Translations under genes and position numbers: made by a program
Notes under the pieces: model-generated
Told to the model about the DNA's origin: nothing
Seen by the model: the letters and a program-made list of their open reading frames with translations, nothing else
Databases searched by the model: none
Source of the DNA: Acidobacteriota bacterium
GTDB lineage: Bacteria > Acidobacteriota > Vicinamibacteria > Vicinamibacterales > 2-12-FULL-66-21
Length of the DNA: 49,424 nt
Direction of reading: 5' to 3'
Assembly: GCA_046734675.1 (NCBI GenBank)
Contig: JBKPRU010000021.1
Span: 1 to 49,424 of the forward strand
Shown: positions 1-49,424 of the stretch, piece after piece
How the letters are laid out: the number at the start of each line of letters is the position of its first letter
Position numbering within the stretch: the first letter of the stretch is position 1

Positions 1-782
1 AAGTTGAGGAAATTCGTGACCACCTGCCCGAGCGCTTCCGTCTCCTCCCGAATGCCCTGCACGTAGGGACGGAAGTCATTGGGCAGACGGTCGAGATCCA
101 GCAGGCGCGCGTAGCCGTGAATCGTCGCGAGCCCGTTGCGGAACTCGTGCGCGATCCCCGCCGTCAGCTCGCCGAGACGTGCGAGGCTGTCCTTCAGGCG
201 CAGCTGTTCCTCGAGCTCGGCGATCTCGCTGAGATCGCTGAAGAGACAGATCGCGCCGTGCGCGCGCCCGCTCTCGTCGCGAATCGGCGACGCGGTCACG
301 CCAAGGTGCGACGTGCCGCCGCCGGGGAGCGCAATCGTCCGCCGGACGATCGGGCGCGCCGACGAGAGGCACTCGTCGACGACGTCGGCGAGCGGCGCCG
401 CGCTCGCGAGGACGTCGCGGAAGTGTCCGGACCACTCGGCCTCAGGGAGCGCCAGGAGCTTCCGTCCCGCGGGATTGAGCGTCCGCACGTGGCGATCTTC
501 ACCGACGACGAGCAGACCGGACGTCATGCTCGCGATGATCTCGCCGCTCAGACGCTCCGACGCCTCCGCGCGCGCCTTCATCGCCTGCTCCTGCTCGCGC
601 AGGCGCTTCACGGCTTCTTCAACGGCGGCCGCCATGAAAGCGGTTTCGGCGCCCTGCGCGCGATCCGCTTTCGCGGCCGCCTTTGCGGCGGCGAAGAGGC
701 GCAGCACGGCAAACGCCAGCACCGCGGCCAGCATGCCGACGATCGCGGTCAGCCCGAGCAGGAGATAGCCGCTGCGAGTCAT
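1..782 (-). CDS. sensor histidine kinase, N-terminal part only (C-terminus lies beyond the left edge); TM segment, PAS-like region and HisKA H-box
   Basis: My own translation of the minus strand from ATG at 782-780 gives MTRSGYLLLGLTAIVGMLAAVLAF..., then ...LTAGIAHEFRNGLATIHGYARLL (H-box). No stop occurs before position 1. It is absent from the ORF track because it runs off the edge. Confidence 0.8.
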   Translation of the reverse strand, partial: MTRSGYLLLGLTAIVGMLAAVLAFAVLRLFAAAKAAAKADRAQGAETAFMAAAVEEAVKRLREQEQAMKARAEASERLSGEIIASMTSGLLVVGEDRHVRTLNPAGRKLLALPEAEWSGHFRDVLASAAPLADVVDECLSSARPIVRRTIALPGGGTSHLGVTASPIRDESGRAHGAICLFSDLSEIAELEEQLRLKDSLARLGELTAGIAHEFRNGLATIHGYARLLDLDRLPNDFRPYVQGIREETEALGQVVTNFLN

Positions 783-900
783 CTTTATTTAATGCGCGTG
801 GGGCCCCACCCCCACGCGCTCACGCGCTTCGCGCGACGCCCTTCGGGCTTGCCGCCGCTTCGCGGCGGCCGGGTGACTGGTACGGGGCGACCCGGCGACA
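783..900 (-). repeat. Family A composite hairpin element, copy A1 (core hairpin GCGCGTGGGG-N6-CCCCACGCGC at 794-819; GCCGCCGC-TTC-GCGGCGGC at 851-869)
   Basis: The same about 90-nt sequence recurs at 16583-16688, 19125-19300, 24637-24815 (opposite strand) and 39517-39626. This copy fills the pilD-to-kinase spacer. Confidence 0.9.
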
Positions 901-1680
901 CTAGTTGTAGAGATGCAGGTACCAATCAAGGATCTGTTCCCCCGCCACACTGGCAACGAACGCCGCGACGGCGAGCATGGTGCCGAACGGCAAGGCCGTC
1001 GACATGCCGCCGCGCCGCGACACCACGACGAACAACCCGATCACCCCGCCCATCAGCGACGACAGGATGAAGGTGAGGAGCGTCAGCTTCAGACCGAGAA
1101 ACGCGCCAATCATCGCCAGCATCTTCACGTCACCAAACCCCATCGCTTCGACGCCGCGCAGCCGCAGCCACACCTCGATGATGAGCCACAGCAATCCCCC
1201 GCCGACCGCGATCCCCGCCAGAGACATCAGCGGCCCCGGCGGAAGAAACAGGCTCGCGGCGAAGCCGGCGACGATGCCCGGCAGCGTGATCACGTTGGGC
1301 AGCAGCTGGTGCTCCAGGTCGATCGCGAACAGCACGATCATCGCGCACGCGAACAGGACACGGACGAGAAAGAGCGGTGTGGGACCGAATGCCGCGAAGA
1401 CGATCACGAATGCGGACGCGGTCACGAGCTCGACGATCGGATAACGGATCGAGATGCGCGTGCCGCACGTCCGGCAGCGGCCGCGAAGCGCCGCGTAGCT
1501 GAGGACGGGGATGTTCTCGAACCAGGCGAGCGGACGCTCGCACGAGGCGCATCGCGACGCCGGCCACACGATCGAGCGCTTCAGCGGAATCCGATAGATG
1601 CAGACGTTCAGGAAGCTGCCCACCAGCAGGCCGACGATGAAGACCACGGCCGTCGCGAAGAACGGCGGAACGGTGCTCAC
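901..1680 (-). CDS. pilD: prepilin peptidase / N-methyltransferase (A24 family)
   Basis: VSTVPPFFATAVVFIVGLLVGSFLNVCIYRIP..., CxxC...CxxC motif (CASCERPL...CRTCGTRIS), GFGDVKMLAMIGAFLG. The GTG start at 1680 overlaps the upstream stop (GTGA). The longer track ORF to 2538 is Arg/Ala-rich shadow sequence. Confidence 0.9.
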   Translation of the reverse strand: MSTVPPFFATAVVFIVGLLVGSFLNVCIYRIPLKRSIVWPASRCASCERPLAWFENIPVLSYAALRGRCRTCGTRISIRYPIVELVTASAFVIVFAAFGPTPLFLVRVLFACAMIVLFAIDLEHQLLPNVITLPGIVAGFAASLFLPPGPLMSLAGIAVGGGLLWLIIEVWLRLRGVEAMGFGDVKMLAMIGAFLGLKLTLLTFILSSLMGGVIGLFVVVSRRGGMSTALPFGTMLAVAAFVASVAGEQILDWYLHLYN

Positions 1681-2573
1681 GATCCGCTGTCCGGTCTCTG
1701 CCCGGGCAGCGGGAAGAGCTTCGACTCGCGCGCGACCGTCACGCGGCCGGTCGCCGGATCGAGCACGAACGGCACCTGCGACGAATCGATGGGCACGCCG
1801 GGAACAAGCCGTGCCGCGACCAGGGCCGGCCATGTGACCGGCGCGTTCGGATGCTCGGCGCGAAAGCGCGCGACGCGCGCCTCGAGCATCTCGATGGTGT
1901 CCATCGCATCGAGCTGCTTCAAGCGCAGCGTGGCGGAATCGCGCAGCCATGGCTCCTCGGACTGCGCGAGCTGCTGCCACAACGTCCGCGACGCGCTGCG
2001 ATGGCCGCCCTCGGCCAGCGTGACCGCGGCAAGCGGGCGAAGCCATGACGGCGCTCCCGGCACGTCTGCGGCTCGCTGGAACCACGACGCGGCCGCCTTG
2101 TAGTCCTGCATGTGCCAGTAGTAGACGAACCCGAGGTCCTGCATGTACTGCCACTTGTGCGGCTGTTCCGCGAGTCCCTTCTGCAGCAGCGCGACCGCGA
2201 GGTCCGGCCGTTGTGGCCCGCCGGGATGCGGCTCGCCCAGGAAGATCGCGCCGAAGCGATACGCGATGCTGAAATACGGGTCGAGGCTGGTTGCGAGATC
2301 GAGCAGCGGATAGAGCAGCGCGTAACTCCGGACGTGCCCTGGCGGCGACAGGCGCTCGCGTCCGAAATGCTGCAGGGCGCGGATCCAGTACACGTCGGCC
2401 GCGAACCCGTGATAGCCGAGCGCGACGCGTTTCATCGCCGCCGGCGATCGCACGTAGAGCAGGTCGGGACGATCCACGACCGGTGCGGGTGCGTGCGCGT
2501 CCTGCGCGGCATGGAGGCCCACGGCCGCGGCAAGGCACAGCGCGGCGGCACCCCCGGCGGCGGCGCGCCTCAC
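1677..2573 (-). CDS. hypothetical exported helical-repeat (TPR-like) protein, third gene of the ABC module
   Basis: Protein-like part of track ORF 1677..3449: signal-like AAGGAAALCLAAAVGLHAAQD, then DVYWIRALQHFG..., WQYMQDLGFVYYWHMQDYKAAASWFQRA. The GTG at 2573 overlaps the permease stop (GTGA), and its own stop overlaps the pilD start. Confidence 0.65.
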   Translation of the reverse strand: MRRAAAGGAAALCLAAAVGLHAAQDAHAPAPVVDRPDLLYVRSPAAMKRVALGYHGFAADVYWIRALQHFGRERLSPPGHVRSYALLYPLLDLATSLDPYFSIAYRFGAIFLGEPHPGGPQRPDLAVALLQKGLAEQPHKWQYMQDLGFVYYWHMQDYKAAASWFQRAADVPGAPSWLRPLAAVTLAEGGHRSASRTLWQQLAQSEEPWLRDSATLRLKQLDAMDTIEMLEARVARFRAEHPNAPVTWPALVAARLVPGVPIDSSQVPFVLDPATGRVTVARESKLFPLPGQRPDSGS

Positions 2574-3376
2574 TTGAGATCCCTCCGCGCGAAGATCACG
2601 CACGCCAGGAACAGCAGCGCCGCGATGTAGACCACCGCGTACATCGTCGTCCACGCGAGATACCCGGCGGTCACCGGGATGCCGTGGACCACCGCCAGCT
2701 TCACGTCGAAGCGCGCGAAGTCGGGCAGCACGTAGTAGCACGCCTTGCCGATCCATGCGGCGGCCGGCGAGCTGACGATCTCGTCGAAGCGCTTCAGGTC
2801 CGCGTTGAACTGTCCGGCCACGTAGAGGCCGAGCGTGAACACCGCCGAAAGCATCGGACTCGAATACGTCGAGAACAATACGGCGAGCGCGGTGACCAGC
2901 GCGAGGTCGACGTAGATCAGCGCGATCGCCTCGAGCAGCGCCGGATCGAGCGCCGGCGCATCCCACGCGCGCTGGATGTTGTCGGGAACGCCGCGCGACA
3001 GGAAGAACAGGACCGTGTAGAGCGCGACCGTCATGACGACGACGTTCACCAGCAGCGTGAGCAGCAGGCCCGCGTACTTGCCGACGACGAACTCGGAGCG
3101 GCGAATCGGTTTCGCGAACAGCGGATAGACGCTGCGCCGCTCCACTTCCTTCGACACCAGGTTGATGCCGACGAAGATGGAGATGAAAAGGCCGAAGAGC
3201 GACGTCGCGGTGAGGCCCAGGTCCTTGATGATCTTGACGTCCTGCCCCGCCGTCAGCTGACCGATGAGAATCGAGGCGCCGACCAGCAGCACCGCGAACA
3301 ACACGAGGTTGTAGAACACGCGATCGCGGACCGACTCGCGGAAGACGGCAATCGCGACGAAGCGGGCCGCGTTCAT
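2570..3376 (-). CDS. ABC-2 type transporter permease
   Basis: 268-aa polytopic protein (MNAARFVAIAVFRESVRDRVFYNLVLFAVLLVG...), typical of ABC-2/NosY-like permeases. ATGA overlap with the ATPase gene. Confidence 0.85.
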   Translation of the reverse strand: MNAARFVAIAVFRESVRDRVFYNLVLFAVLLVGASILIGQLTAGQDVKIIKDLGLTATSLFGLFISIFVGINLVSKEVERRSVYPLFAKPIRRSEFVVGKYAGLLLTLLVNVVVMTVALYTVLFFLSRGVPDNIQRAWDAPALDPALLEAIALIYVDLALVTALAVLFSTYSSPMLSAVFTLGLYVAGQFNADLKRFDEIVSSPAAAWIGKACYYVLPDFARFDVKLAVVHGIPVTAGYLAWTTMYAVVYIAALLFLACVIFARRDLK

Positions 3377-4335
3377 GCGATCGACCTCGGGCGCGCGCCC
3401 TCCCCCACCTCCGTGACGCGCCGCACGAACAGATCCTCGAGCGTTTCACGGATGGGATTCAGCGCGACCAGCGTGCCGCCGGCCGCCGTCACCTCCGCGA
3501 GGAGCTGCTCCGGACGGGCGTCCGCGGGGATGTCGATCGAGAAGCGGTCGCCGGTGATGGGCGTCACCGAGCGCACCCGCGGCCGGATCTTCTCGATCAC
3601 CTGCGGCGGCACGCGCGCGACGACGAGTTCCCACCCGTGGACCGCGAACTCCTGCAGGTCCGACAGGCGGCCGGTCGCGGCCAGCCGTCCCTTGGCGAGG
3701 ATCGCGACCCGGCTGCAGAGCGCCTCGGCGTCCGAGAGGATGTGCGAACTGAAGAAGATCGTGCGTCCCTGATCGCGAAGCTCGAGGGTGAGGGCGCGCA
3801 CGTCGCGGCGACCCAGCGGATCGAGCCCCGACATCGGTTCGTCGAGAATGATCAGTTCGGGATCGTTCAGCAGTGCCTGCGCGAGGCCGACGCGCTGCAG
3901 CATGCCTTTCGAGAAGCGCCGCAGCGGCAGCCGGCGCTCGGCGCCGATGCTCAGGCGGTCGAGCACGCCGCGCACGCGCCCGGTACGCTCGGCCGCACCC
4001 ATGCCGAAAAGCCGCGCGTAGTAATCGAGCAGCTCCTCGGCGGTCAGGTGATCGTAGAAATACGGGTTCTCGGGAAGGTAGCCGATGCGCCGCCGGACCG
4101 CCACGTCTCCGACCGGGCGTCCGAGGATCTCGGCGTCGCCGCGCGTGGGAAACACCAGCTGCATCAGCAGCTTCAGCGTCGTCGTCTTGCCGGCGCCGTT
4201 CGGCCCCAGGAAGCCGAAGACATCACCGGGGGCGACCTCGATCGAAAGACGATCCAATGCCCGGTAAGGGCGGGGACGCCAGAACCCGACCGGGAAGTCT
4301 TTCGTCAGCTCACGAGTGCGAATCGCGGGGACCAC
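3373..4335 (-). CDS. ABC transporter ATP-binding protein
   Basis: Walker A GPNGAGKTT, signature FSKGMLQRVGLAQAL, Walker B LIILDEP. The start is a GTG. Confidence 0.9.
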   Translation of the reverse strand: MVPAIRTRELTKDFPVGFWRPRPYRALDRLSIEVAPGDVFGFLGPNGAGKTTTLKLLMQLVFPTRGDAEILGRPVGDVAVRRRIGYLPENPYFYDHLTAEELLDYYARLFGMGAAERTGRVRGVLDRLSIGAERRLPLRRFSKGMLQRVGLAQALLNDPELIILDEPMSGLDPLGRRDVRALTLELRDQGRTIFFSSHILSDAEALCSRVAILAKGRLAATGRLSDLQEFAVHGWELVVARVPPQVIEKIRPRVRSVTPITGDRFSIDIPADARPEQLLAEVTAAGGTLVALNPIRETLEDLFVRRVTEVGEGARPRSIA

Positions 4336-4355
4336 GCGTCAAATTGAAAAGGGGA

Positions 4356-5555
4356 CTACTTGGATGCCCCTTTCAATTCCAGTTCCAATGCCTCTTCGAA
4401 GTATTGCGCCGGCAGCCCGCCCTTCAGCAGACGGCCATTAATAAAGAAGGTAGGCGTGGAAGTGACGCCCAGCACGGAGCCGGTCGACGCGTCCGTCTTC
4501 ACTTCCTGAATGGCTTTCGCGTACTGCGCGTCGAAATCTGTAATCCCACCGACAGTTTTGGCAGCGTCGCGGACCGTGGCGGGACTGAGCGTGCCCTGGT
4601 TGGTGAAGAACCAGGCGGTGAGCTTGTCGAAGGTCCCCTTCGACTGCGCCATCACCGCGGCGGCCGCCGCCTCGCACGCCGCCGGGTGCACCATCGTCGG
4701 CACCGACGAGTTGCACTGCGGGTTCAGCGGATAGTGCTTCATCAGGTACTTCACGCCGCGCGGCTCGTACTTCGCGAGGATCGATTCATACGCCTCGTAG
4801 GTCTGCTTGCACGGCGGGCACTGGTAGTCGTTGAACTTCACGACCAGCACCTTGGCGCCGTCGGCCGAATACGGCACCTGCACCTTCGGCTGCATCTCGT
4901 ACCAGCGCTGGAACTCGCTCCGCTGCTGCTCCGTGAGCGGCGCCGGCGCGGCGCCCGAGGCCGCGCTCTGTGACGCGTCGTGCGGGAAGAGCGCGACGGC
5001 CGATACCGCGCCCGCCAGGAAGAGCAGCGCGACGACAATCGCGAGCGGCGTCGTGACGAGCACGCGCAAATCGCGCGACGCGCGTCTCGGAAGACTGGTC
5101 ATAGGCAAGGAACTCGCTCCTCCGGAGATGATGAAGATGCCAATCACCGCGACGTAGGTCGCCACGCACAACGGGCACACCGCCTTGAGGATGAAGAAGG
5201 AGGCGTACGCGAGATACAGGACCACGGCGAGCGCGATCGTCGATGCCGCGAACACGTAGGCCGGCGCGCTGTCCGAAATACGGCTCTTCCCGCCCGCGCC
5301 CCAGACGAGGATCAGCACGAAGAGGAAGAAGACGAGGCCGCCGAGGGCGACCGGCACTCCGGCCAGCGATCCGTAGCGGCTCAGGTATGCCTGCGTGCAG
5401 CTGACGGTCGCATTGATGTCGCAGAAGCTCGTATAGGCCGGGTTCTTCAGCAGGTTGTAGTGCACGTAGGCCGACGCCGCGGACGCCAGCAGTCCGAGCA
5501 GCCCGAATCCGAGCAGAAGCCGTCGCGCGCGTGCTGACATCGGGAAAACCCTCAT
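4356..5555 (-). CDS. VKOR-domain / DsbA-like thioredoxin fusion (disulfide-bond-forming oxidoreductase)
   Basis: The N-terminal half has several TM helices with Cys pairs (FCDINATVSC, AVCPLC), typical of VKOR. The C-terminal half is a thioredoxin fold with CPPC (FNDYQCPPCKQ). An alternative start ATG at 5540 has a better GAGGG Shine-Dalgarno. Confidence 0.85.
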   Translation of the reverse strand: MRVFPMSARARRLLLGFGLLGLLASAASAYVHYNLLKNPAYTSFCDINATVSCTQAYLSRYGSLAGVPVALGGLVFFLFVLILVWGAGGKSRISDSAPAYVFAASTIALAVVLYLAYASFFILKAVCPLCVATYVAVIGIFIISGGASSLPMTSLPRRASRDLRVLVTTPLAIVVALLFLAGAVSAVALFPHDASQSAASGAAPAPLTEQQRSEFQRWYEMQPKVQVPYSADGAKVLVVKFNDYQCPPCKQTYEAYESILAKYEPRGVKYLMKHYPLNPQCNSSVPTMVHPAACEAAAAAVMAQSKGTFDKLTAWFFTNQGTLSPATVRDAAKTVGGITDFDAQYAKAIQEVKTDASTGSVLGVTSTPTFFINGRLLKGGLPAQYFEEALELELKGASK

Positions 5556-5558
5556 ATT

Positions 5559-6113
5559 CTACTTTATTTCCGTGCCTTTGCCGGGGTTCCCCGTCTCGGG
5601 CATCTTCTCGAGGTACGTCTCGGCGTCCTCGTAGAGCACGCGGTCCGCGTTGATCGCGAAGAAGCGCTCGCCGCTGATCCCCGGGGTTGCCGGATCGGCG
5701 GTCACCGCGTAGCCCTCCGCGACCGCCGTGCCGTTGCACGCGGGCGCGGCACCGTCGACTGGCTTCGCGGTCATTGCGAAGAGGTACCCGGATTTCTCGA
5801 ACTGATCCGCCGACGTCAGATCCGGGCTGAGGAACGCTTCGCCGCTCTGCGGCACCGGCTGCCCGAGTGCCGGCAGCGAGGCGGCGTACTTCTGGCTGCC
5901 GCACGTCTGCGCGAACTGCCACTGGGCCGCGGCAATCGAGCGCAGCGACGCGATGGCCGACGCTTCGTTGCCACGCGCGTGCATGTTGCGATAGGTCGCG
6001 AACGCAATGGCGAGGACGATGCCGATGATCGCGAGGACGATCATCAGCTCGATCAGCGTGAAGCCCTGCTGCGCGTCTCCTCCGCCTGAAGTCGGAAGCC
6101 GCGGGGCTTCCAA
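5559..6113 (-). CDS. type IV pilin-like protein (fourth paralogue); start uncertain
   Basis: ...DAQQ/GFTLIELMIVLAIIGIVLAIAFATYRNMHARGNEASAIASLRSIAAAQ matches the class III signal and N-terminal helix of the other three pilins, and it has two Cys. No ATG or GTG precedes the G/F cleavage site. The only candidate start is TTG at 6113, and the frame stays open upstream into the YfhO-like gene. Confidence 0.55.
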   Translation of the reverse strand: MEAPRLPTSGGGDAQQGFTLIELMIVLAIIGIVLAIAFATYRNMHARGNEASAIASLRSIAAAQWQFAQTCGSQKYAASLPALGQPVPQSGEAFLSPDLTSADQFEKSGYLFAMTAKPVDGAAPACNGTAVAEGYAVTADPATPGISGERFFAINADRVLYEDAETYLEKMPETGNPGKGTEIK

Positions 6114-8723
6114 CCGGCCGCTCCCCTCCGAGCTCCTGTAGCTTCCGCCTTCAGGCGGAAGTCTCCGCCGCGGCGCTCGCCAGACACTCATCGCCATCAA
6201 CAACAACGCTGTCACTGTCGTGATAGTTAGACCCGTGAACAGGTCGCGCGGTCTGAACCGGAACCGTATCACGTGGCGTCCCGGCGCGAGATGGACGGCG
6301 CGATACATGCCGTTCGCACGCGTCATCTCCGCGGCAGCGCCGTCGACCTCGACGCGCCACGACGGATCGTAGGAATCGCGCAGGACGAGGAACCCGTCGC
6401 GCTCCAGGCCGGCTTCGAGGACGACCCGGTTCTCGCCGTCCTCGACAAACCGCGCGAACGGCGGCACCGGCGCACCCGCGATTCCGGCGGCTGCCGGCAC
6501 GAACGGCACCCGCAGGTCATCGTCGGGTACCGTCGCATCGAACAGCGCACGCTGCTGCCATGCCGGGTCTTCGCCGGTTTTTGCCTTCGACGCGATGAAC
6601 ACGCGCGTCGCGTCCGGGTCGCAGTCGACGAGCCGCATCGACCAGTGGGGCACTGAAGCGATGGTATGCAGCCACGGGCGGGCGGCGTCCGGCAGCACGC
6701 ACCAGCGGACGCCGGAACGGCGCAGGAAAAGCTCGCGCTCGCCCGCCGTCGCGCGCTCGAAGCGGCGCACCAGCCCCTCGTACTCCGCCGGCCACAACAC
6801 CGGGAGATCGTAGGACAGCGCCTCGCGCACCTGCCACCCGGACGGCGCCATCGGCAGCTCCGCGTTCAACTCCATCCGCCCTTCGATCGCGGTCGGCTCG
6901 GCCGGGATCTCCCATTTCTTCGAGGCGTCGGGATCTTCCGCGTTCATGAACCCGCGCACCCGGCCGCCGATGTAGAGCCGCGAGTCCCCGGCGAGCGCCG
7001 TGTACCACTGCGGCGGCGTCAGCTTCGCCAGGTCCATGGTCAGGTTCAGATCGGCGTTGGTGACGACCAGGTCCGCGCACATCGCGGCAAGGAGCAGGTA
7101 TGCCGCCGCGTGCGCGCGCGAACCCGATGAGATCGCGATGGCCAGCAGCGTCGCGGCCGCGAGCAGCATCGCGGCGACGCGTGCCGCCAGCGGCGGCGCC
7201 ACGCGCAGCAGAAACGGCGTACCCGTCACCGGCTCCACGTGCACGCGTGTCGCCAGAGCGGCCACCGCGCGCTCCGCCCTGGCCGCCGCGACAATCGGCA
7301 GGGCAATCGCGACTCCGATCGCCATCGCGAGGACGACGCAGCCAAGCGCCACGAACTTGATGCGCCTCCGCTTACCCGCGTCTGCGAGCGCCGCCCAGCC
7401 GTCCGCCGCGAGCACCGCGACCGCAAACGTCGTCACGACGAGGTACTTCACCGGGAAGCGGAAGTACGTAAGCGGCGATAGCAGACGCCTTACCAGCGGG
7501 TAGAACGGCGTGTAGCCGCCCATCGCCGCCAGGAAGAAGAGGACGGCCAGCAGCGCCCAAACGACGTTTCGGCGCGGACGCGCGACCAGCCCGGTCGCCG
7601 CGAGCGCGAGCACGAGCGGCCCGACGTAGATGGAGTAATAGAACGGCTCGCGTCCGCTATTGAACGGCGCCATCCACGGCATGTCCGCAAGGAACGCGTC
7701 GTAGTAGTTGCCGAAGAGATGCGGCGCGACGACTTCGAGCGCGCCCAGCGGATGCAGCGACCAGAAATCCGGCGTCGCCATGTTGCCGCGATGCGCCTGC
7801 ACCCCTGCCATCATCGTCGGCCAGAGTTGCACGGCCGCGAGCAGCGCGCCGAGAAGCAAACCCGCCACGACCCATGCGGCGGCTGTCATGCCGGGTCTAA
7901 AGACCCGGCCTACGTGTGATCGAACTTGTCGGGTGTCGGCCGCATCTTTACTGGTGTAGCCCGAGTCTTTAGACCCGCCTTTCTCGACGTAGGCCGGGTC
8001 TTTTGACCCGGCGTTCTCGACGTAGGCCGGGTCTTTTGACCCGGCGTTCTCCACGTAGGCCGGGTCTTTAGACCCGGCAATCTGCCATCCGCGCCACGCC
8101 GCATACGCGACGGCGACGACGGCCGTCGACGCCAGCGTGACCGGCTCACCGCAGAGCGCCTGCAGTGCGACGGCGACGGCCAGCGTGGCGAGCCGCCGCA
8201 TCGACGGCGAGTCGATCAGCCGATCCGCCGCGAGCAGCACGAGCGGCATGGCGGCGACCGACCACGACAGGTTCGGCGCGTTGAGCATCGACACGATCGG
8301 TCCAGACAGTCCGAACGCGATCGCGCCGGTTGCTGACGCGGCGTCGCGGTGCGTGCGCCGCAGGAATGCGAACATGCCGAGGCTGGCAATCGGCAGGGGC
8401 AGCGCCACCCAGAGATTGAAGGACACGACCTCGGACGGGAGCAGCCGGATCAACGCCGTGATCGGCATGACCAGCTGGTTCAACGCGTCGGCGATCGCCG
8501 ACTGCCCCGCCGCGACGTAGGGATCCCACAGCGGGAACGACCCCGAGAAGACGGTGCGTCGAAACCAGAGGTGTCGCGACCAGAAGAAGAACGACAGGTC
8601 GCGGACGAAGAAGATCCTTGAGAGCGTGAAGAGGCCGGCGATCGGCACGATCGAGAGCGCGACGACGAGCCCGGCCCAACGCGAGCGGAGCAAACCGTGC
8701 GTTCGGGACGCCGGGTCGGTCAC
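5559..8723 (-). CDS. YfhO-family polytopic membrane protein, copy A (GT-C-like). The reading frame has no stop until the pilin stop at 5559.
   Basis: The GTG at 8723 overlaps the stop of copy B (GTGA). FFVRDLSFFFWSRHLWFRRTVFSGSFPLWDPYVAAGQS..., C-terminal VLRDSYDPSWRVEVDGAAAEMTRANGMYRAVHLAPGRHVIRFRFRP. It is colinear with copy B throughout. The expected end (after ...SVWRAPRRR, about 6160) has no stop codon. Confidence 0.7.
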   Translation of the reverse strand: MTDPASRTHGLLRSRWAGLVVALSIVPIAGLFTLSRIFFVRDLSFFFWSRHLWFRRTVFSGSFPLWDPYVAAGQSAIADALNQLVMPITALIRLLPSEVVSFNLWVALPLPIASLGMFAFLRRTHRDAASATGAIAFGLSGPIVSMLNAPNLSWSVAAMPLVLLAADRLIDSPSMRRLATLAVAVALQALCGEPVTLASTAVVAVAYAAWRGWQIAGSKDPAYVENAGSKDPAYVENAGSKDPAYVEKGGSKDSGYTSKDAADTRQVRSHVGRVFRPGMTAAAWVVAGLLLGALLAAVQLWPTMMAGVQAHRGNMATPDFWSLHPLGALEVVAPHLFGNYYDAFLADMPWMAPFNSGREPFYYSIYVGPLVLALAATGLVARPRRNVVWALLAVLFFLAAMGGYTPFYPLVRRLLSPLTYFRFPVKYLVVTTFAVAVLAADGWAALADAGKRRRIKFVALGCVVLAMAIGVAIALPIVAAARAERAVAALATRVHVEPVTGTPFLLRVAPPLAARVAAMLLAAATLLAIAISSGSRAHAAAYLLLAAMCADLVVTNADLNLTMDLAKLTPPQWYTALAGDSRLYIGGRVRGFMNAEDPDASKKWEIPAEPTAIEGRMELNAELPMAPSGWQVREALSYDLPVLWPAEYEGLVRRFERATAGERELFLRRSGVRWCVLPDAARPWLHTIASVPHWSMRLVDCDPDATRVFIASKAKTGEDPAWQQRALFDATVPDDDLRVPFVPAAAGIAGAPVPPFARFVEDGENRVVLEAGLERDGFLVLRDSYDPSWRVEVDGAAAEMTRANGMYRAVHLAPGRHVIRFRFRPRDLFTGLTITTVTALLLMAMSVWRAPRRRLPPEGGSYRSSEGSGRLEAPRLPTSGGGDAQQGFTLIELMIVLAIIGIVLAIAFATYRNMHARGNEASAIASLRSIAAAQWQFAQTCGSQKYAASLPALGQPVPQSGEAFLSPDLTSADQFEKSGYLFAMTAKPVDGAAPACNGTAVAEGYAVTADPATPGISGERFFAINADRVLYEDAETYLEKMPETGNPGKGTEIK
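6077..6161. repeat. Family B (REP-like) hairpins occupying the junction between YfhO-like A and the pilin domain
   Basis: GTAG + CTTCCGCC-TTCA-GGCGGAAG at 6138-6161. A degenerate CTCCGCCTGAAGTCGGAAG and GGAAGCC-GCGG-GGCTTCC lie at 6077-6110. Confidence 0.8.
7890..8078. repeat. Family B REP array inside the YfhO-A coding frame: four direct GTAG+palindrome units at exact 33-nt spacing (7956, 7989, 8022, 8055) plus one inverted unit (7890-7913)
   Basis: GTAGGCCGGGTCTTTTGACCCGGC repeated. On the coding strand it translates as GSKDPAYVENA x3 without a stop. This segment has no counterpart in paralogue B. Confidence 0.9.
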
Positions 8724-11167
8724 GCGGCCGCTGTCGTGGCGGTCACCCGCGCCCGGCGCAGCCGCCGGTCGACCAGGCACCACGCGACCAGCGCGAGGGC
8801 CGCCGCGGCGGTAATCGACGCGCCGAGATATACGAGGCGGGGCTCGTAGGTGAAGGTGACGACGTGATTGCCGCGTGTCAGGTGGACGGCGCGGAAGGTG
8901 CCGTTGGCGCGCATGAGCGGCGCTGCCATGCCGTCGACGTCGACGGTCCAGTCCGGATCGTAGCTGTCGAACAGCGCGAGATAGCCGTCGGCCGGCAGAC
9001 CCGCACGAACGACGACGCGGTCGTGCGCGTCCTGGATGATGGCTGCAGATGCAGCGACCGCAGGGCCCTCGAGGCCCGCGGCCGCAGGGGGCCGCTCGCT
9101 GACGAGCACGCCCGTCCGCGGATCGAACCGCTGCTGGAATAGGCCCTCGATCTGCCACGGAATGTCCGGGCCGATCAGCGCGTCGGGCACGACCGTCACG
9201 CGCGTGGCGTCGGGGTGACATTCGTAGAGCTGCATCTGGGGAATGCCGCGCAGTGACGCGAGCGGCTTCGCGCCGGAATACGGCGGCGTCGGCAGCACGC
9301 AGAAACGAGTACCGATACGCTGCAGGACCCTCAGCCGCTCTTCGCGCGTGGCGCCGCGGAACCGTGTGATCAACCTGGCGTAGTCGAGCGGCCAGAGCAG
9401 CGGGAGATCGAACGAGATCGATTCGCGCACCTGCCATCCCGACGGCGAGTACATCAACTCGTTCACCGCGAGATACCGCGCGTCGGTCGGCGACGTGGCA
9501 TCCGGAGGACTCACCCACTTCGGCGCATCGGGATCCAGCGGATTGATCCAGCCTTCGAGACGGCCCCCCATGTAGAGGCGCTCCCCCGGATGCGCGTTCA
9601 TCACGTCCACCCACGCCGGCGGCCCCAGCGCCGCCGCGTTCATCGTCGGATTCACGTCGCTGTTGGACGCAGCCAGATCGACGACGAGGGCGACGCCGAG
9701 CACCGCGCGCGCGAACCGGCGCTCGCGGCGCGTCGAGATCGCGATGACCACGAGCAGACTCGTCGCCATCAGTTTGAGAAACAACGTGGTCAGCAGCGGC
9801 CGCGCACGGAAGATCAGGTATTCCGCGCCCTGGATGGGGAACGGCACGTGCGCGATCTCCGCGAGCCGATAGAAGACACGCGCGGGATGCGCCGGCGCGA
9901 TGAGCAACCACGCGACGACGACGTAGGCGCACACTCCGACAGCCGCCGCGAGCGCGGCGACGATGACCCCGCGCCGCCACCGAATCTCGCCGTCGAGAAT
10001 CGCCTGCCACCCGTACGCCGTCAGCGCGGCGAGCGCGAACGACCCGAGCGAGAGGTACTTCACGGGGAACCGGAACGCGCTCAGGCCCGGGACGACCTGC
10101 TGCAGTATCGGATAAATCGGTGTGTACGATCCGAGCGCCGCGACGACGGCAGCAAGTAGTGCCGTCGCCCAGAATGCGTGCTGCCGCCGACGAATCGTGG
10201 TTGCGAGTGCCGCGACCACCACGGCGACCACACCGACGTACATCGTGTAATAGAACGGCTCGCGCCCGCTGTTCAGCGCGACCATCCATGGGAGCTCGCG
10301 CAGATTCGAGCTGAAATAATCACCGTAGAAGTGCGGCACGAACAGCTCGAGCAGCGCGAGCGGGTGGAAGGCCCAGAAATCGTCGCCCGTCATCAGGCTG
10401 CGCACCGAGTGGCGGCTGGCGCCAAGCAGAGGCGCGAACTGGATGGCCGCGAGCACGAGCCCGAGGACGACGGCGGCGAGGGTCGTCGCCAGCGCGCGCG
10501 TGCGAGCGCGCCAGTCCGGAGCCGCGACGACGAGCGTGTAGGCCGCAGCCAGTGCGAGCGTGCCGGCGAGACTTACCGGCTCCCCCGCCAGTGCCTGCAT
10601 CGCGACGATCGCGGCGAGGGCAGCCGCCGTCGCCCCGGCCGGCCGGGTGAGCACGCGATCGATGGCCCAGAACACGTACGGAACCGCCGCGATCGACCAG
10701 GACAGGTTCGGAAAGTTCGTCGTCGAGACGATCGGGCCCGACAGCGCGAATGTGAGCGCGCCAATCGACGCCGGGACGTCGCGTACGTGCCGCCGCAGGA
10801 ACAGCCATGCGCCGAGGCAGGCGATCGGGACGGGCAGCGCGACCCAGAGATTCCAGGCGAGGATCTGCGGAAGCAGCAGCCGCAAGGCAAGCGTCGGCGG
10901 CAGGAACAACTGGTACAACGCGTCGCCCGCGGCCGACTGTCCCGACGCGGGGAACGGATCCCACCAGGGCCACTGCGCGGACGCAACCGTGCTCCGGAGC
11001 CACAGAAAGCGCGAATGAAACGCGAGCGTGAGATCGCGAACGAAGAACATCCGCGACGTCGTGAAGACGCCGGCGACGGGCACGAACGCGACGGCGGTGA
11101 CGATCAGGCCCCACGTCCACCCGGGCCAGGCACCGGGTGAGAAACGGGAGTGACGTTGTCGCAGCAT
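8720..11167 (-). CDS. YfhO-family polytopic membrane protein, copy B (GT-C-like)
   Basis: MLRQRHSRFSPGAWPGWTWGLIVTAVAFVPVAGVFTTSRMFFVRDLTLAFHSRFLWLRSTVASAQWPWWDPFPASGQSA..., C-terminal LFDSYDPDWTVDVDGMAAPLMRANGTFRAVHLTRGNHVVTFTYEP. I prefer ATG 11167, because the track start 11227 would place the pilA terminator hairpin inside the gene. Confidence 0.8.
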   Translation of the reverse strand: MLRQRHSRFSPGAWPGWTWGLIVTAVAFVPVAGVFTTSRMFFVRDLTLAFHSRFLWLRSTVASAQWPWWDPFPASGQSAAGDALYQLFLPPTLALRLLLPQILAWNLWVALPVPIACLGAWLFLRRHVRDVPASIGALTFALSGPIVSTTNFPNLSWSIAAVPYVFWAIDRVLTRPAGATAAALAAIVAMQALAGEPVSLAGTLALAAAYTLVVAAPDWRARTRALATTLAAVVLGLVLAAIQFAPLLGASRHSVRSLMTGDDFWAFHPLALLELFVPHFYGDYFSSNLRELPWMVALNSGREPFYYTMYVGVVAVVVAALATTIRRRQHAFWATALLAAVVAALGSYTPIYPILQQVVPGLSAFRFPVKYLSLGSFALAALTAYGWQAILDGEIRWRRGVIVAALAAAVGVCAYVVVAWLLIAPAHPARVFYRLAEIAHVPFPIQGAEYLIFRARPLLTTLFLKLMATSLLVVIAISTRRERRFARAVLGVALVVDLAASNSDVNPTMNAAALGPPAWVDVMNAHPGERLYMGGRLEGWINPLDPDAPKWVSPPDATSPTDARYLAVNELMYSPSGWQVRESISFDLPLLWPLDYARLITRFRGATREERLRVLQRIGTRFCVLPTPPYSGAKPLASLRGIPQMQLYECHPDATRVTVVPDALIGPDIPWQIEGLFQQRFDPRTGVLVSERPPAAAGLEGPAVAASAAIIQDAHDRVVVRAGLPADGYLALFDSYDPDWTVDVDGMAAPLMRANGTFRAVHLTRGNHVVTFTYEPRLVYLGASITAAAALALVAWCLVDRRLRRARVTATTAAA

Positions 11168-11196
11168 CAGGCGACGTGCAGGGTACCGGAGCACAT

Positions 11197-11230
11197 ATGA
11201 AAAGGCGAGGGATGTCCGAGCGGACATCCC
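11197..11230 (-). terminator. candidate intrinsic terminator after pilin 1
   Basis: Perfect 9-bp stem GGGATGTCC-GCTC-GGACATCCC (11209-11230), followed on the minus strand by TCGCCTTTTCAT. Confidence 0.55.
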
Positions 11231-11258
11231 TCGCTCGAAACCGACTGGCTGACGATCC

Positions 11259-11783
11259 TTACTGAATCGCCGACGCGCCCGACGGGGTCGCCGTGTCGCT
11301 CATGCCGCTGAGCGTCGCCGTGCCCTGCCAGATCGTGCCCGTGGTGTTGGAGCCGAAGAAGCGCGTGCCCGTCGAGCTCGACGAGGGATCCGCCCAGGAG
11401 TGATAGCCGGTCGAGAGCGACGAAGACGCCGCACCGTTGCACGCGGTTGCCGTGCCGCCGCCCGCGCCGTCCATGCCGACCAGGTAGCCGCTCTTCGACG
11501 CCGTCGCGGCCGCGCCGAGGTCCGGGCTGATGAACGCCGAGCCGCCCGAGGGACCGCTGCCCAGAATGTCGAGGGTCTTCGCGTACTGGCCGTTCGCGCA
11601 GCTCGCCGAGAACGTCGACTGCGCGCTGCTGATGGCGCGCAGCGAACCAATCGCTGACGCCTCGTTACCGGAGATGCGCGCCCGCAGCAGACCCGGGACC
11701 GCGATCGCCGCGATGATGCCGATGATCGCCACGACGATCAACAGCTCAATCAGCGTGAAGCCTTTCTGATTACGAACCTTCAT
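11259..11783 (-). CDS. pilA: type IV major pilin, paralogue 1
   Basis: MKVRNQK/GFTLIELLIVVAIIGIIAAIAVPGLL... AGGAG lies 9 nt upstream of ATG 11783. Two Cys and a Ser/Thr-rich C-terminal third. Confidence 0.9.
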   Translation of the reverse strand: MKVRNQKGFTLIELLIVVAIIGIIAAIAVPGLLRARISGNEASAIGSLRAISSAQSTFSASCANGQYAKTLDILGSGPSGGSAFISPDLGAAATASKSGYLVGMDGAGGGTATACNGAASSSLSTGYHSWADPSSSSTGTRFFGSNTTGTIWQGTATLSGMSDTATPSGASAIQ

Positions 11784-11870
11784 AGTGATGTACTCCTGAA
11801 TCACTCCGTGTGGCCGTGTCCACGTCGCTCGCCGCTTCGGCCACCGGCATGCGGCATGCGCGCGCGAAGA

Positions 11871-11885
11871 GCAACGGCGATGCCA
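11871..11885 (-). promoter_or_regulatory. sigma54 (-24/-12) promoter for pilin 1
   Basis: The minus strand reads TGGCAT-CGCCG-TTGC, exact consensus spacing (TGGCAC-N5-TTGC), 88 nt upstream of the ATG. A sigma54 activator (pilR) is adjacent. Confidence 0.7.
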
Positions 11886-11982
11886 CGTCAGCTGTAGCTC
11901 TGGCTGACAAGGACAAGTAATGTGGGTGGAATCGGTTACAGAGTATTAGACGCGCGACGAGGATGGCTGGCCGGAGCGGGGA

Positions 11983-12013
11983 GTGACAACTTTTGTCACC
12001 CGGGGACTGACAG
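11983..12013. promoter_or_regulatory. candidate enhancer (PilR-type) site: GTGACAA-CTT-TTGTCAC inverted repeat plus CTGACAGG
   Basis: About 100-130 nt upstream of the sigma54 promoter. GACAA/TTGTC motifs also occur at 11903-11916 and in the equivalent position upstream of pilin 2. Confidence 0.35.
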
Positions 12014-12020
12014 GAAACGT

Positions 12021-12060
12021 CACTCAGAAAAGAGGGCCGGCCGGTATGCCCGGACGGCCC
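12021..12060 (-). terminator. candidate intrinsic terminator after pilin 2
   Basis: GGGCCG.CCGG-loop-CCGG.CGGCCC hairpin (12034-12060), followed on the minus strand by TCTTTTCTG. Confidence 0.5.
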
Positions 12061-12085
12061 TCGCGGTGCCGCGTTCCTGGAGGTG

Positions 12086-12610
12086 TTACTGAATCGCCGA
12101 CGCGCCCGACGGCGTGGCCGTGTCGCTCATGCCGCTGAGCGTCGCGGTGCCCTGCCAGATCGTGCCCGTGGTGTTCGAGCCGAAGTAGCGGGTGCCCGTC
12201 GAGCTCGATGAGGGATCCGCCCAGGAGTGATAGCCGGTCGAGAGCGACGAAGACGCCGCGCCGTTGCAGGCGGTCGCCGTGCCGCCGCCCGCGCCGTCCA
12301 TGCCCACGCGGTAGCCGCTCTTCGTCGCGGTCGCCGCTGCGCCGAGGTCCGGGCTGATGAACGCCGAGCCGCCCGAGGGGCCCGTGCCGAGCACGTCCAT
12401 CGTCTTCGCGTACTGGCCGTTCGCGCAGCTCGCCGAGAAGGTCGACTGCGCGCTGCTGATGGCGCGCAGCGAACCGATCGCCGACGCCTCGTTGCCGGAG
12501 ATACGCGCCCGGAGCAGGCCCGGGACCGCAATCGCCGCGATGATGCCGATGATCGCCACGACGATCAGCAGCTCGATCAGGGTGAAACCTTTCTGGTTAC
12601 GCATCTTCAT
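12086..12610 (-). CDS. pilA: type IV major pilin, paralogue 2 (near-identical tandem copy of paralogue 1)
   Basis: MKMRNQK/GFTLIELL... It shows 7 amino-acid differences from paralogue 1 over 174 aa in my alignment. GGAG lies upstream of ATG 12610. Confidence 0.9.
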   Translation of the reverse strand: MKMRNQKGFTLIELLIVVAIIGIIAAIAVPGLLRARISGNEASAIGSLRAISSAQSTFSASCANGQYAKTMDVLGTGPSGGSAFISPDLGAAATATKSGYRVGMDGAGGGTATACNGAASSSLSTGYHSWADPSSSSTGTRYFGSNTTGTIWQGTATLSGMSDTATPSGASAIQ

Positions 12611-12682
12611 GACAAACAACTCCTCTGGGCCCGCGACACGGGTTCGTGAAATCCGAGGGAACTTGCGAATGCCGGGAGTTGA

Positions 12683-12697
12683 GCAAGGGGGATGCCG
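12683..12697 (-). promoter_or_regulatory. sigma54 (-24/-12) promoter for pilin 2
   Basis: The minus strand reads CGGCAT-CCCCC-TTGC. The spacing and flanks (…TTGCTC) match the pilin 1 promoter. Confidence 0.6.
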
Positions 12698-12816
12698 CGG
12701 AGGGGTCGAGGTGCGGGTCGCTGCCGTCAAATCCCTTGAAGTCAGTAACTTACCAGCGACGTCGAGCGGTCATTCTCACCCTCGCGAGGGCCGGAATCGC
12801 AGGACAATTCGCGGCA

Positions 12817-12847
12817 CTGACAATTAGTGGCTGCCACGATTTGTCAG
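12817..12847. promoter_or_regulatory. inverted repeat CTGACAA-N17-TTGTCAG (candidate enhancer site for pilin 2)
   Basis: It has the same GACAA/TTGTC motif and a similar distance to the sigma54 promoter as at pilin 1. No T-tract follows, so it is not a convincing terminator. Confidence 0.35.
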
Positions 12848-12852
12848 TCGGC

Positions 12853-13362
12853 TCACTGAATCGGGATGCCGGTCGACGGCGTGGCCGTGTCGCTCATGGC
12901 GTTCAGCGAGGACGAGGCCTGCCAGATCGTGCTCGTGGTGTTCGTCCCGAAATAGCGGACGCCGCTGTTCTCGGAGACCGGGTCGGCCCAGGCGTGGTAG
13001 CCGTTCGCGAGCGCCGTGGTGCCGTTGCATGCGGGCGATCCGGACGCGCCTGCGCCGGCGAGCGAAATCGAATACCCGCTCTTGACGGCGGTTGGCGCGC
13101 CGCCGAGATCGACGCTGAGGAACGGCTCGGTCCCGGACGGTCCGGTGCCGAGGATGTCGAGCGTCGCCGCATACAGGCCGTTCGCGCAGCTCCTCGAGAA
13201 CGTCGCCTGCGCGCTGCCGATCGCGCGGAGCGAGGCGATCGCGGACGCCTCGTTGCCGGAAATGCGCGCCCGCAGCAGCCCCGGCGTCGCAATGGCCGCA
13301 ATCGCCGCGATAATCGCCACGACGATGAGCAGTTCGACGAGCGTGAATCCGTTCTTCTTCAT
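12853..13362 (-). CDS. type IV pilin, paralogue 3 (divergent)
   Basis: [52 protein letters not shown]... Two Cys. ATG 13362 overlaps the pilR stop (ATGA). Confidence 0.88.
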   Translation of the reverse strand: MKKNGFTLVELLIVVAIIAAIAAIATPGLLRARISGNEASAIASLRAIGSAQATFSRSCANGLYAATLDILGTGPSGTEPFLSVDLGGAPTAVKSGYSISLAGAGASGSPACNGTTALANGYHAWADPVSENSGVRYFGTNTTSTIWQASSSLNAMSDTATPSTGIPIQ

Positions 13363-14795
13363 TTGAGGTTGTACTTTTTCATGTAGTAGCGGAAGGATCG
13401 GAAGCTCATACCGAGCAGCTCCGCTGCCTTCACCTTCACGCCACCCGATCGGCGCAGCGCCTCCGCGATGTACTCGCGCTCGAGATGCTGCACATGCTGT
13501 TCGAGGTCGAAGCCGGTCTCAGGCAGCGCCGATGGTGCGGGCGCGCTCCCACCCGCCGCGGCCGGCGCCGCCACCGCCGCCGTCGTGCCACGCACCGCTT
13601 CCGGCAGGCTCTCGGGCTGGATCGTCGACGCCCGTTCCAGCGCCACCGCACGTTCGATCGCGTTTTCGAGCTCGCGGACGTTGCCCGGCCAGGCGTACGA
13701 GGTCAGCGCCGCCATCGCCGTCGCCGTGATGCCGGTGATGTTCTTCTTCATCTGCGGCGCGTACTTCGTGACGAAGTGCTCGGCGAGCCCGACCACGTCG
13801 TCGCCGCGCTCGCGCAGCGGCGGGAGCCGCACCGGGATCACGTTGATGCGGTAGAAGAGGTCTTCGCGGAACTGCCCCTCCGCCACCATCTTGGCCAGGT
13901 CGCGGTTGGTCGCCGCGATGATCCGGATGTCGGCCTCGATCTCCTCGGTGCCGCCGACGCGCCGGAACTTGCGCTCCTGCAGGACGCGCAGCACCTTGAC
14001 CTGCAGCATCGGGCTCATCTCGCCGATTTCGTCGAGGAAGATGGTCCCTTTGTCGGCGACCTCGATCAGCCCTTTCTTGTTGTTGTCGGCGCCGGTGAAC
14101 GCGCCCCGCACGTGCCCGAACAGCTCCGAGTCGAGGAGCGTTTCCGTCAGCGCGCCGCAATTGACGGCGACGAACGGCCGTTCGCTGCGCGGCGATCGCA
14201 CGTGAATCGCGCGCGCGATCAGCTCCTTGCCCGTGCCGGATTCACCGGTGATCAGAATCGTGCTGCCGGTCGCCGCGACGGTCTCGACCAGCTCGAACAC
14301 CTGAATCATCGCGCTGCTGCTGCCGACGATGTTCGAGAAGTGATGCGCGGTGTGCATCGCGCGCTTCAGCAACACGTTCTCCTGCTGCAGGCGACGGCGA
14401 TCCAGCTCCTTGCGGATGCGGAACTTGAGCACCTCGGTGTTGAACGGCTTCTCGACGTAGTCGTTGACGCCGAGCTCCTCGACGCCCTTGATCAGGTCCG
14501 GCGATCCATAGGCGGTGATCATGATGGCGATCACCGCGGGGTTGACGCTGCGCGCGTGCCGGAGCACCTGCAGGCCGTCGACGTCCGGCATCCGCGCGTC
14601 GGATACGACCAGATCGAACGGGCGCTGGTTCAGGAACTCCAGCGCGCGGCGGCCGTTCTCGGCGATCGCGACATCGTGTCCCTCGCGCCGCAGGAGGATC
14701 GCCAGCATCTCGCGCATCGACCGCTCGTCGTCGACGATGAGGATGCGCGCGGCGGGCGCCGCGACCGGATCGACGGTCTGTACGTCAATAGCCAT
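13359..14795 (-). CDS. pilR: sigma54-dependent response regulator (receiver, AAA+ and Fis-type HTH domains)
   Basis: [22 protein letters not shown].., [21 protein letters not shown], ...[20 protein letters not shown]. The track ORF extends spuriously to 15092. Confidence 0.9.
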
Positions 14796-14802
14796 AACGT
14801 TG

Positions 14803-16473
14803 TCAGCCGGAGACGGCAGCCGCGACCGCGCCCACCGGCAGCACCACCTCCACCGTGGTTCCCATGCCCTTGTTCGACGACACGCGAACCTCGCCGCCGT
14901 AGTCGCTCGCGATGCGATGCACGATCGACAGACCGAGGCCTGTGCCCTTCGTAAACGTGCCGCGGAACGGCTGGAAGATGCCGTCGATCTCTTCCGGCGC
15001 GATGCCGACGCCGTCGTCACGTACCCCAATGACCACGTGCTCCGGTTCCTTGGCGGTCTTCTCGTGACGGTGGACCGACAGCCGCAGCACACCGCCGTTG
15101 GGCATCGCCCGCAGACCGTTGGTGGCCAGGTTCCAGACGATCTGGCGCACCTGCGCTTCGTCGGCGCGGTAGATCACCCGTTCCTGCGGCGCATCGACGA
15201 CGATCGAATGGCCGTCGACCAGCTCCGCGTTGTTCTCGAGCAGCGTCGCCGTGTCGGTCAGCACGCGCCCAACGTCCGTGTCGGCCAGCGCCGCGCGCTG
15301 CGGCCGCGCGTAGGCGAGGAAGCTTCGGATCGTGTCGTTCAACCGCTCCGACTCGCGCAGCACGATGTCCATCAGCTGCGACTGCTCCGGCGTCAATGGC
15401 AGCTCGTCGCGCAGGATCTGAATTGAGCCGGCCATCGACGCGAGCGGGTTGCGGATCTCGTGCGCGATGCCGGCGGCCATCTCGCCAACCGCCGCGAGCC
15501 GCTGTTGCACGCGCGCCTCGCGGTCCTGCTTCCTGGCTTCAGTCACGTCCTGGAACGTGAACAGGAACCCCGAATTGCCGCTCGGTGTGACGAGCGGCGC
15601 GGCGCTGATCCCGAGCTCGATCTGCCGTCCGTCCGCGCGCGTGTAGCCGTACTCGAGCCGCGGCAGCACCGGACGGCCGTCCTCTCGGTTGAAGAGCCCG
15701 ACATACGGCGACGGCAGCTGCAGCACCGCCATCATCGATTGTCCGAGCGCCTCGGCCGCCGTCATGCCGGTGATGCTCTCGCCGGCGCGGTTGAACGTCA
15801 GCACCCGTCCCGTCATGTCGCACGTCGTCAAGCCGCTCTGGAGGCTGTCGATCACGTGCTGGTTGAACGCCTGCAGGTCCGCCAGCTGCGTCGACGTTTC
15901 TTCGAGCTGCTCGCCGGTGCGGCGTAACCCTTCCGCGAGGTACCCGCTCAGCGCCGCGACCGCGAGGAACCCGAACACGTTCAGGCCCACCGTGTAAATC
16001 GCCACGCGCATCGGCGGCAGCGTCTCCGGCGCCATCCCGAACGGCAGCACCATGCCCGCGTACTGCGCGATCACCAGCCCGACGTAGATCAGACAGCTGA
16101 GCGCGCTCACCATCAGGCCGCCGCGCCACGACTGCACGGTGCTGGCCGCGATGATCGGCAGCGTGTAGAGCGATGAGAAGTAGCTCGCGACCCCGCCGGT
16201 CAGATGCACCATCGCGGAAACGACGAGCGCGTCGCACGCGACCTGCACGTCGATCAGCCACGGATGCCGATCGACGTAGCGCAGCGTCGCCGCCCAGAAC
16301 GCCGTCAGCCCGTAGGTCAGGCCAATCAGGAAAAAGAACGGATCGATCGGCAGCGCGCCCGGCGACTTGAACTGAATCAGGATCGCCGACCCGAGCAGCA
16401 TCGTGATCACACCGGCGCGCCCGCCAATGAGCCACAGCAGCTTGTGCCGCACGCCGGTCAACGTTGCTTGCAT
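14803..16473 (-). CDS. pilS: membrane sensor histidine kinase (multi-TM N-terminus, PAS, HisKA, HATPase)
   Basis: AAGIAHEIRNPLASMAGSIQIL H-box, and the G-box GTGLGLSIVHRIASDYGG. It lies directly upstream of pilR. Confidence 0.88.
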   Translation of the reverse strand: MQATLTGVRHKLLWLIGGRAGVITMLLGSAILIQFKSPGALPIDPFFFLIGLTYGLTAFWAATLRYVDRHPWLIDVQVACDALVVSAMVHLTGGVASYFSSLYTLPIIAASTVQSWRGGLMVSALSCLIYVGLVIAQYAGMVLPFGMAPETLPPMRVAIYTVGLNVFGFLAVAALSGYLAEGLRRTGEQLEETSTQLADLQAFNQHVIDSLQSGLTTCDMTGRVLTFNRAGESITGMTAAEALGQSMMAVLQLPSPYVGLFNREDGRPVLPRLEYGYTRADGRQIELGISAAPLVTPSGNSGFLFTFQDVTEARKQDREARVQQRLAAVGEMAAGIAHEIRNPLASMAGSIQILRDELPLTPEQSQLMDIVLRESERLNDTIRSFLAYARPQRAALADTDVGRVLTDTATLLENNAELVDGHSIVVDAPQERVIYRADEAQVRQIVWNLATNGLRAMPNGGVLRLSVHRHEKTAKEPEHVVIGVRDDGVGIAPEEIDGIFQPFRGTFTKGTGLGLSIVHRIASDYGGEVRVSSNKGMGTTVEVVLPVGAVAAAVSG

Positions 16474-16486
16474 CTTGGTTTTTCAC

Positions 16487-16538
16487 GTAGGCCGGGTCTT
16501 TGGACCCGGCGTGTGGCGGGCCTGAAGACCCGCCCTAC
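16487..16538. repeat. Family B REP pair in inverted orientation (BIME-like)
   Basis: GTAGGCCGGGTCTTTGGACCCGGC (16487-16510) and GGCGGGCCTGAAGACCCGCCCTAC (16515-16538). Confidence 0.9.
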
Positions 16539-16582
16539 ACCTGTGTTTTAGGACGCGCTTCGCGGCCTTCCGTCTTCTTTTC

Positions 16583-16688
16583 TCAATGCGCGTGGGGCCC
16601 CACCCCCACGCGCTTTACGCGCTTCTCGGCGGCCTTCTGTCTTTGTCGTTGTCTTCTGTCTTCCGCCTTCTGTCTTCTGTCTTCTCTT
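16583..16688 (-). repeat. Family A element, copy A2 (truncated) with a CTGTCTT/CCGTCTT simple-repeat tail
   Basis: Core hairpin at 16588-16613. The tail GTCTTCTGTCTTCCGCCTTCTGTCTTCTGTCTTC abuts the pilC stop. Confidence 0.85.
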
Positions 16689-17906
16689 CTACGTCAGCTT
16701 GCTGATCAGGTCGAAGATCGGCATGTACATCGCGATGACGATGCCGCCGACGACGCCGCCGAGGACCGCGATCATGATTGGTTCCATCAGGGTCAGCAGG
16801 CCGGCGACCGCCGTGTCCACTTCTTCCTCGTAGAAGTCCGCGATCTTGGCGAGCATCGCGTCGAGCGCGCCCGTCGTCTCACCGACGTTGATCATCTGCA
16901 CGACCATCGACGGGAAGACGTTGGTCTCGCGCAGCGGCGCCGACACCGTTTCACCGCGCTCGATGCTGGCGCGCGTCTTCTGAATGGCTTCCTCGATGAT
17001 GGCGTTGCCGGCAGTGCGCGCCGTGATGTCGAGACCGTCGAGAATCGGCACGCCCGACGACAGCAGCGTCGAGAGCGTGCGGCAGAACCGTGCGACCGCG
17101 ATCTTGCGCAGGATCATGCCGAGGACGGGCGCCTTCAGCGTCAGGCCGTCAATCGTGTAACGGCCGGCTGGCGTCGCGTAGTACTGCTTCAGCGCATAAC
17201 CGATGCCGCCCAGGCCGACGAGGATGAACGGCCCGTACGACAGGAGGCCGTTGCTCGCCGCGATGACGACGCGGGTCGGGAGCGGCAGCTCGGCGCCGAG
17301 GCCGGCGAAGAGCTGTGCGAAGGTCGGGATAACCTTCCACAGAATCGCCGCAACGACGACGGTGGCGATACAGATGACCGCGATCGGGTAAATCATCGCG
17401 GACTTGACCTGCCCCTTCAGCTTGACGCTCTTCTCGATGTAGACCGCGAGCCGCTTCAGGATCGTGTCGAGAATACCGCCGGCCTCGCCCGCCGCAATCA
17501 TGTTCGCGTAGAGCGCGTCGAACGATTTCGGGTGCTTCTTCATGGCGTCGGCGAGCGCGGCGCCCGACTCGACGTCGGCGCGCACCGACAGGATCGCTTC
17601 GGCGAACCCCTTGTGCGGCTCCTGCTTGCCGAGGATGTCGAGGCACTGGACGAGCGGGAGACCGGCGTCGATCATGACGGAGAACTGCCGCGTGAAGATC
17701 GCCAGATTTTTCGACGGCGCCGCCTTGCCGGTGGCCTTCTTGGCTTTCTCCTTGGGCGGCGCCGCCACCTTCGCCGGGTCGATCCGCGTCACCTGGATCT
17801 GCTCGCGGCGGAGCGCCGCGATCGCCGCATCCATGGTGTCGGCAATGCGCTCCCCCGTCACCGTCTGGCCCGCTCGAGTACGTCCGCTATACGCGAAAGT
17901 AGGCAT
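16689..17906 (-). CDS. pilC: type IV pilus inner-membrane platform protein
   Basis: 405 aa, with two GspF-type repeats (…FSVMIDAGLPLVQCL…, …LSTLLSSGVPILDGL…). Confidence 0.92.
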   Translation of the reverse strand: MPTFAYSGRTRAGQTVTGERIADTMDAAIAALRREQIQVTRIDPAKVAAPPKEKAKKATGKAAPSKNLAIFTRQFSVMIDAGLPLVQCLDILGKQEPHKGFAEAILSVRADVESGAALADAMKKHPKSFDALYANMIAAGEAGGILDTILKRLAVYIEKSVKLKGQVKSAMIYPIAVICIATVVVAAILWKVIPTFAQLFAGLGAELPLPTRVVIAASNGLLSYGPFILVGLGGIGYALKQYYATPAGRYTIDGLTLKAPVLGMILRKIAVARFCRTLSTLLSSGVPILDGLDITARTAGNAIIEEAIQKTRASIERGETVSAPLRETNVFPSMVVQMINVGETTGALDAMLAKIADFYEEEVDTAVAGLLTLMEPIMIAVLGGVVGGIVIAMYMPIFDLISKLT

Positions 17907-17933
17907 AACCGTCCTTTAGTCCCTAGCCTGGCT

Positions 17934-17989
17934 GTAGGGCGCGTCTTCAGACGCGCCGTCCCCGAGGCGCACCTGAAGGTGCGCCCTAC
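17934..17989. repeat. Family B REP pair in inverted orientation
   Basis: GTAGGGCGCGTCTTCAGACGCGCC and GGCGCACCTGAAGGTGCGCCCTAC. Confidence 0.9.
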
Positions 17990-17996
17990 ACCTGTC

Positions 17997-19124
17997 TCAC
18001 CGGCCGACCGGACGCGCGGGTCCCGGCCGCTGCGCCGTGCCCGCGCCGGCGACCACGCCGGCGCCGCGCGCAATCATCTGTTCCAGTTCGTCCTTCAGCG
18101 ACGACGCGCCCATCGCCGTCTCGAGCGCGATCAGCCGTTTGTGATACAGCGTCGCGAGGCACTGGTTCATCGTCTGCATCCCGAGCTTTTCCTGGCCGGT
18201 CTGCATCGTCGAGTAGATCTGGTGCACCTTGTCGTCGCGGATCAGATTCCGGATCGCCGGGTTGGGGACCATGATCTCGAGCGCGACCACGCGTCCCTTG
18301 CCGTCCATCCGCGGCAGCAGCGCCTGACAGACGATCCCTTCGAGCACGAGCGACAGCTGGGTGCGGATCTGCCCCTGCTGGTGCGCCGGGAAGACGTCGA
18401 TGATGCGGTTGATCGTCTGCGCCGCGGAGTTGGTATGCAGCGTCGCGAACGTCAAGTGCCCCGTTTCCGCGATGCGCAGCGCCGACTCGATCGTCTCGAG
18501 GTCGCGCAACTCGCCGATGAGGACGATGTCGGGGTCTTCACGAAGGGCGGCGCGCAGCGCGTTGGCGAAGCCTTGCGTGTCCTGGTGCACCTCGCGCTGA
18601 TTCACGAGGCAGCCCTTGTGTTGATGCACGAACTCGATCGGGTCCTCGATGGTGAGGATGTGCTCGTGGCGCTCGGTGTTGATCTTGTCGATCATCGCCG
18701 CGAGCGTCGTCGACTTGCCCGAGCCGGTCGGCCCGGTGACGAGCACGAGGCCGCGCGGACGCTCGGCGAGATTGGCGAGGACCGCCGGCAGCCCCAGGTC
18801 GTTGAAGTTCTTGATCTGCTCCGGGATCACCCGGTAGACCGCCGCAACCGCGCCGCGCTGATTGAAGACGTTGCAGCGGAAGCGCGCGATGCCACGGATG
18901 CCGAAGGAGAAATCGAGCTCCTGCGACTCCTCGAACCGCTTCTTCTGCTGATCGGTGAGGACGCTGTAGGCGAGCGCCTTCGTCGCGGCCGCATCGAGCG
19001 GCGGCAGATCCAGCGGCTGCAGATGCCCGTGGATCCGGATCTGCGGCGGCGTGTTGGTCGTAATGTGCAGGTCCGATCCGTTGTTCTGAACGAGCGTTGC
19101 TAACAGTTCGGGCAGCGTAGCCAT
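17997..19124 (-). CDS. pilT: twitching-motility retraction ATPase
   Basis: MATLPELLATLVQNNGSDLHITTNTPPQIRIHG..., Walker A GPTGSGKST, and AIRNLIRDDKVHQIYS, characteristic of PilT. Confidence 0.93.
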   Translation of the reverse strand: MATLPELLATLVQNNGSDLHITTNTPPQIRIHGHLQPLDLPPLDAAATKALAYSVLTDQQKKRFEESQELDFSFGIRGIARFRCNVFNQRGAVAAVYRVIPEQIKNFNDLGLPAVLANLAERPRGLVLVTGPTGSGKSTTLAAMIDKINTERHEHILTIEDPIEFVHQHKGCLVNQREVHQDTQGFANALRAALREDPDIVLIGELRDLETIESALRIAETGHLTFATLHTNSAAQTINRIIDVFPAHQQGQIRTQLSLVLEGIVCQALLPRMDGKGRVVALEIMVPNPAIRNLIRDDKVHQIYSTMQTGQEKLGMQTMNQCLATLYHKRLIALETAMGASSLKDELEQMIARGAGVVAGAGTAQRPGPARPVGR

Positions 19125-19300
19125 GTGATCCTTTTTTCAATGCGCGTGGGGCCCCATCCCCACGCGCTTCACGCGCTTCGCGCGACGCCCTTCGTCCCTC
19201 GACGTCGCTCGGGACGACCCTGAGCTGTCGAAGGGTCGGGCTTGCCGCCGCGTCGCGGCGGCCGTCTGTCTTCCGCCTTCCGTCTTCCGTCTTCCGTCTT
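19125..19300 (-). repeat. Family A element, copy A3 (long form with a nested 44-nt insert and a CCGTCTT x3 tail)
   Basis: Core hairpin at 19142-19167, nested insert at 19195-19238, GCCGCCGCGTCGCGGCGGC at 19243-19261. It fills the whole pilB-pilT spacer. Confidence 0.9.
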
Positions 19301-21109
19301 TTACTTCACCGTTTCCCGTGCCACTTCTTCGATCGTCGTCACGCCGTCCATGACCTTCATCAGGCCGCTGCGGCGCAGCGTGATCATCCCTTCCTCGACC
19401 GCCTTGCGCCGGAGCTCCAGCGCGGACGCACCGACGAGAATCAGCTCGCGCAATTCGTCGGTGATCTCCATGACCTCGTAGAGACCGACGCGTCCCTTGT
19501 AGCCGGTGTTGTTGCACCGCTCGCAGCCGCCGCCCTTCTTGGGCACCACCTTCTCCGCTTCGTCCTGCGTGAAGCCAGCGTCGACCAGCGCCTGCGCGGC
19601 GTGCGGGTGATCCTGCTTGCAGCCGGTGCAGACGCGGCGCACGAGGCGCTGCGCGCAAATCAGGTTCACCGAGCTCGCGACCAGGAACGGCTCGATACCC
19701 ATGTTCATCAAGCGGCTGATTGTGCTCGGCGCGTCGTTGGTGTGCAGCGTCGAGAGCACCAGGTGGCCGGTGAGCGACGCCTTGACCGCGATTTCCGCGG
19801 TTTCGAAGTCGCGGATTTCGCCGACGAGGATGATGTTGGGGTCCTGGCGCAGGAACGAGCGGAGCGCGGCGGCGAAGTTCAGGCCGATGTTCTCCCGGAC
19901 CTGCACCTGGTTGACGCCGACCAGGTTGAATTCGACCGGGTCCTCCGCGGTCATGATGTTGGTCTCGGGCGTGTTGATCTTGGCGATCGACGAATAGAGC
20001 GTGTTCGTCTTGCCGCTGCCCGTCGGACCCGTGACGAGCACCATGCCCCAGGGCTTCCCGATCGCGACTTCCAGCTTCTTCAGCGACTCCGACTCGAAGC
20101 CAAGCTTGGTCATGTCGAGCATCAGCTTGTCTTTGTCGAGCAGACGGAGAACGATCTTTTCCCCGAACAGAGTCGGCAGGCACGAGACGCGGAAGTCGAT
20201 TTCCTTGGTACCGCCTTCGCCGTCGGCAAAGCGGATCTTGATGCGGCCGTCCTGCGGCAGCCGCTTTTCCGCGATGTCGAGCTTCGCCATGATCTTGATG
20301 CGCGAGGTGATCGCATCGCGGAACTTCATCGGCGGCGCCATGACGTTGTAGAGCAACCCGTCGATGCGGAAGCGCACGCGGAATTCTTTTTCGTACGGCT
20401 CGATGTGGATGTCGCTGGCCCCCTTCTGGATCGCGGACATCAGCATCAGGTTGACGAGCCGGATGACGGGCGCTTCGCCGCCCTGCTTCTCGAGCGAGCT
20501 GACGTCGATCTGCTCGATCTCTTCGAGCAGCTCCACGTCGTCGTCGACGATCGCGGCGGTCTCCTCGAGGGCCTTGGTGACCATCTCGAGGGTCGCGGCG
20601 TTATTGAGGTTGGCCTCCTGCTGCGCCGCCGCCGCCTTCTTTTCTTTTTTGACCGTCTCGGTGCGCGTGACGCCGGCGGTCGACGCGGGCGGGAAATACC
20701 GCTGCAACGCGTCGCTGACCGCCGTCTCGGAGGCGACGACCGGTTCGACGTTGTAGCCCGTCATGAACTTGATGTCGTCCATGGCGAACACGTTGGTCGG
20801 GTCGGTCATCGCGATCGTCAGCGTCGCGCCGGATCGGCTCAACGGAACGATCTGATATTTGTGCGCGGTTTCCGCGGGAATGAGCTTGACGATGGCCGGA
20901 TCGATCTCGAACTGGGCGAGATTGATCGAGGGCACGCCGTACTGCTTCGAGAGCAGCGCCGTGATCTCTTCGTCCTTGACGAAGCCGAGCTTCACCAGGT
21001 TGTAGCCGAGTTTGCCGCCGTTCGTCTTCTGATAGTTCAGCGCCTCCTGCAGCTGCGCAGGCGTGAGGCGCTTCTCTTTCAGCAGCAGCTCGCCAATACG
21101 GACGGGCAT
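19301..21109 (-). CDS. pilB: type IV pilus assembly (extension) ATPase, GspE family
   Basis: N-terminal MshEN-like region (MPVRIGELLLKEKRLTPAQLQEAL), Walker A GPTGSGKTNT, and a C-terminal tetracysteine motif (CTGC...CERC). Confidence 0.93.
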   Translation of the reverse strand: MPVRIGELLLKEKRLTPAQLQEALNYQKTNGGKLGYNLVKLGFVKDEEITALLSKQYGVPSINLAQFEIDPAIVKLIPAETAHKYQIVPLSRSGATLTIAMTDPTNVFAMDDIKFMTGYNVEPVVASETAVSDALQRYFPPASTAGVTRTETVKKEKKAAAAQQEANLNNAATLEMVTKALEETAAIVDDDVELLEEIEQIDVSSLEKQGGEAPVIRLVNLMLMSAIQKGASDIHIEPYEKEFRVRFRIDGLLYNVMAPPMKFRDAITSRIKIMAKLDIAEKRLPQDGRIKIRFADGEGGTKEIDFRVSCLPTLFGEKIVLRLLDKDKLMLDMTKLGFESESLKKLEVAIGKPWGMVLVTGPTGSGKTNTLYSSIAKINTPETNIMTAEDPVEFNLVGVNQVQVRENIGLNFAAALRSFLRQDPNIILVGEIRDFETAEIAVKASLTGHLVLSTLHTNDAPSTISRLMNMGIEPFLVASSVNLICAQRLVRRVCTGCKQDHPHAAQALVDAGFTQDEAEKVVPKKGGGCERCNNTGYKGRVGLYEVMEITDELRELILVGASALELRRKAVEEGMITLRRSGLMKVMDGVTTIEEVARETVK

Positions 21110-21220
21110 CGTTCAGACCACCACTGGTCCACGAACTACTCGCGGGCGCCGGGAGAATTGCGGGGGAAGACTCTAAGAATACACGGGTGACAATTATTGT
21201 CAAGCTGGAAGTGCGACGGC

Positions 21221-21403
21221 GCCGGGTCTAAAGACCCGGCCTATGTGGAGAACCGATGGCGCCTCCAAGAGGCGCCCTACCGTCGGCCGATTCGCGTAAG
21301 TGGAGCAGTGGCGGTAGGTCGCACCCGGCCTGCGCGGAGCACCGGCGGTAGGGCGCACCTTCAGGTGCGCCTCCATAACGGCGCCTCTAAAGAGGCGCCC
21401 TAC
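21221..21403. repeat. cluster of four clear Family B REP units (plus one degenerate) in mixed orientation
   Basis: Units at 21221-21244, 21258-21280, 21348-21371 and 21380-21403, plus a degenerate unit near 21314-21345. Confidence 0.9.
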
Positions 21404-21418
21404 CGTCCGCACGCCGGC

Positions 21419-22411
21419 TCAAAACACAAACCGGACGCCGACGCCCCAGCCCGTGTCGCCGTCCGGCGACCCCATGCTGATCTGCGCGTCGGCGAGGACG
21501 GACCCGTAGACCGCGTAGCTGCCGCCGACGCTGAACACGGGCGCGGCGCCCGGTCCGTTGTCGCCGCCTGCGGTGTTCCAGTGCACGCCGCTCCTGGCGA
21601 AGGCCTTCCTCGTGAGGCGCGCCTCGGCGCCAATCGCCGCGTCCCGCCACTCGCCGCGGCTCGTTGGCGCGTCGGTGAAATCGAAGTCAGCCGCGACGGT
21701 GATGAACTGGTGCAGGAGCAGCGACAGGCCGCCGCGCACGCGTCGCTCCAGTGAGACGGGGATGCCGTCGGGCGTGTCGAATTCCGGCTCGAACGCGTTC
21801 CTCACGGCGACCCCCACCTTGCCGACGGCCCCCGTCAGCATCACCCCGAAGTCCGCGTCGAACTTCGTGGTGGTCCTCTGCGGGAAGAGCTCGTCGGCGC
21901 GGTCGAACGCTGAGCGATCCGCGGCCGACACGAAGCCGGTCGAGGCCGAGCCCCTCACCAGTTTCACGGTCGCGCCGACGGCAATCCGCTGCTTGATCGA
22001 CTGCACGACGGTTGCCCCGACGTGACGGGTCTCCAGCCGTTCCACTCGATACTCATTGGTCGCGTCGAGCCCGGGCGCACTCAGTTCGGCCGCGCGCGTC
22101 ACCGTGTTGGTGAAATAGGACAGGCCGAGCGCGGGCGTGCCGAGCGCAATCATCAGGGCCGATCGATCGTGCGGGAAGACCGAGTCGTCCTCCGTGTTCA
22201 GGTGATTGGTGTCGACCGCGAGGCTGAAATACGAGCCCGACGCGAGGCCGGCGGGATTCCAGAACACGGCCGAGGCGTCGTCGGCGACCGCGACGAAGGC
22301 GCCGCCCATGCCGGTCGCGCGCGCGCCGGCCGGCGCCTCCCCCTGCGCCCACGCCGGGACGGTCGTCGTCAGCAGCAGCGCCACGGTCGCGAAACCGATC
22401 GAAATTCGCAT
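21419..22411 (-). CDS. outer-membrane beta-barrel protein (FadL/PorV-like signature)
   Basis: Signal peptide ...TVPAWAQ, then ARATGMGGAFVAVADDASAVFWNPAGLA, an alternating beta pattern, and a C-terminal ...VGVRFVF. Confidence 0.75.
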   Translation of the reverse strand: MRISIGFATVALLLTTTVPAWAQGEAPAGARATGMGGAFVAVADDASAVFWNPAGLASGSYFSLAVDTNHLNTEDDSVFPHDRSALMIALGTPALGLSYFTNTVTRAAELSAPGLDATNEYRVERLETRHVGATVVQSIKQRIAVGATVKLVRGSASTGFVSAADRSAFDRADELFPQRTTTKFDADFGVMLTGAVGKVGVAVRNAFEPEFDTPDGIPVSLERRVRGGLSLLLHQFITVAADFDFTDAPTSRGEWRDAAIGAEARLTRKAFARSGVHWNTAGGDNGPGAAPVFSVGGSYAVYGSVLADAQISMGSPDGDTGWGVGVRFVF

Positions 22412-22567
22412 CCGGGAAGCTTATCGCAGGCGGCGCTAACTCTCACAGCCTGTACGCTTTCGCTCCCGTCGCCGGCTGAAACATTCGTCCCCGCCCGAGC
22501 GTATTAGCGTGGTAATATCGTTCGTTCCCGACCAGTTTCTGCCACCGCTCTCAAGGCGACATCTCTT

Positions 22568-23302
22568 ATGACGAACATGGCTACCGCGGCCGGGCCGGCG
22601 GCTGCGCCCAAGGCGCTGCCCGCACGCCTGATCGGCATCCTGATTTCCCCGAAGGACACCTTCCGATCCGTCGTCGCCAACCCCAAATGGTTCGGCGCGC
22701 TCGCAGTGACGACGCTGATGGTCGCGCTGTTCACGGCGTTGCCGATGACCACCGACGCGGGACGCCAGGCGACGCTCGATCAGCAGGTCAGCCAGATGAA
22801 GTCGTTCGGCTTCGACGTGACCGACCAGATGTACGAGCAGATGGAGCGCGGCGCGGCGCGGCTGCCCTACACCACGGCCGCGGGCGTGCTCGTCGTATCG
22901 CCAATCATGGCGGTCATCATCGCCGGAATCCTGTTCGCTGTCTTCAACGCCGCGATGGGCGGCGAGGCGTCGTTCAAACAGGTGTTTGCCGTGCAGGCCC
23001 ACTCCGGCGCGGTCTCGGCGCTCTCCGCCGTTTTCTCCGGCACGATTAACTACCTGCGCGGTGGTGTGGGCAGCATCGCCAACCTCGGCGCGCTGCTGCC
23101 GATGCTGCCGGAAGATTCGTTCGCCGGGCACCTGCTCGGCGCGGTTGACGTGTTCCTCGTCTGGTGGCTGGTGGTGCTCGCGATCGGGCTCGGCGTCCTC
23201 TATCGCCGCCGCACGCAGCCGATTGCCATGGCGCTGCTCGGCGTATACGCGGTGATTGCGGTGGTCATCGCGTTGTTCAAGAGCCGCATGGGGGGCGCAT
23301 GA
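22568..23302 (+). CDS. Yip1-domain membrane protein
   Basis: 244 aa. LIGILISPKDTFRSVVANPKWFGALAVTTLMVALF followed by 4-5 TM helices. Its stop overlaps the next gene's start (ATGA). Confidence 0.65.
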   Translation: MTNMATAAGPAAAPKALPARLIGILISPKDTFRSVVANPKWFGALAVTTLMVALFTALPMTTDAGRQATLDQQVSQMKSFGFDVTDQMYEQMERGAARLPYTTAAGVLVVSPIMAVIIAGILFAVFNAAMGGEASFKQVFAVQAHSGAVSALSAVFSGTINYLRGGVGSIANLGALLPMLPEDSFAGHLLGAVDVFLVWWLVVLAIGLGVLYRRRTQPIAMALLGVYAVIAVVIALFKSRMGGA

Positions 23303-24636
23303 CGCGCGGAAAGAAGATTCTGATCGGGGTGGGCATCGTCGTGATTCTCGGCGCGCTCGCCTTCGCAAACATCAAGTTCAAGCGCCAGGAAGGGACGGTC
23401 GTCAACGTCGAGACCGTGCAGAAGCGCGATCTCCAGGCGATCGTCTCCGCGTCGGGCAAGATCCAGCCGCAGCGGCTCGTCAACATCAGCGCCGACACGA
23501 TGGGCCGGGTCACCAACCTTGCGGTTGAAGAAGGCCAGCGCGTGCAGAAGGGGGAGTTCCTCCTGCAGATCGATCCGCGCAACCTGACGAGCATGTACAA
23601 CCAGACGCAGGCGTCGCTCGCGGCGGCGCGCTCGCAGATGGAACAGCTGCGCGTCTCGTCCGAGAGCGCGAAGGCGGCGCTGAAGCAGGCGCAGGACGCT
23701 TTCACGCGCCAGCAGCAGTTGTGGAAGCAGGGCCTGACGACGAGAGAGTCGCTGGACAGCGCCGAGAACACGTTGAAGATGCGCCAGGCCGACGCGAACG
23801 CCGCCGAGCGCCAGATCGAGACGCAGCGTCTGCGGATGCAGCAGGAAGAAGCCTCGCTCGACAACGCGCGCTACAATTTGAGCAAGGTCCGCATCGAGTC
23901 GCCGATCACCGGCATCATTACGCGGCGCAACATCGAGGAAGGGGAAACCGTCGTCGTCGGCACGATGAACAACGCCGGGACGGTGCTCCTGACGGTCGCG
24001 GACATGTCGGTCATCGAGGCGGAAGTCGAGGTCGACGAGACCGATATCCCGAGCGTGCAGCTCGGACAGAAAGCCAAGATCACGATCGACGCGATGCCGG
24101 GCAAGACCTTCTCGGGCAAGGTCACCGAGATCGGCAACAGCCCGATCCAGGCAACGGCCAGCGCCTCGACGCAGGCGACCAACTTCAAGGTCAAGGTCAC
24201 GGTCGACGGCGAGATCCCCGAGGTGCGTCCCGGCTTCACCTGCACCGCGGAGATCACCACCGCGACGCGCAAGCAGGTCGTGTCGGTTCCCATCCAGGCG
24301 ACCACGGTTCGCGAGATGGTGGTCGACAAGGACGGCAAGATCATCCGCGAGCCGCGCAACGACAAGCGTCCGAGCCGCACCAGCGTGCAGGCATCCGAGC
24401 TGAAGCCGGGCCAGGAGCGCAAGGAGCTCGAGGGCGTGTTCGTCGTGCGCGACAACCGTGCCGAGTTCGCGGCTGTGAAGACCGGCATCGCCGGCGAGAA
24501 ATACTTCGAAGTCGTCAACGGGCTCAAGGAAGGCGACCAGGTCATCGTCGGGCCGTTCAGCTCGGTGCGTGAGCTCGCCGACGGCACGACCGTGAAGATC
24601 GAGGCGGCCAAACGGTCACCGACGGCCAAGACCTGA
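23299..24636 (+). CDS. periplasmic adaptor (HlyD/MacA-type membrane fusion protein)
   Basis: MTRGKKILIGVGIVVILGAL anchor, a coiled-coil segment, ...VRIESPITGIITRRNIEEGE, and a C-terminal beta-barrel-like region. Confidence 0.88.
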   Translation: MTRGKKILIGVGIVVILGALAFANIKFKRQEGTVVNVETVQKRDLQAIVSASGKIQPQRLVNISADTMGRVTNLAVEEGQRVQKGEFLLQIDPRNLTSMYNQTQASLAAARSQMEQLRVSSESAKAALKQAQDAFTRQQQLWKQGLTTRESLDSAENTLKMRQADANAAERQIETQRLRMQQEEASLDNARYNLSKVRIESPITGIITRRNIEEGETVVVGTMNNAGTVLLTVADMSVIEAEVEVDETDIPSVQLGQKAKITIDAMPGKTFSGKVTEIGNSPIQATASASTQATNFKVKVTVDGEIPEVRPGFTCTAEITTATRKQVVSVPIQATTVREMVVDKDGKIIREPRNDKRPSRTSVQASELKPGQERKELEGVFVVRDNRAEFAAVKTGIAGEKYFEVVNGLKEGDQVIVGPFSSVRELADGTTVKIEAAKRSPTAKT

Positions 24637-24815
24637 AGCGCTGCGCGGCGCGAGGCTACGGAGTGGGTCTCGTAGCATTCGAAGGCCGCCGCGAAGCGGC
24701 GGAAAGCCCCGACCCTTCGACAGGCTCAGGGTCGTCCCGAGCGACGTCGAGAGACGAAGGGCGTCGCGCGAAGCGCGTCAAGCGCGTGGGGGTGGGGCCC
24801 CACGCGCACTGAAAA
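24637..24815 (+). repeat. Family A element, copy A4 (long form; on the plus strand, i.e. again sense to the flanking genes)
   Basis: GCCGCCGCGAAGCGGCGG at 24686-24703, CGCGCGAAGCGCG, core hairpin at 24782-24807, then ACTGAAAA and the ATG at 24816. Confidence 0.9.
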
Positions 24816-26042
<1,227 letters not shown>

Positions 26043-26044
26043 TC

Positions 26045-27349
26045 ATGGCGGTACGCACGGGGCTGCTCTCGGAGATCGTCGTGATGGCGCTCGACACGCT
26101 GCGCGCCAGCAAGATGCGCTCGGCGCTGACGGTGCTCGGCGTGGTCATCGGCATCACCTCGATCGTCGGCATGACGTCGCTCATCCGCGGCTTCGACGAG
26201 TCGCTCCGCGACTCGATCCGCGAGCTCGGGCCGAACACGCTGATCGTGCAGAAGTGGGGCGCGCTGAGCTTCCTCGGCGGCAAGAGCTTCCTCGAGGTGG
26301 CGCGCCGTCCGAACCTGACGATGGAAGACGCGCGGGCGATCGAGCGCGAATGCCCGTCGGTCGCGCTCGTCGACGTGTGGCTGGGCGCGATGGGCACGAG
26401 CCAGTCGCGCATCTACTTCGGCCACGAGAAGACCAAGCAGCTCGCGATCATCGGCGCCACCGAAAACTGGTCGGCGATCAATTTCGCGAAGCTGGAGGCG
26501 GGCCGCCTCTTCATCCCCGCCGAAGTGGAGCATCGGCGCCAGGTGGTGGTCCTCGGCAACACGCCGTGGCAGTCGCTGTTCCCGAACATCGATCCAATCG
26601 GCAAGACCGTCCGGATCGGCTCCTCGCAGTTCACCGTGATTGGCGTGCTCGGCAAGCGGCCGTCACCGGGGGGCTTCAGCGCCGGTCAGGACGACTACGC
26701 GGTCATCCCCTACGGGACGCACGAGAAGATGTTCGGCAAGGTGCTGAAGGGATCCGCGCGGATCACCGCCAGCAGCTTCAACCCGGCGGTGTTCCGCACG
26801 GCCATGATTGCGGTCGTGCCGCGCGACGGCATGCGCGACTCGGCGATCGAAGAAGTCCAGGCGCTTATGCGCATCCGCCACAATCTGAAGCTCGAAGAAC
26901 CGGACGACTTCGACCTGGCGACGCAGGACGCGGTCCTGAAGGTGTGGGACAAGTTCAGCCAGGCCACCTTCCTCGCGCTGGTCGTCATCTCCTCGATCGC
27001 GCTGATGGTCGGCGGCATCGGGGTCATGGCGATCATGATGATCGCGGTCACCGAGCGCACGCGCGAGATCGGCGTGCGTAAGGCGCTCGGCGCGCGCCGC
27101 CGCGAGATCCTCTGGCAGTTCCTCGTCGAGGCGGTCTTCCTCACGTCCGCCGGCGGCCTGCTCGGCATCCTCTTCGGCAGCGGCATCGGGCTCACCGTCC
27201 ACGCGGTCTCCGGGTTCCCGGTCTCGCTCCCCTGGTGGTCGTTCGCGATCGGCATCGGGTTCTCCGCGGGCGTCGGCATCTTCTTCGGGTTGTTCCCGGC
27301 GTTCAAAGCGTCGCGGTTAGATCCTATCGAGGCGCTGAGATACGAGTAG
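26045..27349 (+). CDS. MacB-type ABC transporter permease, second paralogue
   Basis: MAVRTGLLSEIVVMALDTLRASKMRSALTVLGVVIGITSIV..., TREIGVRKALGARRREILWQ, ...FPAFKASRLDPIEALRYE. Confidence 0.9.
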   Translation: MAVRTGLLSEIVVMALDTLRASKMRSALTVLGVVIGITSIVGMTSLIRGFDESLRDSIRELGPNTLIVQKWGALSFLGGKSFLEVARRPNLTMEDARAIERECPSVALVDVWLGAMGTSQSRIYFGHEKTKQLAIIGATENWSAINFAKLEAGRLFIPAEVEHRRQVVVLGNTPWQSLFPNIDPIGKTVRIGSSQFTVIGVLGKRPSPGGFSAGQDDYAVIPYGTHEKMFGKVLKGSARITASSFNPAVFRTAMIAVVPRDGMRDSAIEEVQALMRIRHNLKLEEPDDFDLATQDAVLKVWDKFSQATFLALVVISSIALMVGGIGVMAIMMIAVTERTREIGVRKALGARRREILWQFLVEAVFLTSAGGLLGILFGSGIGLTVHAVSGFPVSLPWWSFAIGIGFSAGVGIFFGLFPAFKASRLDPIEALRYE

Positions 27350-27364
27350 CGACGGCAGTGCATT

Positions 27365-28049
27365 GACGAGGACGGAGAGAGCGGAGAGGACGGAGAGGAC
27401 GGCTTCCTAGTCGTCCGAGTCGTCGTTCGGCTCGTCAGGTGCAAATGGCGGCGTGCCATGCGGAAAATTGTTTACTCGCCTCAGAATGCCGTCGGCCAAT
27501 CTCATCGCGCCAAAATTGAGAACGTATCCCGGCGGCAAGCCGGTCAGCCTGAGATACGTTCGAAGCTGCCGCTCCTCCATCGGACCGATCCTGGCGATCG
27601 CTTTCAGTGCGACGACGACGCATCCTTCGACAATGTAGTCGGCAACGGACGCGGGCTGCCCCGTGATCTCTTCGTACTGCAGGGGGATTGCGACCTGCTT
27701 ACAGTACGCCAAACCGAGCTTTCGGAGCTCGTACGCAAAACACGGGGAGTATGCACTCTCGAAACAGCCGGTGCCGACCTTTCGATGCACGGTGATGCCG
27801 GCGCCAACGATGCCGTGAGCAACGCGGTCCAATTCCTGCGCGGAAGGCATGCGCCACCAATCGCATAATTAGTGCCGCGGCGGATTGTTGATGTTCTGTG
27901 AACATCGCCGAAGGCGCGCAGTTATTGCCCAAGAATTCGGCGGCACGGTGTGAGCAAGACTGCGCGCTGAGAAGCACACCGCCCGCAGCATCCGTGACCA
28001 AAATTGAAGCCGGTCTCTCCGAGGTCTCCGTGCTCTCCGTGTTCGTGAG
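27365..28049. mobile_element. small gene cassette bounded by imperfect inverted simple-repeat arms (ACGGAGAG-type), carrying the GxxExxY gene
   Basis: Left arm GACGAGGACGGAGAGAGCGGAGAGGACGGAGAGGACGG (27365-27402). The reverse complement of the right arm is CTCACGAACACGGAGAGCACGGAGACCTCGGAGAGACCGG (28010-28049). The interior is visibly less GC-rich and is on the opposite strand to both neighbours. Confidence 0.45.
27407..27850 (-). CDS. GxxExxY protein (PD-(D/E)XK nuclease superfamily)
   Basis: 147 aa. The motif GCFESAY sits inside ...ITVHRKVGTGCFESAYSPCFAYELRKLGL..., ...DYIVEGCVVVALKA... Confidence 0.8.
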   Translation of the reverse strand: MPSAQELDRVAHGIVGAGITVHRKVGTGCFESAYSPCFAYELRKLGLAYCKQVAIPLQYEEITGQPASVADYIVEGCVVVALKAIARIGPMEERQLRTYLRLTGLPPGYVLNFGAMRLADGILRRVNNFPHGTPPFAPDEPNDDSDD

Positions 28050-28093
28050 CTCACTGGCAGCCGGATTTGAGTAGCTGTGGTAACGTCCCGCAC

Positions 28094-30421
28094 ATGCCAC
28101 GCCGCGTCTACACTCTTTCATTGATGATGGCCGCGGGTCTGGCGCTCTCCGCGCAGCAATCACCTCTCTACAAAGATCCCTCGCTGCCCGTGGAGCGGCG
28201 TGTCGCCGATCTGCTCGCGCGCATGACGCTCGAGGAGAAAGTGGCGCAGACGCTGGCGGTGTGGCAGCAGAAGCGCGCGCTGGTGGACGCGAGCGGTAGG
28301 TTCGATCCCGCGAAGGCGCAGGCGATCCTGCAGCATGGGATCGGACAGATCACCCGACCCAGTGACGGCGTGGATCGCGGCGGCAAGCGCCGATCGCCGC
28401 GCGAGACGGTGGAGTTCGTCAACGCCATCCAGAAATGGGTGATCGAGAACACGCGGCTCGGGATCCCCGTGATGTTCCATGAAGAAGCGCTGCACGGCCT
28501 CGCGGCGGTGAAGGGCACGCATTTTCCCGCGGCGATTGGGCTCGCGAGCACGTGGGATCCCGCGCTCGTCGAGCGCGTGTTCACGGTCGCGGCGCGTGAA
28601 GCGCGGGCGCGGGGCGCGCAGCAGGTGCTCTCACCCGTGCTCGATCTCGCGCGCGATCCCCGCTGGGGACGCACCGAGGAGACCTACGGCGAGGATCCGC
28701 ATCTCGCATCCGAAATCGGGCTGGCCGCGATTCGCGGCTATCAGGGCCCGATGCCGGCGCTCACGCCCGGCCATGTGTTCGCGACCGCGAAGCACTACGC
28801 TGCGCACGGTCCGAATGAAGGTGGTATCAACACCGCGCCGACGCCCGTGCCCGAGCGCGAGCTGCGTGAAGCGCTGCTGTGGCCGTTCGAGCGCGCGATC
28901 GTGGAAGGACACATCGCGTCGGTGATGCCGTCGTACAACGAAATCGACGGCGTCCCCTCGACGGCGAGCCCGTTCCTCCTCGATCGCGTGCTGCGGCAGG
29001 AGTGGGGCTTCGTCGGATCGGTCGTGTCCGATTACAACGCGATCGAGCAGCTCACGGATCGGCATCACGTCGCCGCCTCCATGGCGGAAGCGGCGAAGCT
29101 GGCCCTCACCGCCGGCGTCGATCTCGAGCTTCCCGACAAGCGCGCCTATGCCACGCTCGCCGACGAGATCCGCGCCGGGCGCATCGATCAACAGGCGCTC
29201 GATCGCGCCGTCGCGCGCAGCCTGCGTCTGAAGTTCCTCGCCGGCCTGTTCGAGCACCCGTATGCGGACGCCGACGAAGCCGAACGCGTCACCAACACCC
29301 CGGATGCCCAGGCGCTCGCGCTCGATGCGGCACGCAAATCGCTGATCCTCCTGAAGAACACCGGCGTGCTGCCGCTCGATCGCGCCCGCCTTCGAACGCT
29401 CGCCGTCATCGGACCGAACGCCGCTGACGTGCATCTCGGCGGCTACAGTGAAGATCCCGGCCGCGGCACGAGCATCCTGCAGGGCATCAAGGACAAGGCG
29501 GCGGGCGCGATCAAGATCATGTACGCCGAAGGCACGCGCATCACCGAGGAGCCGCCCAACTGGAGTCGCGACGAGGTGGTCGCGGGCGATCCGGTGAAGA
29601 ACGCGCCGCGCATTGCCGAGGCCGTGCGCGTGGCCCGCGGCGCCGACGCAATCGTCGCGGTCATCGGCACGAACGAATCGACGTCGCGCGAAGCATGGGC
29701 GGACACACACCTGGGCGACGCGGCGACGCTCGACTTGACCGGACAACAGGACGAGCTCGTGCGCGAGCTCGCGGCGACGGGCAAGCCGCTCGTCGTCGTG
29801 CTGGTGAACGGACGCCCGCTCGCCATCGGCGAGGTCGCGAATCGCGCGGCCGCCGTGCTCGAGACGTGGTATTCGGGACAGGAGGGCGGCACCGCCGTCG
29901 CCGAGTCCTTGTTCGGCGACGTGAACCCTGGCGGGAAGCTGCCGATCAGCGTGCCGCGCACGGTCGGTCAGATCCCCGTCTACTACAACCGCAAGCCGAC
30001 GTCGTTCAGGAACTACCTGTTCGAATCCCGCGCGCCGCTCTTCCCCTTCGGCCACGGTCTCAGCTACACCACGTTCAAACTCGACGATCTGAAGCTCGCC
30101 GATCGCGAAATCGGTCCCGCCGGCCGCACCAGCGTGAGCGTGCGCGTGACAAACACGGGCACTCGCGCCGGCGACGAAGTCGTCCAGCTCTACGTCCACG
30201 ACCTCGTCGCGTCGGTGACGCGTCCCGTCAAGCAGCTGCGCGGCTTCGCGCGGGTATCGCTGCAGCCCGGGGAATCGACGACCGTGACGCTCCCGATCGG
30301 TCCGGAGGCGCTGTGGCTCATCGACGCCAACATGCAGCGCCGCGTCGAGCCCGGCGACTTCGACATCCTCGTCGGCACCAGTTCGGAGACGACACTGAAG
30401 GTACTCTTGACGGTGAAATGA
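28094..30421 (+). CDS. bglX: glycoside hydrolase family 3 beta-glucosidase (periplasmic)
   Basis: Signal peptide MPRRVYTLSLMMAAGLALSAQQ, then ...GIPVMFHEEALHG..., ARDPRWGRTEETYGEDP, GFVGSVVSDY, and a C-terminal Fn3-like domain. ATG 28094 is preferred over the TTG at 28067. Confidence 0.9.
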   Translation: MPRRVYTLSLMMAAGLALSAQQSPLYKDPSLPVERRVADLLARMTLEEKVAQTLAVWQQKRALVDASGRFDPAKAQAILQHGIGQITRPSDGVDRGGKRRSPRETVEFVNAIQKWVIENTRLGIPVMFHEEALHGLAAVKGTHFPAAIGLASTWDPALVERVFTVAAREARARGAQQVLSPVLDLARDPRWGRTEETYGEDPHLASEIGLAAIRGYQGPMPALTPGHVFATAKHYAAHGPNEGGINTAPTPVPERELREALLWPFERAIVEGHIASVMPSYNEIDGVPSTASPFLLDRVLRQEWGFVGSVVSDYNAIEQLTDRHHVAASMAEAAKLALTAGVDLELPDKRAYATLADEIRAGRIDQQALDRAVARSLRLKFLAGLFEHPYADADEAERVTNTPDAQALALDAARKSLILLKNTGVLPLDRARLRTLAVIGPNAADVHLGGYSEDPGRGTSILQGIKDKAAGAIKIMYAEGTRITEEPPNWSRDEVVAGDPVKNAPRIAEAVRVARGADAIVAVIGTNESTSREAWADTHLGDAATLDLTGQQDELVRELAATGKPLVVVLVNGRPLAIGEVANRAAAVLETWYSGQEGGTAVAESLFGDVNPGGKLPISVPRTVGQIPVYYNRKPTSFRNYLFESRAPLFPFGHGLSYTTFKLDDLKLADREIGPAGRTSVSVRVTNTGTRAGDEVVQLYVHDLVASVTRPVKQLRGFARVSLQPGESTTVTLPIGPEALWLIDANMQRRVEPGDFDILVGTSSETTLKVLLTVK

Positions 30422-30547
30422 TCCGGTGTGCGCAGTTGCTCGCACTCACACGCTAGCAGGGCTGCCCGGCGTGAGTCGGCGTGGCCTGCTTGTATCTAAT
30501 GTGCCGCCGCACTACGATGGCCGTCTTACAGCGGAGGGTACCCGCCT

Positions 30548-32647
30548 ATGAAGGTCTACGATGCCGCCAGCATCAGGAACGTGGCTGTGGTCGGCCACTC
30601 CGGGTCTGGCAAGACGCAGCTCGTGTCCACCCTGCTCTTCGACGCGGGGGCGGTCAACCGCCTCGGCCGCGTCGATGAAGGCACCACGGTCACCGATTAC
30701 GACGAAGAAGAAATCGCCCGCAAGCACACCCTCTCCGCCAGCCTCGCCTACGCCGAGTGGAACAAGCACAAGATCAACATCATCGATACGCCCGGGATGG
30801 CCAACTTCCTGAGCGATGCGCGCGCCGCGCTGCGCGTCGCCGATGCGGCGCTCGTGGTCGTCGATTCGGTGGCCGGTGTCGAAGTCTCCACGGAGAAGGT
30901 CTGGGAGGCGGCGGCTGAAATCGGGGTCCCGCGTCTCATCGTGCTCAACCGGCTCGACCGCGAGCGGGCCAGCCTCGAGCGCTCCCTCGAATCGCTCCGA
31001 TCCGTCTTCGGCCGCACCGTCATTCCCATCCAGCTGCCGATTGGGGAAGAAAAAAACTTCAAGGGCGTCGTCGATCTGGTGACGATGCGCGCGTGGACGT
31101 ATCCGGCCGACGGCAGCGGCAAAGGGACGGAAGGGGATGTCCCCGCCGATCTGACCGGCGCCGCCGAAACCGCGCGCGAAGCGCTCATCGAGATGGTCGC
31201 GGAAGCCGACGATGCGTTGATGGAGAAGTTCTTCGATGCGGGCACGCTGACGCAGGAGGAGCTGAGCGGCGGCTTGAAGCGCGCGATTGCCGCGGCCCGC
31301 GTGTTCCCGGTGCTGTGCGCGTCGGCCACCACCAACATCGGCATGCAGCCAATCCTCGAGGCGATCCTCGCCTACGTGCCATCGCCGGTCGAGCGTCCGC
31401 TGAAGGCGCGCACCGCCGAAGGTGAGGACGTCGACGTCGCGACGCGCGAATCGGGGCCGGCGGCCGCGTTCGTGTGGAAGACGGTGGCGGATCCCTTCGC
31501 GGGCCGCATCACGATGTTCCGCGTGCTGTCGGGATCAGTAAAGGCGGATTCAACGCTGCAGAACCTCTCTAAGGATCTGCAGGAGCGGCTCGGGCACGTC
31601 GTGCTGCTGCAGGGCAAGAACCAGTCGGCGGTCCCGGAAGTCCGCGCCGGCGACATCGGCGCCGTGGCAAAGCTGAAGGAAACGCAGACGAGCGACACCA
31701 TCGGCGACGCGAAGGCGCTCGACGTGAAGATCCCGCCGATCAAGTTCCCCGAGCCGGTGATCTCGTACGCGATCGAGCCGAAGAGCCGCGGCGACGAAGA
31801 GAAGATCAGCACGGCCCTCCACCGCCTGCAGGAAGAGGATCCGACGATCAGCTACAACCGCGATCAGCAGACGAAGGAGCTGCTGCTCGCCGGCCAGGGA
31901 CAGTCGCACATCGAGGTGACGGTCGCGAAGTTGAAGCGCCGCTTCGGCGTCGAGGTCACGCTGCGGCCGCCGCGCATTCCCTATCGCGAGACCATCACGC
32001 TCGCGACCGAGGCGCACGGGCGCCACAAGAAGCAGACCGGCGGCCACGGCCAGTTCGGCGACTGCAAGGTCAAGTTCGAGCCGTTGCCGCGCGGCAGCGA
32101 CTTCGAGTTCGTGGACGACATCTTCGGCGGGTCGATCCCGCGCCAGTTCATTCCCGCGGTCGAGAAGGGGATTCAGGATGCACGGCTGCGCGGCTTCCTC
32201 GCCGGCTATCCGATGGTCGACTTCCGCGCCACCGTGTTCGACGGATCGTTCCACGCCGTCGACTCGAACGAACTGTCGTTCAAGATGGCGGGCTCGCTCG
32301 CGTTCAAGGACGGGATGTCACGCGCCCGCCCGACGCTGCTCGAGCCGGTGATGAACGTCGAGGTGTATGCGCCGAGCGACTACGCCGGCGACCTGATGGG
32401 AGATCTCAACAGCCGGCGCGGCCGCATCGGCGGCATGGACACGCGCGGCGCCATGACCATCATCCGCGCCAAGGTGCCGATGGCGGAGATGCTGACCTAC
32501 GAGCAGCACCTCACGTCGGCGACCGGCGGCCGCGGCTCGTATCACATGGAGTTCTCGCACTACGAGGAGGTGCCGAATCACCTCCACGGGAAGATCATCG
32601 CGGCATCGAAGGCCGAACGCGGCGCCGAAGCGACCGAAGAGGTGTAA
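30548..32647 (+). CDS. elongation factor G paralogue (EF-G2-like translational GTPase)
   Basis: IRNVAVVGHSGSGKTQL (G1), DTPGMANF (G3), NRLDRE (G4), followed by EF-G domains II-V. Confidence 0.85.
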   Translation: MKVYDAASIRNVAVVGHSGSGKTQLVSTLLFDAGAVNRLGRVDEGTTVTDYDEEEIARKHTLSASLAYAEWNKHKINIIDTPGMANFLSDARAALRVADAALVVVDSVAGVEVSTEKVWEAAAEIGVPRLIVLNRLDRERASLERSLESLRSVFGRTVIPIQLPIGEEKNFKGVVDLVTMRAWTYPADGSGKGTEGDVPADLTGAAETAREALIEMVAEADDALMEKFFDAGTLTQEELSGGLKRAIAAARVFPVLCASATTNIGMQPILEAILAYVPSPVERPLKARTAEGEDVDVATRESGPAAAFVWKTVADPFAGRITMFRVLSGSVKADSTLQNLSKDLQERLGHVVLLQGKNQSAVPEVRAGDIGAVAKLKETQTSDTIGDAKALDVKIPPIKFPEPVISYAIEPKSRGDEEKISTALHRLQEEDPTISYNRDQQTKELLLAGQGQSHIEVTVAKLKRRFGVEVTLRPPRIPYRETITLATEAHGRHKKQTGGHGQFGDCKVKFEPLPRGSDFEFVDDIFGGSIPRQFIPAVEKGIQDARLRGFLAGYPMVDFRATVFDGSFHAVDSNELSFKMAGSLAFKDGMSRARPTLLEPVMNVEVYAPSDYAGDLMGDLNSRRGRIGGMDTRGAMTIIRAKVPMAEMLTYEQHLTSATGGRGSYHMEFSHYEEVPNHLHGKIIAASKAERGAEATEEV

Positions 32648-32650
32648 CGG

Positions 32651-32894
32651 TTGTCAATGCCGAATGCCGGACACTGACGCTTGTCAATGCCGGAGGCTGA
32701 GGCTTGTCAATGCCGAATGCCGGACACTGACGCTTGTCAATGCCGGAGGCTGAGGCTTGTCACTGCCGAATGCCGGCGCTGACGATTGTCAATGGCGAAG
32801 GTCGAAGGCCAATCGCTTGGGGATTCCGGCATTTGGCACTGACGTTTGCCGTTCGGCATTGACAAGTGTCACACCCGGCATTTGGCATTGACAC
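32651..32894. repeat. Family D repeat hairpin: 53-nt unit (TTGTCAATGCCGAATGCCGGACACTGACGC + TTGTCAATGCCGGAGGCTGAGGC) x about 3, followed by the complementary arm
   Basis: Direct units begin at 32651, 32704 and 32757. The right arm (32826-32894) contains GGCATTTGGCA..., CGGCATTGACAAG and GGCATTTGGCATTGACA, complementary to the units. It fills the spacer between two convergent genes. Confidence 0.9.
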
Positions 32895-35444
32895 CTACTG
32901 CGGCAGGACCGTGGTGTCCGCCTTCAATTTGCCCGGGGACGCCGCCAGATACTTTCCCGGCGACAGCACAATCTGATCGATCCCGATGCCGTCCTCGCGC
33001 GTCTGGATGCGGATCCGGTGCGTGCCGCTCGTGCTGAACGTGATCTCAGGGCCGAGCACGTTCGCGCCGTAGCCGTTGTCCTGCCAGCCCCAACCCGAGA
33101 CGCCGCAGCCGCTGCAGTCTTCGAGATTCACCACCGTCGAATCGCTGGTGCCGATCCGGTAGGCGGTGGCGCCGGACTCGTCGAGGCTGTCGCTGAACTG
33201 CACGTGCACGGAGTCGTTCGCGTAGTTGTCGCCGCTCGCCTTCCCGCGAATCCAGAGACGATAGGGCCGTCCCGCCGCCGCCTGGAACGTGAGCTCGAAG
33301 TAATCAGCGGGCGACTCGCTCGCGGTCACGATCTTCGGCAGCCCCGCGTTCGCGTTCTGCATGCGCGCGCCTGATGCCGCGGTCGCGTCGCTGACGACCG
33401 ACCACGCGCCGGTGGCGCTTCCGTCCGCGGCATAGAGCACCACGTCGTCGGCGGCGGCGGTCGTCGCACCGCCGCGCGCGGCGAGAATCGTCCCGTCGTT
33501 CTTCGCTGCGCCCGGCGCGCTCGACAGATACTTCGCCGCCGAGAGCACGATCTGATCGATCCCGAGTCCGTCCTCGCGCACCTGCACGCGGACGCGGTGC
33601 ACGCCGCCCGACGCGAACCGCACCGCCGGCCCGCGCACGCCGGCGCCATAGCCGTTGTCCTGCCAACCCCAGCCCGAGACGCCGCAGCCGCTGCAGTCTT
33701 CGAGCGACATCGTCGTCGCGCCGGTGGTACCGATCGTCCAGATCGGCGCGCCGGCTGCGTCGATCGCGTCGCTGAACTGGACGAACACCGAGTCGTTCGC
33801 CCAGGTGTCGGCGGTCGCGCGTCCGCGGATCCACAGGTGATAGTCGGTGCGCGCGTCGGCGGTGAACGACAGCTCGAAATAGTCGGCCGGGCTCGCCGCG
33901 GCGGTGGCGATTTTCGCCGCGCCGGCGTCGGGATTCTGCAGGCGCGCTCCGGACGCGGCGCTCGCATCGGCGACCACCTGCCACCGCCCGATCACGGACG
34001 CGGACGCCGCGTGCAGGACGATCTCCGGCATCGTCACGGTCGGTGCGGAGGCGACCGCGCGCTGGATGTTGAGCCGTCCGCCCGTGACGGTGAATCCCTG
34101 GAGCGACGTGACGCGATCGACGGCGCCGAGCAGGCGCGCCCTGAGCTCGCGGCCGGTGAGCGCGGTCGCGGCGTTGACGAGCGCGGCCGCGCCCGTGACG
34201 TGCGGCACCGCCATCGAAGTGCCGTTGTAATAGGCGTAGCCGTTGCGCGGCGTGGTGCTCAGGATGTCGACGCCGGGCGCGCCGAGATCGACGGTTCTCG
34301 CGCCGAAGTTGGAGAAGTCGGCCAGGCGATCCCATCGATCGGTCGCCGCAACCGTGATCACCGAGTTGTAGCCGACCGCCGAGGTCGTGTCGTAGCTGGC
34401 GGGATAGGACGGCGCCTGGTCGAGATCGTCGCCGAGGCCGTCGGATCCGCCGTTGCCCGCGGCGGCGATGAACAGGATGTCGGCGCGCGCGGCGCGGGCG
34501 ATCGCATCGAGGAGCGCCTGCGAGAAGCCGCCGCCGTTCCACGAGTTGTTGATCGCGACCAGGTTCAGGCCGTGGCGCGTCTTCAAGTCGGTGAGGTAAT
34601 CGACCGCGCGAATCGCATCGGCGGTCGTGCCGTTCGACGCCCCCAGGAACTTCGCCGGAATGATCGTGACGTTCCAGTTGATGCCGGCGACGCCAATCCC
34701 GTTGTTCGCGCGCGCGCCGATCGTGCCGCTCACGTGCGTGCCGTGCGCGTCGATCGACAAATCGGCGCTGCTCCCGTCGTAGACCGTATTGTCGCCGCCG
34801 AGAAAGTCCCAGCCGTGCACGTCGTCGACGTAGCCGTTCAGATCGTTGTCGACGCCGTCGACCGGATCGTAGGGGTTGGTCCAGATCGGCCCGCCCGGTT
34901 GCACGCCGAGGTCTTCGTGGTTGATGTCGATTCCCTGATCGATCACGCCGACGTAGACGTGCGACGATCCGAGCGAGACGTTCCACGCTTCGGGCGCGTC
35001 GACGTCGGCGTCGTTCAGGCCGGCGCTGCCGTCGATCGGCTGCGCGGTGTTGTTGAAACCCCAGAGCTGGTTGAACTTCGGATCGTTCGGCAGCGTCGCC
35101 GGCGTGTAGATCCAGTTCGGCTCCGCGTATTCGACGGATGGATCGCGCGACACTGCCGCAATCGCGTCCGCGACGGCGACGGCAGGGTCGATCGTGAGGA
35201 GCTCGAGGTCGCCCTCGCCCGCGTCGTGCCGCAGGCGGTTGCGCTCGTGCTGCAGGCGCGCCCGGGCGAGGCCGCGCGCCCGCGACTTCTCCCCTTCGCG
35301 TGCACCCGAGCGGTATTTGACGATGAGCTGAGTGGCGGCGAAGCGCGAACCGGCGGGCGCCTGCGCGCGGACGCGCGAGGACCCGGGAGTCATGAACGCC
35401 GCCAGCAGAGTGACACCGATGCTGAAGACGCGAATCGTGCGCAT
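32895..35444 (-). CDS. secreted subtilisin-like serine peptidase (S8) with two tandem C-terminal beta-sandwich-like domains
   Basis: Signal peptide, inhibitor-I9-like propeptide, catalytic D (VGVIDQGID), H (HGTHVSGTIGA) and S (GTSMAVPHVTGAAAL), then two repeats of about 165 aa each containing LEDCSGCGVSGWGWQDNGYG. Confidence 0.88.
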   Translation of the reverse strand: MRTIRVFSIGVTLLAAFMTPGSSRVRAQAPAGSRFAATQLIVKYRSGAREGEKSRARGLARARLQHERNRLRHDAGEGDLELLTIDPAVAVADAIAAVSRDPSVEYAEPNWIYTPATLPNDPKFNQLWGFNNTAQPIDGSAGLNDADVDAPEAWNVSLGSSHVYVGVIDQGIDINHEDLGVQPGGPIWTNPYDPVDGVDNDLNGYVDDVHGWDFLGGDNTVYDGSSADLSIDAHGTHVSGTIGARANNGIGVAGINWNVTIIPAKFLGASNGTTADAIRAVDYLTDLKTRHGLNLVAINNSWNGGGFSQALLDAIARAARADILFIAAAGNGGSDGLGDDLDQAPSYPASYDTTSAVGYNSVITVAATDRWDRLADFSNFGARTVDLGAPGVDILSTTPRNGYAYYNGTSMAVPHVTGAAALVNAATALTGRELRARLLGAVDRVTSLQGFTVTGGRLNIQRAVASAPTVTMPEIVLHAASASVIGRWQVVADASAASGARLQNPDAGAAKIATAAASPADYFELSFTADARTDYHLWIRGRATADTWANDSVFVQFSDAIDAAGAPIWTIGTTGATTMSLEDCSGCGVSGWGWQDNGYGAGVRGPAVRFASGGVHRVRVQVREDGLGIDQIVLSAAKYLSSAPGAAKNDGTILAARGGATTAAADDVVLYAADGSATGAWSVVSDATAASGARMQNANAGLPKIVTASESPADYFELTFQAAAGRPYRLWIRGKASGDNYANDSVHVQFSDSLDESGATAYRIGTSDSTVVNLEDCSGCGVSGWGWQDNGYGANVLGPEITFSTSGTHRIRIQTREDGIGIDQIVLSPGKYLAASPGKLKADTTVLPQ

Positions 35445-35480
35445 ATTGCGGCCGCGCTCGACCGCGGCAGTATCGCTACA

Positions 35481-35511
35481 GAAAGAAAAACCCCGTCCGG
35501 ATGGACGGGGT
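35481..35511 (-). terminator. intrinsic terminator of the alpha operon (after rplQ)
   Basis: Minus strand: ACCCCGTCC-ATCC-GGACGGGGT followed by TTTTTCTTTC. Confidence 0.8.
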
Positions 35512-35620
35512 CTGGTGATCGCGCCGCGTGGCGCGACGCGCGGAACAGTCTGTCAGAGAGTGACGACGGAATGCAAGCTGAGCGCGCCCGCCTTCGCCAC
35601 CGCTCCGGCGCGGCCGGCGG

Positions 35621-36250
35621 TTACGATCCGCCGGCCTTGCGAGGCGTGCTCGTCTTCGCGCCCTTGCCGCGCGTGTCGGCCTTGGCGCCACCCTTCGCAC
35701 GCGGCGTGCGCGTCTTCTTCGGCTCCGTCGCGGCCTCGCCTTCTTCGCCGCCTTCGGCGCGCTTCGCGCGCAGGCGCTCCGCGGCCGCACGCAGCCGTCC
35801 GCCGACGCCCTTCGGCTTCTTCTGGGCCGCAGCTTCGGCCTTTTCTGCTTCCGCGTTCGGGTTGTACTCGCTGCCCACCAGTTCGATGCGCGCGACCTCC
35901 GCGCTGTCGCCGCGGCGGTAGCCAAGCCGCAGGATGCGGGTGTAGCCGCCCGGGCGCGCTTCGAAGCGCGGCGCGATCGTGTCGAACAGCTTCGCGACCA
36001 CGTCGCGGTTGGTGATGTCCTGCAGCACGAGCCGGCGCGCGTGGAGCGAGCGGCCGTTCGCCTCGCCGCCGGCGATGCCGCGCTTGGCGATGGTGATGAT
36101 GCGCTCGACGAACGGCCGGAGCTCCTTCGCCTTCGGCACGGTGGTCTCGATGTGCTCGTAGCGAATCAGCGCTTCCGCCTGGCTACGGAGCATCGCCATG
36201 CGATGCTCCGTGACCCGTCCAAGTTTCCGATGTCCAACTCGATGACGCAT
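35621..36250 (-). CDS. rplQ: 50S ribosomal protein L17 with a Lys/Ala/Glu-rich C-terminal extension of about 83 aa
   Basis: MRHRVGHRKLGRVTEHRMAMLRSQAEALI..., GGYTRILRLGYRRGD. The tail runs ...KKPKGVGGRLRAAAERLRAKRAEGGEEGE...KGGAKADTRGKGAKTSTPRKAGGS. Confidence 0.92.
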   Translation of the reverse strand: MRHRVGHRKLGRVTEHRMAMLRSQAEALIRYEHIETTVPKAKELRPFVERIITIAKRGIAGGEANGRSLHARRLVLQDITNRDVVAKLFDTIAPRFEARPGGYTRILRLGYRRGDSAEVARIELVGSEYNPNAEAEKAEAAAQKKPKGVGGRLRAAAERLRAKRAEGGEEGEAATEPKKTRTPRAKGGAKADTRGKGAKTSTPRKAGGS

Positions 36251-36255
36251 TTCGG

Positions 36256-37242
36256 TTATTCCTGCGATTGCGCGGCGGGCTGATCGAGCCGCATCCCCAG
36301 GCTCAGGCCCATGCCGGACAGGATCTCCTTGATCTCGTTCAGCGACTTGCGCCCGAAGTTCTTCGTCTTCAGCATCTCGCCTTCGGTCTTCTGCACGAGC
36401 TCGCGGATGGTGCGGATGTTCGCGTTCTTCAGGCAGTTGTAGGAGCGGACCGACAGCTCCAGCTCCTCGACGCTCTTGTCGAGATTCTCGTTCGACGCGG
36501 CGCGCGGCGTCTCGCCGGCGATCTCGCCGGTATGCGTCTCGGCGGCGTCCTCGAGATTGATGAAGATGTTCAGGTGATCGCGAATCAGCTTCGCCGACAG
36601 CGAGATCGCATCGCGCGGTGTGACGGAGCCGTTGGTCCAGACGTCGACGGTGAGCTTGTCGTAGTCGGTGGCCTGTCCGATACGGGCGGCCTCGACCAGG
36701 TAGTTGACCTTCTTGATCGGCGAGTGGACCGAGTCGACCGGGATCCAGCCGATGCCGAGATCCTCGTCGAAGTTCTTGTCGGCCGAGACGTAGCCGCGGC
36801 CGCGCTTCACGCGCAGCTCCATGTGCAGCTTGCCCCCTTCGGCGACGGTCGCGATGTGGGCGTCCGGCTCGAGGATCTCGATGTCGGCGTCCCCCTCGAT
36901 GTCGCGCGCGCGCACTTCGCCGGCCTTGTCGACGCGGAGGTACAGCGTCTTGGTCGTGTCGACGTGCATTTTCAGGGGAATCTGCTTCAGGTTCAGGATG
37001 ATGTCGGTCGCGTCCTCGACGACCCCGGGGATGGGCGAGAACTCGTGCAGCACGCCATCGATCTTCACCGCCGTCACCGCCGCGCCCTCGATCGACGAGA
37101 GCAGCACGCGGCGCAGCGCGTTGCCAACCGTGGTGCCGAAGCCGCGCTCGAACGGCTGCGCGTAAAACCGACCGAACCGATCCGTCAGCGTCTCACGCTC
37201 GAACTCGAGCCGCTTGGGACGCTGAAATCCTTTCCACAACAT
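36256..37242 (-). CDS. rpoA: DNA-directed RNA polymerase subunit alpha
   Basis: [55 protein letters not shown]..., C-terminal domain ...[19 protein letters not shown]. Confidence 0.93.
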
Positions 37243-37287
37243 GTGCCCTTGCTTCCTTTCTATCGGACGGTCGGGGTTGAACGTCCG

Positions 37288-37329
37288 CCGGATCTGCGTT
37301 GAGCCCCCTGCCTCCCACCGCAGATCCGG
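37288..37329. repeat. perfect 11-bp inverted repeat CCGGATCTGCG-N20-CGCAGATCCGG in the rpsD-rpoA spacer
   Basis: Read directly from the sequence. A second stem, GGACG-N12-CGTCC, lies at 37265-37286. Confidence 0.8.
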
Positions 37330-37350
37330 GAAGGCTGCGGGCAAGGGGCG

Positions 37351-37419
37351 AAGCTGCCAGCTCCAGCTGCCAGCTCCCAGCGAAGACGCTGGAGGCGGGT
37401 AGCTGGCGGCTGCCAGCTT
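37351..37419. repeat. Family C simple-repeat hairpin, copy C1
   Basis: AAGCTGCCAGCTCCAGCTGCCAGCTCCCAGCG-AAGA-CGCTGGAGGCGGGTAGCTGGCGGCTGCCAGCTT. It overlaps the rpsD stop. Confidence 0.85.
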
Positions 37420-38047
37420 ATTTCGAATACAACTCGACGATCAGCTGCTCCTGCACCGGCAGGTTGATCTGCTCGCGGGTCGGGAGCGATGCGATGCGGC
37501 CGCTCAGCGTGCCGGCGTCGAACGACAGCCACTCGGGGATGCCGCGTCCCTTCACTTCCTCCATCGCGTGCTGGATGGACGGGTTCTGCGCGCTCGTGCC
37601 GCGCACCGCGATCACGTCGCCCGCCTTCACCGAGTAGGACGGGATGTCGACCTTGCGGCCGTTCACCGAGAAGTGTCCGTGGCGCACAAACTGCCGCGCC
37701 TGCGGACGCGAGGTCGCGAGCCCGAGCCGGTACACGACGTTATCGAGCCGCCGCTCGAGCAGCTGCAGCAGCGTCTCGCCGGTGATGCCGCGCGTGCGCT
37801 CCGCCGTCTCGAAGTAGCGGCGGAACTGGTTCTCGAGCACGCCGTAGATGCGCTTCACCTTCTGCTTCTCGCGCAGCTGCAGGCCGTAGCCGACCAGCTT
37901 CGCCTTGCGCAGCTTGCCGTGCTGCCCGGGCGGCAGGTTGCGCTTCTCGATCGCGCACTTCTCGGTATAGCAGCGTTCCCCCTTGAGGAACAGCTTCATG
38001 CCTTCACGGCGGCACAGCCGACACACAGGTCCGATGTAACGTGCCAT
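37418..38047 (-). CDS. rpsD: 30S ribosomal protein S4
   Basis: [36 protein letters not shown]... Confidence 0.93.
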
Positions 38048-38063
38048 TCTTTGCCCTCTAACG

Positions 38064-38197
38064 CTTGTCAATTCCGAATGCCAAATGCCGCCACCAAGAA
38101 CGCGTCAATGACGAGGTGCTCCGTTGCCGAACACCACCGGTCACGACGCCTTGGTCATTGGCATGTGTCATTCGGCATTCGGCATTCGGCATTGACG
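38064..38197. repeat. Family D hairpin, second locus (rpsK-rpsD spacer)
   Basis: Left arm CTTGTCAATTCCGAATGCCAAATGCC. Right arm GGCATGTGTCA(TTCGGCA)x3TTGACG. Inner stems ACCAAG...CTTGGT and GCGTC...GACGC. Confidence 0.85.
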
Positions 38198-38210
38198 CCC
38201 GCCGCGCTCG

Positions 38211-38675
38211 TTACACGCGCCGGCGCTTCGGCGGCCGGCAGCCGTTGTGGGGGATCGGCGTGACGTCGCGGATCGACTTCACGTCGAGGCCAATCGTCTG
38301 CAGCGCGCGGATCGCCGACTCACGCCCGGCGCCCGGCCCCTTGACGCGCACTTCGAGCGTGCGCATGCCGAAGCCCTTCGCGGCGTTGCCCGCGGCGATC
38401 GCCGCCTGCGTCGCGGCGAACGGCGTGCCCTTGCGCGATCCCTTGAAGCCGATGCCGCCGGCGCTCGACCACGCGACGACGTTGCCTTCGGGGTCGGTGA
38501 TCGTCACGGTCGTGTTGTTGAACGACGCGTGGATGTGCGCGAGGCCGTGATGGATGACGCGCTTCTCGCCGCGCTTCTTGAACGTCTTCTTCTTCGCCGG
38601 GCGTCCGGCGGGCTTTTTCCCCGCGCCTTCAGAGCCAGGCGCGGCAGTCGGATCGACGGGTTGATTCTTAGCCAT
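38211..38675 (-). CDS. rpsK: 30S ribosomal protein S11 (with a Lys/Pro/Ala-rich N-terminal extension)
   Basis: ...[45 protein letters not shown]...[13 protein letters not shown]. Confidence 0.93.
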
Positions 38676-38683
38676 AGATGCTT

Positions 38684-38733
38684 GTCAGCTACCAGCTACC
38701 AGCTACCAGCTACCCGCTGGTGGCTGGCGGCTA
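38684..38733. repeat. Family C hairpin, copy C2
   Basis: GTCAG(CTACCAG)x3CTACC-CGC-TGGTGGCTGGCGGCTAC. Confidence 0.88.
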
Positions 38734-39105
38734 CACAGTCTTCTTCTTCGCCACTGCGCCCTTGCGCGGGCCCTTGCGCGTGCGCGCGTTGGTGCGGGTC
38801 CGCTGGCCGCGCACCGGAAGGTTCCGGCGGTGCCGCATCCCGCGCCAGCTGCCGATTTCCATCAGCCGCTTGATGTTCATCGAGACTTCCTTGCGGAGGT
38901 CTCCTTCGACGCGTCCCTGCTCTTCGATGACGCGGCTGATCTTCCGGACGTCGTCTTCGGAGAGATCCTTGACGCGGATGTCGGCGCTCACGCCGGCCGC
39001 GGTCAGGATGTCGTTCGAGCGCTTCCGGCCGATCCCGTAGATGTAGGTGAGGCCGACTTCGACCCGCTTCGTGCGCGGAAGGTCGACACCAGCAATGCGT
39101 GCCAT
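38731..39105 (-). CDS. rpsM: 30S ribosomal protein S13
   Basis: [30 protein letters not shown]... Confidence 0.93.
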
Positions 39106-39107
39106 AA

Positions 39108-39187
39108 CTCAGCTCCCAGCTCCCAGCCTCCAGCTACCAGCGTCAGCGACCAGCTCAGTGCTGGTGGCTGGTGGCTGGCGGCTGACC
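39108..39187. repeat. Family C hairpin, copy C3
   Basis: CTCAGCTCCCAGCTCCCAGCCTCCAGCTACCAGCG...GTGCTGGTGGCTGGTGGCTGGCGGCTGAC. Confidence 0.88.
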
Positions 39188-39193
39188 GCCGTT

Positions 39194-39307
39194 TTATCCC
39201 TGCCTCTGCTTGTGCTTCTGGTTCGTGCAGATCACGCGCACCACACCGCGGCGGCGAATGATCTTGCACTTGTCGCAAATCCGTTTGACCGACGCTCGTA
39301 CCTTCAT
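39194..39307 (-). CDS. rpmJ: 50S ribosomal protein L36
   Basis: Not in the ORF track. My translation gives [37 protein letters not shown]. Its ATG overlaps the infA stop (ATGA). Confidence 0.9.
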
Positions 39308-39516
39308 AATTTTTGGACTATCCTTCCGCGGGTCAGGTCCCGCGGACTCAGCTCGAGCCGCACCCGATCCCCGACCAGCACGCGGATGAAGTTCTTTCCC
39401 GGTCCGCTCGGCGCGTGCGCCGTGACCTGCCGCGGCCCGTCAATCTCGACGCGATACTGCGCATACGGCAGCGACTCGCGGACGATGCCGTTGACGGAAA
39501 TCGCGCGTGTCATCAT
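39304..39516 (-). CDS. infA: translation initiation factor IF-1
   Basis: ...[63 protein letters not shown] (S1-like fold pattern), at the canonical position between map and rpmJ. Confidence 0.85.
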
Positions 39517-39626
39517 TTATTAATGCGCGTGGGGCCTCACCCCCACGCGCTCGACGCGCTTCCCGCGACGCCCTTTGGGCTTGCCGCCAGTTCGCGGCGG
39601 CCTGCCGATCTCATTCGGCATCGAGC
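39517..39626 (-). repeat. Family A element, copy A5
   Basis: Core hairpin at 39525-39550, only 8 nt from the infA ATG. GCCGCC-AGTTCGC-GGCGGC at 39583-39601. Confidence 0.9.
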
Positions 39627-40388
39627 TTATCCGACCGGCGTCGGCCGGAGCGTCATGATGAGCGGCCCCTGCTTCGTCACCGCGACCGTGTGCTCGAAGT
39701 GCGCTGACAGGCTTCCGTCGCGCGTGACCGCCGTCCAGCCGTCCGCCAGCACCTTCACCGACGCCTTGCCCATGTTCACCATCGGCTCGATCGCCAGCGT
39801 CATCCCTTCGGCGAGGCGCGGGCCGCGGCCCGGTTCGCCGTAATTGGCGATCTGCGGTTCCTCGTGCAGCGACGCGCCGATGCCGTGCCCCACGAACTCG
39901 CGCACGACCGTGAAGCCGTTGGCTTCGACGTGCTTCTGGATCGCGTGGCCGATGTCCGAGATCCGCGCGCCGATCCGCACCTGCGCGATGCCCTGCTCGA
40001 GCGCTTCCTCGGTGACGCGAAGCAGCCGCTTCACCTCGTCGCTGACCACGCCCACCGCCACCGTGATCGCCGAGTCGCCGTAGAACCCGTCCAGCTTCAC
40101 GCCCATGTCCAGCGACACGATGTCGCCAGACGCCAGCGGACGCTTGTTCGGGATCCCGTGCACCACCTGCTCGTTCACCGACGCACACAGCGTCGCCGGG
40201 TAGCCGCGGTAGCCCTTGAACGCCGGCTCCGCGCCGCCGGCACGCACGCTCTTTTCGGCCGCCGCGTCGAGATCCAGCGTGCTCACGCCGGGCGCCACCA
40301 TCGCGGCAAGCTCGCCCAGCACCTGCGCGACGAGCGCGTTGGCCGCGCGCATCTTCTCGATCTCCGCCGGCGATTTGCAGACGATCAC
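39627..40388 (-). CDS. map: type I methionine aminopeptidase
   Basis: VIVCKSPAEIEKMRAANALVAQVL..., GHGIGASLHEEPQIANYG, ...LSAHFEHTVAVT. The GTG start overlaps the adk stop (GTGA). Confidence 0.92.
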   Translation of the reverse strand: MIVCKSPAEIEKMRAANALVAQVLGELAAMVAPGVSTLDLDAAAEKSVRAGGAEPAFKGYRGYPATLCASVNEQVVHGIPNKRPLASGDIVSLDMGVKLDGFYGDSAITVAVGVVSDEVKRLLRVTEEALEQGIAQVRIGARISDIGHAIQKHVEANGFTVVREFVGHGIGASLHEEPQIANYGEPGRGPRLAEGMTLAIEPMVNMGKASVKVLADGWTAVTRDGSLSAHFEHTVAVTKQGPLIMTLRPTPVG

Positions 40389-41062
40389 AGCCGCACTCCC
40401 TGGATGACCGTCGATGCCTCGCAGATCGCCTTGTCGAGCACCGTCGTCACCACGTCGGGCGGCTGGTTGCCGTCGATCGTCTTGAACGTCGGCCGCCCCT
40501 GGTAATAGTCGACGAGCGGCTTGGTCTGGCGGTGATACACCTTCAGGCGCTCGCGGACGATCCCGTCGTTGTCGTCGCTGCGCTGCACCAGCCCGCCGCC
40601 GCACTTGCCGCAGTTGGTGGTCCAGTCGACCGGCGCCGTCGATCCGCAGTCTTCGCAGATCCGGCGCGCCGCGAGCCGGCGGACGAGCACGTCTTCCGGC
40701 ACCACGATGTCGACGACCACCAGCGAGCCGCGGCCCGCCATGATCTCGTCGAGCGAGCGGGCCTGCACGACCGTGCGCGGGAAGCCGTCGAGCACGTACC
40801 CCTTCCCGGCATCCGGCCGCGCCAGCCGCTCCGACACGATCCCGATCATCACGTCGTCGCCGACGAGCTCGCCGCGGTCCATGGTCGCGCGGGCCAGCCG
40901 TCCGAGCTCGGTGTCCTCGTGCACCGCTTCGCGCAGGATGTCTCCCGTCGAGATCTTGGGGAGCTGATGCCGCTGTGCAAAGCGCTCTGCCTGGGTGCCT
41001 TTGCCAGCCCCGGGGGGGCCGAGCATCACCACATTCAGCGCGACTCCCTCACGCCGGGCCAC
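40385..41062 (-). CDS. adk: adenylate kinase (long lid with a Cys4 zinc motif)
   Basis: ...VVMLGPPGAGKGTQAERFA..., lid CEDCGSTAP...CGKCGG. The true start may be a few codons inside the GTG at 41062. Confidence 0.9.
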   Translation of the reverse strand: MARREGVALNVVMLGPPGAGKGTQAERFAQRHQLPKISTGDILREAVHEDTELGRLARATMDRGELVGDDVMIGIVSERLARPDAGKGYVLDGFPRTVVQARSLDEIMAGRGSLVVVDIVVPEDVLVRRLAARRICEDCGSTAPVDWTTNCGKCGGGLVQRSDDNDGIVRERLKVYHRQTKPLVDYYQGRPTFKTIDGNQPPDVVTTVLDKAICEASTVIQGVRL

Positions 41063-42457
41063 CTATTGCCCCCGCCGTCCACGGATCCGGGTCTTCTTCA
41101 TGAACCCGTCGTAGTGGCGCATGATCAGCTGCGATTCGACCTGCTGAACCGTATCCATGGCCACGCCGACGATGATGAGCAGCGACGTCCCGCCGAAGTA
41201 GAACTGGACGTTCATGCCCTGGGTGACGAACTGCGGCAGGAACGCGTCCAGCCGTTCGCCAATCACCGGGATTGGCGCAACCTTGAAGCCGCTGATCAGG
41301 AACTCCGGCAGCAGCGCGACGCACGCCAGGTAGATCGCGCCGACCAGCGTGATGCGCGTGAGGATCGTGTCGATGTACTCCGCGGTCCGCTTGCCCGGCC
41401 GGATGCCCGGGATGAAGCCGCCGTACTTCCGCATGTTCTCGGCGACGTCATCCGGGTTGAAGATGATCGCCGTGTAGAAGTAGCAGAAGAAGATGATGCC
41501 GGCCAGGTAGAGCAGGTTGTAGAGCGGCATCCCGTAGCCGATCTGGTCGATCGCCCGCTGCACGAACGAGCCCTCGCTCACCATCCCGCGCATCGTGATC
41601 GGAAATGCCAGGATCGACGAGGCGAAGATGACGGGGATGACGCCGCCGGTGTTCACCTTCAACGGAATGTGCGTGCTCGAGCCGCCATACATCCGGCGCC
41701 CGACCACGCGCTTCGCGTACTGCACGGTCACGCGCCGGTGGCCGCGCTCGACGAACACGATGGCCGCGACCACGAGCACCATCAGCACGATCAGGAGCAA
41801 CAGGCGGAACAGGCCCATCTGCCCGGTGCGCAGCTGCTCGAGCGTCGTCAGCACCGCGTGCGGGAAGTTGACGACGATCCCCGCGTAGATGATGAGCGAC
41901 ATGCCGTTGCCGATGCCGCGCTCGGTGATCTGCTCGCCCAGCCACATGATGAACGTGGTGCCGCTCGTGAGCGTCAGGACCGTCATCAGCCGGAAGGGCC
42001 AGCCGGTGTGATACACCAGCGGCAGCCCGCCCGCGATGTTGGTCTGGTGCTCCAGATAGATCGCGATCCCGAGCGACTGCACGACGCTCAGGACGATCGT
42101 TCCGTAGCGCGTGTACTGCGTGATCTTGCGGCGCCCCAGCTCCCCTTCCTTCGAGAGCCGCTCGAGGTACGGCCACACGACCGTCAGGAGCTGCAGGATG
42201 ATCGACGCGCTGATATACGGCATGATGCCGAGCGCGAAGATCGTCATCTGCGACAGGTTCTTCCCCGAGAACATGTCGTAGAGGCCGAACATCGTGTTCT
42301 TCGCCTGATCGGCGAGCAGGGCCAGCGCTTCGGGATTGACCCCGGGCGTCGGGATGTGGCTGCCGATGCGATACACGGCGAGCAAGCCGAGCGTGAAGAG
42401 CACGCGCTTGCGCAGGTCCGCCACCGCGAAGATGTTTTTCAGGCTGTCAGCGAGCAT
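41063..42457 (-). CDS. secY: preprotein translocase subunit SecY
   Basis: MLADSLKNIFAVADLRKRVLFTLGLLAVYRIGSHIPTPGVN... ATG 42457. The track ORF extension to 42637 is not protein-like. Confidence 0.93.
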   Translation of the reverse strand: MLADSLKNIFAVADLRKRVLFTLGLLAVYRIGSHIPTPGVNPEALALLADQAKNTMFGLYDMFSGKNLSQMTIFALGIMPYISASIILQLLTVVWPYLERLSKEGELGRRKITQYTRYGTIVLSVVQSLGIAIYLEHQTNIAGGLPLVYHTGWPFRLMTVLTLTSGTTFIMWLGEQITERGIGNGMSLIIYAGIVVNFPHAVLTTLEQLRTGQMGLFRLLLLIVLMVLVVAAIVFVERGHRRVTVQYAKRVVGRRMYGGSSTHIPLKVNTGGVIPVIFASSILAFPITMRGMVSEGSFVQRAIDQIGYGMPLYNLLYLAGIIFFCYFYTAIIFNPDDVAENMRKYGGFIPGIRPGKRTAEYIDTILTRITLVGAIYLACVALLPEFLISGFKVAPIPVIGERLDAFLPQFVTQGMNVQFYFGGTSLLIIVGVAMDTVQQVESQLIMRHYDGFMKKTRIRGRRGQ

Positions 42458-42468
42458 GTGTTTGCCCC

Positions 42469-42492
42469 GGCGGGTCTCAAGACCCGCCCTAC
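42469..42492. repeat. Family B REP unit (rplO-secY spacer)
   Basis: GGCGGGTCTCAAGACCCGCCCTAC. Confidence 0.88.
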
Positions 42493-42506
42493 ACGAAAAC
42501 CGGACC

Positions 42507-42950
42507 TTACGCCAACACTTCGGCCCGACCGCCGGCCGCTGCGATCTTCTCCGCCGCCTTGCCGCTGAACTTGTGCGCGCGCACCGTGAACGCCTTCCCG
42601 ATGTCGCCGCGCGCCAGCACCTTGATCTCGCCGGCACGCCCGACCAGGCCGCGCTCGCGCAGCAACTCCGGCGTGATCTCCGTGCCCGCCTCGAACCGCT
42701 CCGCGATCGCGTCGAGGTTCACCACCTCGTACTCCTTGCGGAACGGGTTGTGGAACCCGCGCTTCGGTACGCGACGGTGCAGCGGCATCTGGCCGCCTTC
42801 GAACCCGCGCTTGTGCTTGAAGCCTGAACGCGACTTCGCGCCCTTGTGACCGCGCCCCGCCTGCGCGCCCTGGCCGGAGCCCTGACCGCGGCCGACGCGC
42901 TTCTTCGAGTGCTTCGCGCCCTTGGGCGGACGCAGATTTGAGAGATCCAT
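42507..42950 (-). CDS. rplO: 50S ribosomal protein L15
   Basis: [37 protein letters not shown]... Confidence 0.93.
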
Positions 42951-42954
42951 TCCC

Positions 42955-43164
42955 CTACTCCCCGACGTCCACGAGGTGGCGCACCTTGAGGATCATCCCG
43001 CGCGTCGCGGGCGTGTCCGGCAGTTCCACCGAATGGCCGATGCGGCGCAGGCCCATGCCCTGGACCACCTTCGCCTGTTCCTTGTTGAAGCCGATCGTGC
43101 TCTTGCGCAGCGTAATCCGCAGCCTTGGCCCTGTCTGCGGCTTCGTCGATTTCCTCTGAGGCAT
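42955..43164 (-). CDS. rpmD: 50S ribosomal protein L30
   Basis: ...[51 protein letters not shown]. Confidence 0.9.
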
Positions 43165-43679
43165 TAGCGCGCCTCCACCGCTTCTTCTTCGCGGCCGCGG
43201 AGCCGCAGCACCGCGCTGGGATCCTTCAGCCCGCGCAGGCCCGCAAAGGTCGCCCGCACCACGTTGTGCGGATTCGCCGAGCCGATCGACTTGGTCAGTA
43301 CGTTCTGGATGCCCGCCGACTCGACGACCGCGCGGACCGCGCCGCCGGCGATGATACCGGTGCCGTCCGGCGCCGGCTTGAGCAGCACCTGGCCCGCGCC
43401 AAAGCGGCCGACCACCGGGTGCGGCACCGTCGTGCCCTTCAGCGGGACGCGGATCAACGACTTCTTCGCCGCCTCGATCCCCTTCTTGATCGCCGAGGGG
43501 ACTTCCTTCGCCTTGCCGACGCCGAAGCCCACCACGCCGTGGCCGTCACCGATCACGACCAGCGCGCTGAAGCTCAGGTTCTTGCCGCCCTTGACGACCT
43601 TGGTGACGCGGCTGATGTTGACGACCGTGTCCTTCAGGTCCAGCTGCGACGCGTCGATCTTTTCGCGACTCTCAAACAT
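43164..43679 (-). CDS. rpsE: 30S ribosomal protein S5
   Basis: ...[46 protein letters not shown]... Confidence 0.93.
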
Positions 43680-43683
43680 AAGT

Positions 43684-43735
43684 TATCCGTGTCTATCCGT
43701 GTCCATCCGTGGTGGATCGATCCGTGCGGCCGTGG
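43684..43735. repeat. ATCCGTG heptamer direct repeats (x4) around a GGATCGATCC palindrome (rplR-rpsE spacer)
   Basis: TTATCCGTGTCTATCCGTGTCCATCCGTGGTGGATCGATCCGTGCGG. Confidence 0.75.
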
Positions 43736-43736
43736 C

Positions 43737-44111
43737 TCAGAATTCCAAGCCTGCTTCGCGCGCCGCTTCGGCGACCGCGCGAATGCGCCCGTGATACAGG
43801 TAGCCGCCGCGGTCGAACACGACGCGCGTGATGCCCTTTTCCTTCAGCCGCGCCGCGATCGTCTTCCCCAGCGCCTGCGCGCCGGTGACATTGCCGCCGC
43901 GGCTCTTGTCGCTGAACACGCTCTTCAGCGACGGCTCGGTGCTCGCCGCCGACGCGATCGTCGTCCCGCTCATGTCGTCGATGACCTGCGCGTAGATGTG
44001 CGACACGCTGCGGAACACGCGCAGCCGCGGCCGCTCCGCCGTGCCGCTAATCCGCTTGCGCTGCCGCAGCGCGATCCGCGTGCGGCGATCCTTATTGGTC
44101 TTGATCTTCAT
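43737..44111 (-). CDS. rplR: 50S ribosomal protein L18
   Basis: ...[27 protein letters not shown]...[28 protein letters not shown]. Confidence 0.93.
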
Positions 44112-44131
44112 ATCGACTATTCCGTTCAGTC

Positions 44132-44184
44132 GTAGGCCGGGTCTTTAGACCCGGCGATGCGGCGGGTCTAAAGACCCGCCCTAC
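44132..44184. repeat. Family B REP pair in inverted orientation (rplF-rplR spacer)
   Basis: GTAGGCCGGGTCTTTAGACCCGGC and GGCGGGTCTAAAGACCCGCCCTAC. Confidence 0.9.
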
Positions 44185-44194
44185 GTGCTGAGGC

Positions 44195-44734
44195 CTATTT
44201 CGCGCCGGTCTTGCCGGCCTTCTTCTTCAGCACTTCGCCCGTGTAGCGGACGCCCTTCTGCTTGTACGGGTCCGGCTTGCGCAGCGCGCGAATGTCCGCC
44301 GCGACCTGCCCGACCAGCTGACGGTCGATCCCGGTCACCGTCACGTGCGTCTGCTTGTCGATGGCGACGTCGATACCGGTCGGGATGTCGAACACCACCG
44401 GGTGCGAATACCCGAGCGCGAAGTGTACCTGCTTGCCCTTGAGCTCGGCACGATAGCCGACGCCGACGATGTCGAGGTCCTTGCGAAAGCCTTCGGTGAC
44501 GCCGCGCACCGCGTTGGCAACGAGGCTCCGCGCGAGGCCGTGGAACTTGCCCAGCTCCGGATCGTCGCGCAGCGTCTTCGCCTGCAGCTGATCGCCGTTC
44601 ACTTCGAAGCCGATCCCGGCCGGCAGCGGCTGGCGCAGCTTGCCCTTTGGACCCTGGACTTCGACGACGCCCGGCTGGACGTCGACTTTCACGCCCTTGG
44701 GGATCGCAATGATCTTCTTACCAATTCGAGACAT
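44195..44734 (-). CDS. rplF: 50S ribosomal protein L6
   Basis: [33 protein letters not shown]... Confidence 0.93.
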
Positions 44735-44745
44735 GGGATATAGCT

Positions 44746-44828
44746 CTCAGCTTTCAGCCACCAGCTGCCGGCTGCCAGCGACCAGCGTCGTTCGTTCGCG
44801 CTGGTGGCTGGCGGCTGGCCGCTGACGG
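44746..44828. repeat. Family C hairpin, copy C4
   Basis: CTCAGCTTTCAGCCACCAGCTGCCGGCTGCCAGCGACCAGCG...CGCTGGTGGCTGGCGGCTGGCCGCTGAC. Confidence 0.88.
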
Positions 44829-45230
44829 CTACCACACATTACAGAGCACTTCGCCGCCGACGCCCGCCTTGACCGCCTCGCGGCCGGTCATGACGCCGCG
44901 CGACGTCGTCAGGATGCTGGTGCCGAGGCCGGCCAGCACGTCGGGCACTTCGTCGCGTCCGAAGTAGACGCGGCGGCCCGGACGGCTCACCCGCTGGATG
45001 CCGGTGATCACGCGCTCGCCGCGCGGCCCGTACTTCAGGAAGATCCTGAGGGTCGCCTGCGGCTCGCCGTTCTGCGGCTCCAGCACTTTCGAGCCCTGGA
45101 TGTAGCCTTCGCTCTCCAGGATGCGCGCGATCTCCACCTTCAGCCGGGAGGAGGGCATGTCGACCCGCGGATGCCGCGACTGGGTCGCGTTGCGGATCCG
45201 GGCGAGCATGTCTGCGATAGGGTCAGTCAT
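44829..45230 (-). CDS. rpsH: 30S ribosomal protein S8
   Basis: MTDPIADMLARIRNATQS... ATG 45230 with GAGG upstream. The track start is a TTG three codons earlier. Confidence 0.92.
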   Translation of the reverse strand: MTDPIADMLARIRNATQSRHPRVDMPSSRLKVEIARILESEGYIQGSKVLEPQNGEPQATLRIFLKYGPRGERVITGIQRVSRPGRRVYFGRDEVPDVLAGLGTSILTTSRGVMTGREAVKAGVGGEVLCNVW

Positions 45231-45248
45231 AAGCCTCAAACCTTCGAT

Positions 45249-45316
45249 GTCAGCTATCAGCTGCCTGCCTACCAGCTGCCAGCTTGCGGCTGGTCGCTGG
45301 GGGCTGGTGGCTTGTC
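45249..45316. repeat. Family C hairpin, copy C5
   Basis: GTCAGCTATCAGCTGCCTGCCTACCAGCTGCCAGC-TTGC-GGCTGGTCGCTGGGGGCTGGTGGCTTG. Confidence 0.85.
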
Positions 45317-45317
45317 C

Positions 45318-45503
45318 TTACCAGCTGCTTTTGGTCACGCCTGCGATGTCGCCCTCGAGCGCCAGCTGGCGGAAACAGAGGCGGCACAGTGCGAACTTGC
45401 GGATGTAGGCGCGCGGCCGGCCGCAGCGGCGGCAGCGGTTGCGCAGCCGGATCTTGTACTTCGGGGCCTTGGTTTCCTTCGCGATCTTTGCAGTAGTGGC
45501 CAT
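45318..45503 (-). CDS. rpsN: 30S ribosomal protein S14, type Z (zinc-binding)
   Basis: 61 aa with CRRCGRP...CRLCFR. Confidence 0.92.
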
Positions 45504-45508
45504 GGGCG

Positions 45509-46051
45509 TTAGCTAGTCCTGAACGGCATGCCGAGAAGCTGCAGCAGCTTGCGCGACTCCTCGTCGGTCTTTGCCGTCGTCACGACCGAGATGTTCATGC
45601 CGCGCGCCTTGTCGACCTTCATGTAGTCGATTTCGGGGAACAGCAGCTGATCCTTGAGGCCGAGCGTGTAGTTGCCGCGGCCGTCGAAGCCGCGCGGCGA
45701 CACGCCGCGGAAATCGCGCACGCGCGGCAGCGCCACCGCCATCAGGCGGTCGAGGAACTCCCACATGCGCGCGCCGCGGAGCGTGACCATGGTGCCGATC
45801 GGCATGCCCTTGCGGACCTTGAACTGCGCGATCGACTTCTTCGCGCGCGTCACCACCGGCTTCTGACCGGTGATCCGTCCGAGCTCGTCGGCGCCGGTGT
45901 CGACGATCTTCGCGTTCTGCGTCGCCTCGCCGAGACCCATGTTGACGACCACCTTCTCGATCTTCGGGATGGCCATCACGTTCTTGTAGCCGAACTCTTT
46001 CTTGAGCGCCGGCACGACTTCCTTGCTGTAACGATCCCTCAGGCGGCTCAT
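45509..46051 (-). CDS. rplE: 50S ribosomal protein L5
   Basis: [43 protein letters not shown]... Its ATG overlaps the rplX stop. Confidence 0.93.
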
Positions 46052-46380
46052 TTGTCTACCACTCCCTCGCACTTCCGGCAGATGCGGACCTTCCGCCCGT
46101 CGCCGAGGATCTTGCGGCCGATGCGCGTCGCCTTGCCGCACTCGGGACAGACCACCTGGACGTTCGACGCGTGCAGCGGCGCCTCGCGCTCGACGAGGCC
46201 TCCCTTGATCTGCCGCGCCGGGTTCGGCTTGGTGTGACGCTTGATGATGTTCACGCCTTCGACGATGACGCGGTTCTTCTCGGGCAGGACCTTCAGCACG
46301 CGTCCGCGCTTGCCGCGGTCCTTGCCGGTCATGACGATCACGTTGTCGTTCCGGCGCACGGGGGTTTGTAGTCTCGACAT
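46048..46380 (-). CDS. rplX: 50S ribosomal protein L24 (with a C-terminal CxxC...CxxC tail)
   Basis: ...[45 protein letters not shown]...CPECGKATR...CRKCEG. Confidence 0.92.
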
Positions 46381-46382
46381 TT

Positions 46383-46452
46383 GTCAGCTTCCAGCTACCA
46401 GCTACCAGCTATCAGCCTCCAGCTGCCAGCTTGCTGCTGGTGGCTGGCGGCT
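46383..46452. repeat. Family C hairpin, copy C6
   Basis: GTCAGCTTCCAGCTACCAGCTACCAGCTATCAGCCTCCAGCTGCCAGC-TTGC-TGCTGGTGGCTGGCGGCT. Confidence 0.88.
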
Positions 46453-46465
46453 TTCGCGCTCGCGC

Positions 46466-46834
46466 TTAGAGCACCTCGGGCGCGAGCGAAATGATCTTCA
46501 TGAAACGGCGCTCGCGCAGCTCGCGCGCGACCGGACCGAACACGCGCGTGCCGATCGGCTCGCCCTGATCGTTGACGAGCACGGCGGCGTTGCGATCGAA
46601 GCGGATGTAGCTGCCGTCCTTACGGCGCTGCTCCTTGCGGGTCCGGACGATCACCGCCTTCACCACCTGCCCCTTCTTGACGTTGCCGTCGGGGGTGGCT
46701 TCCTTCACCGACGCGGTGATGATGTCGCCCAGACGCGCGTAGCGGCCGGTCGATCCGCCGATCGGGTTGATGACGGCGATCTTGCGCGCGCCGGAATTGT
46801 CGGCGACGTCGAGAATCGATCGCATCTGGATCAT
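46466..46834 (-). CDS. rplN: 50S ribosomal protein L14
   Basis: [27 protein letters not shown]... Confidence 0.93.
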
Positions 46835-46836
46835 GG

Positions 46837-47091
46837 CTAGATCTCCTTCGCCTTCTCGACGATCGAGGTCACGACCCAGCGCTTGCGGCGGCTGAGCGGC
46901 CGCGTCTCGGTGATCGCGACCTTATCGCCGATCTTCGCTTCGTTCTTCTCGTCGTGCGCGAGGAAGGTCGAGGTGCGGCGCTGCGTCTTGCCGTAAAGCG
47001 GATCGCGCACCTGACGCTCGATCGCGACCTTCACGGTCTTGTTCATCTTGTCGCTGACGACCACGCCAGTGACGATTGCCTTGGTCGCCAT
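46837..47091 (-). CDS. rpsQ: 30S ribosomal protein S17
   Basis: ...[42 protein letters not shown]... Confidence 0.92.
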
Positions 47092-47094
47092 CGC

Positions 47095-47286
47095 CTACAC
47101 CGTCTCCTTCTCGCGCAGTACCGTCTTGACGCGCGCCAGGTCGCGGCGCAGCGTCTTGAGCTTGTGGGCCGCCTCGAGCTGCCCCATCGACTTCTGGATG
47201 CGCAGCCGGAACAGCTGATCGTCCAGGTCCTTCTCGCGCTGCCGCAGCTCGTCGCTCCCGAGATCGCGGAACTCGCCGATCTTCAT
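47095..47286 (-). CDS. rpmC: 50S ribosomal protein L29
   Basis: [61 protein letters not shown]. Its ATG overlaps the rplP stop (ATGA). The rest of track ORF 47095..47646 is shadow sequence. Confidence 0.9.
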
Positions 47287-47708
47287 GACGCCTTCTCCTC
47301 CGCGAACCGCGTCGCAAACTTGGTCTTGATGGGGAGCTTGGCCGCCGCGAGACGCATCGCTTCGCGCGCTTCCGTCTCGTTCACCCCTTCCATCTCGAAC
47401 AGGATCCGCCCGGGCCGGACAACGCACACCCACTGTTCGGGCGCGCCCTTGCCCTTGCCCATGCGCGTTTCCTGCGGCTTCTTCGTGATCGGCTTGTCGG
47501 GGAACACGCGTACCCAGATCTTGCCGCCGCGCTTGATGAAGCGGGTCATCGCCACGCGCGCCGCCTCGATCTGCCGGTCGGTGATCCACGCCGGCTCCAT
47601 CGCCTTCAAGCCGTAGTCGCCGAACGACACGTCCGATCCGCGCCACGCTTTCCCGGCCATGCGACCGCGCTGCTGCTTGCGGTACTTGACCTTCTTCGGC
47701 ATCAACAT
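47283..47708 (-). CDS. rplP: 50S ribosomal protein L16
   Basis: [36 protein letters not shown]... Confidence 0.93.
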
Positions 47709-47723
47709 GCCAGTAATCCTCGT

Positions 47724-47820
47724 GTTCCCGGTTCCCGGTTCCCCGTTCCCGGTTCGTCTTCAGTTCACCGTTCGTGGTTCCGTGACCGGAACCCGGAAAT
47801 CGAACCGGGAACCCGGAACG
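47724..47820. repeat. simple-repeat hairpin, unit GTTCCCG (rpsC-rplP spacer)
   Basis: Left arm GTTCCCGGTTCCCGGTTCCCCGTTCCCGGTTCG. Right arm GACCGGAACCCGGAAATCGAACCGGGAACCCGGAACG. Confidence 0.88.
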
Positions 47821-47843
47821 TGAAACCTGGAACGACGGTTTTG

Positions 47844-48533
<690 letters not shown>

Positions 48534-48552
48534 GTGTGAACTCCCTCTATTT

Positions 48553-48625
48553 GCGATCAGTGATCTCTGAGTGGCGATTCACAAATCACCCCATTTCAAA
48601 TCACTAATCACTAATCACTAATCAG
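48553..48625. repeat. simple-repeat element, unit AATCACT x4 with a degenerate complementary arm (rplV-rpsC spacer)
   Basis: GCGATCAGTGATCTCTGAGTGGCGATTCACAAATCAC...AAATCACTAATCACTAATCACTAATCAG. It is strikingly AT-rich for this genome. Confidence 0.8.
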
Positions 48626-48638
48626 AAACGGCCTACGC

Positions 48639-49082
48639 CTACGCCGACGCCCCCGCCTTCTTTGCCCCACGCGGCGCTTTCTTGGCGCCCGCCGCCTTGC
48701 CCGTGTCGCCTTGCGCCCCGACCGCCGCAATCTTCAACGGCTTCTCCACCACGACGACGGTGAGGTGCGCCGTCCGCTTCACCACGCGAAACGCGCGACC
48801 CATGGGCGCCGGGCGGACGCGCTTCATCGACGGTCCCTGATTCGCGTAGCAGGCAGCCACATACAGACGATCGATGTCGCCGCTGAAGCCGTCCTTCTGC
48901 TGCACGTTCGCGACCGCGGACCGCAGCACCTTGGCCAGATCGCGCGCAATGGTCTTGCGCGTGAACTGCAGGGTGGCGAGCGCCTGATTGACGTTCTTGC
49001 CGCGAATCAACTCGCACACCAGCCCCGCCTTCTGGGCCGACGTGCGGATACCGCGCGCTGTTGCCTGTGCTTCGATTGCCAT
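48639..49082 (-). CDS. rplV: 50S ribosomal protein L22 (Lys/Ala-rich C-terminal tail)
   Basis: MAIEAQATARGIRTSAQKAGLVCELIRGKNVNQALATLQFT... Confidence 0.92.
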   Translation of the reverse strand: MAIEAQATARGIRTSAQKAGLVCELIRGKNVNQALATLQFTRKTIARDLAKVLRSAVANVQQKDGFSGDIDRLYVAACYANQGPSMKRVRPAPMGRAFRVVKRTAHLTVVVVEKPLKIAAVGAQGDTGKAAGAKKAPRGAKKAGASA

Positions 49083-49099
49083 GCTTGTCTACGAGGCCG

Positions 49100-49405
49100 T
49101 TACGCCTTCGCTCCGGCCGCCGGCGCTGCGGCCGCGGCCTTCTCGGTCTTCGTCGTGTGCCCCTTGAAGGTCCGCGTCGGCGCGAACTCGCCGAGCTTGT
49201 GGCCCACCATGTTCTCCGTCACGTACACCGGGATGAACTTCTTCCCGTTGTGCACGGCCATCGTGTGGCCGACCATTTCCGGCACCACCGTCGAACGGCG
49301 CGACCAGGTCTTGATGACCTTCTTCTCGTTCGCGCGATTCATCGCCTCGAGCTTCTCGAGCAGCGGCGTATCGACGAACGGCCCCTTCTTTGTTGATCGA
49401 CTCAT
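49100..49405 (-). CDS. rpsS: 30S ribosomal protein S19
   Basis: [23 protein letters not shown]...[38 protein letters not shown]. Confidence 0.93.
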
Positions 49406-49407
49406 GG

Positions 49408-49424
49408 TTATTTCGTTCTCCGCT
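49408..49424 (-). CDS. rplB: probable 3' end of 50S ribosomal protein L2 (only the last few codons)
   Basis: TAA at 49410-49408 preceded by ...RRTK. The call rests on position in the canonical S10 operon order; there is too little sequence to verify it. Confidence 0.35.

Follow-up and report, generated by a model that had tools for sequence, protein, structure and literature searches.

A conserved 1,054-codon frame joining a YfhO-family glycosyltransferase to a type IVa pilin in an acidobacterium probably encodes a polyprotein cut by prepilin peptidase

Introduction

Canonical type IVa prepilins, such as PilA of Pseudomonas aeruginosa and FimA of Dichelobacter, share with the pilin described here the class III core Gly-1/Phe+1...Glu+5 (here and below, the slash marks the scissile bond) followed by about 21 hydrophobic residues, as well as the pilin fold, two conserved cysteines and a locus containing pilB, pilC, pilD, pilT, pilS and pilR. 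The leaders described for prepilins are free N-terminal hydrophilic peptides of 6–26 aa (PMC4471445). In our locus, by contrast, the "leader" is an 887-residue polytopic enzyme, and most lineages provide the pilin with no separate start codon.

The enzyme belongs with the YfhO-family GT-C glycosyltransferases, which include YfhO of Bacillus subtilis and GtlB of Listeria (lipoteichoic acid) and the streptococcal proteins PgfM1, PgfM2 and PgtC2 (protein O-glycosylation). It resembles them in a PF09586 match above the gathering cut-off, in NCBIfam matches to PgfM1 and PgfM2 and in the side-by-side arrangement of two paralogues, as for PgfM1 and PgfM2, and differs in that its host is a diderm acidobacterium. 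These enzymes work outside the membrane, where they modify teichoic acids or Ser/Thr-rich stretches of proteins (PMC5836110; bioRxiv 10.1101/2024.05.05.592596). In P. aeruginosa group IV, pilin genes directly adjoin the gene for TfpW, a membrane glycosyltransferase of the GT-C type whose large C-terminal domain is periplasmic (bioRxiv 10.1101/2020.04.19.049825). Our locus is likened to it by fold and context, namely a GT-C fold and Ser/Thr-rich pilins in the same operon. However, TfpW is made as a polypeptide of its own from a gene downstream of pilA, whereas here the enzyme lies upstream of the pilin and is covalently joined to it, and Ser/Thr-richness is not a feature of the fused pilin.

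Pilins joined to a functional module in one polypeptide are described for PilB and PilC of Streptococcus sanguinis (PMC8179133), where the module sits on the pilin C-terminus and travels into the fibre. In contrast, the extra part described here is N-terminal to the cleavage site, lies in the membrane and would be removed. We found no description in the literature of a YfhO member carrying a pilin, nor of an 887-residue membrane-protein "leader" for a pilin.

Results

The window, a stretch of 49,424 nucleotides from the genome of a soil acidobacterium (GCA_046734675.1, contig JBKPRU010000021.1), contains on its minus strand a single open frame from GTG 8723 to the stop codon at 5559, encoding 1,054 aa (1,054 codons plus stop) and joining a YfhO-like protein, copy A, to a pilin, as the initial annotation had read it. 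In order, the frame encodes a YfhO-family GT-C glycosyltransferase, its last TM helix, a basic and disordered linker of 39 aa, a canonical G/FTLIE prepilin site and a type IVa pilin. A Pfam search found both domains in the one fused protein: YfhO (PF09586; 47.4 bits against a cut-off of 28.5, aa 776–835) and N_methyl (PF07963; 37.1 bits, aa 884–908). The start of copy A, GTG 8723–8721, overlaps the TGA (8722–8720) of its paralogue, copy B, as GTGA, and the frame is already open from 10289, 522 codons upstream of this true start, down to 5559.

The glycosyltransferase body (aa 1–825; 6249–8723, minus strand), delimited by the GTG start and assigned by Pfam, AF2, Foldseek and NCBIfam, consists of a polytopic membrane domain, whose first extracytoplasmic loop contains FFVRD, and a soluble, beta-rich C-terminal domain of about 270 aa. 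Its AF2 model (pLDDT 83, pTM 0.79) gave AftD, ArnT, STT3/OST, AftA, AglB, PglB and EmbA/B as top Foldseek matches, which identifies a GT-C fold, and its C-terminal part matches PgfM1 and PgfM2 in NCBIfam; the strong YfhO match covers only the last 60 or so profile positions, the membrane domain matching weakly (E = 0.0055). The last TM helix (aa 826–848; 6180–6248, minus strand; AF2 helix 826–848, hydropathy peak at aa 829–847) would run from periplasm to cytoplasm, and the WRAPRRR that directly follows it agrees with the positive-inside rule. Copy B (8720–11227, minus strand; 835 aa), which shares 41% identity with copy A in the longest segment that aligns, is an unfused GT-C/YfhO-like protein that terminates 16 aa past its last TM helix. 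Unlike copy B, and as had been noticed from the missing stop codon, copy A runs on past this point through WRAPRRRLPPEGGSYRSSEGSGRLEAPRLPTSGGGDAQQ to G887/F888. The linker, or "leader tail" (aa 849–887; 6063–6179, minus strand), RAPRRRLPPEGGSYRSSEGSGRLEAPRLPTSGGGDAQQG, was delimited by pLDDT (below 50 at residues 860–889), alignment and homologue lengths, and its last residue is the invariant Gly-1.

The predicted prepilin-peptidase site Gly887/Phe888 (6060–6065, minus strand) is matched by both TIGR02532 and PF07963; Gly887 is encoded by GGC 6065–6063, Phe888 by TTC 6062–6060 and Glu+5 at 6050–6048. The complete site and pilin body that had been proposed are thus borne out: the mature type IVa pilin, pilin 4 (5562–6062, minus strand; stop codon 5559–5561), has 167 aa and 17.5 kDa, and its AF2 model (pLDDT 91.7) shows a long alpha-1 helix and a beta-sheet, with the Dichelobacter FimA pilin 3sok as best Foldseek match (E = 1.9e-4). 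Residues 1–45 of the P. aeruginosa PAK pilin align with pilin 4 from exactly Phe1. Across 51 of 51 aligned sequences, Gly-1, Phe+1, Thr+2, Leu+3, Glu+5 and Leu+6 are invariant, as are two cysteines in the pilin alignment of homologues (Cys941 and Cys996 here). Arg predominates at position -2 and Glu or Asp at -3, and the leaders of unfused pilins show the same pattern.

The fusion shares one locus of conserved synteny with genes for PilD, PilB, PilC, PilT, PilS and PilR and for a VKOR-thioredoxin/DsbA fusion, all on the minus strand. The VKOR-DsbA gene (4356–5555; Pfam) begins 4 nt past the pilin stop, its position is conserved (synteny, 58 loci), and its product is likely the disulfide-forming partner of the two-Cys pilin. 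The prepilin peptidase/N-methyltransferase PilD (901–1680; A24_N_bact and Peptidase_A24) would have 259 aa if started at GTG 1680, and its position is shared by loci L021 and L022 and most long loci. Pfam assigned PilR (ORF 13359–15092), PilS (14803–16473), PilC (16689–17906), PilT (17997–19124) and PilB (19301–21109). Three canonical pilins with their own starts and short leaders (MKxRNQKG/F or MKKNG/F) lie in tandem between 11259 and 13362 (pilin 1, 12853–13362; pilin 2, 12086–12610; pilin 3, 11259–11783); their C-terminal 70 aa contain 29–37% Ser/Thr, compared with 11% in pilin 4.

Among 55 orthologous loci, drawn from MAGs of Vicinamibacterales/Acidobacteria-gp6 and from soil metagenomes, 44 carry the fusion. 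With the YfhO C-terminal domain alone as bait, it was found in frame in all 14 intact orthologues from GTDB species representatives and in 29 of about 39 soil metagenome loci, and both domains occur in 51 of 107 protein-database matches (full-length fused representative P0109, 995 aa). The comparison sequences are all MAGs or metagenome contigs, assembled by different projects and pipelines, and include scaffolds labelled "curated" and contigs of 0.7–4 Mb. In 11 of the 55 loci the two are unfused and the pilin lies in another frame (11/11), whereas the other 44 are in frame and stop-free; against a chance expectation of one third, P is ~1e-12 if independence is naively assumed. The 37 unique fused junctions, with 20 different anchor-to-Gly-1 lengths (37–96 aa), are all in frame and stop-free. 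About 19 length changes are in frame and 7 out of frame (P ~4e-5), a bias that could be inflated, many linker indels being repeat expansions with a unit that is a multiple of three (NPENPE, PEPEPE, GSTGSG).

Fitch parsimony over 46 DNA-verified loci, on a midpoint-rooted neighbour-joining tree of short proteins, gave a fused root and at least 7 state switches. Median pilin dN/dS is 0.25 for fused pairs and 0.22 for unfused pairs, and 0.13 between the window and its nearest relative (L002); the pilin in fused lineages is under purifying selection, which contradicts the suggestion that it had been silenced. These data also bear on the view that the stop/start junction was lost to a REP insertion, or to a frameshift introduced by sequencing or assembly, leaving a dead pilin. 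REP-like hairpins do sit at the junction, and visibly frameshifted assemblies exist among the database relatives (L016, L063, P0040). However, the 44 fused loci come from independent samples, assemblers and sequencing projects and are mostly REP-free, the fused state is reconstructed as ancestral, the cleavage motifs are invariant, and the dN/dS of 0.13 indicates purifying selection, so that the comparative data effectively refute an accident or artefact, which we consider extremely improbable.

The linker is variable: no conservation of its sequence was seen in the alignment of homologues, and net charge is positive in 33 of 36 homologue linkers. Its hairpins comprise the REP-type palindrome CTTCCGCCTGAAGGCGGAAG at 6142–6161 (exact match; translated LPPEGGS), a degenerate inverted second copy with two mismatches at 6079–6098 (translated LPTSGGG), which pairs with the first in the mRNA, and a small hairpin at 6094–6111. 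Palindrome and inverted copy give 3 matches against 0.03 expected, and the hairpins jointly make up a single long stem (-75.4 kcal/mol, z = -2.5). The linker had been ascribed to Family B REP hairpins, a membership that our analysis verifies in part: the hairpins are indeed there, and the exact 18-mer core of CTTCCGCCTGAAGGCGGAAG recurs in 8 loci on other contigs or MAGs, lying in L020 and L021, the two with gene calls, within the orthologous glycosyltransferase ORF, but within the window the element occurs at the linker site only. The shortest homologue linkers, of about 5–8 residues, are REP-free (e.g. ...AASRRRERAG/FTLIEL). Given the fusion in relatives, these REP-free linkers and the fused root, the REP hairpins are in-frame passengers in a hypervariable linker, and we infer that the fused state is ancestral and older than the hairpins. 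That a REP insertion erased the junction or created the fusion, as first proposed, is not compatible with this pattern.

A further explanation is that translation of the pilin starts internally and yields it as a separate product, the missing stop being incidental and the fusion a minor read-through by-product. In the window, TTG 6113–6111 (codon -16) is, as had been noted, the sole in-frame ATG, GTG or TTG between the last TM helix and Gly-1; the next in-frame starts are ATGs at -42 and -44, within the TM helix. This candidate start (6111–6129, minus strand) is preceded at a 7-nt spacer by the Shine-Dalgarno-like GGAGGGGAG (6129–6121), comparable to the GGAG about 9 nt upstream of the ATG of pilins 2 and 3, and the resulting 16-aa leader MEAPRLPTSGGGDAQQG falls inside the known 6–26 aa range (PMC4471445). 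Open frames are also cheap at 66% G+C, where the probability of no stop in 39 codons is ~0.40; the open linker is therefore not significant by itself, and its significance rests on the comparative data. Against internal initiation, TTG 6113 and its GGAGGGGAG sit between the two arms of the -75 kcal/mol hairpin, and an independent start would not keep 20 linker lengths in frame and stop-free. Moreover, an ATG, GTG or TTG within -3 to -15 codons occurs in only 3 of the 37 unique fused junctions, so a TTG-type initiation cannot be the general mechanism. One additional type of fused junction (L036/L063) carries an ATG at codon -2; elsewhere the nearest start usually lies within the TM helix, as in the closest relative L002 (78% identity; 29 codons off), while L014 has none within 44 codons. 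In contrast, 10 of the 11 unfused loci have a start at -5 to -11 codons (leaders e.g. MENQRG/F, MGSKGSSG/F), the exception, L049, having as its only in-frame start an ATG 29 codons upstream. We therefore regard internal initiation as an unlikely main route; the proposal of an internally initiated pilin may apply to this genome and does not extend to the family.

Alternatively, the fusion may be translated as one and stay uncut, its pilin-like module forming a permanent extra TM helix and periplasmic domain that might dock the enzyme on the pilus assembly platform or on pilin substrates via alpha-1 helix contacts. This would fit the conserved reading frame and the position of the GT-C glycosyltransferase next to Ser/Thr-rich, substrate-like pilins, and very short linkers might hinder PilD. 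A separate family of Zn-ribbon/4-TM proteins (P0174, P0180, P0188, P0214, P0227, P0237) offers a precedent, carrying a homologous pilin globular head permanently anchored at the C-terminus behind several TM helices. Unlike the YfhO-pilin fusion, however, this family has lost Gly-1, Phe+1 and Glu+5 (GFTLIE has decayed), the three members tested (P0188, P0214, P0227) gave no N_methyl match, and its proteins are presumably never cleaved, so that they serve as a natural negative control; in the fusion, Gly-1, Phe+1 and Glu+5 are invariant in 51/51 and the -2/-3 pattern is kept. Furthermore, the linker is constrained in neither length nor sequence, and 11 loci carry the pilin as a gene on its own, with a leader of at most 12 residues in 10 of the 11, over at least 7 independent switches, which makes a covalent tether to the glycosyltransferase unnecessary. 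An uncut fusion is thus, in our view, quite unlikely.

Discussion

We propose that the 1,054-codon frame is probably a natural, anciently conserved polyprotein gene whose product is cut by prepilin peptidase at Gly887/Phe888; the join is retained in dozens of related species, so the pilin is probably excised from an 887-residue leader by the protease that processes pilus subunits. To our knowledge, no prepilin peptidase has been shown to act on a site that follows a polytopic membrane protein, and if the proposal is true, a polytopic enzyme would act as a pilin leader, far beyond the described leaders of 6–26 aa.

The initial view that a genuine fusion would be topologically coherent agrees with the predicted basic tail past the last TM helix, the disordered linker, the G/F site and an N-in pilin helix. 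We propose the following hypothetical sequence, in which (i) the glycosyltransferase, with about 14 TM helices, a periplasmic C-terminal domain and a final TM helix, would be inserted co-translationally, its last helix running out to in and leaving the basic linker in the cytoplasm, where the tail leads into the class III signal-peptide core; (ii) the pilin alpha-1N helix would cross in to out and place the pilin head in the periplasm; (iii) VKOR-DsbA, encoded by the adjacent gene, would oxidise the two conserved pilin cysteines; (iv) the locus's own PilD peptidase/methyltransferase would cut after Gly887 at the cytoplasmic face, handing a 17.5-kDa N-methyl-Phe pilin to the pilus machinery and leaving behind a 96-kDa glycosyltransferase. 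The glycosyltransferase would thereby act as an 887-residue "leader peptide", and the pilin could do without a separate ribosome-binding site and start codon. We infer this topology of the fused protein, its cleavage by PilD and the incorporation of the pilin into pili. Internal initiation at TTG 6113 could add to the polyprotein route in the source genome only. By analogy with TfpW and PgfM1, the two GT-C paralogues may have a pilin-glycosylating role.

Since cleavage would yield the same two mature products as two genes, lineages could switch between the fused and split states via +/-1 frameshifts in the linker; in the close relatives L013 and L020, a frameshift within an NPLNP repeat separates the fused state (L013) from the split one (L020). 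The shortest linkers place only about 5–8 residues between two TM helices, where PilD may find the scissile bond sterically hard to reach.

The REP hairpins of the source genome are tolerated in-frame insertions in an unconstrained linker. A tandem array of a 33-nt REP hairpin (GTAGGCCGGGTCTTTAGACCCGGC...; TRF period 33, 3.7 copies) lies in frame within the glycosyltransferase at 7947–8080 (minus strand) and is translated as a three- to fourfold peptide repeat in a disordered loop (aa ~222–268; pLDDT below 50 at residues 229–268); this element is also present at 16478, 21221 and 44123–44187 (repeat families D6, D13 and D14).

One reading frame for a glycosyltransferase and a type IV pilin

The minus-strand frame that ends at TAG 5561-5559 is open back to 10289. 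Its long extension upstream of GTG 8723-8721 is an artefact of 66% G+C, and this GTG is the start of copy A, the YfhO-like gene, overlapping the TGA of its unfused paralogue copy B (8720-11227) in a GTGA junction. The product of 1,054 aa (113.5 kDa) carries Pfam matches both to YfhO (PF09586, aa 776-835, 47.4 bits against a cut-off of 28.5) and to the prepilin N-methylation motif (PF07963, aa 884-908, 37.1 bits), the latter motif also being matched by TIGR02532 (34.2 bits). Copy B ends 16 residues past its last transmembrane (TM) helix; copy A continues past its own through RAPRRRLPPEGGSYRSSEGSGRLEAPRLPTSGGGDAQQ into G887/F888-TLIE892-LMIVLAIIG, where the slash marks the predicted cleavage site, across which the sequence reads QQG/FTLIELMIVLAIIGIVLAIAF. 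From the last TM helix to Gly-1, the sole in-frame ATG, GTG or TTG is TTG 6113. What the initial annotation had observed, a continuous YfhO-like/pilin frame without a stop at the junction and with this TTG as the only candidate start, thus proved correct in every particular. The open linker alone is unremarkable, a run of 39 codons without a stop having a probability of about 0.40 at this G+C. A scan of 5400-6600 for terminators and sigma-70-like promoters, with sigma-54 and other promoter types outside its scope, returned neither in the linker, and therefore gave no sign of an independent pilin transcription unit. Current annotation labels such a product only as 'prepilin-type N-terminal cleavage/methylation domain-containing protein', or else gene callers break such genes up.

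The defining feature of a type IV pilin is a short leader at its N-terminus, which PilD removes. The fusion has the class III core of Gly-1, Phe+1 (a position where Met is also admitted), Glu+5 and an α-1N stretch of some 21 hydrophobic residues. It lacks the short hydrophilic leader of 6-26 aa with which a prepilin normally begins: the predicted site lies at residue 887 of 1,054, and ahead of it come a polytopic GT-C enzyme and then just 39 hydrophilic residues. Since described prepilin leader peptides measure 6-26 aa (PMC4471445), a polytopic leader of 887 residues would lack precedent in the literature searched. That search (YfhO/pilin, Vicinamibacter pili, fused prepilins and internal class III signals, with subscription journals mostly outside its coverage) found the architecture described nowhere.

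AlphaFold2 modelled the whole fusion from 74 aligned homologues with a mean pLDDT of 83 and a pTM of 0.79, leaving aa 229-268 and linker aa 860-889 disordered. In a Foldseek search against the PDB, the top matches of the glycosyltransferase were exclusively GT-C enzymes (AftD, E = 5e-7; ArnT, STT3/OST, AftA, AglB, PglB and EmbA/B; probability at least 0.9 for all those named), and the modelled combination of a polytopic membrane domain and a soluble extracytoplasmic domain is that of a GT-C fold. A sequence search of the PDB with the glycosyltransferase part gave no match, so that only the fold search was informative. The PF09586 match is limited to profile positions 776-835, the N-terminal membrane part matching weakly (E = 0.0055), and NCBIfam gave weak C-terminal matches to PgfM1 and PgfM2, protein O-glycosyltransferases of the YfhO type from streptococci. 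FFVRD or FYVRD follows TM1 in copy A, in copy B and in P0109, a full-length fused database protein, and may be a candidate for the acidic residue in the first extracytoplasmic loop with which GT-C enzymes catalyse transfer from a polyprenyl-phosphate sugar. Kyte-Doolittle counting of TM helices gave overlapping, ambiguous segments, and topology was instead taken from the AlphaFold2 model and GT-C homology. GT-C enzymes have an extracytoplasmic soluble C-terminal domain; by this analogy the last helix of copy A (aa 826-848) would have to lead back to the cytoplasm, where its Arg-rich tail fits the positive-inside rule.

A type IVa pilin makes up the last 167 residues; its sequence can be aligned to residues 1-45 of the P. 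aeruginosa PAK pilin, with the match beginning exactly at Phe1. A separate AlphaFold2 model (pLDDT 91.7) predicts a pilin fold, with a long α-1 helix (H6-56) and a β-sheet of five to six strands, for which Foldseek gave Dichelobacter FimA (3sok; E = 1.9e-4, probability 1.00) as the best match. Cys941 and Cys996 of the pilin are invariant.

The fusion is conserved among relatives

When the last 479 residues of the fusion were used as a protein-database query, 51 of 107 matches had a YfhO-like C-terminus followed by the pilin motif. As a bait containing the pilin introduces a bias, DNA collections were also scanned with aligned C-terminal domains of the glycosyltransferase and nothing else. The GTDB species representatives yielded 14 intact loci of the copy-A type, with 51-78% identity and from MAGs that carry the label Vicinamibacterales or Acidobacteria gp6; all 14 were fused in frame, one long-contig MAG was frameshifted, and three copy-B-type loci (36-37% identity) were unfused. 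Soil metagenomes added 29 fused and 10 unfused copy-A-type loci. P0109 (995 aa) represents its 50%-identity cluster in a library of 1.84 billion proteins.

The pooled loci comprise 37 distinct fused junctions, none of which contains a stop codon. Measured from the conserved RFxYRPR anchor, Gly-1 lies 37 to 96 residues away, with 20 distinct distances in all, and the linkers share no common sequence and are often of low complexity or derived from repeats (NPENPENP, PEPEPEPE, GSTGSGST, FSRFSRFS, PPTSNLEPPTS). The pilin is in frame at 44 of 55 loci against an expected one-third (P ~1e-12 under a naive assumption of independence). Counting length changes gives about 19 in-frame against 7 out-of-frame (P ~4e-5), a count of in-frame changes that is inflated by repeats whose unit is a multiple of three. 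The fused loci also keep the order pilins, copy B, fusion, VKOR-DsbA, ABC, PilD. That the fusion is an accident or an artefact is excluded by these comparative data, and we consider it very improbable. The best reading is that of a pilin family with a GT-C glycosyltransferase as its leader, conserved across a soil acidobacterial order.

Fused and split forms interchange

At 11 orthologous loci the two genes are split, and in all 11 the pilin is out of the glycosyltransferase frame. In 10 of them the pilin start lies 5-11 codons before Gly-1, giving ordinary-looking leaders (MENQRG/F, MAKERG/F, MGSKGSSG/F, MNPSNRSTPENG/F), and the glycosyltransferase stop adjoins or overlaps this start; the exception, split locus L049, has as its sole in-frame start an ATG 29 codons upstream. 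A canonical start at -3 to -15 codons occurs in only 3 of the 37 fused junctions, and L036 and L063 have an ATG at -2. At fused junctions the nearest start codon usually lies within the preceding TM helix, and fused locus L014 has none within 44 codons.

These start codons bear on the possibility that the pilin is made by internal initiation. In the genome studied here a good Shine-Dalgarno-like GGAGGGGAG precedes TTG 6113 by 7 nt. This TTG is placed between the arms of a strong hairpin and is absent from the nearest relative, and internal initiation offers no account of why the frame is kept. We regard internal initiation as unlikely for this genome and much less likely still for the family; it may coexist with processing of the fusion.

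Neighbour-joining and Fitch parsimony on 46 DNA-verified loci place the fused state at the midpoint root and require at least 7 changes of state, and fused and split forms are likewise interleaved in a larger protein tree. Fused L013 and split L020 are close (pilin dN 0.02) and differ by a frameshift inside an NPLNP repeat. In L013 (6900-7000) versus L020 (8380-8460), and also in L039 and L029, the states differ by linker frameshifts, and the repeats that carry these are short and proline/asparagine-rich (NPLNPLNP, PEPEPE). Such repeats may act as a mutational switch between the one-gene and the two-gene arrangement. The database protein P0129 (416 aa) has two pilin copies in one ORF, the second behind an internal DSRG/FTLIEL; its sequence looks frameshift-ridden, and instead of representing another kind of internal class III signal it may have arisen in assembly.

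Selection on the pilin and the proposed route to a mature product

The median dN/dS of the pilin is 0.25 between fused loci, 0.22 between split loci and 0.23 for mixed pairs, and 0.13 between the window and its nearest relative, L002; one comparison, with L004 (dN 0.89), was left out, its pilin probably being mis-paired. Purifying selection on the pilin is thus the same whether it is fused or split, which contradicts the suggestion of a silenced pilin. All 51 sequences compared have Gly-1, Phe+1, Thr+2, Leu+3, Glu+5, Leu+6 and the two Cys without exception. Of 36 junctions, 17 have Arg at -2 and 17 have Glu or Asp at -3, and the listed split leaders are alike in this.

The constancy of these cleavage and assembly residues and the existence of free-standing pilin orthologues speak against a fusion that stays uncut, with the pilin module as a tether. 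A separate family in the representative library (P0174, P0180, P0188, P0214, P0227, P0237; 297-360 aa) has in some members an N-terminal Zn-ribbon, then about four TM helices with the motifs LAVLHFLGA, GLWxLKPYGR and KPGVKVLFS, and finally a TM helix with a homologous pilin head. In this family the GFTLIE motif (G/FxxxE) and Glu5 have decayed, none of the three members tested having an N_methyl match, and its members look like proteins with a pilin head in permanent membrane anchorage. Where the head is such an anchored module, the signature for cleavage and assembly is lost; the YfhO fusion retains it. We consider an uncut tether quite unlikely.

The most economical reading, which we hold to be probable, is a polyprotein cut by PilD, from which we infer cleavage, topology and pilus incorporation in the following hypothetical sequence: (i) the glycosyltransferase would enter the membrane once translated, and its last helix would return the chain to the cytoplasm; (ii) the pilin α-1N helix would cross the membrane again, so that the head folds in the periplasm, where its disulfide would presumably be made by the adjacent VKOR-DsbA; (iii) PilD would cut behind Gly887 at the cytoplasmic face and methylate Phe888; (iv) the mature products would be the same two as those of the split genes. 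This equivalence of products would account for the free toggling of lineages between the arrangements by +/-1 indels in an unconstrained linker, for the loss of the start codon from fused lineages and for a frame that is kept all the same. Of the interpretation in the initial annotation, we retain the genuine fusion with a giant leader as the best reading, whereas its creation by REP insertion and a silenced pilin are not supported.

With slightly better than even confidence we go further and propose that PilD acts as a polyprotein protease on a class III core buried at residue 887 of a protein with about 15 TM helices, that the pilin has no start of its own, and that the enzyme is the longest known 'leader', providing membrane targeting, 1:1 stoichiometry and possibly modification or hand-over in cis. 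If so, a whole-enzyme leader would widen the substrate range of prepilin peptidases and offer a route to a pilin without its own ribosome-binding site. The repeated switching would then amount to a natural experiment in which leader length and identity are immaterial to PilD, and fused and split natural variants of one orthologue form a ready system for what PilD needs upstream of Gly-1.

Hairpin repeats are passengers in the fused gene

The linker DNA contains a perfect palindrome, CTTCCGCCTGAAGGCGGAAG (6142-6161), an inverted copy of it with 2 mismatches (6079-6098) and a small hairpin (6094-6111), and its RNA folds as one long stem (-75.4 kcal/mol, z = -2.5). A palindrome search gave 3 matches against 0.03 expected; within the window the linker hairpin is confined to the linker, in two copies, and a degenerate 'GTAG + hairpin' search of the window did not retrieve it as a member of a window-wide family. 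Its exact 18-mer core occurs at 8 other loci, in two of which, L020 and L021, for which gene calls were in hand, it lies within the orthologous glycosyltransferase ORF. The homologues P0011 and P0015 have REP-derived inserts of the PPEGGSY type where the alignment of the membrane domain shows a variable loop. In the window a different REP hairpin of 33 nt, GTAGGCCGGGTCTTTAGACCCGGC, forms an in-frame tandem array of 3.7 copies on the minus strand at 7947-8080 (also 7890-7916), within the coding sequence for aa ~222-268, where it is translated as a peptide motif repeated three to four times in the comparable loop, which is disordered; the element is also dispersed in the window at 16478-16541, 21221-21253 and 44123-44187. 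Both hairpin-bearing sites of the fusion, loop and linker, are disordered in the model.

REP (repetitive extragenic palindromic) elements are short imperfect palindromes with many dispersed copies, as a rule between genes. The fusion was not made by the REP-like hairpins of this genome, because at the junction of most relatives there is no such hairpin, and in some the linker past the TM helix is as short as about 5-8 residues. When the junction DNA was aligned to that of the four nearest relatives, no clean REP insertion could be delimited, the linker being too divergent even at 78% protein identity. The hairpins in the fusion are passengers, and selection appears to filter insertions simply for frame and absence of stops. 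The fused gene illustrates how repeats of the REP type or of low complexity can survive as translated sequence where the loop of a real protein is unconstrained.

Two further repeat types occur in the window. A second family of 60-100 nt, centred on AATGCGCGTGGGGCCCCACCCCCACGCGC, present in both orientations and distinct from the GTAG-hairpin REPs, lies at 784-870, 16575-16638, 19126-19225, 24724-24823 and 39513-39602, with up to 94% identity over 100 nt. Long imperfect palindromes, made of clusters of CAGCTAC/CAGCTGC with a 7-nt period and of the complement that comes after them (GCTGGTGGCTGG), lie at 38682-39189, 44737-44829, 45262-45312 and 46381-46458.

The pilus locus and candidate glycosylation

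The fusion lies inside a complete type IV pilus locus with all genes on the same (minus) strand. By Pfam, the order is PilB, PilT, PilC, PilS, PilR, three pilins, copy B and the copy A-pilin fusion, followed by VKOR-DsbA, an ABC-2 transporter pair, an ORF without assignment and the prepilin peptidase/methyltransferase PilD (901-1680; A24_N_bact and Peptidase_A24).

The three tandem pilin paralogues, pilins 1-3 (11259-13362, minus), have normal starts and leaders of 5-8 residues (MKxRNQKG/F; MKKNG/F). Over the last 70 residues, Ser and Thr make up 29-37% of each, whereas the fused pilin has 11%. The DNA of pilins 2 and 3 is 91-93% identical along some 300 nt, at a spacing of 827 nt. All three could serve as alternative major pilins and are candidate substrates of glycosylation.

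TfpW is a GT-C pilin glycosyltransferase encoded beside pilA (bioRxiv 10.1101/2020.04.19.049825), and the YfhO-type PgfM1/PgtC2 O-glycosylate Ser/Thr-rich regions outside the membrane (bioRxiv 10.1101/2024.05.05.592596). The window resembles the TfpW type in adjacency and fold, with a GT-C gene adjoining pilin genes, and purely by analogy the two GT-C paralogues may glycosylate the Ser/Thr-rich pilins. Among selected ORFs of the window, Pfam found neither a GT-A polyprenyl-phosphate sugar synthase nor a GtrA flippase. In Acidobacteriota the fusion thus gives pilus biogenesis a physical link to a GT-C glycosyltransferase of the YfhO type, and it points to pilin glycosylation there. Acidobacteriota are an abundant and poorly studied soil phylum.

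The VKOR-thioredoxin/DsbA fusion gene (4356-5555, minus) begins 4 nt past the pilin stop. It always directly follows the fused or split pilin, with an equivalent in 58 related loci, a position that suggests a dedicated disulfide-forming module for the two-Cys pilins. Farther on, the ORF without assignment between the ABC-2 permease and PilD (1681-2538, minus) has no Pfam match and is in the same frame as PilD with no stop between them, so that the two form one mechanical ORF of 545 aa; its 274-aa equivalent in L021 and L022 is a separate gene call, with a 4-nt overlap with pilD.

Follow-up and report, generated by a model that had tools for sequence, protein, structure and literature searches.

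A type IV pilus cluster in a soil bacterium of the Vicinamibacterales (Acidobacteriota) encodes, directly after three pilA paralogues, two YfhO-family GT-C-like membrane proteins, A and B, the second of which continues into a complete prepilin within one open reading frame. We give even chances to a scheme in which A and B glycosylate the Ser/Thr-rich major pilins of the cluster and B additionally yields a pilin through the prepilin peptidase PilD. An earlier note on this DNA had regarded a glycosylation role of this kind as new for the YfhO family; protein O-glycosylation by the family is already known (PMC12041528), and the novelty would lie in the pilin target alone. In the literature searched there is no report of a YfhO-family pilin target or of an enzyme-prepilin fusion, nor of an internal class III signal of such a kind or of a pilin made 1:1 with its modifying enzyme. 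The window (the whole stretch of DNA that was analysed, 49,424 nucleotides) holds the module with all its genes on the minus strand, in the order pilB-pilT-pilC-pilS-pilR, three pilA paralogues, A, B, VKOR/DsbA, ABC transporter, an unknown ~298-aa protein and PilD:

16689..21109, minus strand: pilB (19301-21109), pilT (17997-19124) and pilC (16689-17906)
14803..16473, minus strand: PilS-like sensor histidine kinase
13359..14795, minus strand: PilR-like sigma54-dependent response regulator, 478 aa
12853..13362, minus strand: pilin 1, 169-aa prepilin, MKKNG/FTLVELL, major-type, Ser+Thr 23%
12086..12610, minus strand: pilin 2, MKMRNQKG/FTLIELL, major-type, Ser+Thr 27%
11259..11783, minus strand: pilin 3, MKVRNQKG/FTLIELL, major-type, Ser+Thr 27% (44% in the last 55 aa)
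11205..11234, minus strand: intrinsic-terminator-like hairpin directly 3' of pilin 3, 13-bp stem with 9 G-C pairs, then CTTTTC
8720..11167, minus strand: protein A (P0001), unfused YfhO-family GT-C-like membrane protein, 815 aa
5559..8723, minus strand: protein B (P0121), single 1054-aa ORF of YfhO-family GT-C-like enzyme, linker and full prepilin
4356..5555, minus strand: VKOR-DsbA/thioredoxin fusion, disulfide formation
3373..4335, minus strand: ABC transporter ATPase, in a PilH-like position
2570..3376, minus strand: ABC-2 permease, in a PilI-like position
1677..2573, minus strand: conserved ~298-aa protein with no Pfam match, start uncertain
901..1680, minus strand: prepilin peptidase PilD, A24_N_bact and Peptidase_A24 (Pfam)

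PilD, encoded in the same cluster, is the cognate prepilin peptidase for the pilins, and the VKOR-DsbA gene comes next after the fused pilin at every related locus whose downstream genes were checked. For the ~298-aa protein, a GTG start at 2573 agrees with homologue lengths of 297-304 aa. Sigma54-like elements lie 5' of pilin 2 (a -24/-12 element at 12683-12697) and of pilin 3 (11871-11885). The longest reading frame of A begins at an ATG at 11227; the hairpin covers this codon, and A therefore probably starts at its annotated position, 11167, which is 91 nt 3' of the pilin 3 stop codon (11259-11261). The GTG start of B at 8723 overlaps the TGA stop of A (GTGA).

Each of the three pilA paralogues, of which pilins 2 and 3 are near-duplicates, carries a class III signal with a leader of 5-8 residues, and G/F-T-L-x-E with a hydrophobic helix is present in all four pilins (Pfam N_methyl / TIGR02532). 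All four had been described as Ser/Thr-rich. This is true of pilins 1-3, with 23-27% Ser+Thr overall and 31-44% in the last 55 residues against a background of 11% in the other window proteins, but not of the fused pilin (13%, and 11% in its last 55 residues), which is therefore probably not the main acceptor. The major pilins of relatives are likewise Ser/Thr-rich; such richness is widespread among pilins and is not specific evidence. In a mediocre model of pilin 1 (pLDDT 70), the Ser/Thr-rich C-terminal stretch is a coil ending in a short strand, and not a clearly disordered tail.

The earlier note had placed two paralogous polytopic proteins between three pilA genes and a fourth pilin. The paralogy and the pilA adjacency stand, but B is not the separate ~850-aa protein described there: no stop codon lies between its enzyme part and pilin 4, and 5559-8723 is a single frame that ends in the 167 residues of the mature pilin. 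The enzyme-pilin fusion, absent from that account, is the most unusual feature of the locus. The parts of B are as follows:

6180..8723, minus strand: GT-C-like part, residues 1-848 (from the model)
7956..8078, no strand assigned: 33-bp x 3.7 tandem array of a REP-like palindrome, with an extra copy at 7890-7909
6066..6179, minus strand: Arg-rich linker, residues 849-886, RAPRRRLPPEGGSYRSSEGSGRLEAPRLPTSGGGDAQQ, pLDDT <50
6060..6065, minus strand: predicted prepilin-peptidase site G(-1)/F(+1), GGC TTC, residues 887/888
5562..6062, minus strand: mature pilin 4, 167 aa, two Cys, Ser+Thr 13%

The N_methyl signal falls at residues 884-908 of B. Type IV prepilin leaders are usually short, about 5-30 residues, whereas the class III signal of pilin 4 is internal, with 886 residues of enzyme and linker ahead of the cleavage site residue. 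Pilin 4 is 43% identical to pilin 1 over the full length, and its profile also matches solved type IVa pilins. Among relatives it represents a conserved orthologous type, much more conserved than the major pilins. Two palindromes (6142-6161 and 6091-6114) are found in the linker, together with one in-frame TTG 16 codons ahead of G-1 that has GGAGGGGAG (GGAGG) 5' of it; a second initiation at this codon, alongside the one-ORF product, is possible. By helix counting, the loop encoded by the tandem array, low-confidence residues 223-271 with in-frame GSKDPAYVENA repeats, is placed on the cytoplasmic side.

The fusion recurs in relatives. Pfam N_methyl is found in all 120 best homologues of B (48-78% identity), 109 of which also have a precomputed YfhO match, and in every one the pilin motif lies ~168-170 residues from the C-terminal end. 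B itself is longer than all but one of the homologues listed (910-1094 aa). Residues G-1, F1, T2, L3 and E5 are invariant in these 120 sequences (0 bits of entropy), while positions -15 to -2 reach 2.6-3.7 bits, so that conservation begins exactly at the peptidase site. The net charge of the linker is +2.7. Inspected as DNA, 17 of 17 fused loci keep the pilin in frame despite many insertions and deletions in the linker, and 13 of the 17 linkers contain no ATG, GTG or TTG.

Alignment of A with B gives 40% identity across 572 residues and 56% across 185, and the motifs quoted for them in the earlier note are present in both: FPLWDPY or WPWWDPF in the N-terminal part and SYDPSWRVEVDG...ANGMYRAVHL...G.H in the C-terminal part. 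A search with the Pfam YfhO model (PF09586, GT-C clan), proposed in the same note, scores A at 43.6 bits and B at 47.4-49.6 bits, above the gathering cut-off of 28.5, with the match carried mainly by 52-60 C-terminal residues (profile 776/784-835 of 835). Colinear N-terminal matches are weak (B 106-177 to profile 96-170, E 0.0047; A 217-493 to profile 204-433, E 0.1), which leaves the N-terminal PLWDPY, a YfhO hallmark in the earlier note, as a putative hallmark at most. Several homologues have faint DUF6044 or PTPS_related matches, and the proteins of this locus have weak C-terminal NCBIfam matches to PgfM1 and PgfM2. Structure modelling, also suggested there, gave an AF2 model of B (pLDDT 88.4, pTM 0.80) with ~13-14 helices overall: a helix bundle to residue 556, an extracytoplasmic beta-rich domain at ~557-825 with strands between residues 672 and 823, and a last transmembrane helix at 826-848. 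Foldseek matched this model to 22 PDB entries at E <= 0.1, every one a GT-C enzyme; the top matches, all at probability 1.0, are AftD (2.5e-6) and ArnT (2.6e-4), then STT3, Emb, AftA, AglB, PglB and Pmt, with target-normalised TM-scores of 0.26-0.49. Some 50 positions never vary among 27 diverged sequences, down to ~35% identity, including R41-D42 directly after helix 1 and W66-D67, both in the first loop, G192/P194/V195, R312, R358 and F421-R422-P424-K426. Helix counting puts R41, D42, D67, R312, R358, R422 and K426 in predicted extracytoplasmic loops.

The association with pili extends well beyond this genome. In 28 of 42 related loci from GTDB genomes, a co-occurrence survey that the earlier note had recommended, a pilin is fused to the YfhO-like gene or lies within 2.5 kb of it, and this adjacency is beyond chance. 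Synteny of the pilus cluster is kept across independent assemblies, and in several diverged clades A/B-type genes stand immediately 3' of pilA inside the conserved cluster. Distantly related proteins (35-41% identity) are also encoded in this type of cluster, where the pilin gene ahead of VKOR stands on its own, the pilin 4 orthologue in relatives being an ordinary free-standing prepilin gene. A sister clade of the A/B proteins sits outside pilus clusters, and one relative has an A-type gene right beside a cluster for glycan synthesis. That one of the paralogues is fused to a pilin supports, as Rosetta-stone-type evidence, a predicted functional partnership between enzyme and pilins. Genes for a GtrB/CsbB/PgfS-type GT-A, a GtrA-type flippase or sugar synthesis are absent among the window genes and within +/-10 kb at three other loci (L003-L005). 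GT-A and flippase neighbours are typical for the YfhO family, though not obligatory.

Several known systems share parts of this arrangement. TfpO/PilO and PglL resemble A and B in that their genes directly follow pilA and their acceptor is a pilin. Those enzymes, however, have a Wzy_C (O-antigen ligase-like) domain, and what they transfer are glycans preassembled on Und-PP; A and B lack this domain, with no Pfam match to it even at E <= 10. In Pseudomonas aeruginosa group IV strains the pilin arabinosyltransferase TfpW is a polytopic GT-C protein encoded immediately 3' of pilA that modifies several pilin Ser/Thr residues from a polyprenyl-phosphate monosaccharide (bioRxiv 10.1101/2020.04.19.049825). 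TfpW spans the membrane with 11 helices, and both its C-terminal TPR domain and its C-terminus are periplasmic, whereas proteins of the A/B type have ~14 helices and a beta-rich domain, with a final helix running to the cytoplasm. No TPR domain is found at the C-terminal end of the B model, which is mostly beta-strand before the membrane helix; this helix returns the chain to the cytoplasm and thus makes a prepilin fusion topologically possible. The same architecture is seen in Bacillus subtilis YfhO, with 13 helices and a large outside loop between the last two; this protein and Listeria monocytogenes Lmo1079 are teichoic acid GlcNAc transferases (PMC5836110). Unlike here, their acceptor is teichoic acid and CsbB/GtcA genes lie adjacent. 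The streptococcal proteins PgtC2 (with GtrB) and PgfM1/PgfM2 (with PgfS) share the Pfam family by gathering score and the GT-C fold; PgtC2 and PgfM1 use Und-P-sugars to O-glycosylate regions rich in Ser/Thr, and they carry an acidic catalytic DXD motif in an extracytoplasmic loop (PMC12041528). PgfM1 and PgfM2 are tandem paralogues, as are A and B, and the streptococcal enzymes modify membrane-anchored proteins in extracytoplasmic parts that are rich in Ser/Thr, as we propose for A and B. The present system differs in belonging to a Gram-negative Acidobacterium and a type IV pilus cluster, in having no partner GT-A alongside and in the prepilin fusion of one paralogue; A and B align well with the streptococcal proteins by their C-terminal part only, and their activity is predicted from sequence. 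No DXD motif is evident in A or B, whose conserved pairs are RD and WD. Finally, modular type IV pilins such as PilB of Streptococcus sanguinis (PMC8179133) also combine a pilin and an extra functional module in one chain, but there the module is on the pilin C-terminus and enters the filament, whereas in B a membrane enzyme of ~850 residues precedes the class III signal, in the leader position.

We infer that A and B glycosylate the pilins of this cluster. In analogy to other YfhO-family systems, undecaprenyl phosphate would receive a sugar from a cytoplasmic glycosyltransferase whose gene lies elsewhere, and the loaded lipid would be flipped to the periplasmic face. A and B would then move the sugar onto Ser/Thr residues of the membrane-anchored major pilins before assembly, with an active site that may lie around the invariant Asp42 and the conserved Arg/Lys loop residues. 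The two enzymes may work in sequence or on different sites, like PgfM1/PgfM2 of Streptococcus mutans. B would be made as one polypeptide, as its single ORF indicates, with the conserved Ser/Thr-poor pilin at its C-terminus and the probably cytoplasmic linker serving as a very long leader peptide. PilD would cut at the G/FTLxE signal, a cleavage suggested by the invariance of G-1, F1 and E5, and release a low-abundance pilin, 1:1 with the enzyme. That B is such a polyprotein, with a ~850-residue, 14-helix GT-C enzyme as prepilin leader that stays in the membrane while PilD frees a functional pilin, we consider a reading that falls just short of an even chance.

Alternatively, the fusion may never be cleaved, and the pilin module would then add a transmembrane helix and a periplasmic pilin domain that docks the enzyme on the assembly platform or on substrate pilins, which would be modified as they enter the machine. 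We judge this rather unlikely, although a Ser/Thr-poor module far more conserved than the major pilins is what one expects of an adaptor, both parts are modelled with high confidence in one chain, and some linkers are very short (7-14 aa); those of only 7-8 residues might hinder the access of PilD. The invariant residues at the peptidase site argue against it, as G-1 matters for cleavage only and F1 and E5 for a processed, assembling pilin, and so does the free-standing orthologue.

We regard it as improbable that A and B are GT-C enzymes acting on a non-pilin acceptor (an exopolysaccharide, a lipid or another envelope protein) and merely co-regulated with pili, the fusion being a neutral loss of a stop codon, tolerated because PilD removes anything ahead of G-1. 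Teichoic acids and other polymers do serve as acceptors for YfhO-family members (PMC5836110), the sister clade lies outside pilus clusters, donor genes are absent nearby, and the linker, with its REP-like palindromes, resembles a former intergenic spacer. However, the pilus link persists in clades at 35-40% identity and with several gene orders, the location directly 3' of pilA fits known pilin-modifying enzymes, and a frame kept through many linker indels is at least not selected against.

The lack of a DXD motif and the strong divergence from the Pfam YfhO core could also point to catalytically dead proteins that act as structural or chaperone-like pilin accessories in the manner of TfpY/TfpZ, but the invariant positions, charged loop residues included, form a typical active-site pattern and make this very improbable. 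An artefact of assembly, sequencing or gene calling, conceivable in a genome with 68% G+C, where stop codons are therefore rare, and with a possible internal start in the B linker, can be rejected: 120 protein clusters, drawn from many independent assemblies (NCBI, JGI, ENA and Logan), show the same in-frame architecture, and most of the linkers inspected at the DNA level lack any start codon.

The fusion links the enzyme to pili from sequence alone, in an abundant and almost uncultured soil lineage, and its conservation raises the question of whether PilD is able to process a substrate with a large polytopic protein as its leader. It also provides an example of fusion evolution in which repeats, palindromes and large shifts in length give the linker the character of an intergenic spacer, yet the frame is kept. 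If our interpretation is true, the recently found protein glycosylation by streptococcal YfhO proteins extends to Gram-negative soil bacteria, and YfhO-type GT-C proteins would be a third family of pilin-glycosylation enzymes, beside the Wzy_C-type (TfpO/PglL) and the TfpW-type.

The pilus gene region lies on the minus strand of the window (G+C content 68%) and comprises the following features.

16689-21109, minus strand: pilB, pilT and pilC
14803-16473, minus strand: PilS-like kinase
13359-14795, minus strand: PilR, sigma54-type
12853-13362, 12086-12610 and 11259-11783, minus strand: three pilA paralogues (pilins 1, 2 and 3)
12683-12697, minus strand: sigma54-like -24/-12 element CGGCATCCCCCTTGC, upstream of pilin 2
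11871-11885, minus strand: sigma54-like -24/-12 element TGGCATCGCCGTTGC, upstream of pilin 3
11205-11234, minus strand: strong terminator-like hairpin directly 3' of pilin 3, spanning ATG 11227, the earliest in the long A ORF
8720-11167, minus strand: protein A, 815 aa
5559-8723, minus strand: protein B, one 1054-residue ORF whose GTG start at 8723 overlaps the A stop as GTGA
4356-5555, minus strand: VKOR-DsbA fusion
between VKOR-DsbA and PilD, minus strand: ABC ATPase, ABC-2 permease, then a ~298-aa protein without Pfam match
901-1680, minus strand: prepilin peptidase PilD

Given the hairpin, expression of A and B may depend on read-through and stay below that of the pilins; the hairpin's position over ATG 11227 points to 11167 as the start of A. 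The sigma54-like elements appear to fit the adjacent PilR-type sigma54 activator; despite these two matches, the sigma54 promoter pattern is not enriched across the whole window. The segment at 901-4335 (ABC ATPase, ABC-2 permease, ~298-aa protein and PilD), which follows the pilins, is presumably similar to the way pilG/H/I and pilD are arranged in Myxococcus xanthus. Pilin 3 is a near-identical tandem duplicate of pilin 2, and one to three such copies precede the A-type gene in relatives. Every related cluster with downstream genes checked has the VKOR-DsbA gene after the fused or last pilin gene (including loci L003-L005, L007, L013, L023 and L032). Elsewhere the window encodes a TraF-like protein, Yip1, HlyD and MacB-type transporter genes, a GH3 glycosidase and an S8 protease; judged from its sequence, a ~700-aa GTPase-like ORF is probably EF-G, and another stretch looks like a ribosomal protein operon. 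By its homologues, the source organism belongs to Vicinamibacterales (Acidobacteriota).

The earlier note had B ending upstream of a separate fourth pilin. In fact no stop codon lies between the last helix of B and this pilin, so that 5559-8723 is a single ORF of 1054 residues, with a GT-C-like part (residues 1-848), an Arg-rich linker (849-886) and a prepilin. A search returned 551 relatives of B, the best 120 of which provide the fusion statistics. These 120 proteins, drawn from NCBI, JGI, ENA and Logan assemblies, are all 910-1094 residues long, at 48-78% identity. Pfam N_methyl is found in 120/120 and a precomputed YfhO match in 109/120. All 120 also carry an intact G|FTL[IVL]E signal, which comes after the enzyme's final helix and a linker highly variable in length and sequence, and which lies, in nearly every one, 168-170 residues before the C-terminus. 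Among the B relatives, positions -15 to -2 have an entropy of 2.6-3.7 bits, and the value for G-1, F1, T2, L3 and E5 is zero. In public databases, these ~1000-residue proteins are labelled either 'prepilin-type N-terminal cleavage/methylation domain-containing protein' or 'YfhO family protein'.

A serious rival to cleavage of this fusion is that the pilin module stays uncleaved and acts as a tethered adaptor. The fused pilin, Ser/Thr-poor and well conserved, fits either an adaptor or a minor pilin. Cleavage is favoured over permanent tethering of the module by the abrupt onset of conservation at G-1 and by the invariant F1 and E5. In this favoured reading B would be a polyprotein, cut by PilD at G887|F888 to free a conserved, Ser/Thr-poor, low-abundance pilin. 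Pilin 4 might instead be made from an internal translation start. In the window this is possible, the linker having one TTG, 16 codons upstream of the pilin and preceded by GGAGGGGAG. We reject it as a general mechanism because the linker (7-58 codons) lacks any ATG, GTG or TTG in 13 of the 17 fused loci inspected at the DNA level, which makes separate translation of their pilin impossible. An artefactual fusion is dismissed, since it is kept in all of the best 120 relatives, from several assembly sources, and the pilin is in frame in 17/17 inspected loci.

In distant relatives (35-41% identity) this pilus cluster also includes a YfhO-like gene, and the pilin gene behind it is a separate one; VKOR-DsbA, the ABC genes and PilD come next. 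Such an order has the look of the arrangement that preceded the fusion. Clustering at 50% leaves only a handful of fusion representatives, so the fusion is confined to one clade, and it is common in soil metagenomes. In a rough tree A and B form sister clades, the fused B clade being monophyletic; homologues of A, ~800 residues in length, are unfused. Another type of fusion, P0255 (384 aa; a YfhO C-terminus with a major-type pilin), was set aside as a singleton on a 2-kb contig for which homology search found no further member. Among the neighbours of the cluster, P0256 (1640 aa) and P0258 (1506 aa) have the appearance of tandem YfhO-YfhO proteins, and P0422 (368 aa) combines VKOR and N_methyl in one protein.

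A and B are paralogues, as previously proposed, with 40% identity over 572 residues and 56% over 185, and both contain the YfhO motifs that had been quoted for them. The suggested search with the Pfam YfhO profile gave 43.6 bits for A and 47-50 bits for B, against a gathering score of 28.5. Almost all of this score comes from the last 52-60 residues (the end of the beta-sandwich and the final helix), the N-terminal halves giving only weak, colinear matches (E 0.005 and 0.1). NCBIfam returned weak C-terminal matches to the Streptococcus mutans glycosyltransferases PgfM1 and PgfM2, and a PDB sequence search with the family profile found pilins only, with nothing related to the enzyme portion. 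The AF2 model of B (pLDDT 88.4, pTM 0.80) has low confidence only at residues 223-271 (a repeat insertion) and 859-888 (the linker). It bears out the GT-C fold anticipated by the earlier note: each of the 22 PDB matches at E <= 0.1 is a GT-C glycosyltransferase (AftD, ArnT, STT3/OST, EmbA/B, AglB, AftA and PglB), and the weaker matches below them include Pmt1/2 and DPY19. About 50 positions do not vary among 27 sequences, the most distant at ~35% identity. Among these positions are R41-D42 just after helix 1, W66-D67, R312, R358 and FRFPxK; in the GEPV motif G192, P194 and V195 are invariant and E193 nearly so. This pattern fits an extracytoplasmic active site binding a polyprenyl-phosphate donor, and the invariant residues may be equivalent to known catalytic ones.

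GT-C enzymes have a cytoplasmic N-terminus and a C-terminal domain outside, so that the last helix of B would have to bring the chain back to the cytoplasm. The Arg-rich linker (mean net charge +2.7 among the relatives) would lie there in agreement with the positive-inside rule, and the class III signal would be placed as in an ordinary prepilin, with its basic leader in the cytoplasm, the G-1|F1 bond at the inner face, and its hydrophobic helix crossing from inside to outside. In B, a bundle of helices precedes a large beta-rich domain on the outside, and a single helix ends the enzyme part, in line with the architecture described for B. subtilis YfhO (PMC5836110).

The loop and the linker of B also contain repeats. 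A REP-like palindrome, GCCGGGTCTTTAGACCCGGC, has 17 strand matches in the window against none expected, and a second palindrome, CTTCCGCCTGAAGGCGGAAG, falls in the linker.

16491-16510: GCCGGGTCTTTAGACCCGGC, pilS-pilC gap
21221-21240: GCCGGGTCTTTAGACCCGGC, between pilB and the TraF-like gene
42469-42488 and 44136-44180: GCCGGGTCTTTAGACCCGGC, likewise outside B
7890-7909 and 7956-8078: GCCGGGTCTTTAGACCCGGC, five copies in frame inside B, with a 33-bp x 3.7 tandem array
6079-6161: CTTCCGCCTGAAGGCGGAAG and a degenerate copy, enzyme-pilin linker of B

The array adds GSKDPAYVENA repeats to the loop modelled with low confidence, and all but one of the homologues listed are shorter than B (1054 aa). 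In this respect the linker is like a one-time intergenic spacer whose reading frame is kept open. Homologue linkers have the appearance of translated repeats (NPxNP runs, SLPRRSGEAA repeats), always in frame.

All four pilins had been described as Ser/Thr-rich. This holds for three of them (S+T 23-27%, and 31-44% in the last 55 residues) and fails for the fused pilin (13% overall, 11% in the last 55 residues), other sampled window proteins standing at 11%. An AF2 model of pilin 1, whose Ser/Thr-rich C-terminus was checked for disorder, has a pLDDT of 70. The pilin part of B matches solved type IVa pilins and, from end to end, shares 43% identity and both cysteines with pilin 1. Each of the four window pilins has two cysteines, and VKOR-DsbA may be a dedicated disulfide-forming enzyme for them.

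The window contains no sugar-activation, GtrB/GtrA or Wzy_C genes, and no glycan-donor genes lie nearby in the window or in relatives, except at one locus, L001 (12566-22535 in GCA_036278735.1). There, only an A-type gene is present, directly followed by a glycan-synthesis cluster (Bac_transf, an epimerase, a WecG-type transferase, methyltransferases, GT2, a CMP-sugar synthetase-like protein, an MptE/Maf-like protein and a Wzx-type flippase), which weakly suggests a supply of donor.

The first role linked to enzymes of the YfhO family was the glycosylation of teichoic acids (PMC5836110). Work from 2025 showed that these enzymes O-glycosylate Ser/Thr-rich regions of streptococcal membrane proteins, PgtC2 pairing with GtrB and PgfM1/M2 with PgfS (PMC12041528), which overtakes the earlier statement that a protein-glycosylating role was undescribed for the family. 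The gene for TfpW, a pilin glycosyltransferase of the GT-C type, lies immediately 3' of pilA (bioRxiv 10.1101/2020.04.19.049825). Unlike A and B, TfpW has a C-terminal TPR domain, and it appears to belong to another family; its C-terminus is periplasmic, which would preclude a prepilin fusion of the B kind. TfpO and PglL carry a Wzy_C domain; none was found in A or B, even at E <= 10. In full-text literature searches, neither a YfhO-type enzyme acting on pilins nor a fusion of an enzyme to a prepilin turned up as described before.

We conclude that A and B are probably pilus-dedicated GT-C glycosyltransferases. They would take undecaprenyl-phosphate-linked sugars made elsewhere in the genome and most probably transfer them by O-glycosylation to the Ser/Thr-rich major pilins at the periplasmic face, acting in sequence or on different sites, like PgfM1/PgfM2. 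Beside the observed family, fold, synteny, conserved fusion and pilin composition, pilin glycosylation by A and B is plausible, though we hold it only a little likelier to be right than wrong.

What the earlier note had noticed is real and more interesting than it stated, partly for a different reason. Pilin glycosylation by A and B would be, by kind, a variant of known systems, and if the pilins are glycosylated, glycopeptides would be expected from ...TRYFGSNTTGTIWQ... The unusual element is the conserved enzyme-prepilin fusion, which is directly testable.

Follow-up and report, generated by a model that had tools for sequence, protein, structure and literature searches.

In-frame GTAG-type REPs in a membrane-helix loop of a glycosyltransferase–prepilin fusion gene from an Acidobacteriota bacterium

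A YfhO-like gene located inside a pilus gene cluster of an Acidobacteriota bacterium contains a block of GTAG-type REPs that is translated in the frame of the gene, and REP-derived peptides occupy the same loop of the protein in 49 of 120 orthologues. The gene (gene A, Table 1) lies in the window analysed here, which is the whole 49,424-nt contig JBKPRU010000021.1. The best reading of these data, to which we assign a probability of about 0.78, is a tolerated insertion of transposase-mobilised REPs followed by expansion through slippage, with selection acting against breakage of the frame.

Composition of the block and related REPs in the window

The block consists of four direct GTAG-type units (7956–8078) and one inverted unit (7889–7916), and occupies 192 nt at 7890–8081. 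Tandem Repeats Finder reported the direct array with a period of 33, 3.7 copies, 92% matches and a score of 197, which makes it the strongest array in the window except for a 53-nt repeat at 32651. A repeat search of the window placed the unit starts at 7956, 7989, 8022 and 8055, with spacings of 33, 33 and 33, and both methods thus confirm the exact 33-nt spacing of the four GTAG units given in a preliminary description of this DNA. The inverted unit noted in the same description also exists, but it is longer than the 7890–7913 initially assigned to it, as all 28 nt of 7889–7916 (100%) are complementary to 8052–8079. Unit 1 sits within the latter arm of this perfect inverted repeat, and the GTAG head of the inverted unit is directed towards the heads of the direct units. 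The 33-nt repeat unit is composed of a 24-nt REP and a 9-nt linker and yields the peptide repeat GSKDPAYVENA. Only one base distinguishes the 33-mers of units 2 and 3, which suggests that they arose by recent tandem duplication. As RNA, the insert folds with −133.6 kcal/mol (z = −12.9), while a search of Rfam over 5500–9000 gave no family match save one chance sub-threshold hit.

Table 1. Coordinates of gene A, its paralogue and the REP features of the window
Feature	Position	Strand	Description
Gene A	5559..8723	-	1054 aa; predicted YfhO-like GT-C glycosyltransferase (1 to about 850), linker, type IV prepilin domain (G887/F888...E892)
Degenerate partner of linker REP	6079..6102	-	Coding strand GGCTTCCGACTTCAGGCGGAGG; encodes RLPTSGGG; 3 mismatches to family A, no intact GTAG head
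Second in-frame REP, family A	6138..6161	+	GTAGCTTCCGCCTTCAGGCGGAAG; glycosyltransferase–pilin linker; encodes LPPEGGSY; strict REP and hairpin scans
Whole insert	7890..8081	-	192 nt; gene A residues 215-278, C-terminal part ...HVGRVFRPG; from translation and paralogue B alignment
Inverted REP family B unit	7889..7916	-	Coding strand CACGTAGGCCGGGTCTTTAGACCCGGCA; encodes HVGRVFRPG; complementary to 8052-8079
Spacer, direct array to inverted unit	7917..7955		39 nt, unique; single copy in window at <=3 mismatches
Unit 4, degenerate	7956..7979	+	GTAGCCCGAGTCTTTAGACCCGCC; encodes GGSKDSGY; 3 mismatches to core, stem imperfect
REP family B unit 3	7989..8012	+	Loop TTTT; repeat and hairpin scans
REP family B unit 2	8022..8045	+	Loop TTTT; repeat and hairpin scans
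REP family B unit 1 (gene order)	8055..8078	+	GTAGGCCGGGTCTTTAGACCCGGC; coding strand gives AGSKDPAY; perfect 8-bp stem, 4-nt loop, GTAG head
Paralogue B	8720..11227	-	YfhO-like; without pilin domain and without insert in equivalent loop
B/B' doublet	16487..16540		Intergenic, between pilC and pilS
REP family B and variant B' doublet, tail-to-tail	44132..44187		Intergenic, the usual setting of the family; between ribosomal protein genes L18 and L6

The units of the insert are members of the GTAG-type REP superfamily in terms of their heads, their palindromes and their dispersal within the 49 kb. All five carry GTAG at one end (CTAC on the opposite strand) and form GC-rich stems of 8 bp with 4-nt loops, the stems being perfect in four of the five. 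The core GCCGGGTCTTTAGACCCGGC, when searched in the window with ≤3 mismatches, gave 17 strand-matches compared to 0.00 expected, and the motif GTAG-N8-TTYA gave 11 compared to 0.26. Nine strict REP copies are found in the 49 kb outside gene A, every one of them in a gap between genes of the same direction and mostly as doublets, and the intergenic gaps of the window contain both the same family and sister families, mostly as inverted doublets. The intragenic doublet differs in arrangement, being head-to-head with a 135-nt gap, whereas the intergenic doublets are tail-to-tail with gaps of 4–9 nt.

RAYT (Y1/HUH) transposases are considered the likely mobilising agents of GTAG-type REPs, and the RAYT gene is usually present in a single copy per genome and typically flanked by REPs. 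No RAYT (Y1_Tnp) gene was detected among the 31 ORFs of the contig scanned against Pfam, which encode such products as ribosomal proteins, pilus proteins and ABC transporters; a gene that is usually single-copy may lie outside these 49 kb.

Two other classifications of the inverted pair were considered and rejected. A REPIN replicates as one unit together with its spacer and so occurs as a multi-copy doublet; here the two arms match perfectly over 28 nt, but the spacer between them is unique in the window. MITEs end in terminal inverted repeats of IS origin, are flanked by target-site duplications and occur in many copies as whole elements; here the flanks of the 28-nt inverted repeat (...GGCTGTCA / element / ATCTGCC...) contain no direct repeat, the spacer is unique and the element occurs once in the window. 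A search for a target-site duplication flanking 7889–8079 found none.

The host gene, its reading frame and the position of the insert

Gene A has its GTG start codon at 8723, where it overlaps the stop codon of paralogue B in the sequence GTGA, and it ends at 5559; its product is identical to the database protein P0001. The N-terminal region is predicted to be a glycosyltransferase of the GT-C fold, with Foldseek matches to AftD (E = 1e-6), ArnT and STT3/PglB at probability 1.0. The residues R41 and D42, immediately after helix 1, are invariant among 55 orthologues, and the Pfam family YfhO (PF09586) is recognised with a score of 49.7 bits (cut-off 28.5), the match being restricted to the C-terminal part. 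The type IV prepilin domain (PF07963, E = 1.3e-10) reads ...AQQG/FTLIELMIV..., and G887, F888 and E892 of its motif are likewise invariant in the 55 orthologues. This domain lacks the short leader peptide with a start codon of its own: it is not set off by a stop codon, no ATG or GTG is close by, and it continues the 886-residue glycosyltransferase ORF. The same fusion is present in 101 of 120 homologues. The linker REP listed in Table 1 was considered as the origin of the fusion and rejected, because the linkers of most fused orthologues are short and contain no REP.

The preliminary description had placed the array in frame and without stops in the YfhO-like gene, as an insertion relative to paralogue B that falls between transmembrane segments, and all of this was borne out. 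The 192-nt block is stop-free in one of six frames only, namely that of gene A. BLASTP aligns A16–207 with B39–230 and A281–835 with B245–806, leaving between them 73 residues in A compared to 14 in B. In an AlphaFold2 model of the gene A product (mean pLDDT 84), residues 231–272 of the insert are predicted to be disordered, with pLDDT below 50, and lie between helices 194–217 and 277–295; outside the insert the model shows a confidently folded GT-C enzyme. The loop connects the sixth and seventh membrane helices and is short and arginine-rich apart from the insert; uninserted orthologues read WRDPRR or RPRLST at this position. It is probably located on the cytoplasmic side, as suggested by the alternation of R/K-rich loops and by the sequences of the uninserted orthologues, with the topology derived from a crude hydropathy scan, the positive-inside rule and the GT-C convention.

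Gene A is intact and under purifying selection, and it is not a pseudogene. Comparisons with three orthologues gave NG86 dN/dS values of 0.09–0.26 upstream of the insert, downstream of it and in the pilin domain, and numerous invariant residues are spread along the whole length of the gene among the 55 orthologues. Of the 45 loci in which both flanking motifs, GEPVT and PDFWSLHP, are present, 44 keep the frame between them. The disordered loop, the dN/dS values and the invariant residues support a tolerated loop expansion, one of the two options offered initially. The other, a recently inactivated gene, is rejected because of the dN/dS of about 0.2 on either side of the insert, the conservation of residues and the confident model.

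The window is represented by one metagenome-assembled contig only, and the copy number of a repeat is open to short-read assembly error; moreover, one 1-kb orthologous contig (L125) shows a frame change near the loop. A collapsed or mis-assembled repeat, or a pseudogene left open by chance, could therefore be suspected, but we regard either as very improbable. The array measures only 123 nt, less than a typical read length, and a homologous array is present in two independent assemblies of an orthologue with 75% identity, while the full length of the protein and the restriction of the open frame to that of the gene argue, together with the selection data, against a pseudogene.

Recurrence of REPs in the same loop among orthologues

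Both boundaries of the insertion are common to gene A and the 75%-identical orthologue, so that the insertion is old and predates their split; the word "recent", attached initially to the option of an inactivated gene, does not hold for it. In the locus L001 the first unit has the same codon offset as in gene A (+24 after GEPVT), and a decayed inverted unit is found at the same distance from helix 7. A comparison with orthologues had been proposed along with the preliminary description, and insert-free ones do exist: 71 of the 120, including whole clades and basal ones, have no recognisable REP in the loop, and many have a minimal loop of 13 residues. In the remaining 49 the loop contains REPs of at least three families (A, B and E) and a nested composite, at codon offsets of +16/17 for family A and +22–24 for B and E. 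Tandem arrays in the loops of six lineages have periods of 33, 18, 21, 21, 18 and 15/45 nt, all of them divisible by three.

We propose that a REP cluster, possibly mobilised by a RAYT, inserted into the short loop between helices 6 and 7 of the glycosyltransferase–prepilin fusion gene. The cluster would have grown by tandem duplication of the 33-nt unit, presumably via slippage or unequal exchange, with selection removing variants that contained a stop codon or whose length was no multiple of three. On this view the array would be in frame by survivorship and not by design, because the gene is needed and frame-breaking variants are purged. The array periods in the six lineages and the single open frame of the insert support such a filter. 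The translated insert would form a disordered loop of 64 residues that is tolerated by the enzyme, the peptide itself being presumably neutral.

Alternatively, selection might have favoured the REP-encoded peptides themselves, as a cytoplasmic loop with a function in, for instance, interaction or regulation. The loop is widely variable in length, with repeats of 5–11 residues expanded independently in several lineages, and the translations of family A in the loop, FRLKAEAT and VASAFRRK, add R/K at the cytoplasmic ends of the helices. However, the peptides differ wholly between lineages and the frame in which the second REP unit is translated also varies among them; many orthologues manage with the minimal loop, and the segment is predicted to be disordered. 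Such an exaptation at the protein level therefore seems improbable.

Two further observations concern the REPs and the paralogue. The loop of the paralogue B type has a constant length and no REP invasion in all 22 loci surveyed, and the REP hairpins of the gene A loop are near-perfect in lineages whose proteins are only 50–60% identical. Passive tolerance leaves unexplained both the uninvaded paralogue (0/22) and the preservation of the hairpins over such distances.

These patterns lead us to consider whether the loop could be a REP site kept by selection or by a mechanism, with the hairpins acting inside the coding region at the level of DNA or RNA. The hairpins could form a barrier to mRNA processing or affect mRNA stability, and in this way set the ratio of the upstream pilin and YfhO-B genes to the fusion gene; they could bind gyrase or another protein; or a GTAG site could attract new REPs, with families turning over. 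The helix 6–7 loop would then be a long-lived intragenic landing site for REPs across a bacterial class, in which families replace one another while hairpins are kept, either because an existing GTAG site may recruit RAYT-mediated insertions or because a structured coding element may tune the expression of the pilus operon. The occurrence of several families in one loop, with the paralogue loop free of REPs, is consistent with this notion, as is the strong predicted RNA fold. In several distant lineages the 8-bp stems are perfect and match the family consensus exactly, and the outer arms in the window are identical at 28 of 28 positions although the copies in L001 have decayed. Identity at third codon positions is 0.76 in the REP codons of the second unit compared to 0.48 in flanking codons, a difference that is only suggestive, as the flanking codons were anchored on the REP start and are imperfectly aligned. 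Four stem pairs changed on both sides, compared to 1.0 in shuffled data, indicating some compensatory changes. On the other hand, the absence of REPs from 71 of the 120 orthologues indicates that the site is dispensable, and many of the copies in orthologue loops are visibly decaying. Most of the pattern could have arisen from two or three ancestral insertions that were then inherited vertically, and the conservation could stem from a constraint on the R/K-rich helix ends at the protein level. We consider a kept landing site unlikely, and continue to favour tolerated insertion under selection for an open frame.

Comparison with known intragenic repeats

The statement in the preliminary description that extragenic palindromes are intergenic by definition, and that the present case is unusual for this reason, was overstated, as GTAG REPs lying in frame inside genes are already on record. 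Di Nocera, De Gregorio and Rocco (2013, BMC Genomics, PMC3733652) found a minority of GTAG REPs inside genes whose products are known proteins; these REPs frequently form dimers or groups that contribute 20–30 residues, and clusters in Thauera and R. conorii encode 43–82 residues. These authors placed the inserts in flexible linkers or loops and considered inactivating insertions to be purged, and in their survey REPs "about at the same site" were reported only for recB of two Xanthomonas species (PMC3733652). The GTAG head, the GC-rich stem-loop, the mostly intergenic location of the family and the head-to-head and tail-to-tail dimers are common to those REPs and ours. In contrast to the survey, a single loop here holds several REP families across dozens of Vicinamibacteria-like lineages that are uncultured and divergent, with independent arrays whose periods are divisible by three and an uninvaded paralogue as a control, and the host protein is not one of DNA repair but a polytopic membrane enzyme.

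According to the summary in PMC3733652, the Rickettsia palindromic elements (RPE; Ogata et al. 2000) are in-frame palindromes that are translated in functional genes and tolerated at permissive surface positions, and RPE-4 and RPE-6 were classed by Di Nocera and coworkers as CGTC REPs. The likeness to our insert is functional, in that both are in frame and tolerated; the RPEs are a presumably unrelated sequence family from an obligate intracellular alphaproteobacterium. They form no tandem array of 33-nt units and, with the exception of RPE-4 and RPE-6, do not have the GTAG REP architecture. They are also longer elements, of about 100–150 bp.

In-frame MITEs such as Nezha in cyanobacteria and Chunjie in Geobacter are a further example of small non-autonomous repeats tolerated in coding sequence. 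They resemble the insert in this respect, whereas the region 7889–8079 lacks a flanking target duplication. Nezha is cited in PMC3733652. The REPIN–RAYT system (Bertels and Rainey 2011, PMC3116915) and the BIMEs of E. coli have in common with the present locus the inverted REP pairs that can fold into a long hairpin (28 nt and perfect here), clusters of variable copy number and the vertical persistence of REP families. REPINs were described as extragenic (PMC3116915), and our 191-nt doublet differs from them in being single-copy in the window, with a unique spacer and with no RAYT found on the contig; it differs from BIMEs in that the array is direct and not alternating.

The present data extend in-frame REPs to the Acidobacteriota and to a polytopic membrane enzyme. 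The locus provides a natural experiment on the entry of selfish palindromic repeats into proteins, with several REP families in one permissive loop, purifying selection and a paralogue as a control, and it is suited to tests of the recruitment of REPs by REPs and of REP function within operons. It also serves as a warning for annotation, in that database peptides such as VASAFRRK are translated REPs. If the unlikely landing-site interpretation were true, "extragenic" palindromes would have a heritable and selected home within a protein-coding gene. In-frame intragenic REPs as such have already been described, both in the survey of Di Nocera and coworkers (2013) and as RPEs in Rickettsia, and what sets the present case apart is the persistence of REPs at one site.

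REP array and the architecture of its host gene

Gene A of the window encodes a YfhO-like GT-C glycosyltransferase fused to a type IV prepilin. The REP array inside it, described earlier as four GTAG units at an exact 33-nt spacing with an inverted unit near 7890, is real and was correctly described. In Tandem Repeats Finder the array spans 7956-8078 (period 33, 3.7 copies, 92% matches), a repeat search of the window places the units at 7956, 7989, 8022 and 8055 with 33-nt spacing throughout, and positions 7889-7916 are the perfect 28-nt inverted repeat of 8052-8079. Every unit opens with GTAG and continues as a hairpin, the two arms of an 8-bp GC-rich stem enclosing 4 nt of loop (GTAGGCCGGGTCTTTAGACCCGGC). 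With at most 3 mismatches allowed, the 20-nt REP core yields 17 strand-matches in the window compared with 0 expected, and the generic pattern GTAG-N8-TTYA yields 11 compared with 0.26. Units 2 and 3 differ by a single base, which indicates that the last duplication in the window array was recent.

REPs of family B and of sister families with other stems also occupy short gaps between same-direction genes, mostly as inverted doublets, which makes the units in gene A GTAG-type REPs of the ordinary kind. The window contains at least four stem variants, all with the layout GTAG / 8 bp / TTYA / 8 bp, and the 24-nt sequences of families A and B are nearly identical across genomes even where orthologous proteins share only 50-65% identity. 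No RAYT (Y1/HUH transposase) gene was found among 31 ORFs tested on the 49-kb contig. The window also has many short tandem repeats of 7-nt period (for example CAGCTAC x4.7 and x6.7, CTTCTGT x7.7, AATCACT x3.7); by their coordinates relative to the gene map, several sit between closely spaced ribosomal-protein and pilus genes. Between the EF-G gene (30500-32647) and a subtilase gene (32895-35552) lies a tandem repeat with a 53-nt unit (2.9 copies, 93% identity, internal TTGTCAATGCCG motif).

Database protein P0001, found on no contig other than the window, has the same sequence as the gene A product, and the start of gene A overlaps the TGA stop of the upstream YfhO-like paralogue B as GTGA. 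The first 850 residues match Pfam YfhO, the AlphaFold2 model (mean pLDDT 84, pTM 0.76) retrieves the GT-C glycosyltransferases AftD, ArnT and STT3/PglB in Foldseek, and a type IV prepilin with a G/FTLIE motif makes up the C-terminal 168 residues. The neighbourhood is a type IV pilus cluster (PilB, PilT-like ATPase, PilC, PilS, PilR, pilin, YfhO-B, YfhO-A::pilin, VKOR-DsbA, ABC transporter); related contigs additionally carry PilD and minor pilins.

The 886-residue glycosyltransferase part runs into the prepilin without a stop codon or a separate start codon, an architecture present in 101 of the 120 best homologues, often with linkers of just 5-20 residues. If prepilin peptidase cuts at G/FTLIE, the pilin 'leader peptide' would be the whole membrane enzyme. 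The topology fits such cleavage, with the last helix running out-to-in, an RRR-rich linker inside and the pilin helix running in-to-out. A literature search for a glycosyltransferase::prepilin fusion of this kind found no paper describing one. A further in-frame REP pair, belonging to family A and encoding LPPEGGSY...RLPTSGGG, lies in the linker of the window gene. The linker could be measured in 75 orthologues, of which only 6 carry REP-derived sequence in it; the fusion is therefore older than the linker REP pair.

Coordinates of features in the window and in fetched orthologue loci (L-numbers); P-numbers are database proteins
Feature	Location	Strand	Remark
Gene A	5559-8723	minus	GTG start at 8723; 1054 aa
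Insert	7890-8081	minus	192 nt; residues 215-278
Prepilin cleavage motif G887/F888	about 6062-6065	minus
Linker REP pair, family A	6079-6161
Paralogue B	8720-11227
Intergenic REP sites	16487-16540, 17934-17989, 21221-21403, 42465-42492, 44132-44187
REPs nearly identical across genomes	window-wide; L004 10350-10409; L120 7597-7620
7-nt-period repeats	16634-16685, 19268-19300, 37352-37381, 38169-38193, 38686-38718, 39110-39184, 44800-44830, 46385-46431, 47724-47819, 48599-48624
53-nt repeat	32651-32801
Composite element	L086 10547-10735; L136 linker		L136 gene 3415-6351; proteins P0018, P0027, P0060, P0075, P0003, P0004
Frame change, A-type loop	L125 575-830
Frame change, B-type loop	L133 4130-4352
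Loop array	window		period 33 nt
Loop array	L001		period 18 nt
Loop array	L003		period 21 nt
Loop array	L087 / L121		period 21 nt
Loop array	L095		period 18 nt
Loop array	L138		period 15 / 45 nt

REPs in the same loop of orthologous genes

The preliminary description regarded the block as an insertion relative to paralogue B, and the BLASTP comparison agrees: residues 16-207 and 281-835 of the gene A product align, separated by 73 residues in A and 14 in B. The insert is free of stops in only one of six frames, that of gene A. In the AlphaFold2 model it is disordered (pLDDT <50 for residues 231-272) and lies between helices 194-217 and 277-295, which matches the proposed position between transmembrane segments. 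A count of helices from the N-terminus, the way R/K-rich loops alternate with neutral or acidic ones, and the arginine-rich sequence of orthologues that lack the insert (WRDPRR, RPRLST, RARGRRLR) suggest that the loop is cytoplasmic.

Comparison with orthologues shows that the REP insertion is common to the window and locus L001, which encodes the 75% identical P0002 and is represented by independent assemblies from two samples. The first REP unit of L001 is at the same codon offset as in the window, a decayed inverted unit (GCAGGCCGGGTCATCACACCCGGC) lies as far from helix 7 as in the window, and an 18-nt array between them replaces the 33-nt one. The insertion in the gene A loop is old. Among more distant orthologues, L004 has one unit, L003 a 21-nt array and L137 a head-to-head pair of families B and B'. 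A large clade at 50-60% identity carries in the same loop a head-to-head pair of family A (GTAGCTTCCGCCTTCAGGCGGAAG), often with perfect stems and translated as FRLKAEAT...VASAFRRK, and a third family, E (GTAGCTCCAGCCTTCAGGCTGGAG), occupies this loop in L100. Relative to the conserved GEPVT motif, family A starts 16-17 codons downstream and families B and E 22-24 codons downstream; the insertions are therefore separate events. In a neighbour-joining tree families B and A fall in different clades, and the basal clades are without REP. Recognisable REP-derived peptide is present in this loop in 49 of 120 orthologues, and a strict scan of all fetched loci confines the intragenic REPs of these genes to this loop and the linker of the window gene.

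The loop of L086 is composite, with about 50 nt (SLRQGYGGPP...) within the family A loop. In this composite element, another palindromic sequence of about 50 nt sits within the loop of a family A REP. The element is translated as SLRQGYGGPP.RFARR or, in the opposite orientation, PPSAFARSA..SLGGGW, and because some genomes have it in the loop and others in the linker, it looks mobile as a unit. One relative carries the label of a Vicinamibacteria-type MAG.

Selection on the gene and history of the insert

Two readings had been offered for the insert, a tolerated loop expansion and a recently inactivated gene. The pseudogene reading is rejected on the NG86 dN/dS of 0.09-0.26 against three orthologues (L001, L003 and L004), obtained for the segments before and after the insert and for the pilin domain, and on the many residues invariant over the full length in 55 orthologues. 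Of the 45 loci holding both flanking motifs, 44 retain the frame between them. With the insert disordered in the model and its host gene under purifying selection, tolerated expansion is supported; the insert is tolerated in a working gene and is neither an artefact nor a pseudogene. Two short metagenome contigs have a frame change, one in an A-type loop immediately past the REP pair and the other in the loop of a B-type paralogue; sequencing error or genuine inactivation could account for them.

The length of the A-type loop between the motifs ranges from 186 to 402 nt, and all sizeable tandem arrays found in it have periods divisible by three. The frame of the second REP unit varies by lineage (VASAFRRK or SFRLQAE; VGRVFRPG or RAGLQTRL). 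The in-frame pattern is what random insertion and slippage would leave under selection on an essential reading frame, and nothing requires that the REP itself be adapted for coding.

The most likely history has three steps. RAYT-type mobilisation would have put a REP or REP pair into a permissive loop, slippage or unequal exchange would have enlarged it, and purifying selection then filtered the outcomes, the encoded peptide probably being a tolerated, disordered cytoplasmic loop. Tolerance leaves unexplained that the equivalent loop of paralogue B, which usually reads RRWRD.R, was never invaded: it is constant (219-225 nt between flanking motifs) and without REP in 22 of 22 intact loci. Moreover, the hairpins are near consensus at the loop even in distant lineages, third-codon identity is 0.76 in second-unit REP codons compared with 0.48 in flanking codons, and both-side changes are seen in four stem pairs compared with 1.0 in shuffles. 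The outer arms are identical at 28/28 positions in the window while their L001 counterparts are decayed, and the insert RNA has a predicted fold of -133.6 kcal/mol (z = -12.9). These points leave a little room for a maintained site, be it through 'REP recruits REP' or through a structural element with a role in the operon; we consider this improbable. Against it, 71 of 120 orthologues have no REP at the loop and decay is under way in many copies.

Relation to known intragenic REPs

The classic example of in-frame insertion is that of the Rickettsia palindromic elements. In their survey of GTAG and CGTC REPs, Di Nocera et al. (2013; PMC3733652) reported REPs wholly within genes for known proteins, over half of these intragenic REPs being dimers or groups that encode 20-30 residues; in Thauera and R. 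conorii there were clusters encoding 43-82 residues. They also described one case, recB of two Xanthomonas species, of different REPs at about the same site, and proposed neutral insertion into flexible loops (PMC3733652). With such precedents the gene A insert is not categorically new. The main points of note are the persistence at one site and the unusual host gene: compared with these cases, a single site is reused here to greater depth and breadth and by several REP families, with repeated arrays whose periods are divisible by three, a paralogue available as a control, and a membrane-enzyme host in an acidobacterial lineage.

Follow-up and report, generated by a model that had tools for sequence, protein, structure and literature searches.

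A Polar Family of GC-Hairpin Repeats in Operon Spacers of Vicinamibacterales (Acidobacteriota)

Introduction

Several families of small repeats are known to occupy the spacers between bacterial genes. MIRU are units of about 40–100 bp that lie between cistrons, are co-transcribed with them, and are oriented with the genes; they are sometimes found in tandem and may be present or absent between relatives (PMC12548453; PMC3184786). Their insertion takes place at start codons and does little harm downstream (PMC12548453; PMC3184786). REPs are high-copy GC-rich extragenic palindromes; most of them separate co-directional or convergent genes and follow coding regions, and their transcription is probable. 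By definition, an unpaired GTAG or CGTC tag stands at one end of a 20–40 bp palindrome, and most REPs form inverted dimers (PMC3733652). The CGTC REPs have stems of 8–9 bp with A-T first pairs, loops of 4–5 nt, and a CCA tail (PMC3733652). The Neisseria REP2 and Borrelia IR elements contain two internal stem-loops, lie directly upstream of ORFs, and supply the ATG initiation codon (PMC3184786).

Here, we describe Family A, a repeat found on a single contig of 49,424 bp (65–69% GC), which is referred to below as the window, i.e., the whole stretch of DNA that was analyzed. Among the matches listed, the nearest relatives of the window were MAGs of Vicinamibacterales (Acidobacteriota subdivision 6), an order that is abundant in soil and whose genetics has hardly been studied. 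Family A is a genuine family of small repeats made of GC hairpins in these soil Acidobacteria and had not been described before; literature searches on the hairpin core and on repeats of Vicinamibacter or Acidobacteria returned no description of it. It resembles the known intergenic stem-loop repeats (MIRU, REP) and is not a new kind of system. It stands out for its strong transcriptional polarity, for a terminal module that does not vary throughout an order of soil bacteria, and for exposing a rapid turnover of operon junctions.

Copies of Family A in the Window

The terminal hairpin of the element, GCGCGTGGGGNTGNGGCCCCACGCGC, was found exactly five times in the window, at 794–819(−), 16588–16613(−), 19142–19167(−), 24782–24807(+), and 39525–39550(−), against an expectation of 0 in 100 shuffles. 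The window was searched, with filters off, using a covariance model, R1, which covers the terminal hairpin and 3′ tail and was derived from the alignment designated A2. The five copies, A1–A5, scored 60–68 bits, and the next match did not exceed 19 bits, which confirmed the number of copies given in the original prediction. All five are in the sense orientation, each within a spacer between co-directional genes, as had been proposed; A4, the only copy flanked by plus-strand genes, has the opposite chromosomal orientation to the other four. Pfam identification of the genes flanking A1–A5 agreed with the names assigned to them earlier. The intervals originally given for the copies delimited the correct spacers; however, they were whole spacers, and the elements proper have the coordinates given below. 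The remainder of the five spacers consists of heptamer arrays or other sequence, and in A2 and A3 the 5′ part is (GAAGACR)n.

Two copies represent a short form. A1 (777–871, −; 67.7 bits) separates the gene of a prepilin peptidase from that of a PAS/HisKA kinase, whose start codon (782–780) falls within the conserved tail of the copy. A5 (39508–39603, −; 62.3 bits), the most diverged copy, lies between map and infA, which encodes IF-1, and the infA start (ATGATG, 39516–39511) sits inside its tail. A2 (16572–16635, −; 67.1 bits), in the spacer between PilC and a PilS-like kinase, has undergone an internal deletion in which hairpins 1–3 collapsed, while the terminal hairpin and all of the tail, ATTGAGAAAAGAAGAC, were preserved. 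A second, partial copy (16551–16571) and GTAG REPs come after A2, and for this reason it abuts no start codon.

The long form is represented by A3 (19125–19263, −; 59.9 bits) in the PilB/PilT spacer and A4 (24683–24815, +; 63.5 bits) in the spacer between the HlyD-type and MacB genes, which are 94% identical across 100 nt. Read in the sense direction, A3 begins with hairpin 1, GCCGCCGC-GAC-GCGGCGGC, followed by hairpin 2 (GCCC...GGGC), whose loop carries a nested 44-nt module of two hairpins (GACCC..GGGTC and GTCCC..GGGAC; 19194–19237, −), and by hairpin 3 (CGCGC-GAA-GCGCG). The terminal hairpin (19142–19167) and the tail (19141–19125) complete the copy, and the tail runs up to the pilT ATG (19124). 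The two-hairpin module is common to A3 and A4, and a subfamily other than theirs contains part of it as well (locus L034). The tail of A4 comprises only bases +1 to +8 and is fused straight to the native macB ATG.

The stretch from the pilB stop codon to A3 (19264–19297, −) is a heptamer array rich in purines, (GAAGACR)n, which lies outside the conserved element; a similar array stands directly 5′ of A2 (16636–16685), and (GGGAAAA)n arrays occupy the same position in loci L027, L044, and L060. Given that the tail ends in GAAGAC/CAGAC, such arrays may be slippage products of the tail of an older copy. Beside the pilus assembly genes, three tandem paralogous genes (11259–13362, period of 761–827 nt) encode pilin-like proteins of ~170–180 aa with a conserved hydrophobic N-terminal segment.

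Structure of the Element

The constant part of Family A is its 3′ module, which includes a 26-nt hairpin, GCGCGTGGGG-GTGGGG-CCCCACGCGC, with a 10-bp GC stem and a G-rich loop, and a 16-nt A-rich, T-poor tail with the consensus AYTRAnAAAWGnnGAC. The tail is conserved up to position +16 and random further on, and it is also kept in copies that do not adjoin a gene; it is thus a part of the element, and the frequent ATG at +9 to +11 is therefore element sequence. The conserved AT-rich tail of the original prediction is present, but it is longer than had been described.

The sense layout of A1 and A5 is AGGC, hairpin 1, GGCAAG, hairpin 2 (GCCC-RAA-GGGC), GTC, hairpin 3 (CGCGC-GAA-GCGCG), a linker of 3–4 nt, the terminal hairpin, and the A-rich tail. 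The hairpin string predicted earlier is present in the window, and nine related copies fold to it. The upstream part is modular: its modules reappear in differing combinations, and further subfamilies exist. In a set of 89 copies among the matches listed, collected with the core GGGG(G)TG(G/A)GGCCCC and complementary outer stems, 40 begin with AGCGCCTGCGG and 15 are of the window type. When the window-type copies were folded singly, the three upstream hairpins formed in every copy while the sequence varied; stem 1 differs in both sequence and length (8–11 bp), and hairpin 2 alternates between GCCC/GGGC and GGCC/GGCC. The RNAalifold prediction on a MAFFT alignment of these copies mis-paired hairpins 1–3 and was discarded, and the three-hairpin layout is that of the single-copy folds. 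The 26-nt terminal hairpin, by contrast with the variable upstream modules, is identical across ~40 species among the matches listed. The covariation counts of the terminal hairpin were positive but inflated, since the search patterns demanded complementary stems, and we give them little weight.

The folds of A3 on its two strands are about equally stable (−85.9 vs. −83.3 kcal/mol), and for the family, sense folds are slightly more stable than antisense ones (−38.4 vs. −36.0 kcal/mol, p = 2e-5). The G-U pairs number 197 and 209 on the two strands, i.e., the sense strand is not preferred, and a strand-specific RNA structure is unsupported by G-U asymmetry. As folding and G-U pairs are about equal on both strands, stem pairing does not reveal the functional strand. 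The asymmetry of the strands resides in the unpaired parts, the sense strand being purine-rich and T-poor (G 3381, C 2639, A 2119, T 1079).

Comparison of Orthologous Junctions

The pilB–pilT junction was compared in 80 relatives, represented by PilT-containing metagenome contigs. The closest of them, L109, is syntenic with the window at 86–88% nucleotide identity, and its junction reads pilB-TAA-CTT-ATG-pilT, as against the 176-nt spacer of the window; its pilC–kinase spacer is 54 nt long vs. ~215 nt in the window. In several other relatives, the pilB–pilT spacer measures 0–3 nt or the genes overlap, and in many more it contains unrelated heptamer-repeat palindromes. The syntenic contigs L196 and L199, whose MacB is 93% identical, have a macA–macB spacer of 53 nt with a GTAG REP and a 134-nt heptamer palindrome at pilB–pilT, both without Family A. 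Their macB starts with ATGAACCAG, and the MacB homologues (120 among the matches listed) are 400–408 aa long, nearly all of them 408 aa. This conserved start and the homologue lengths imply that A4 stops at position +8 of the tail, right on the native ATG. At map–infA, the relatives have either an ATGA overlap (L189–L191) or a 60-nt spacer (L192), and the pilD–kinase gap corresponding to the A1 site is 118 nt in a relative according to the gene table. A search with R1 of 521 kb of the PilT-selected relatives and L189–L200 detected no copy of Family A.

Insertion-like positions were also found outside the window. Seven of the ~30 copies of the AGCGCCTGCGG subfamily examined among the matches listed abut or overlap the upstream stop codon, and the element in L032 fills exactly the interval between stop and start. 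No target-site duplication is visible at the A3, A4, and A5 junctions relative to the empty sites. Terminal inverted repeats were not found, the 5′ ends (AGGCYGC or AGCGCCTGCGG) not being complementary to the 3′ end (..AAAWGnnGAC).

Judging by these comparisons, Family A is polymorphic between close relatives, and one junction holds different repeats in different genomes. The presence/absence pattern indicates spread into operon junctions, and it is from this pattern that the putative mobility of the family is deduced. The appearance of spacers filled by the element and of start codons abutted by it is largely due to insertion at junctions that were originally of 0–3 nt or had overlapping genes. 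The original description of a mobile intercistronic module agrees with these data, as the element is dispersed, modular, polar, and insertion-like, and is absent from the orthologous spacers of relatives.

Other repeats are present in the window. Canonical-looking GTAG REP hairpins were found at 7887–8083, 16477–16545, 17934–17995, 21220–21254, 21335–21416, 42469–42498, and 44114–44190; their forms are GTAGGCCGGGTC-TTTA-GACCCGGC and GTAGGGCGCACC-TTCA-GGTGCGCC, and they often make inverted pairs of the BIME/REPIN kind. Heptamer-repeat palindromes fill spacers of the ribosomal-protein operons (37243–37417, 38676–38730, 39106–39303, 44735–44828, 45210–45317, 46360–46465, 47709–47843, and 48534–48638) and are built of 7-nt tandem units (CAGCTAC.../...GCTGGTG, GGTTCCC, GATTAGT). 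The palindromes at pilB–pilT of the relatives are of the same kind but of different sequence. In their heptamer units, such palindromes are reminiscent of the cyanobacterial STRR repeats. A separate family with 53-nt units (TTGTCAATGCCGAATGCCGGACACTGACGC...) forms arrays at 32648–32894, in a convergent spacer, and at 38000–38210, in the alpha-operon region. Family A, the heptamer palindromes, and the GTAG REPs together show a fast turnover of operon junctions.

Distribution and Orientation of the Family

When one genome from each GTDB species was searched for the stem enclosing any loop of 4–8 nt, at least 108 loci were obtained, ~80 of which have the same G-rich loop and belong to ~40 Acidobacteriota/Vicinamibacterales assemblies. 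The terminal module was counted at least about 90 times in the 8-kb loci from ~40 Vicinamibacterales assemblies. Streptomyces, Chloroflexota, and other groups also matched the pattern, but with different loops, and these hairpins are unrelated. One typical window-type copy was found on a 6.4-kb contig binned as Phycisphaerae (L052, JAICTV010000271.1), which is probably a mis-binned Vicinamibacterales contig. Tandem arrays of Family A occur in L006, L016, L056, and L072. In L035 (3532–3622), two terminal hairpins stand head-to-head, 4 nt apart, with their tails outward, which is the sole REPIN-like inverted pair in the sample.

A search of the whole window against Rfam 15 at gathering thresholds gave no match, and the best result of a permissive search was the sub-threshold RF01696 Chlorobi-1. 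IMG/VR contained no exact match to Family A, and a phage origin is thus unsupported.

For the analysis of orientation, genes were called with a codon log-likelihood caller trained on the long ORFs of these loci, which gave a sensible gene map of the window. The loci were picked by exact-match pattern among the matches listed, and their copies are phylogenetically non-independent. Among the matches listed, 43 copies in co-directional spacers with a called gene on both sides were sense and 5 were antisense (binomial p = 1.4e-8); six further copies of those listed lie in convergent spacers and five in divergent ones. The stringent calls, with well-supported genes within 400 nt, gave 29 sense and 4 antisense copies (p = 1e-5) among the same matches. 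The five antisense copies in co-directional spacers among the matches listed are all at least 115 nt from the next start codon, whereas 24 of the 65 sense ones stand no more than 20 nt away. The statement that the element always lies sense to transcription therefore holds for the window, where it is true of five copies out of five, whereas for the family it has to be weakened to ~90% of the copies in co-directional spacers.

A3 and A4, which are 5.5 kb apart and on opposite strands, are each sense to their own operon, and L036 displays the same pattern. As the orientation flips with gene direction, the bias follows transcription and not one strand of the chromosome. This result bears on the question of whether Family A could be a single-stranded DNA element of the REP or IS200/IS605 type, in which a HUH (RAYT-like) transposase reads the hairpins on one strand and the polarity arises from insertion. 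The stems of Family A contain GCGAAGC and GAA loops, which are very stable in DNA and would suit such an element, as would the nesting of hairpin modules within the loops of other hairpins, the tandem arrays, and the GTAG REPs that share spacers with Family A and are replaced by it at macA–macB. However, an orientation that tracks genes over 5.5 kb is not what reading of one chromosome strand predicts. The conserved hairpin has no adjoining GTAG or CGTC tag, and hairpin 3, which does follow CGTC, has a GC stem of 5–6 bp vs. 8–9 bp with A-T first pairs in CGTC REPs (PMC3733652). Most units stand alone or follow one another head-to-tail, unlike the inverted dimers of REPs, and no transposase gene was noticed within the 8-kb loci around the copies. 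We therefore regard this origin as quite improbable.

Start Codons and Translation Leaders

Four of the five copies in the window abut a start codon, and the gaps of 11, 17, 8, and 8 nt to the kinase, pilT, macB, and infA reported earlier are correct, as is the lack of a Shine-Dalgarno sequence in three of these four; pilT has AAGGA. Elsewhere in the genome of the window, Shine-Dalgarno sequences and canonical U-tract terminators are used. For the family, the next co-directional start lies 1–300 nt from the terminal hairpin, at a median of 41 nt, among the matches listed. Thus, while the census of orientation strongly favored the original prediction (43 vs. 5), abutment fared less well, as only 24 of the 65 copies listed lie within 20 nt of the downstream start. 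Both the sense orientation and the ending at a start codon are strong tendencies of the family, not rules.

Among the matches listed, the spike of distances at 8 nt corresponds to the tail ATG being called as a start, and a coding ORF begins at this ATG in ~14 of 45 copies, near the one-in-three chance of being in frame. With these proportions, and with the ATG at A4 being the native macB start, a role of the tail ATG as a dedicated start codon throughout the family was rejected. In the window, pilT, macB, and infA have element sequence alone before their start codons, from which it follows, given the conserved ORFs, that the tail must be compatible with initiation. It is fairly safe to say that these three genes would initiate from element-derived leaders. 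The predicted N-termini of IF-1 in Vicinamibacterales vary (MFERDPREEERH..., MTS..., MMTR...; 65–80 aa; window 39304–39516, P0001–P0080), and the variation tracks the content of the map–infA spacer. Many annotated starts may be artefacts of repeat-derived ATGs.

Such leaders raise the alternative that Family A is an adaptive cis-acting RNA module, close to the model of the original prediction. The invariant hairpin and tail would then be the site of a conserved host factor, an RNase or RNA-binding protein, and the module would set the expression of neighboring cistrons via protection of the upstream 3′ end or partial attenuation and provide an SD-independent initiation region. The leaders of pilT, macB, and the essential infA are consistent with this possibility, and so are the slightly greater stability of the sense folds and the perfect 26-nt hairpin in ~40 species with variable upstream modules. 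In addition, the same orthologous spacers are occupied in several genomes, with differing upstream modules: rplL–rpoB in L054 (2138–2294), L078, and L033, the thiolase–acyl-CoA dehydrogenase spacer in L020 and L029, where the two copies differ by four compensatory stem swaps, and the region upstream of prfA in L094 and L097. Such sharing could reflect retention for function. The copy at rplL–rpoB begins directly at the rplL stop codon; in E. coli, this position is that of the classical attenuator, and the spacer is a known processing site. Nevertheless, close relatives with the same operons have no element in the respective spacers, the distance to the start varies from 1 to 300 nt, and the tail ATG is used at about the rate expected by chance. 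The G-U pairs show no strand asymmetry, ~10% of the copies have the antisense orientation, others occupy convergent or divergent spacers, and the covariation of the terminal hairpin is inflated by the ascertainment of copies. We consider an adaptive RNA module possible, although rather unlikely.

Terminator-Like Configurations and Probable Origin of Polarity

The strands of the element differ in their resemblance to intrinsic terminators. Among the matches listed, 15 of 89 copies were terminator-like in the antisense direction vs. 3 of 89 in the sense direction. Antisense A3, in which hairpin 1 adjoins CGTCTTC repeats, headed the list of terminator-like sites in a 20-kb scan of the window and had the most G-C stem pairs (8); antisense A2, with hairpin 1 and pyrimidine-rich heptamers, also scored as terminator-like. 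In the same 20-kb scan, no site was detected on the sense strands of A2 and A3 (−) or A4 (+), where the hairpins are followed by A-rich sequence and no U tract. A sense-strand intrinsic terminator was therefore rejected.

These data could be read as a one-way insulator, which lets sense transcription pass and terminates antisense transcripts entering the operon from downstream. The behavior of A2 and A3 and the excess of terminator-like antisense copies fit this reading, but it concerns a minority of copies, relies on the flanking heptamer arrays outside the element, and finds no evidence for antisense promoters, so that we hold it to be highly improbable. Nor can termination alone explain the 90% bias, because only 17% of the copies are terminator-like in antisense.

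The explanation that we favor, with somewhat better than even confidence, is that Family A is a spreading interspersed repeat, of which selection retains mainly the insertions that spare both operon read-through and downstream initiation. As the presence/absence comparisons show, copies spread to transcribed spacers, very often to the stop/start junctions of a few bases found in operons, and are then co-transcribed with the flanking genes. The polarity would most likely be a survivorship effect acting on mRNA. A sense copy would place an unstructured A-rich leader of 8–17 nt before the start codon and no hairpin followed by a U tract, thereby preserving read-through and initiation. An antisense copy would set a GC stem against the downstream start, its hairpins then being followed by pyrimidine-rich or C-rich terminator-like tracts. 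The tail would thus be the feature that renders sense insertions harmless. By analogy with REPs, the upstream cistron is probably also shielded from 3′ exonucleases by the element. The dual role suggested in the original prediction, a stabilizer of the upstream cistron and an SD-independent landing pad for the downstream one, may be plausible, but it is not general to the family.

One observation runs counter to the favored explanation of a spreading repeat filtered by selection: the identity of the hairpin across dozens of species exceeds what a decaying selfish repeat needs, and its perfect conservation points to a conserved partner. With this in mind, a bolder proposal can be formulated, which we consider unlikely, namely that Family A is a mobile operon-junction cassette whose invariant hairpin and tail are recognized by a putative conserved factor of Vicinamibacterales, and that this cassette targets stop/start junctions and brings an SD-independent start region. 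If so, essential genes such as infA would come to depend on Family A, and the family would be an independently evolved MIRU-like strategy that uses RNA structure instead of an internal coupled ORF.

The strongly polar repeat as the only leader of genes such as infA, pilT, and macB offers a natural experiment on the sequence context needed for initiation. Family A explains the long structured "intergenic" regions and ambiguous start codons in the annotation of these MAGs, and it is a ready marker for strain typing, cf. MIRU-VNTR.

Comparison With Known Repeats

RF01696 Chlorobi-1 RNA resembles Family A in having a GC hairpin whose loop is of the (A)UGGGG type and which precedes an A-rich run. 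However, A3 scored 22.1 bits (E = 4e-4), far under the 50-bit gathering threshold, with nothing matched to the model's first hairpin; membership in this family was therefore rejected.

With MITEs, Family A shares neither terminal inverted repeats nor visible target-site duplications. The Neisseria REP2 and Borrelia IR elements bring a promoter and a ribosome-binding site and are situated at the heads of operons, whereas Family A lies inside operons and displays no promoter-like site and no Shine-Dalgarno consensus. With REPs, Family A has in common the genomic niche, including the very same spacers in the window. Yet the bases before its terminal hairpin are variable and do not form a tag, and hairpin 3, which stands after CGTC, has a 3-nt loop and no CCA tail. 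Family A occurs singly or in direct tandem, with one inverted pair (L035), and differs from REPs in being a composite of at least four hairpins with a fixed polar tail.

The closest functional analogue of Family A is MIRU. Both are intercistronic elements of ~40–100 bp that are co-oriented with genes (43 vs. 5 in the family and five of five in the window), are sometimes tandem, are polymorphic between relatives, and are found at start codons. The MIRU ORF overlaps at its two ends with the stop and start codons of its neighbors (−4 coupling), whereas no ORF recurs consistently in Family A: only 51 of 89 copies have a TRA stop at +3 to +5 of the tail, and the three frames are similarly open, so that a coupled ORF of the MIRU type was rejected. 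Family A has strong GC hairpins and an A-rich tail, and no tetranucleotide direct repeats were seen in it. By its description, MIRU is thus set apart by a different host phylum and a different architecture, while it remains the known repeat that Family A most resembles in function.
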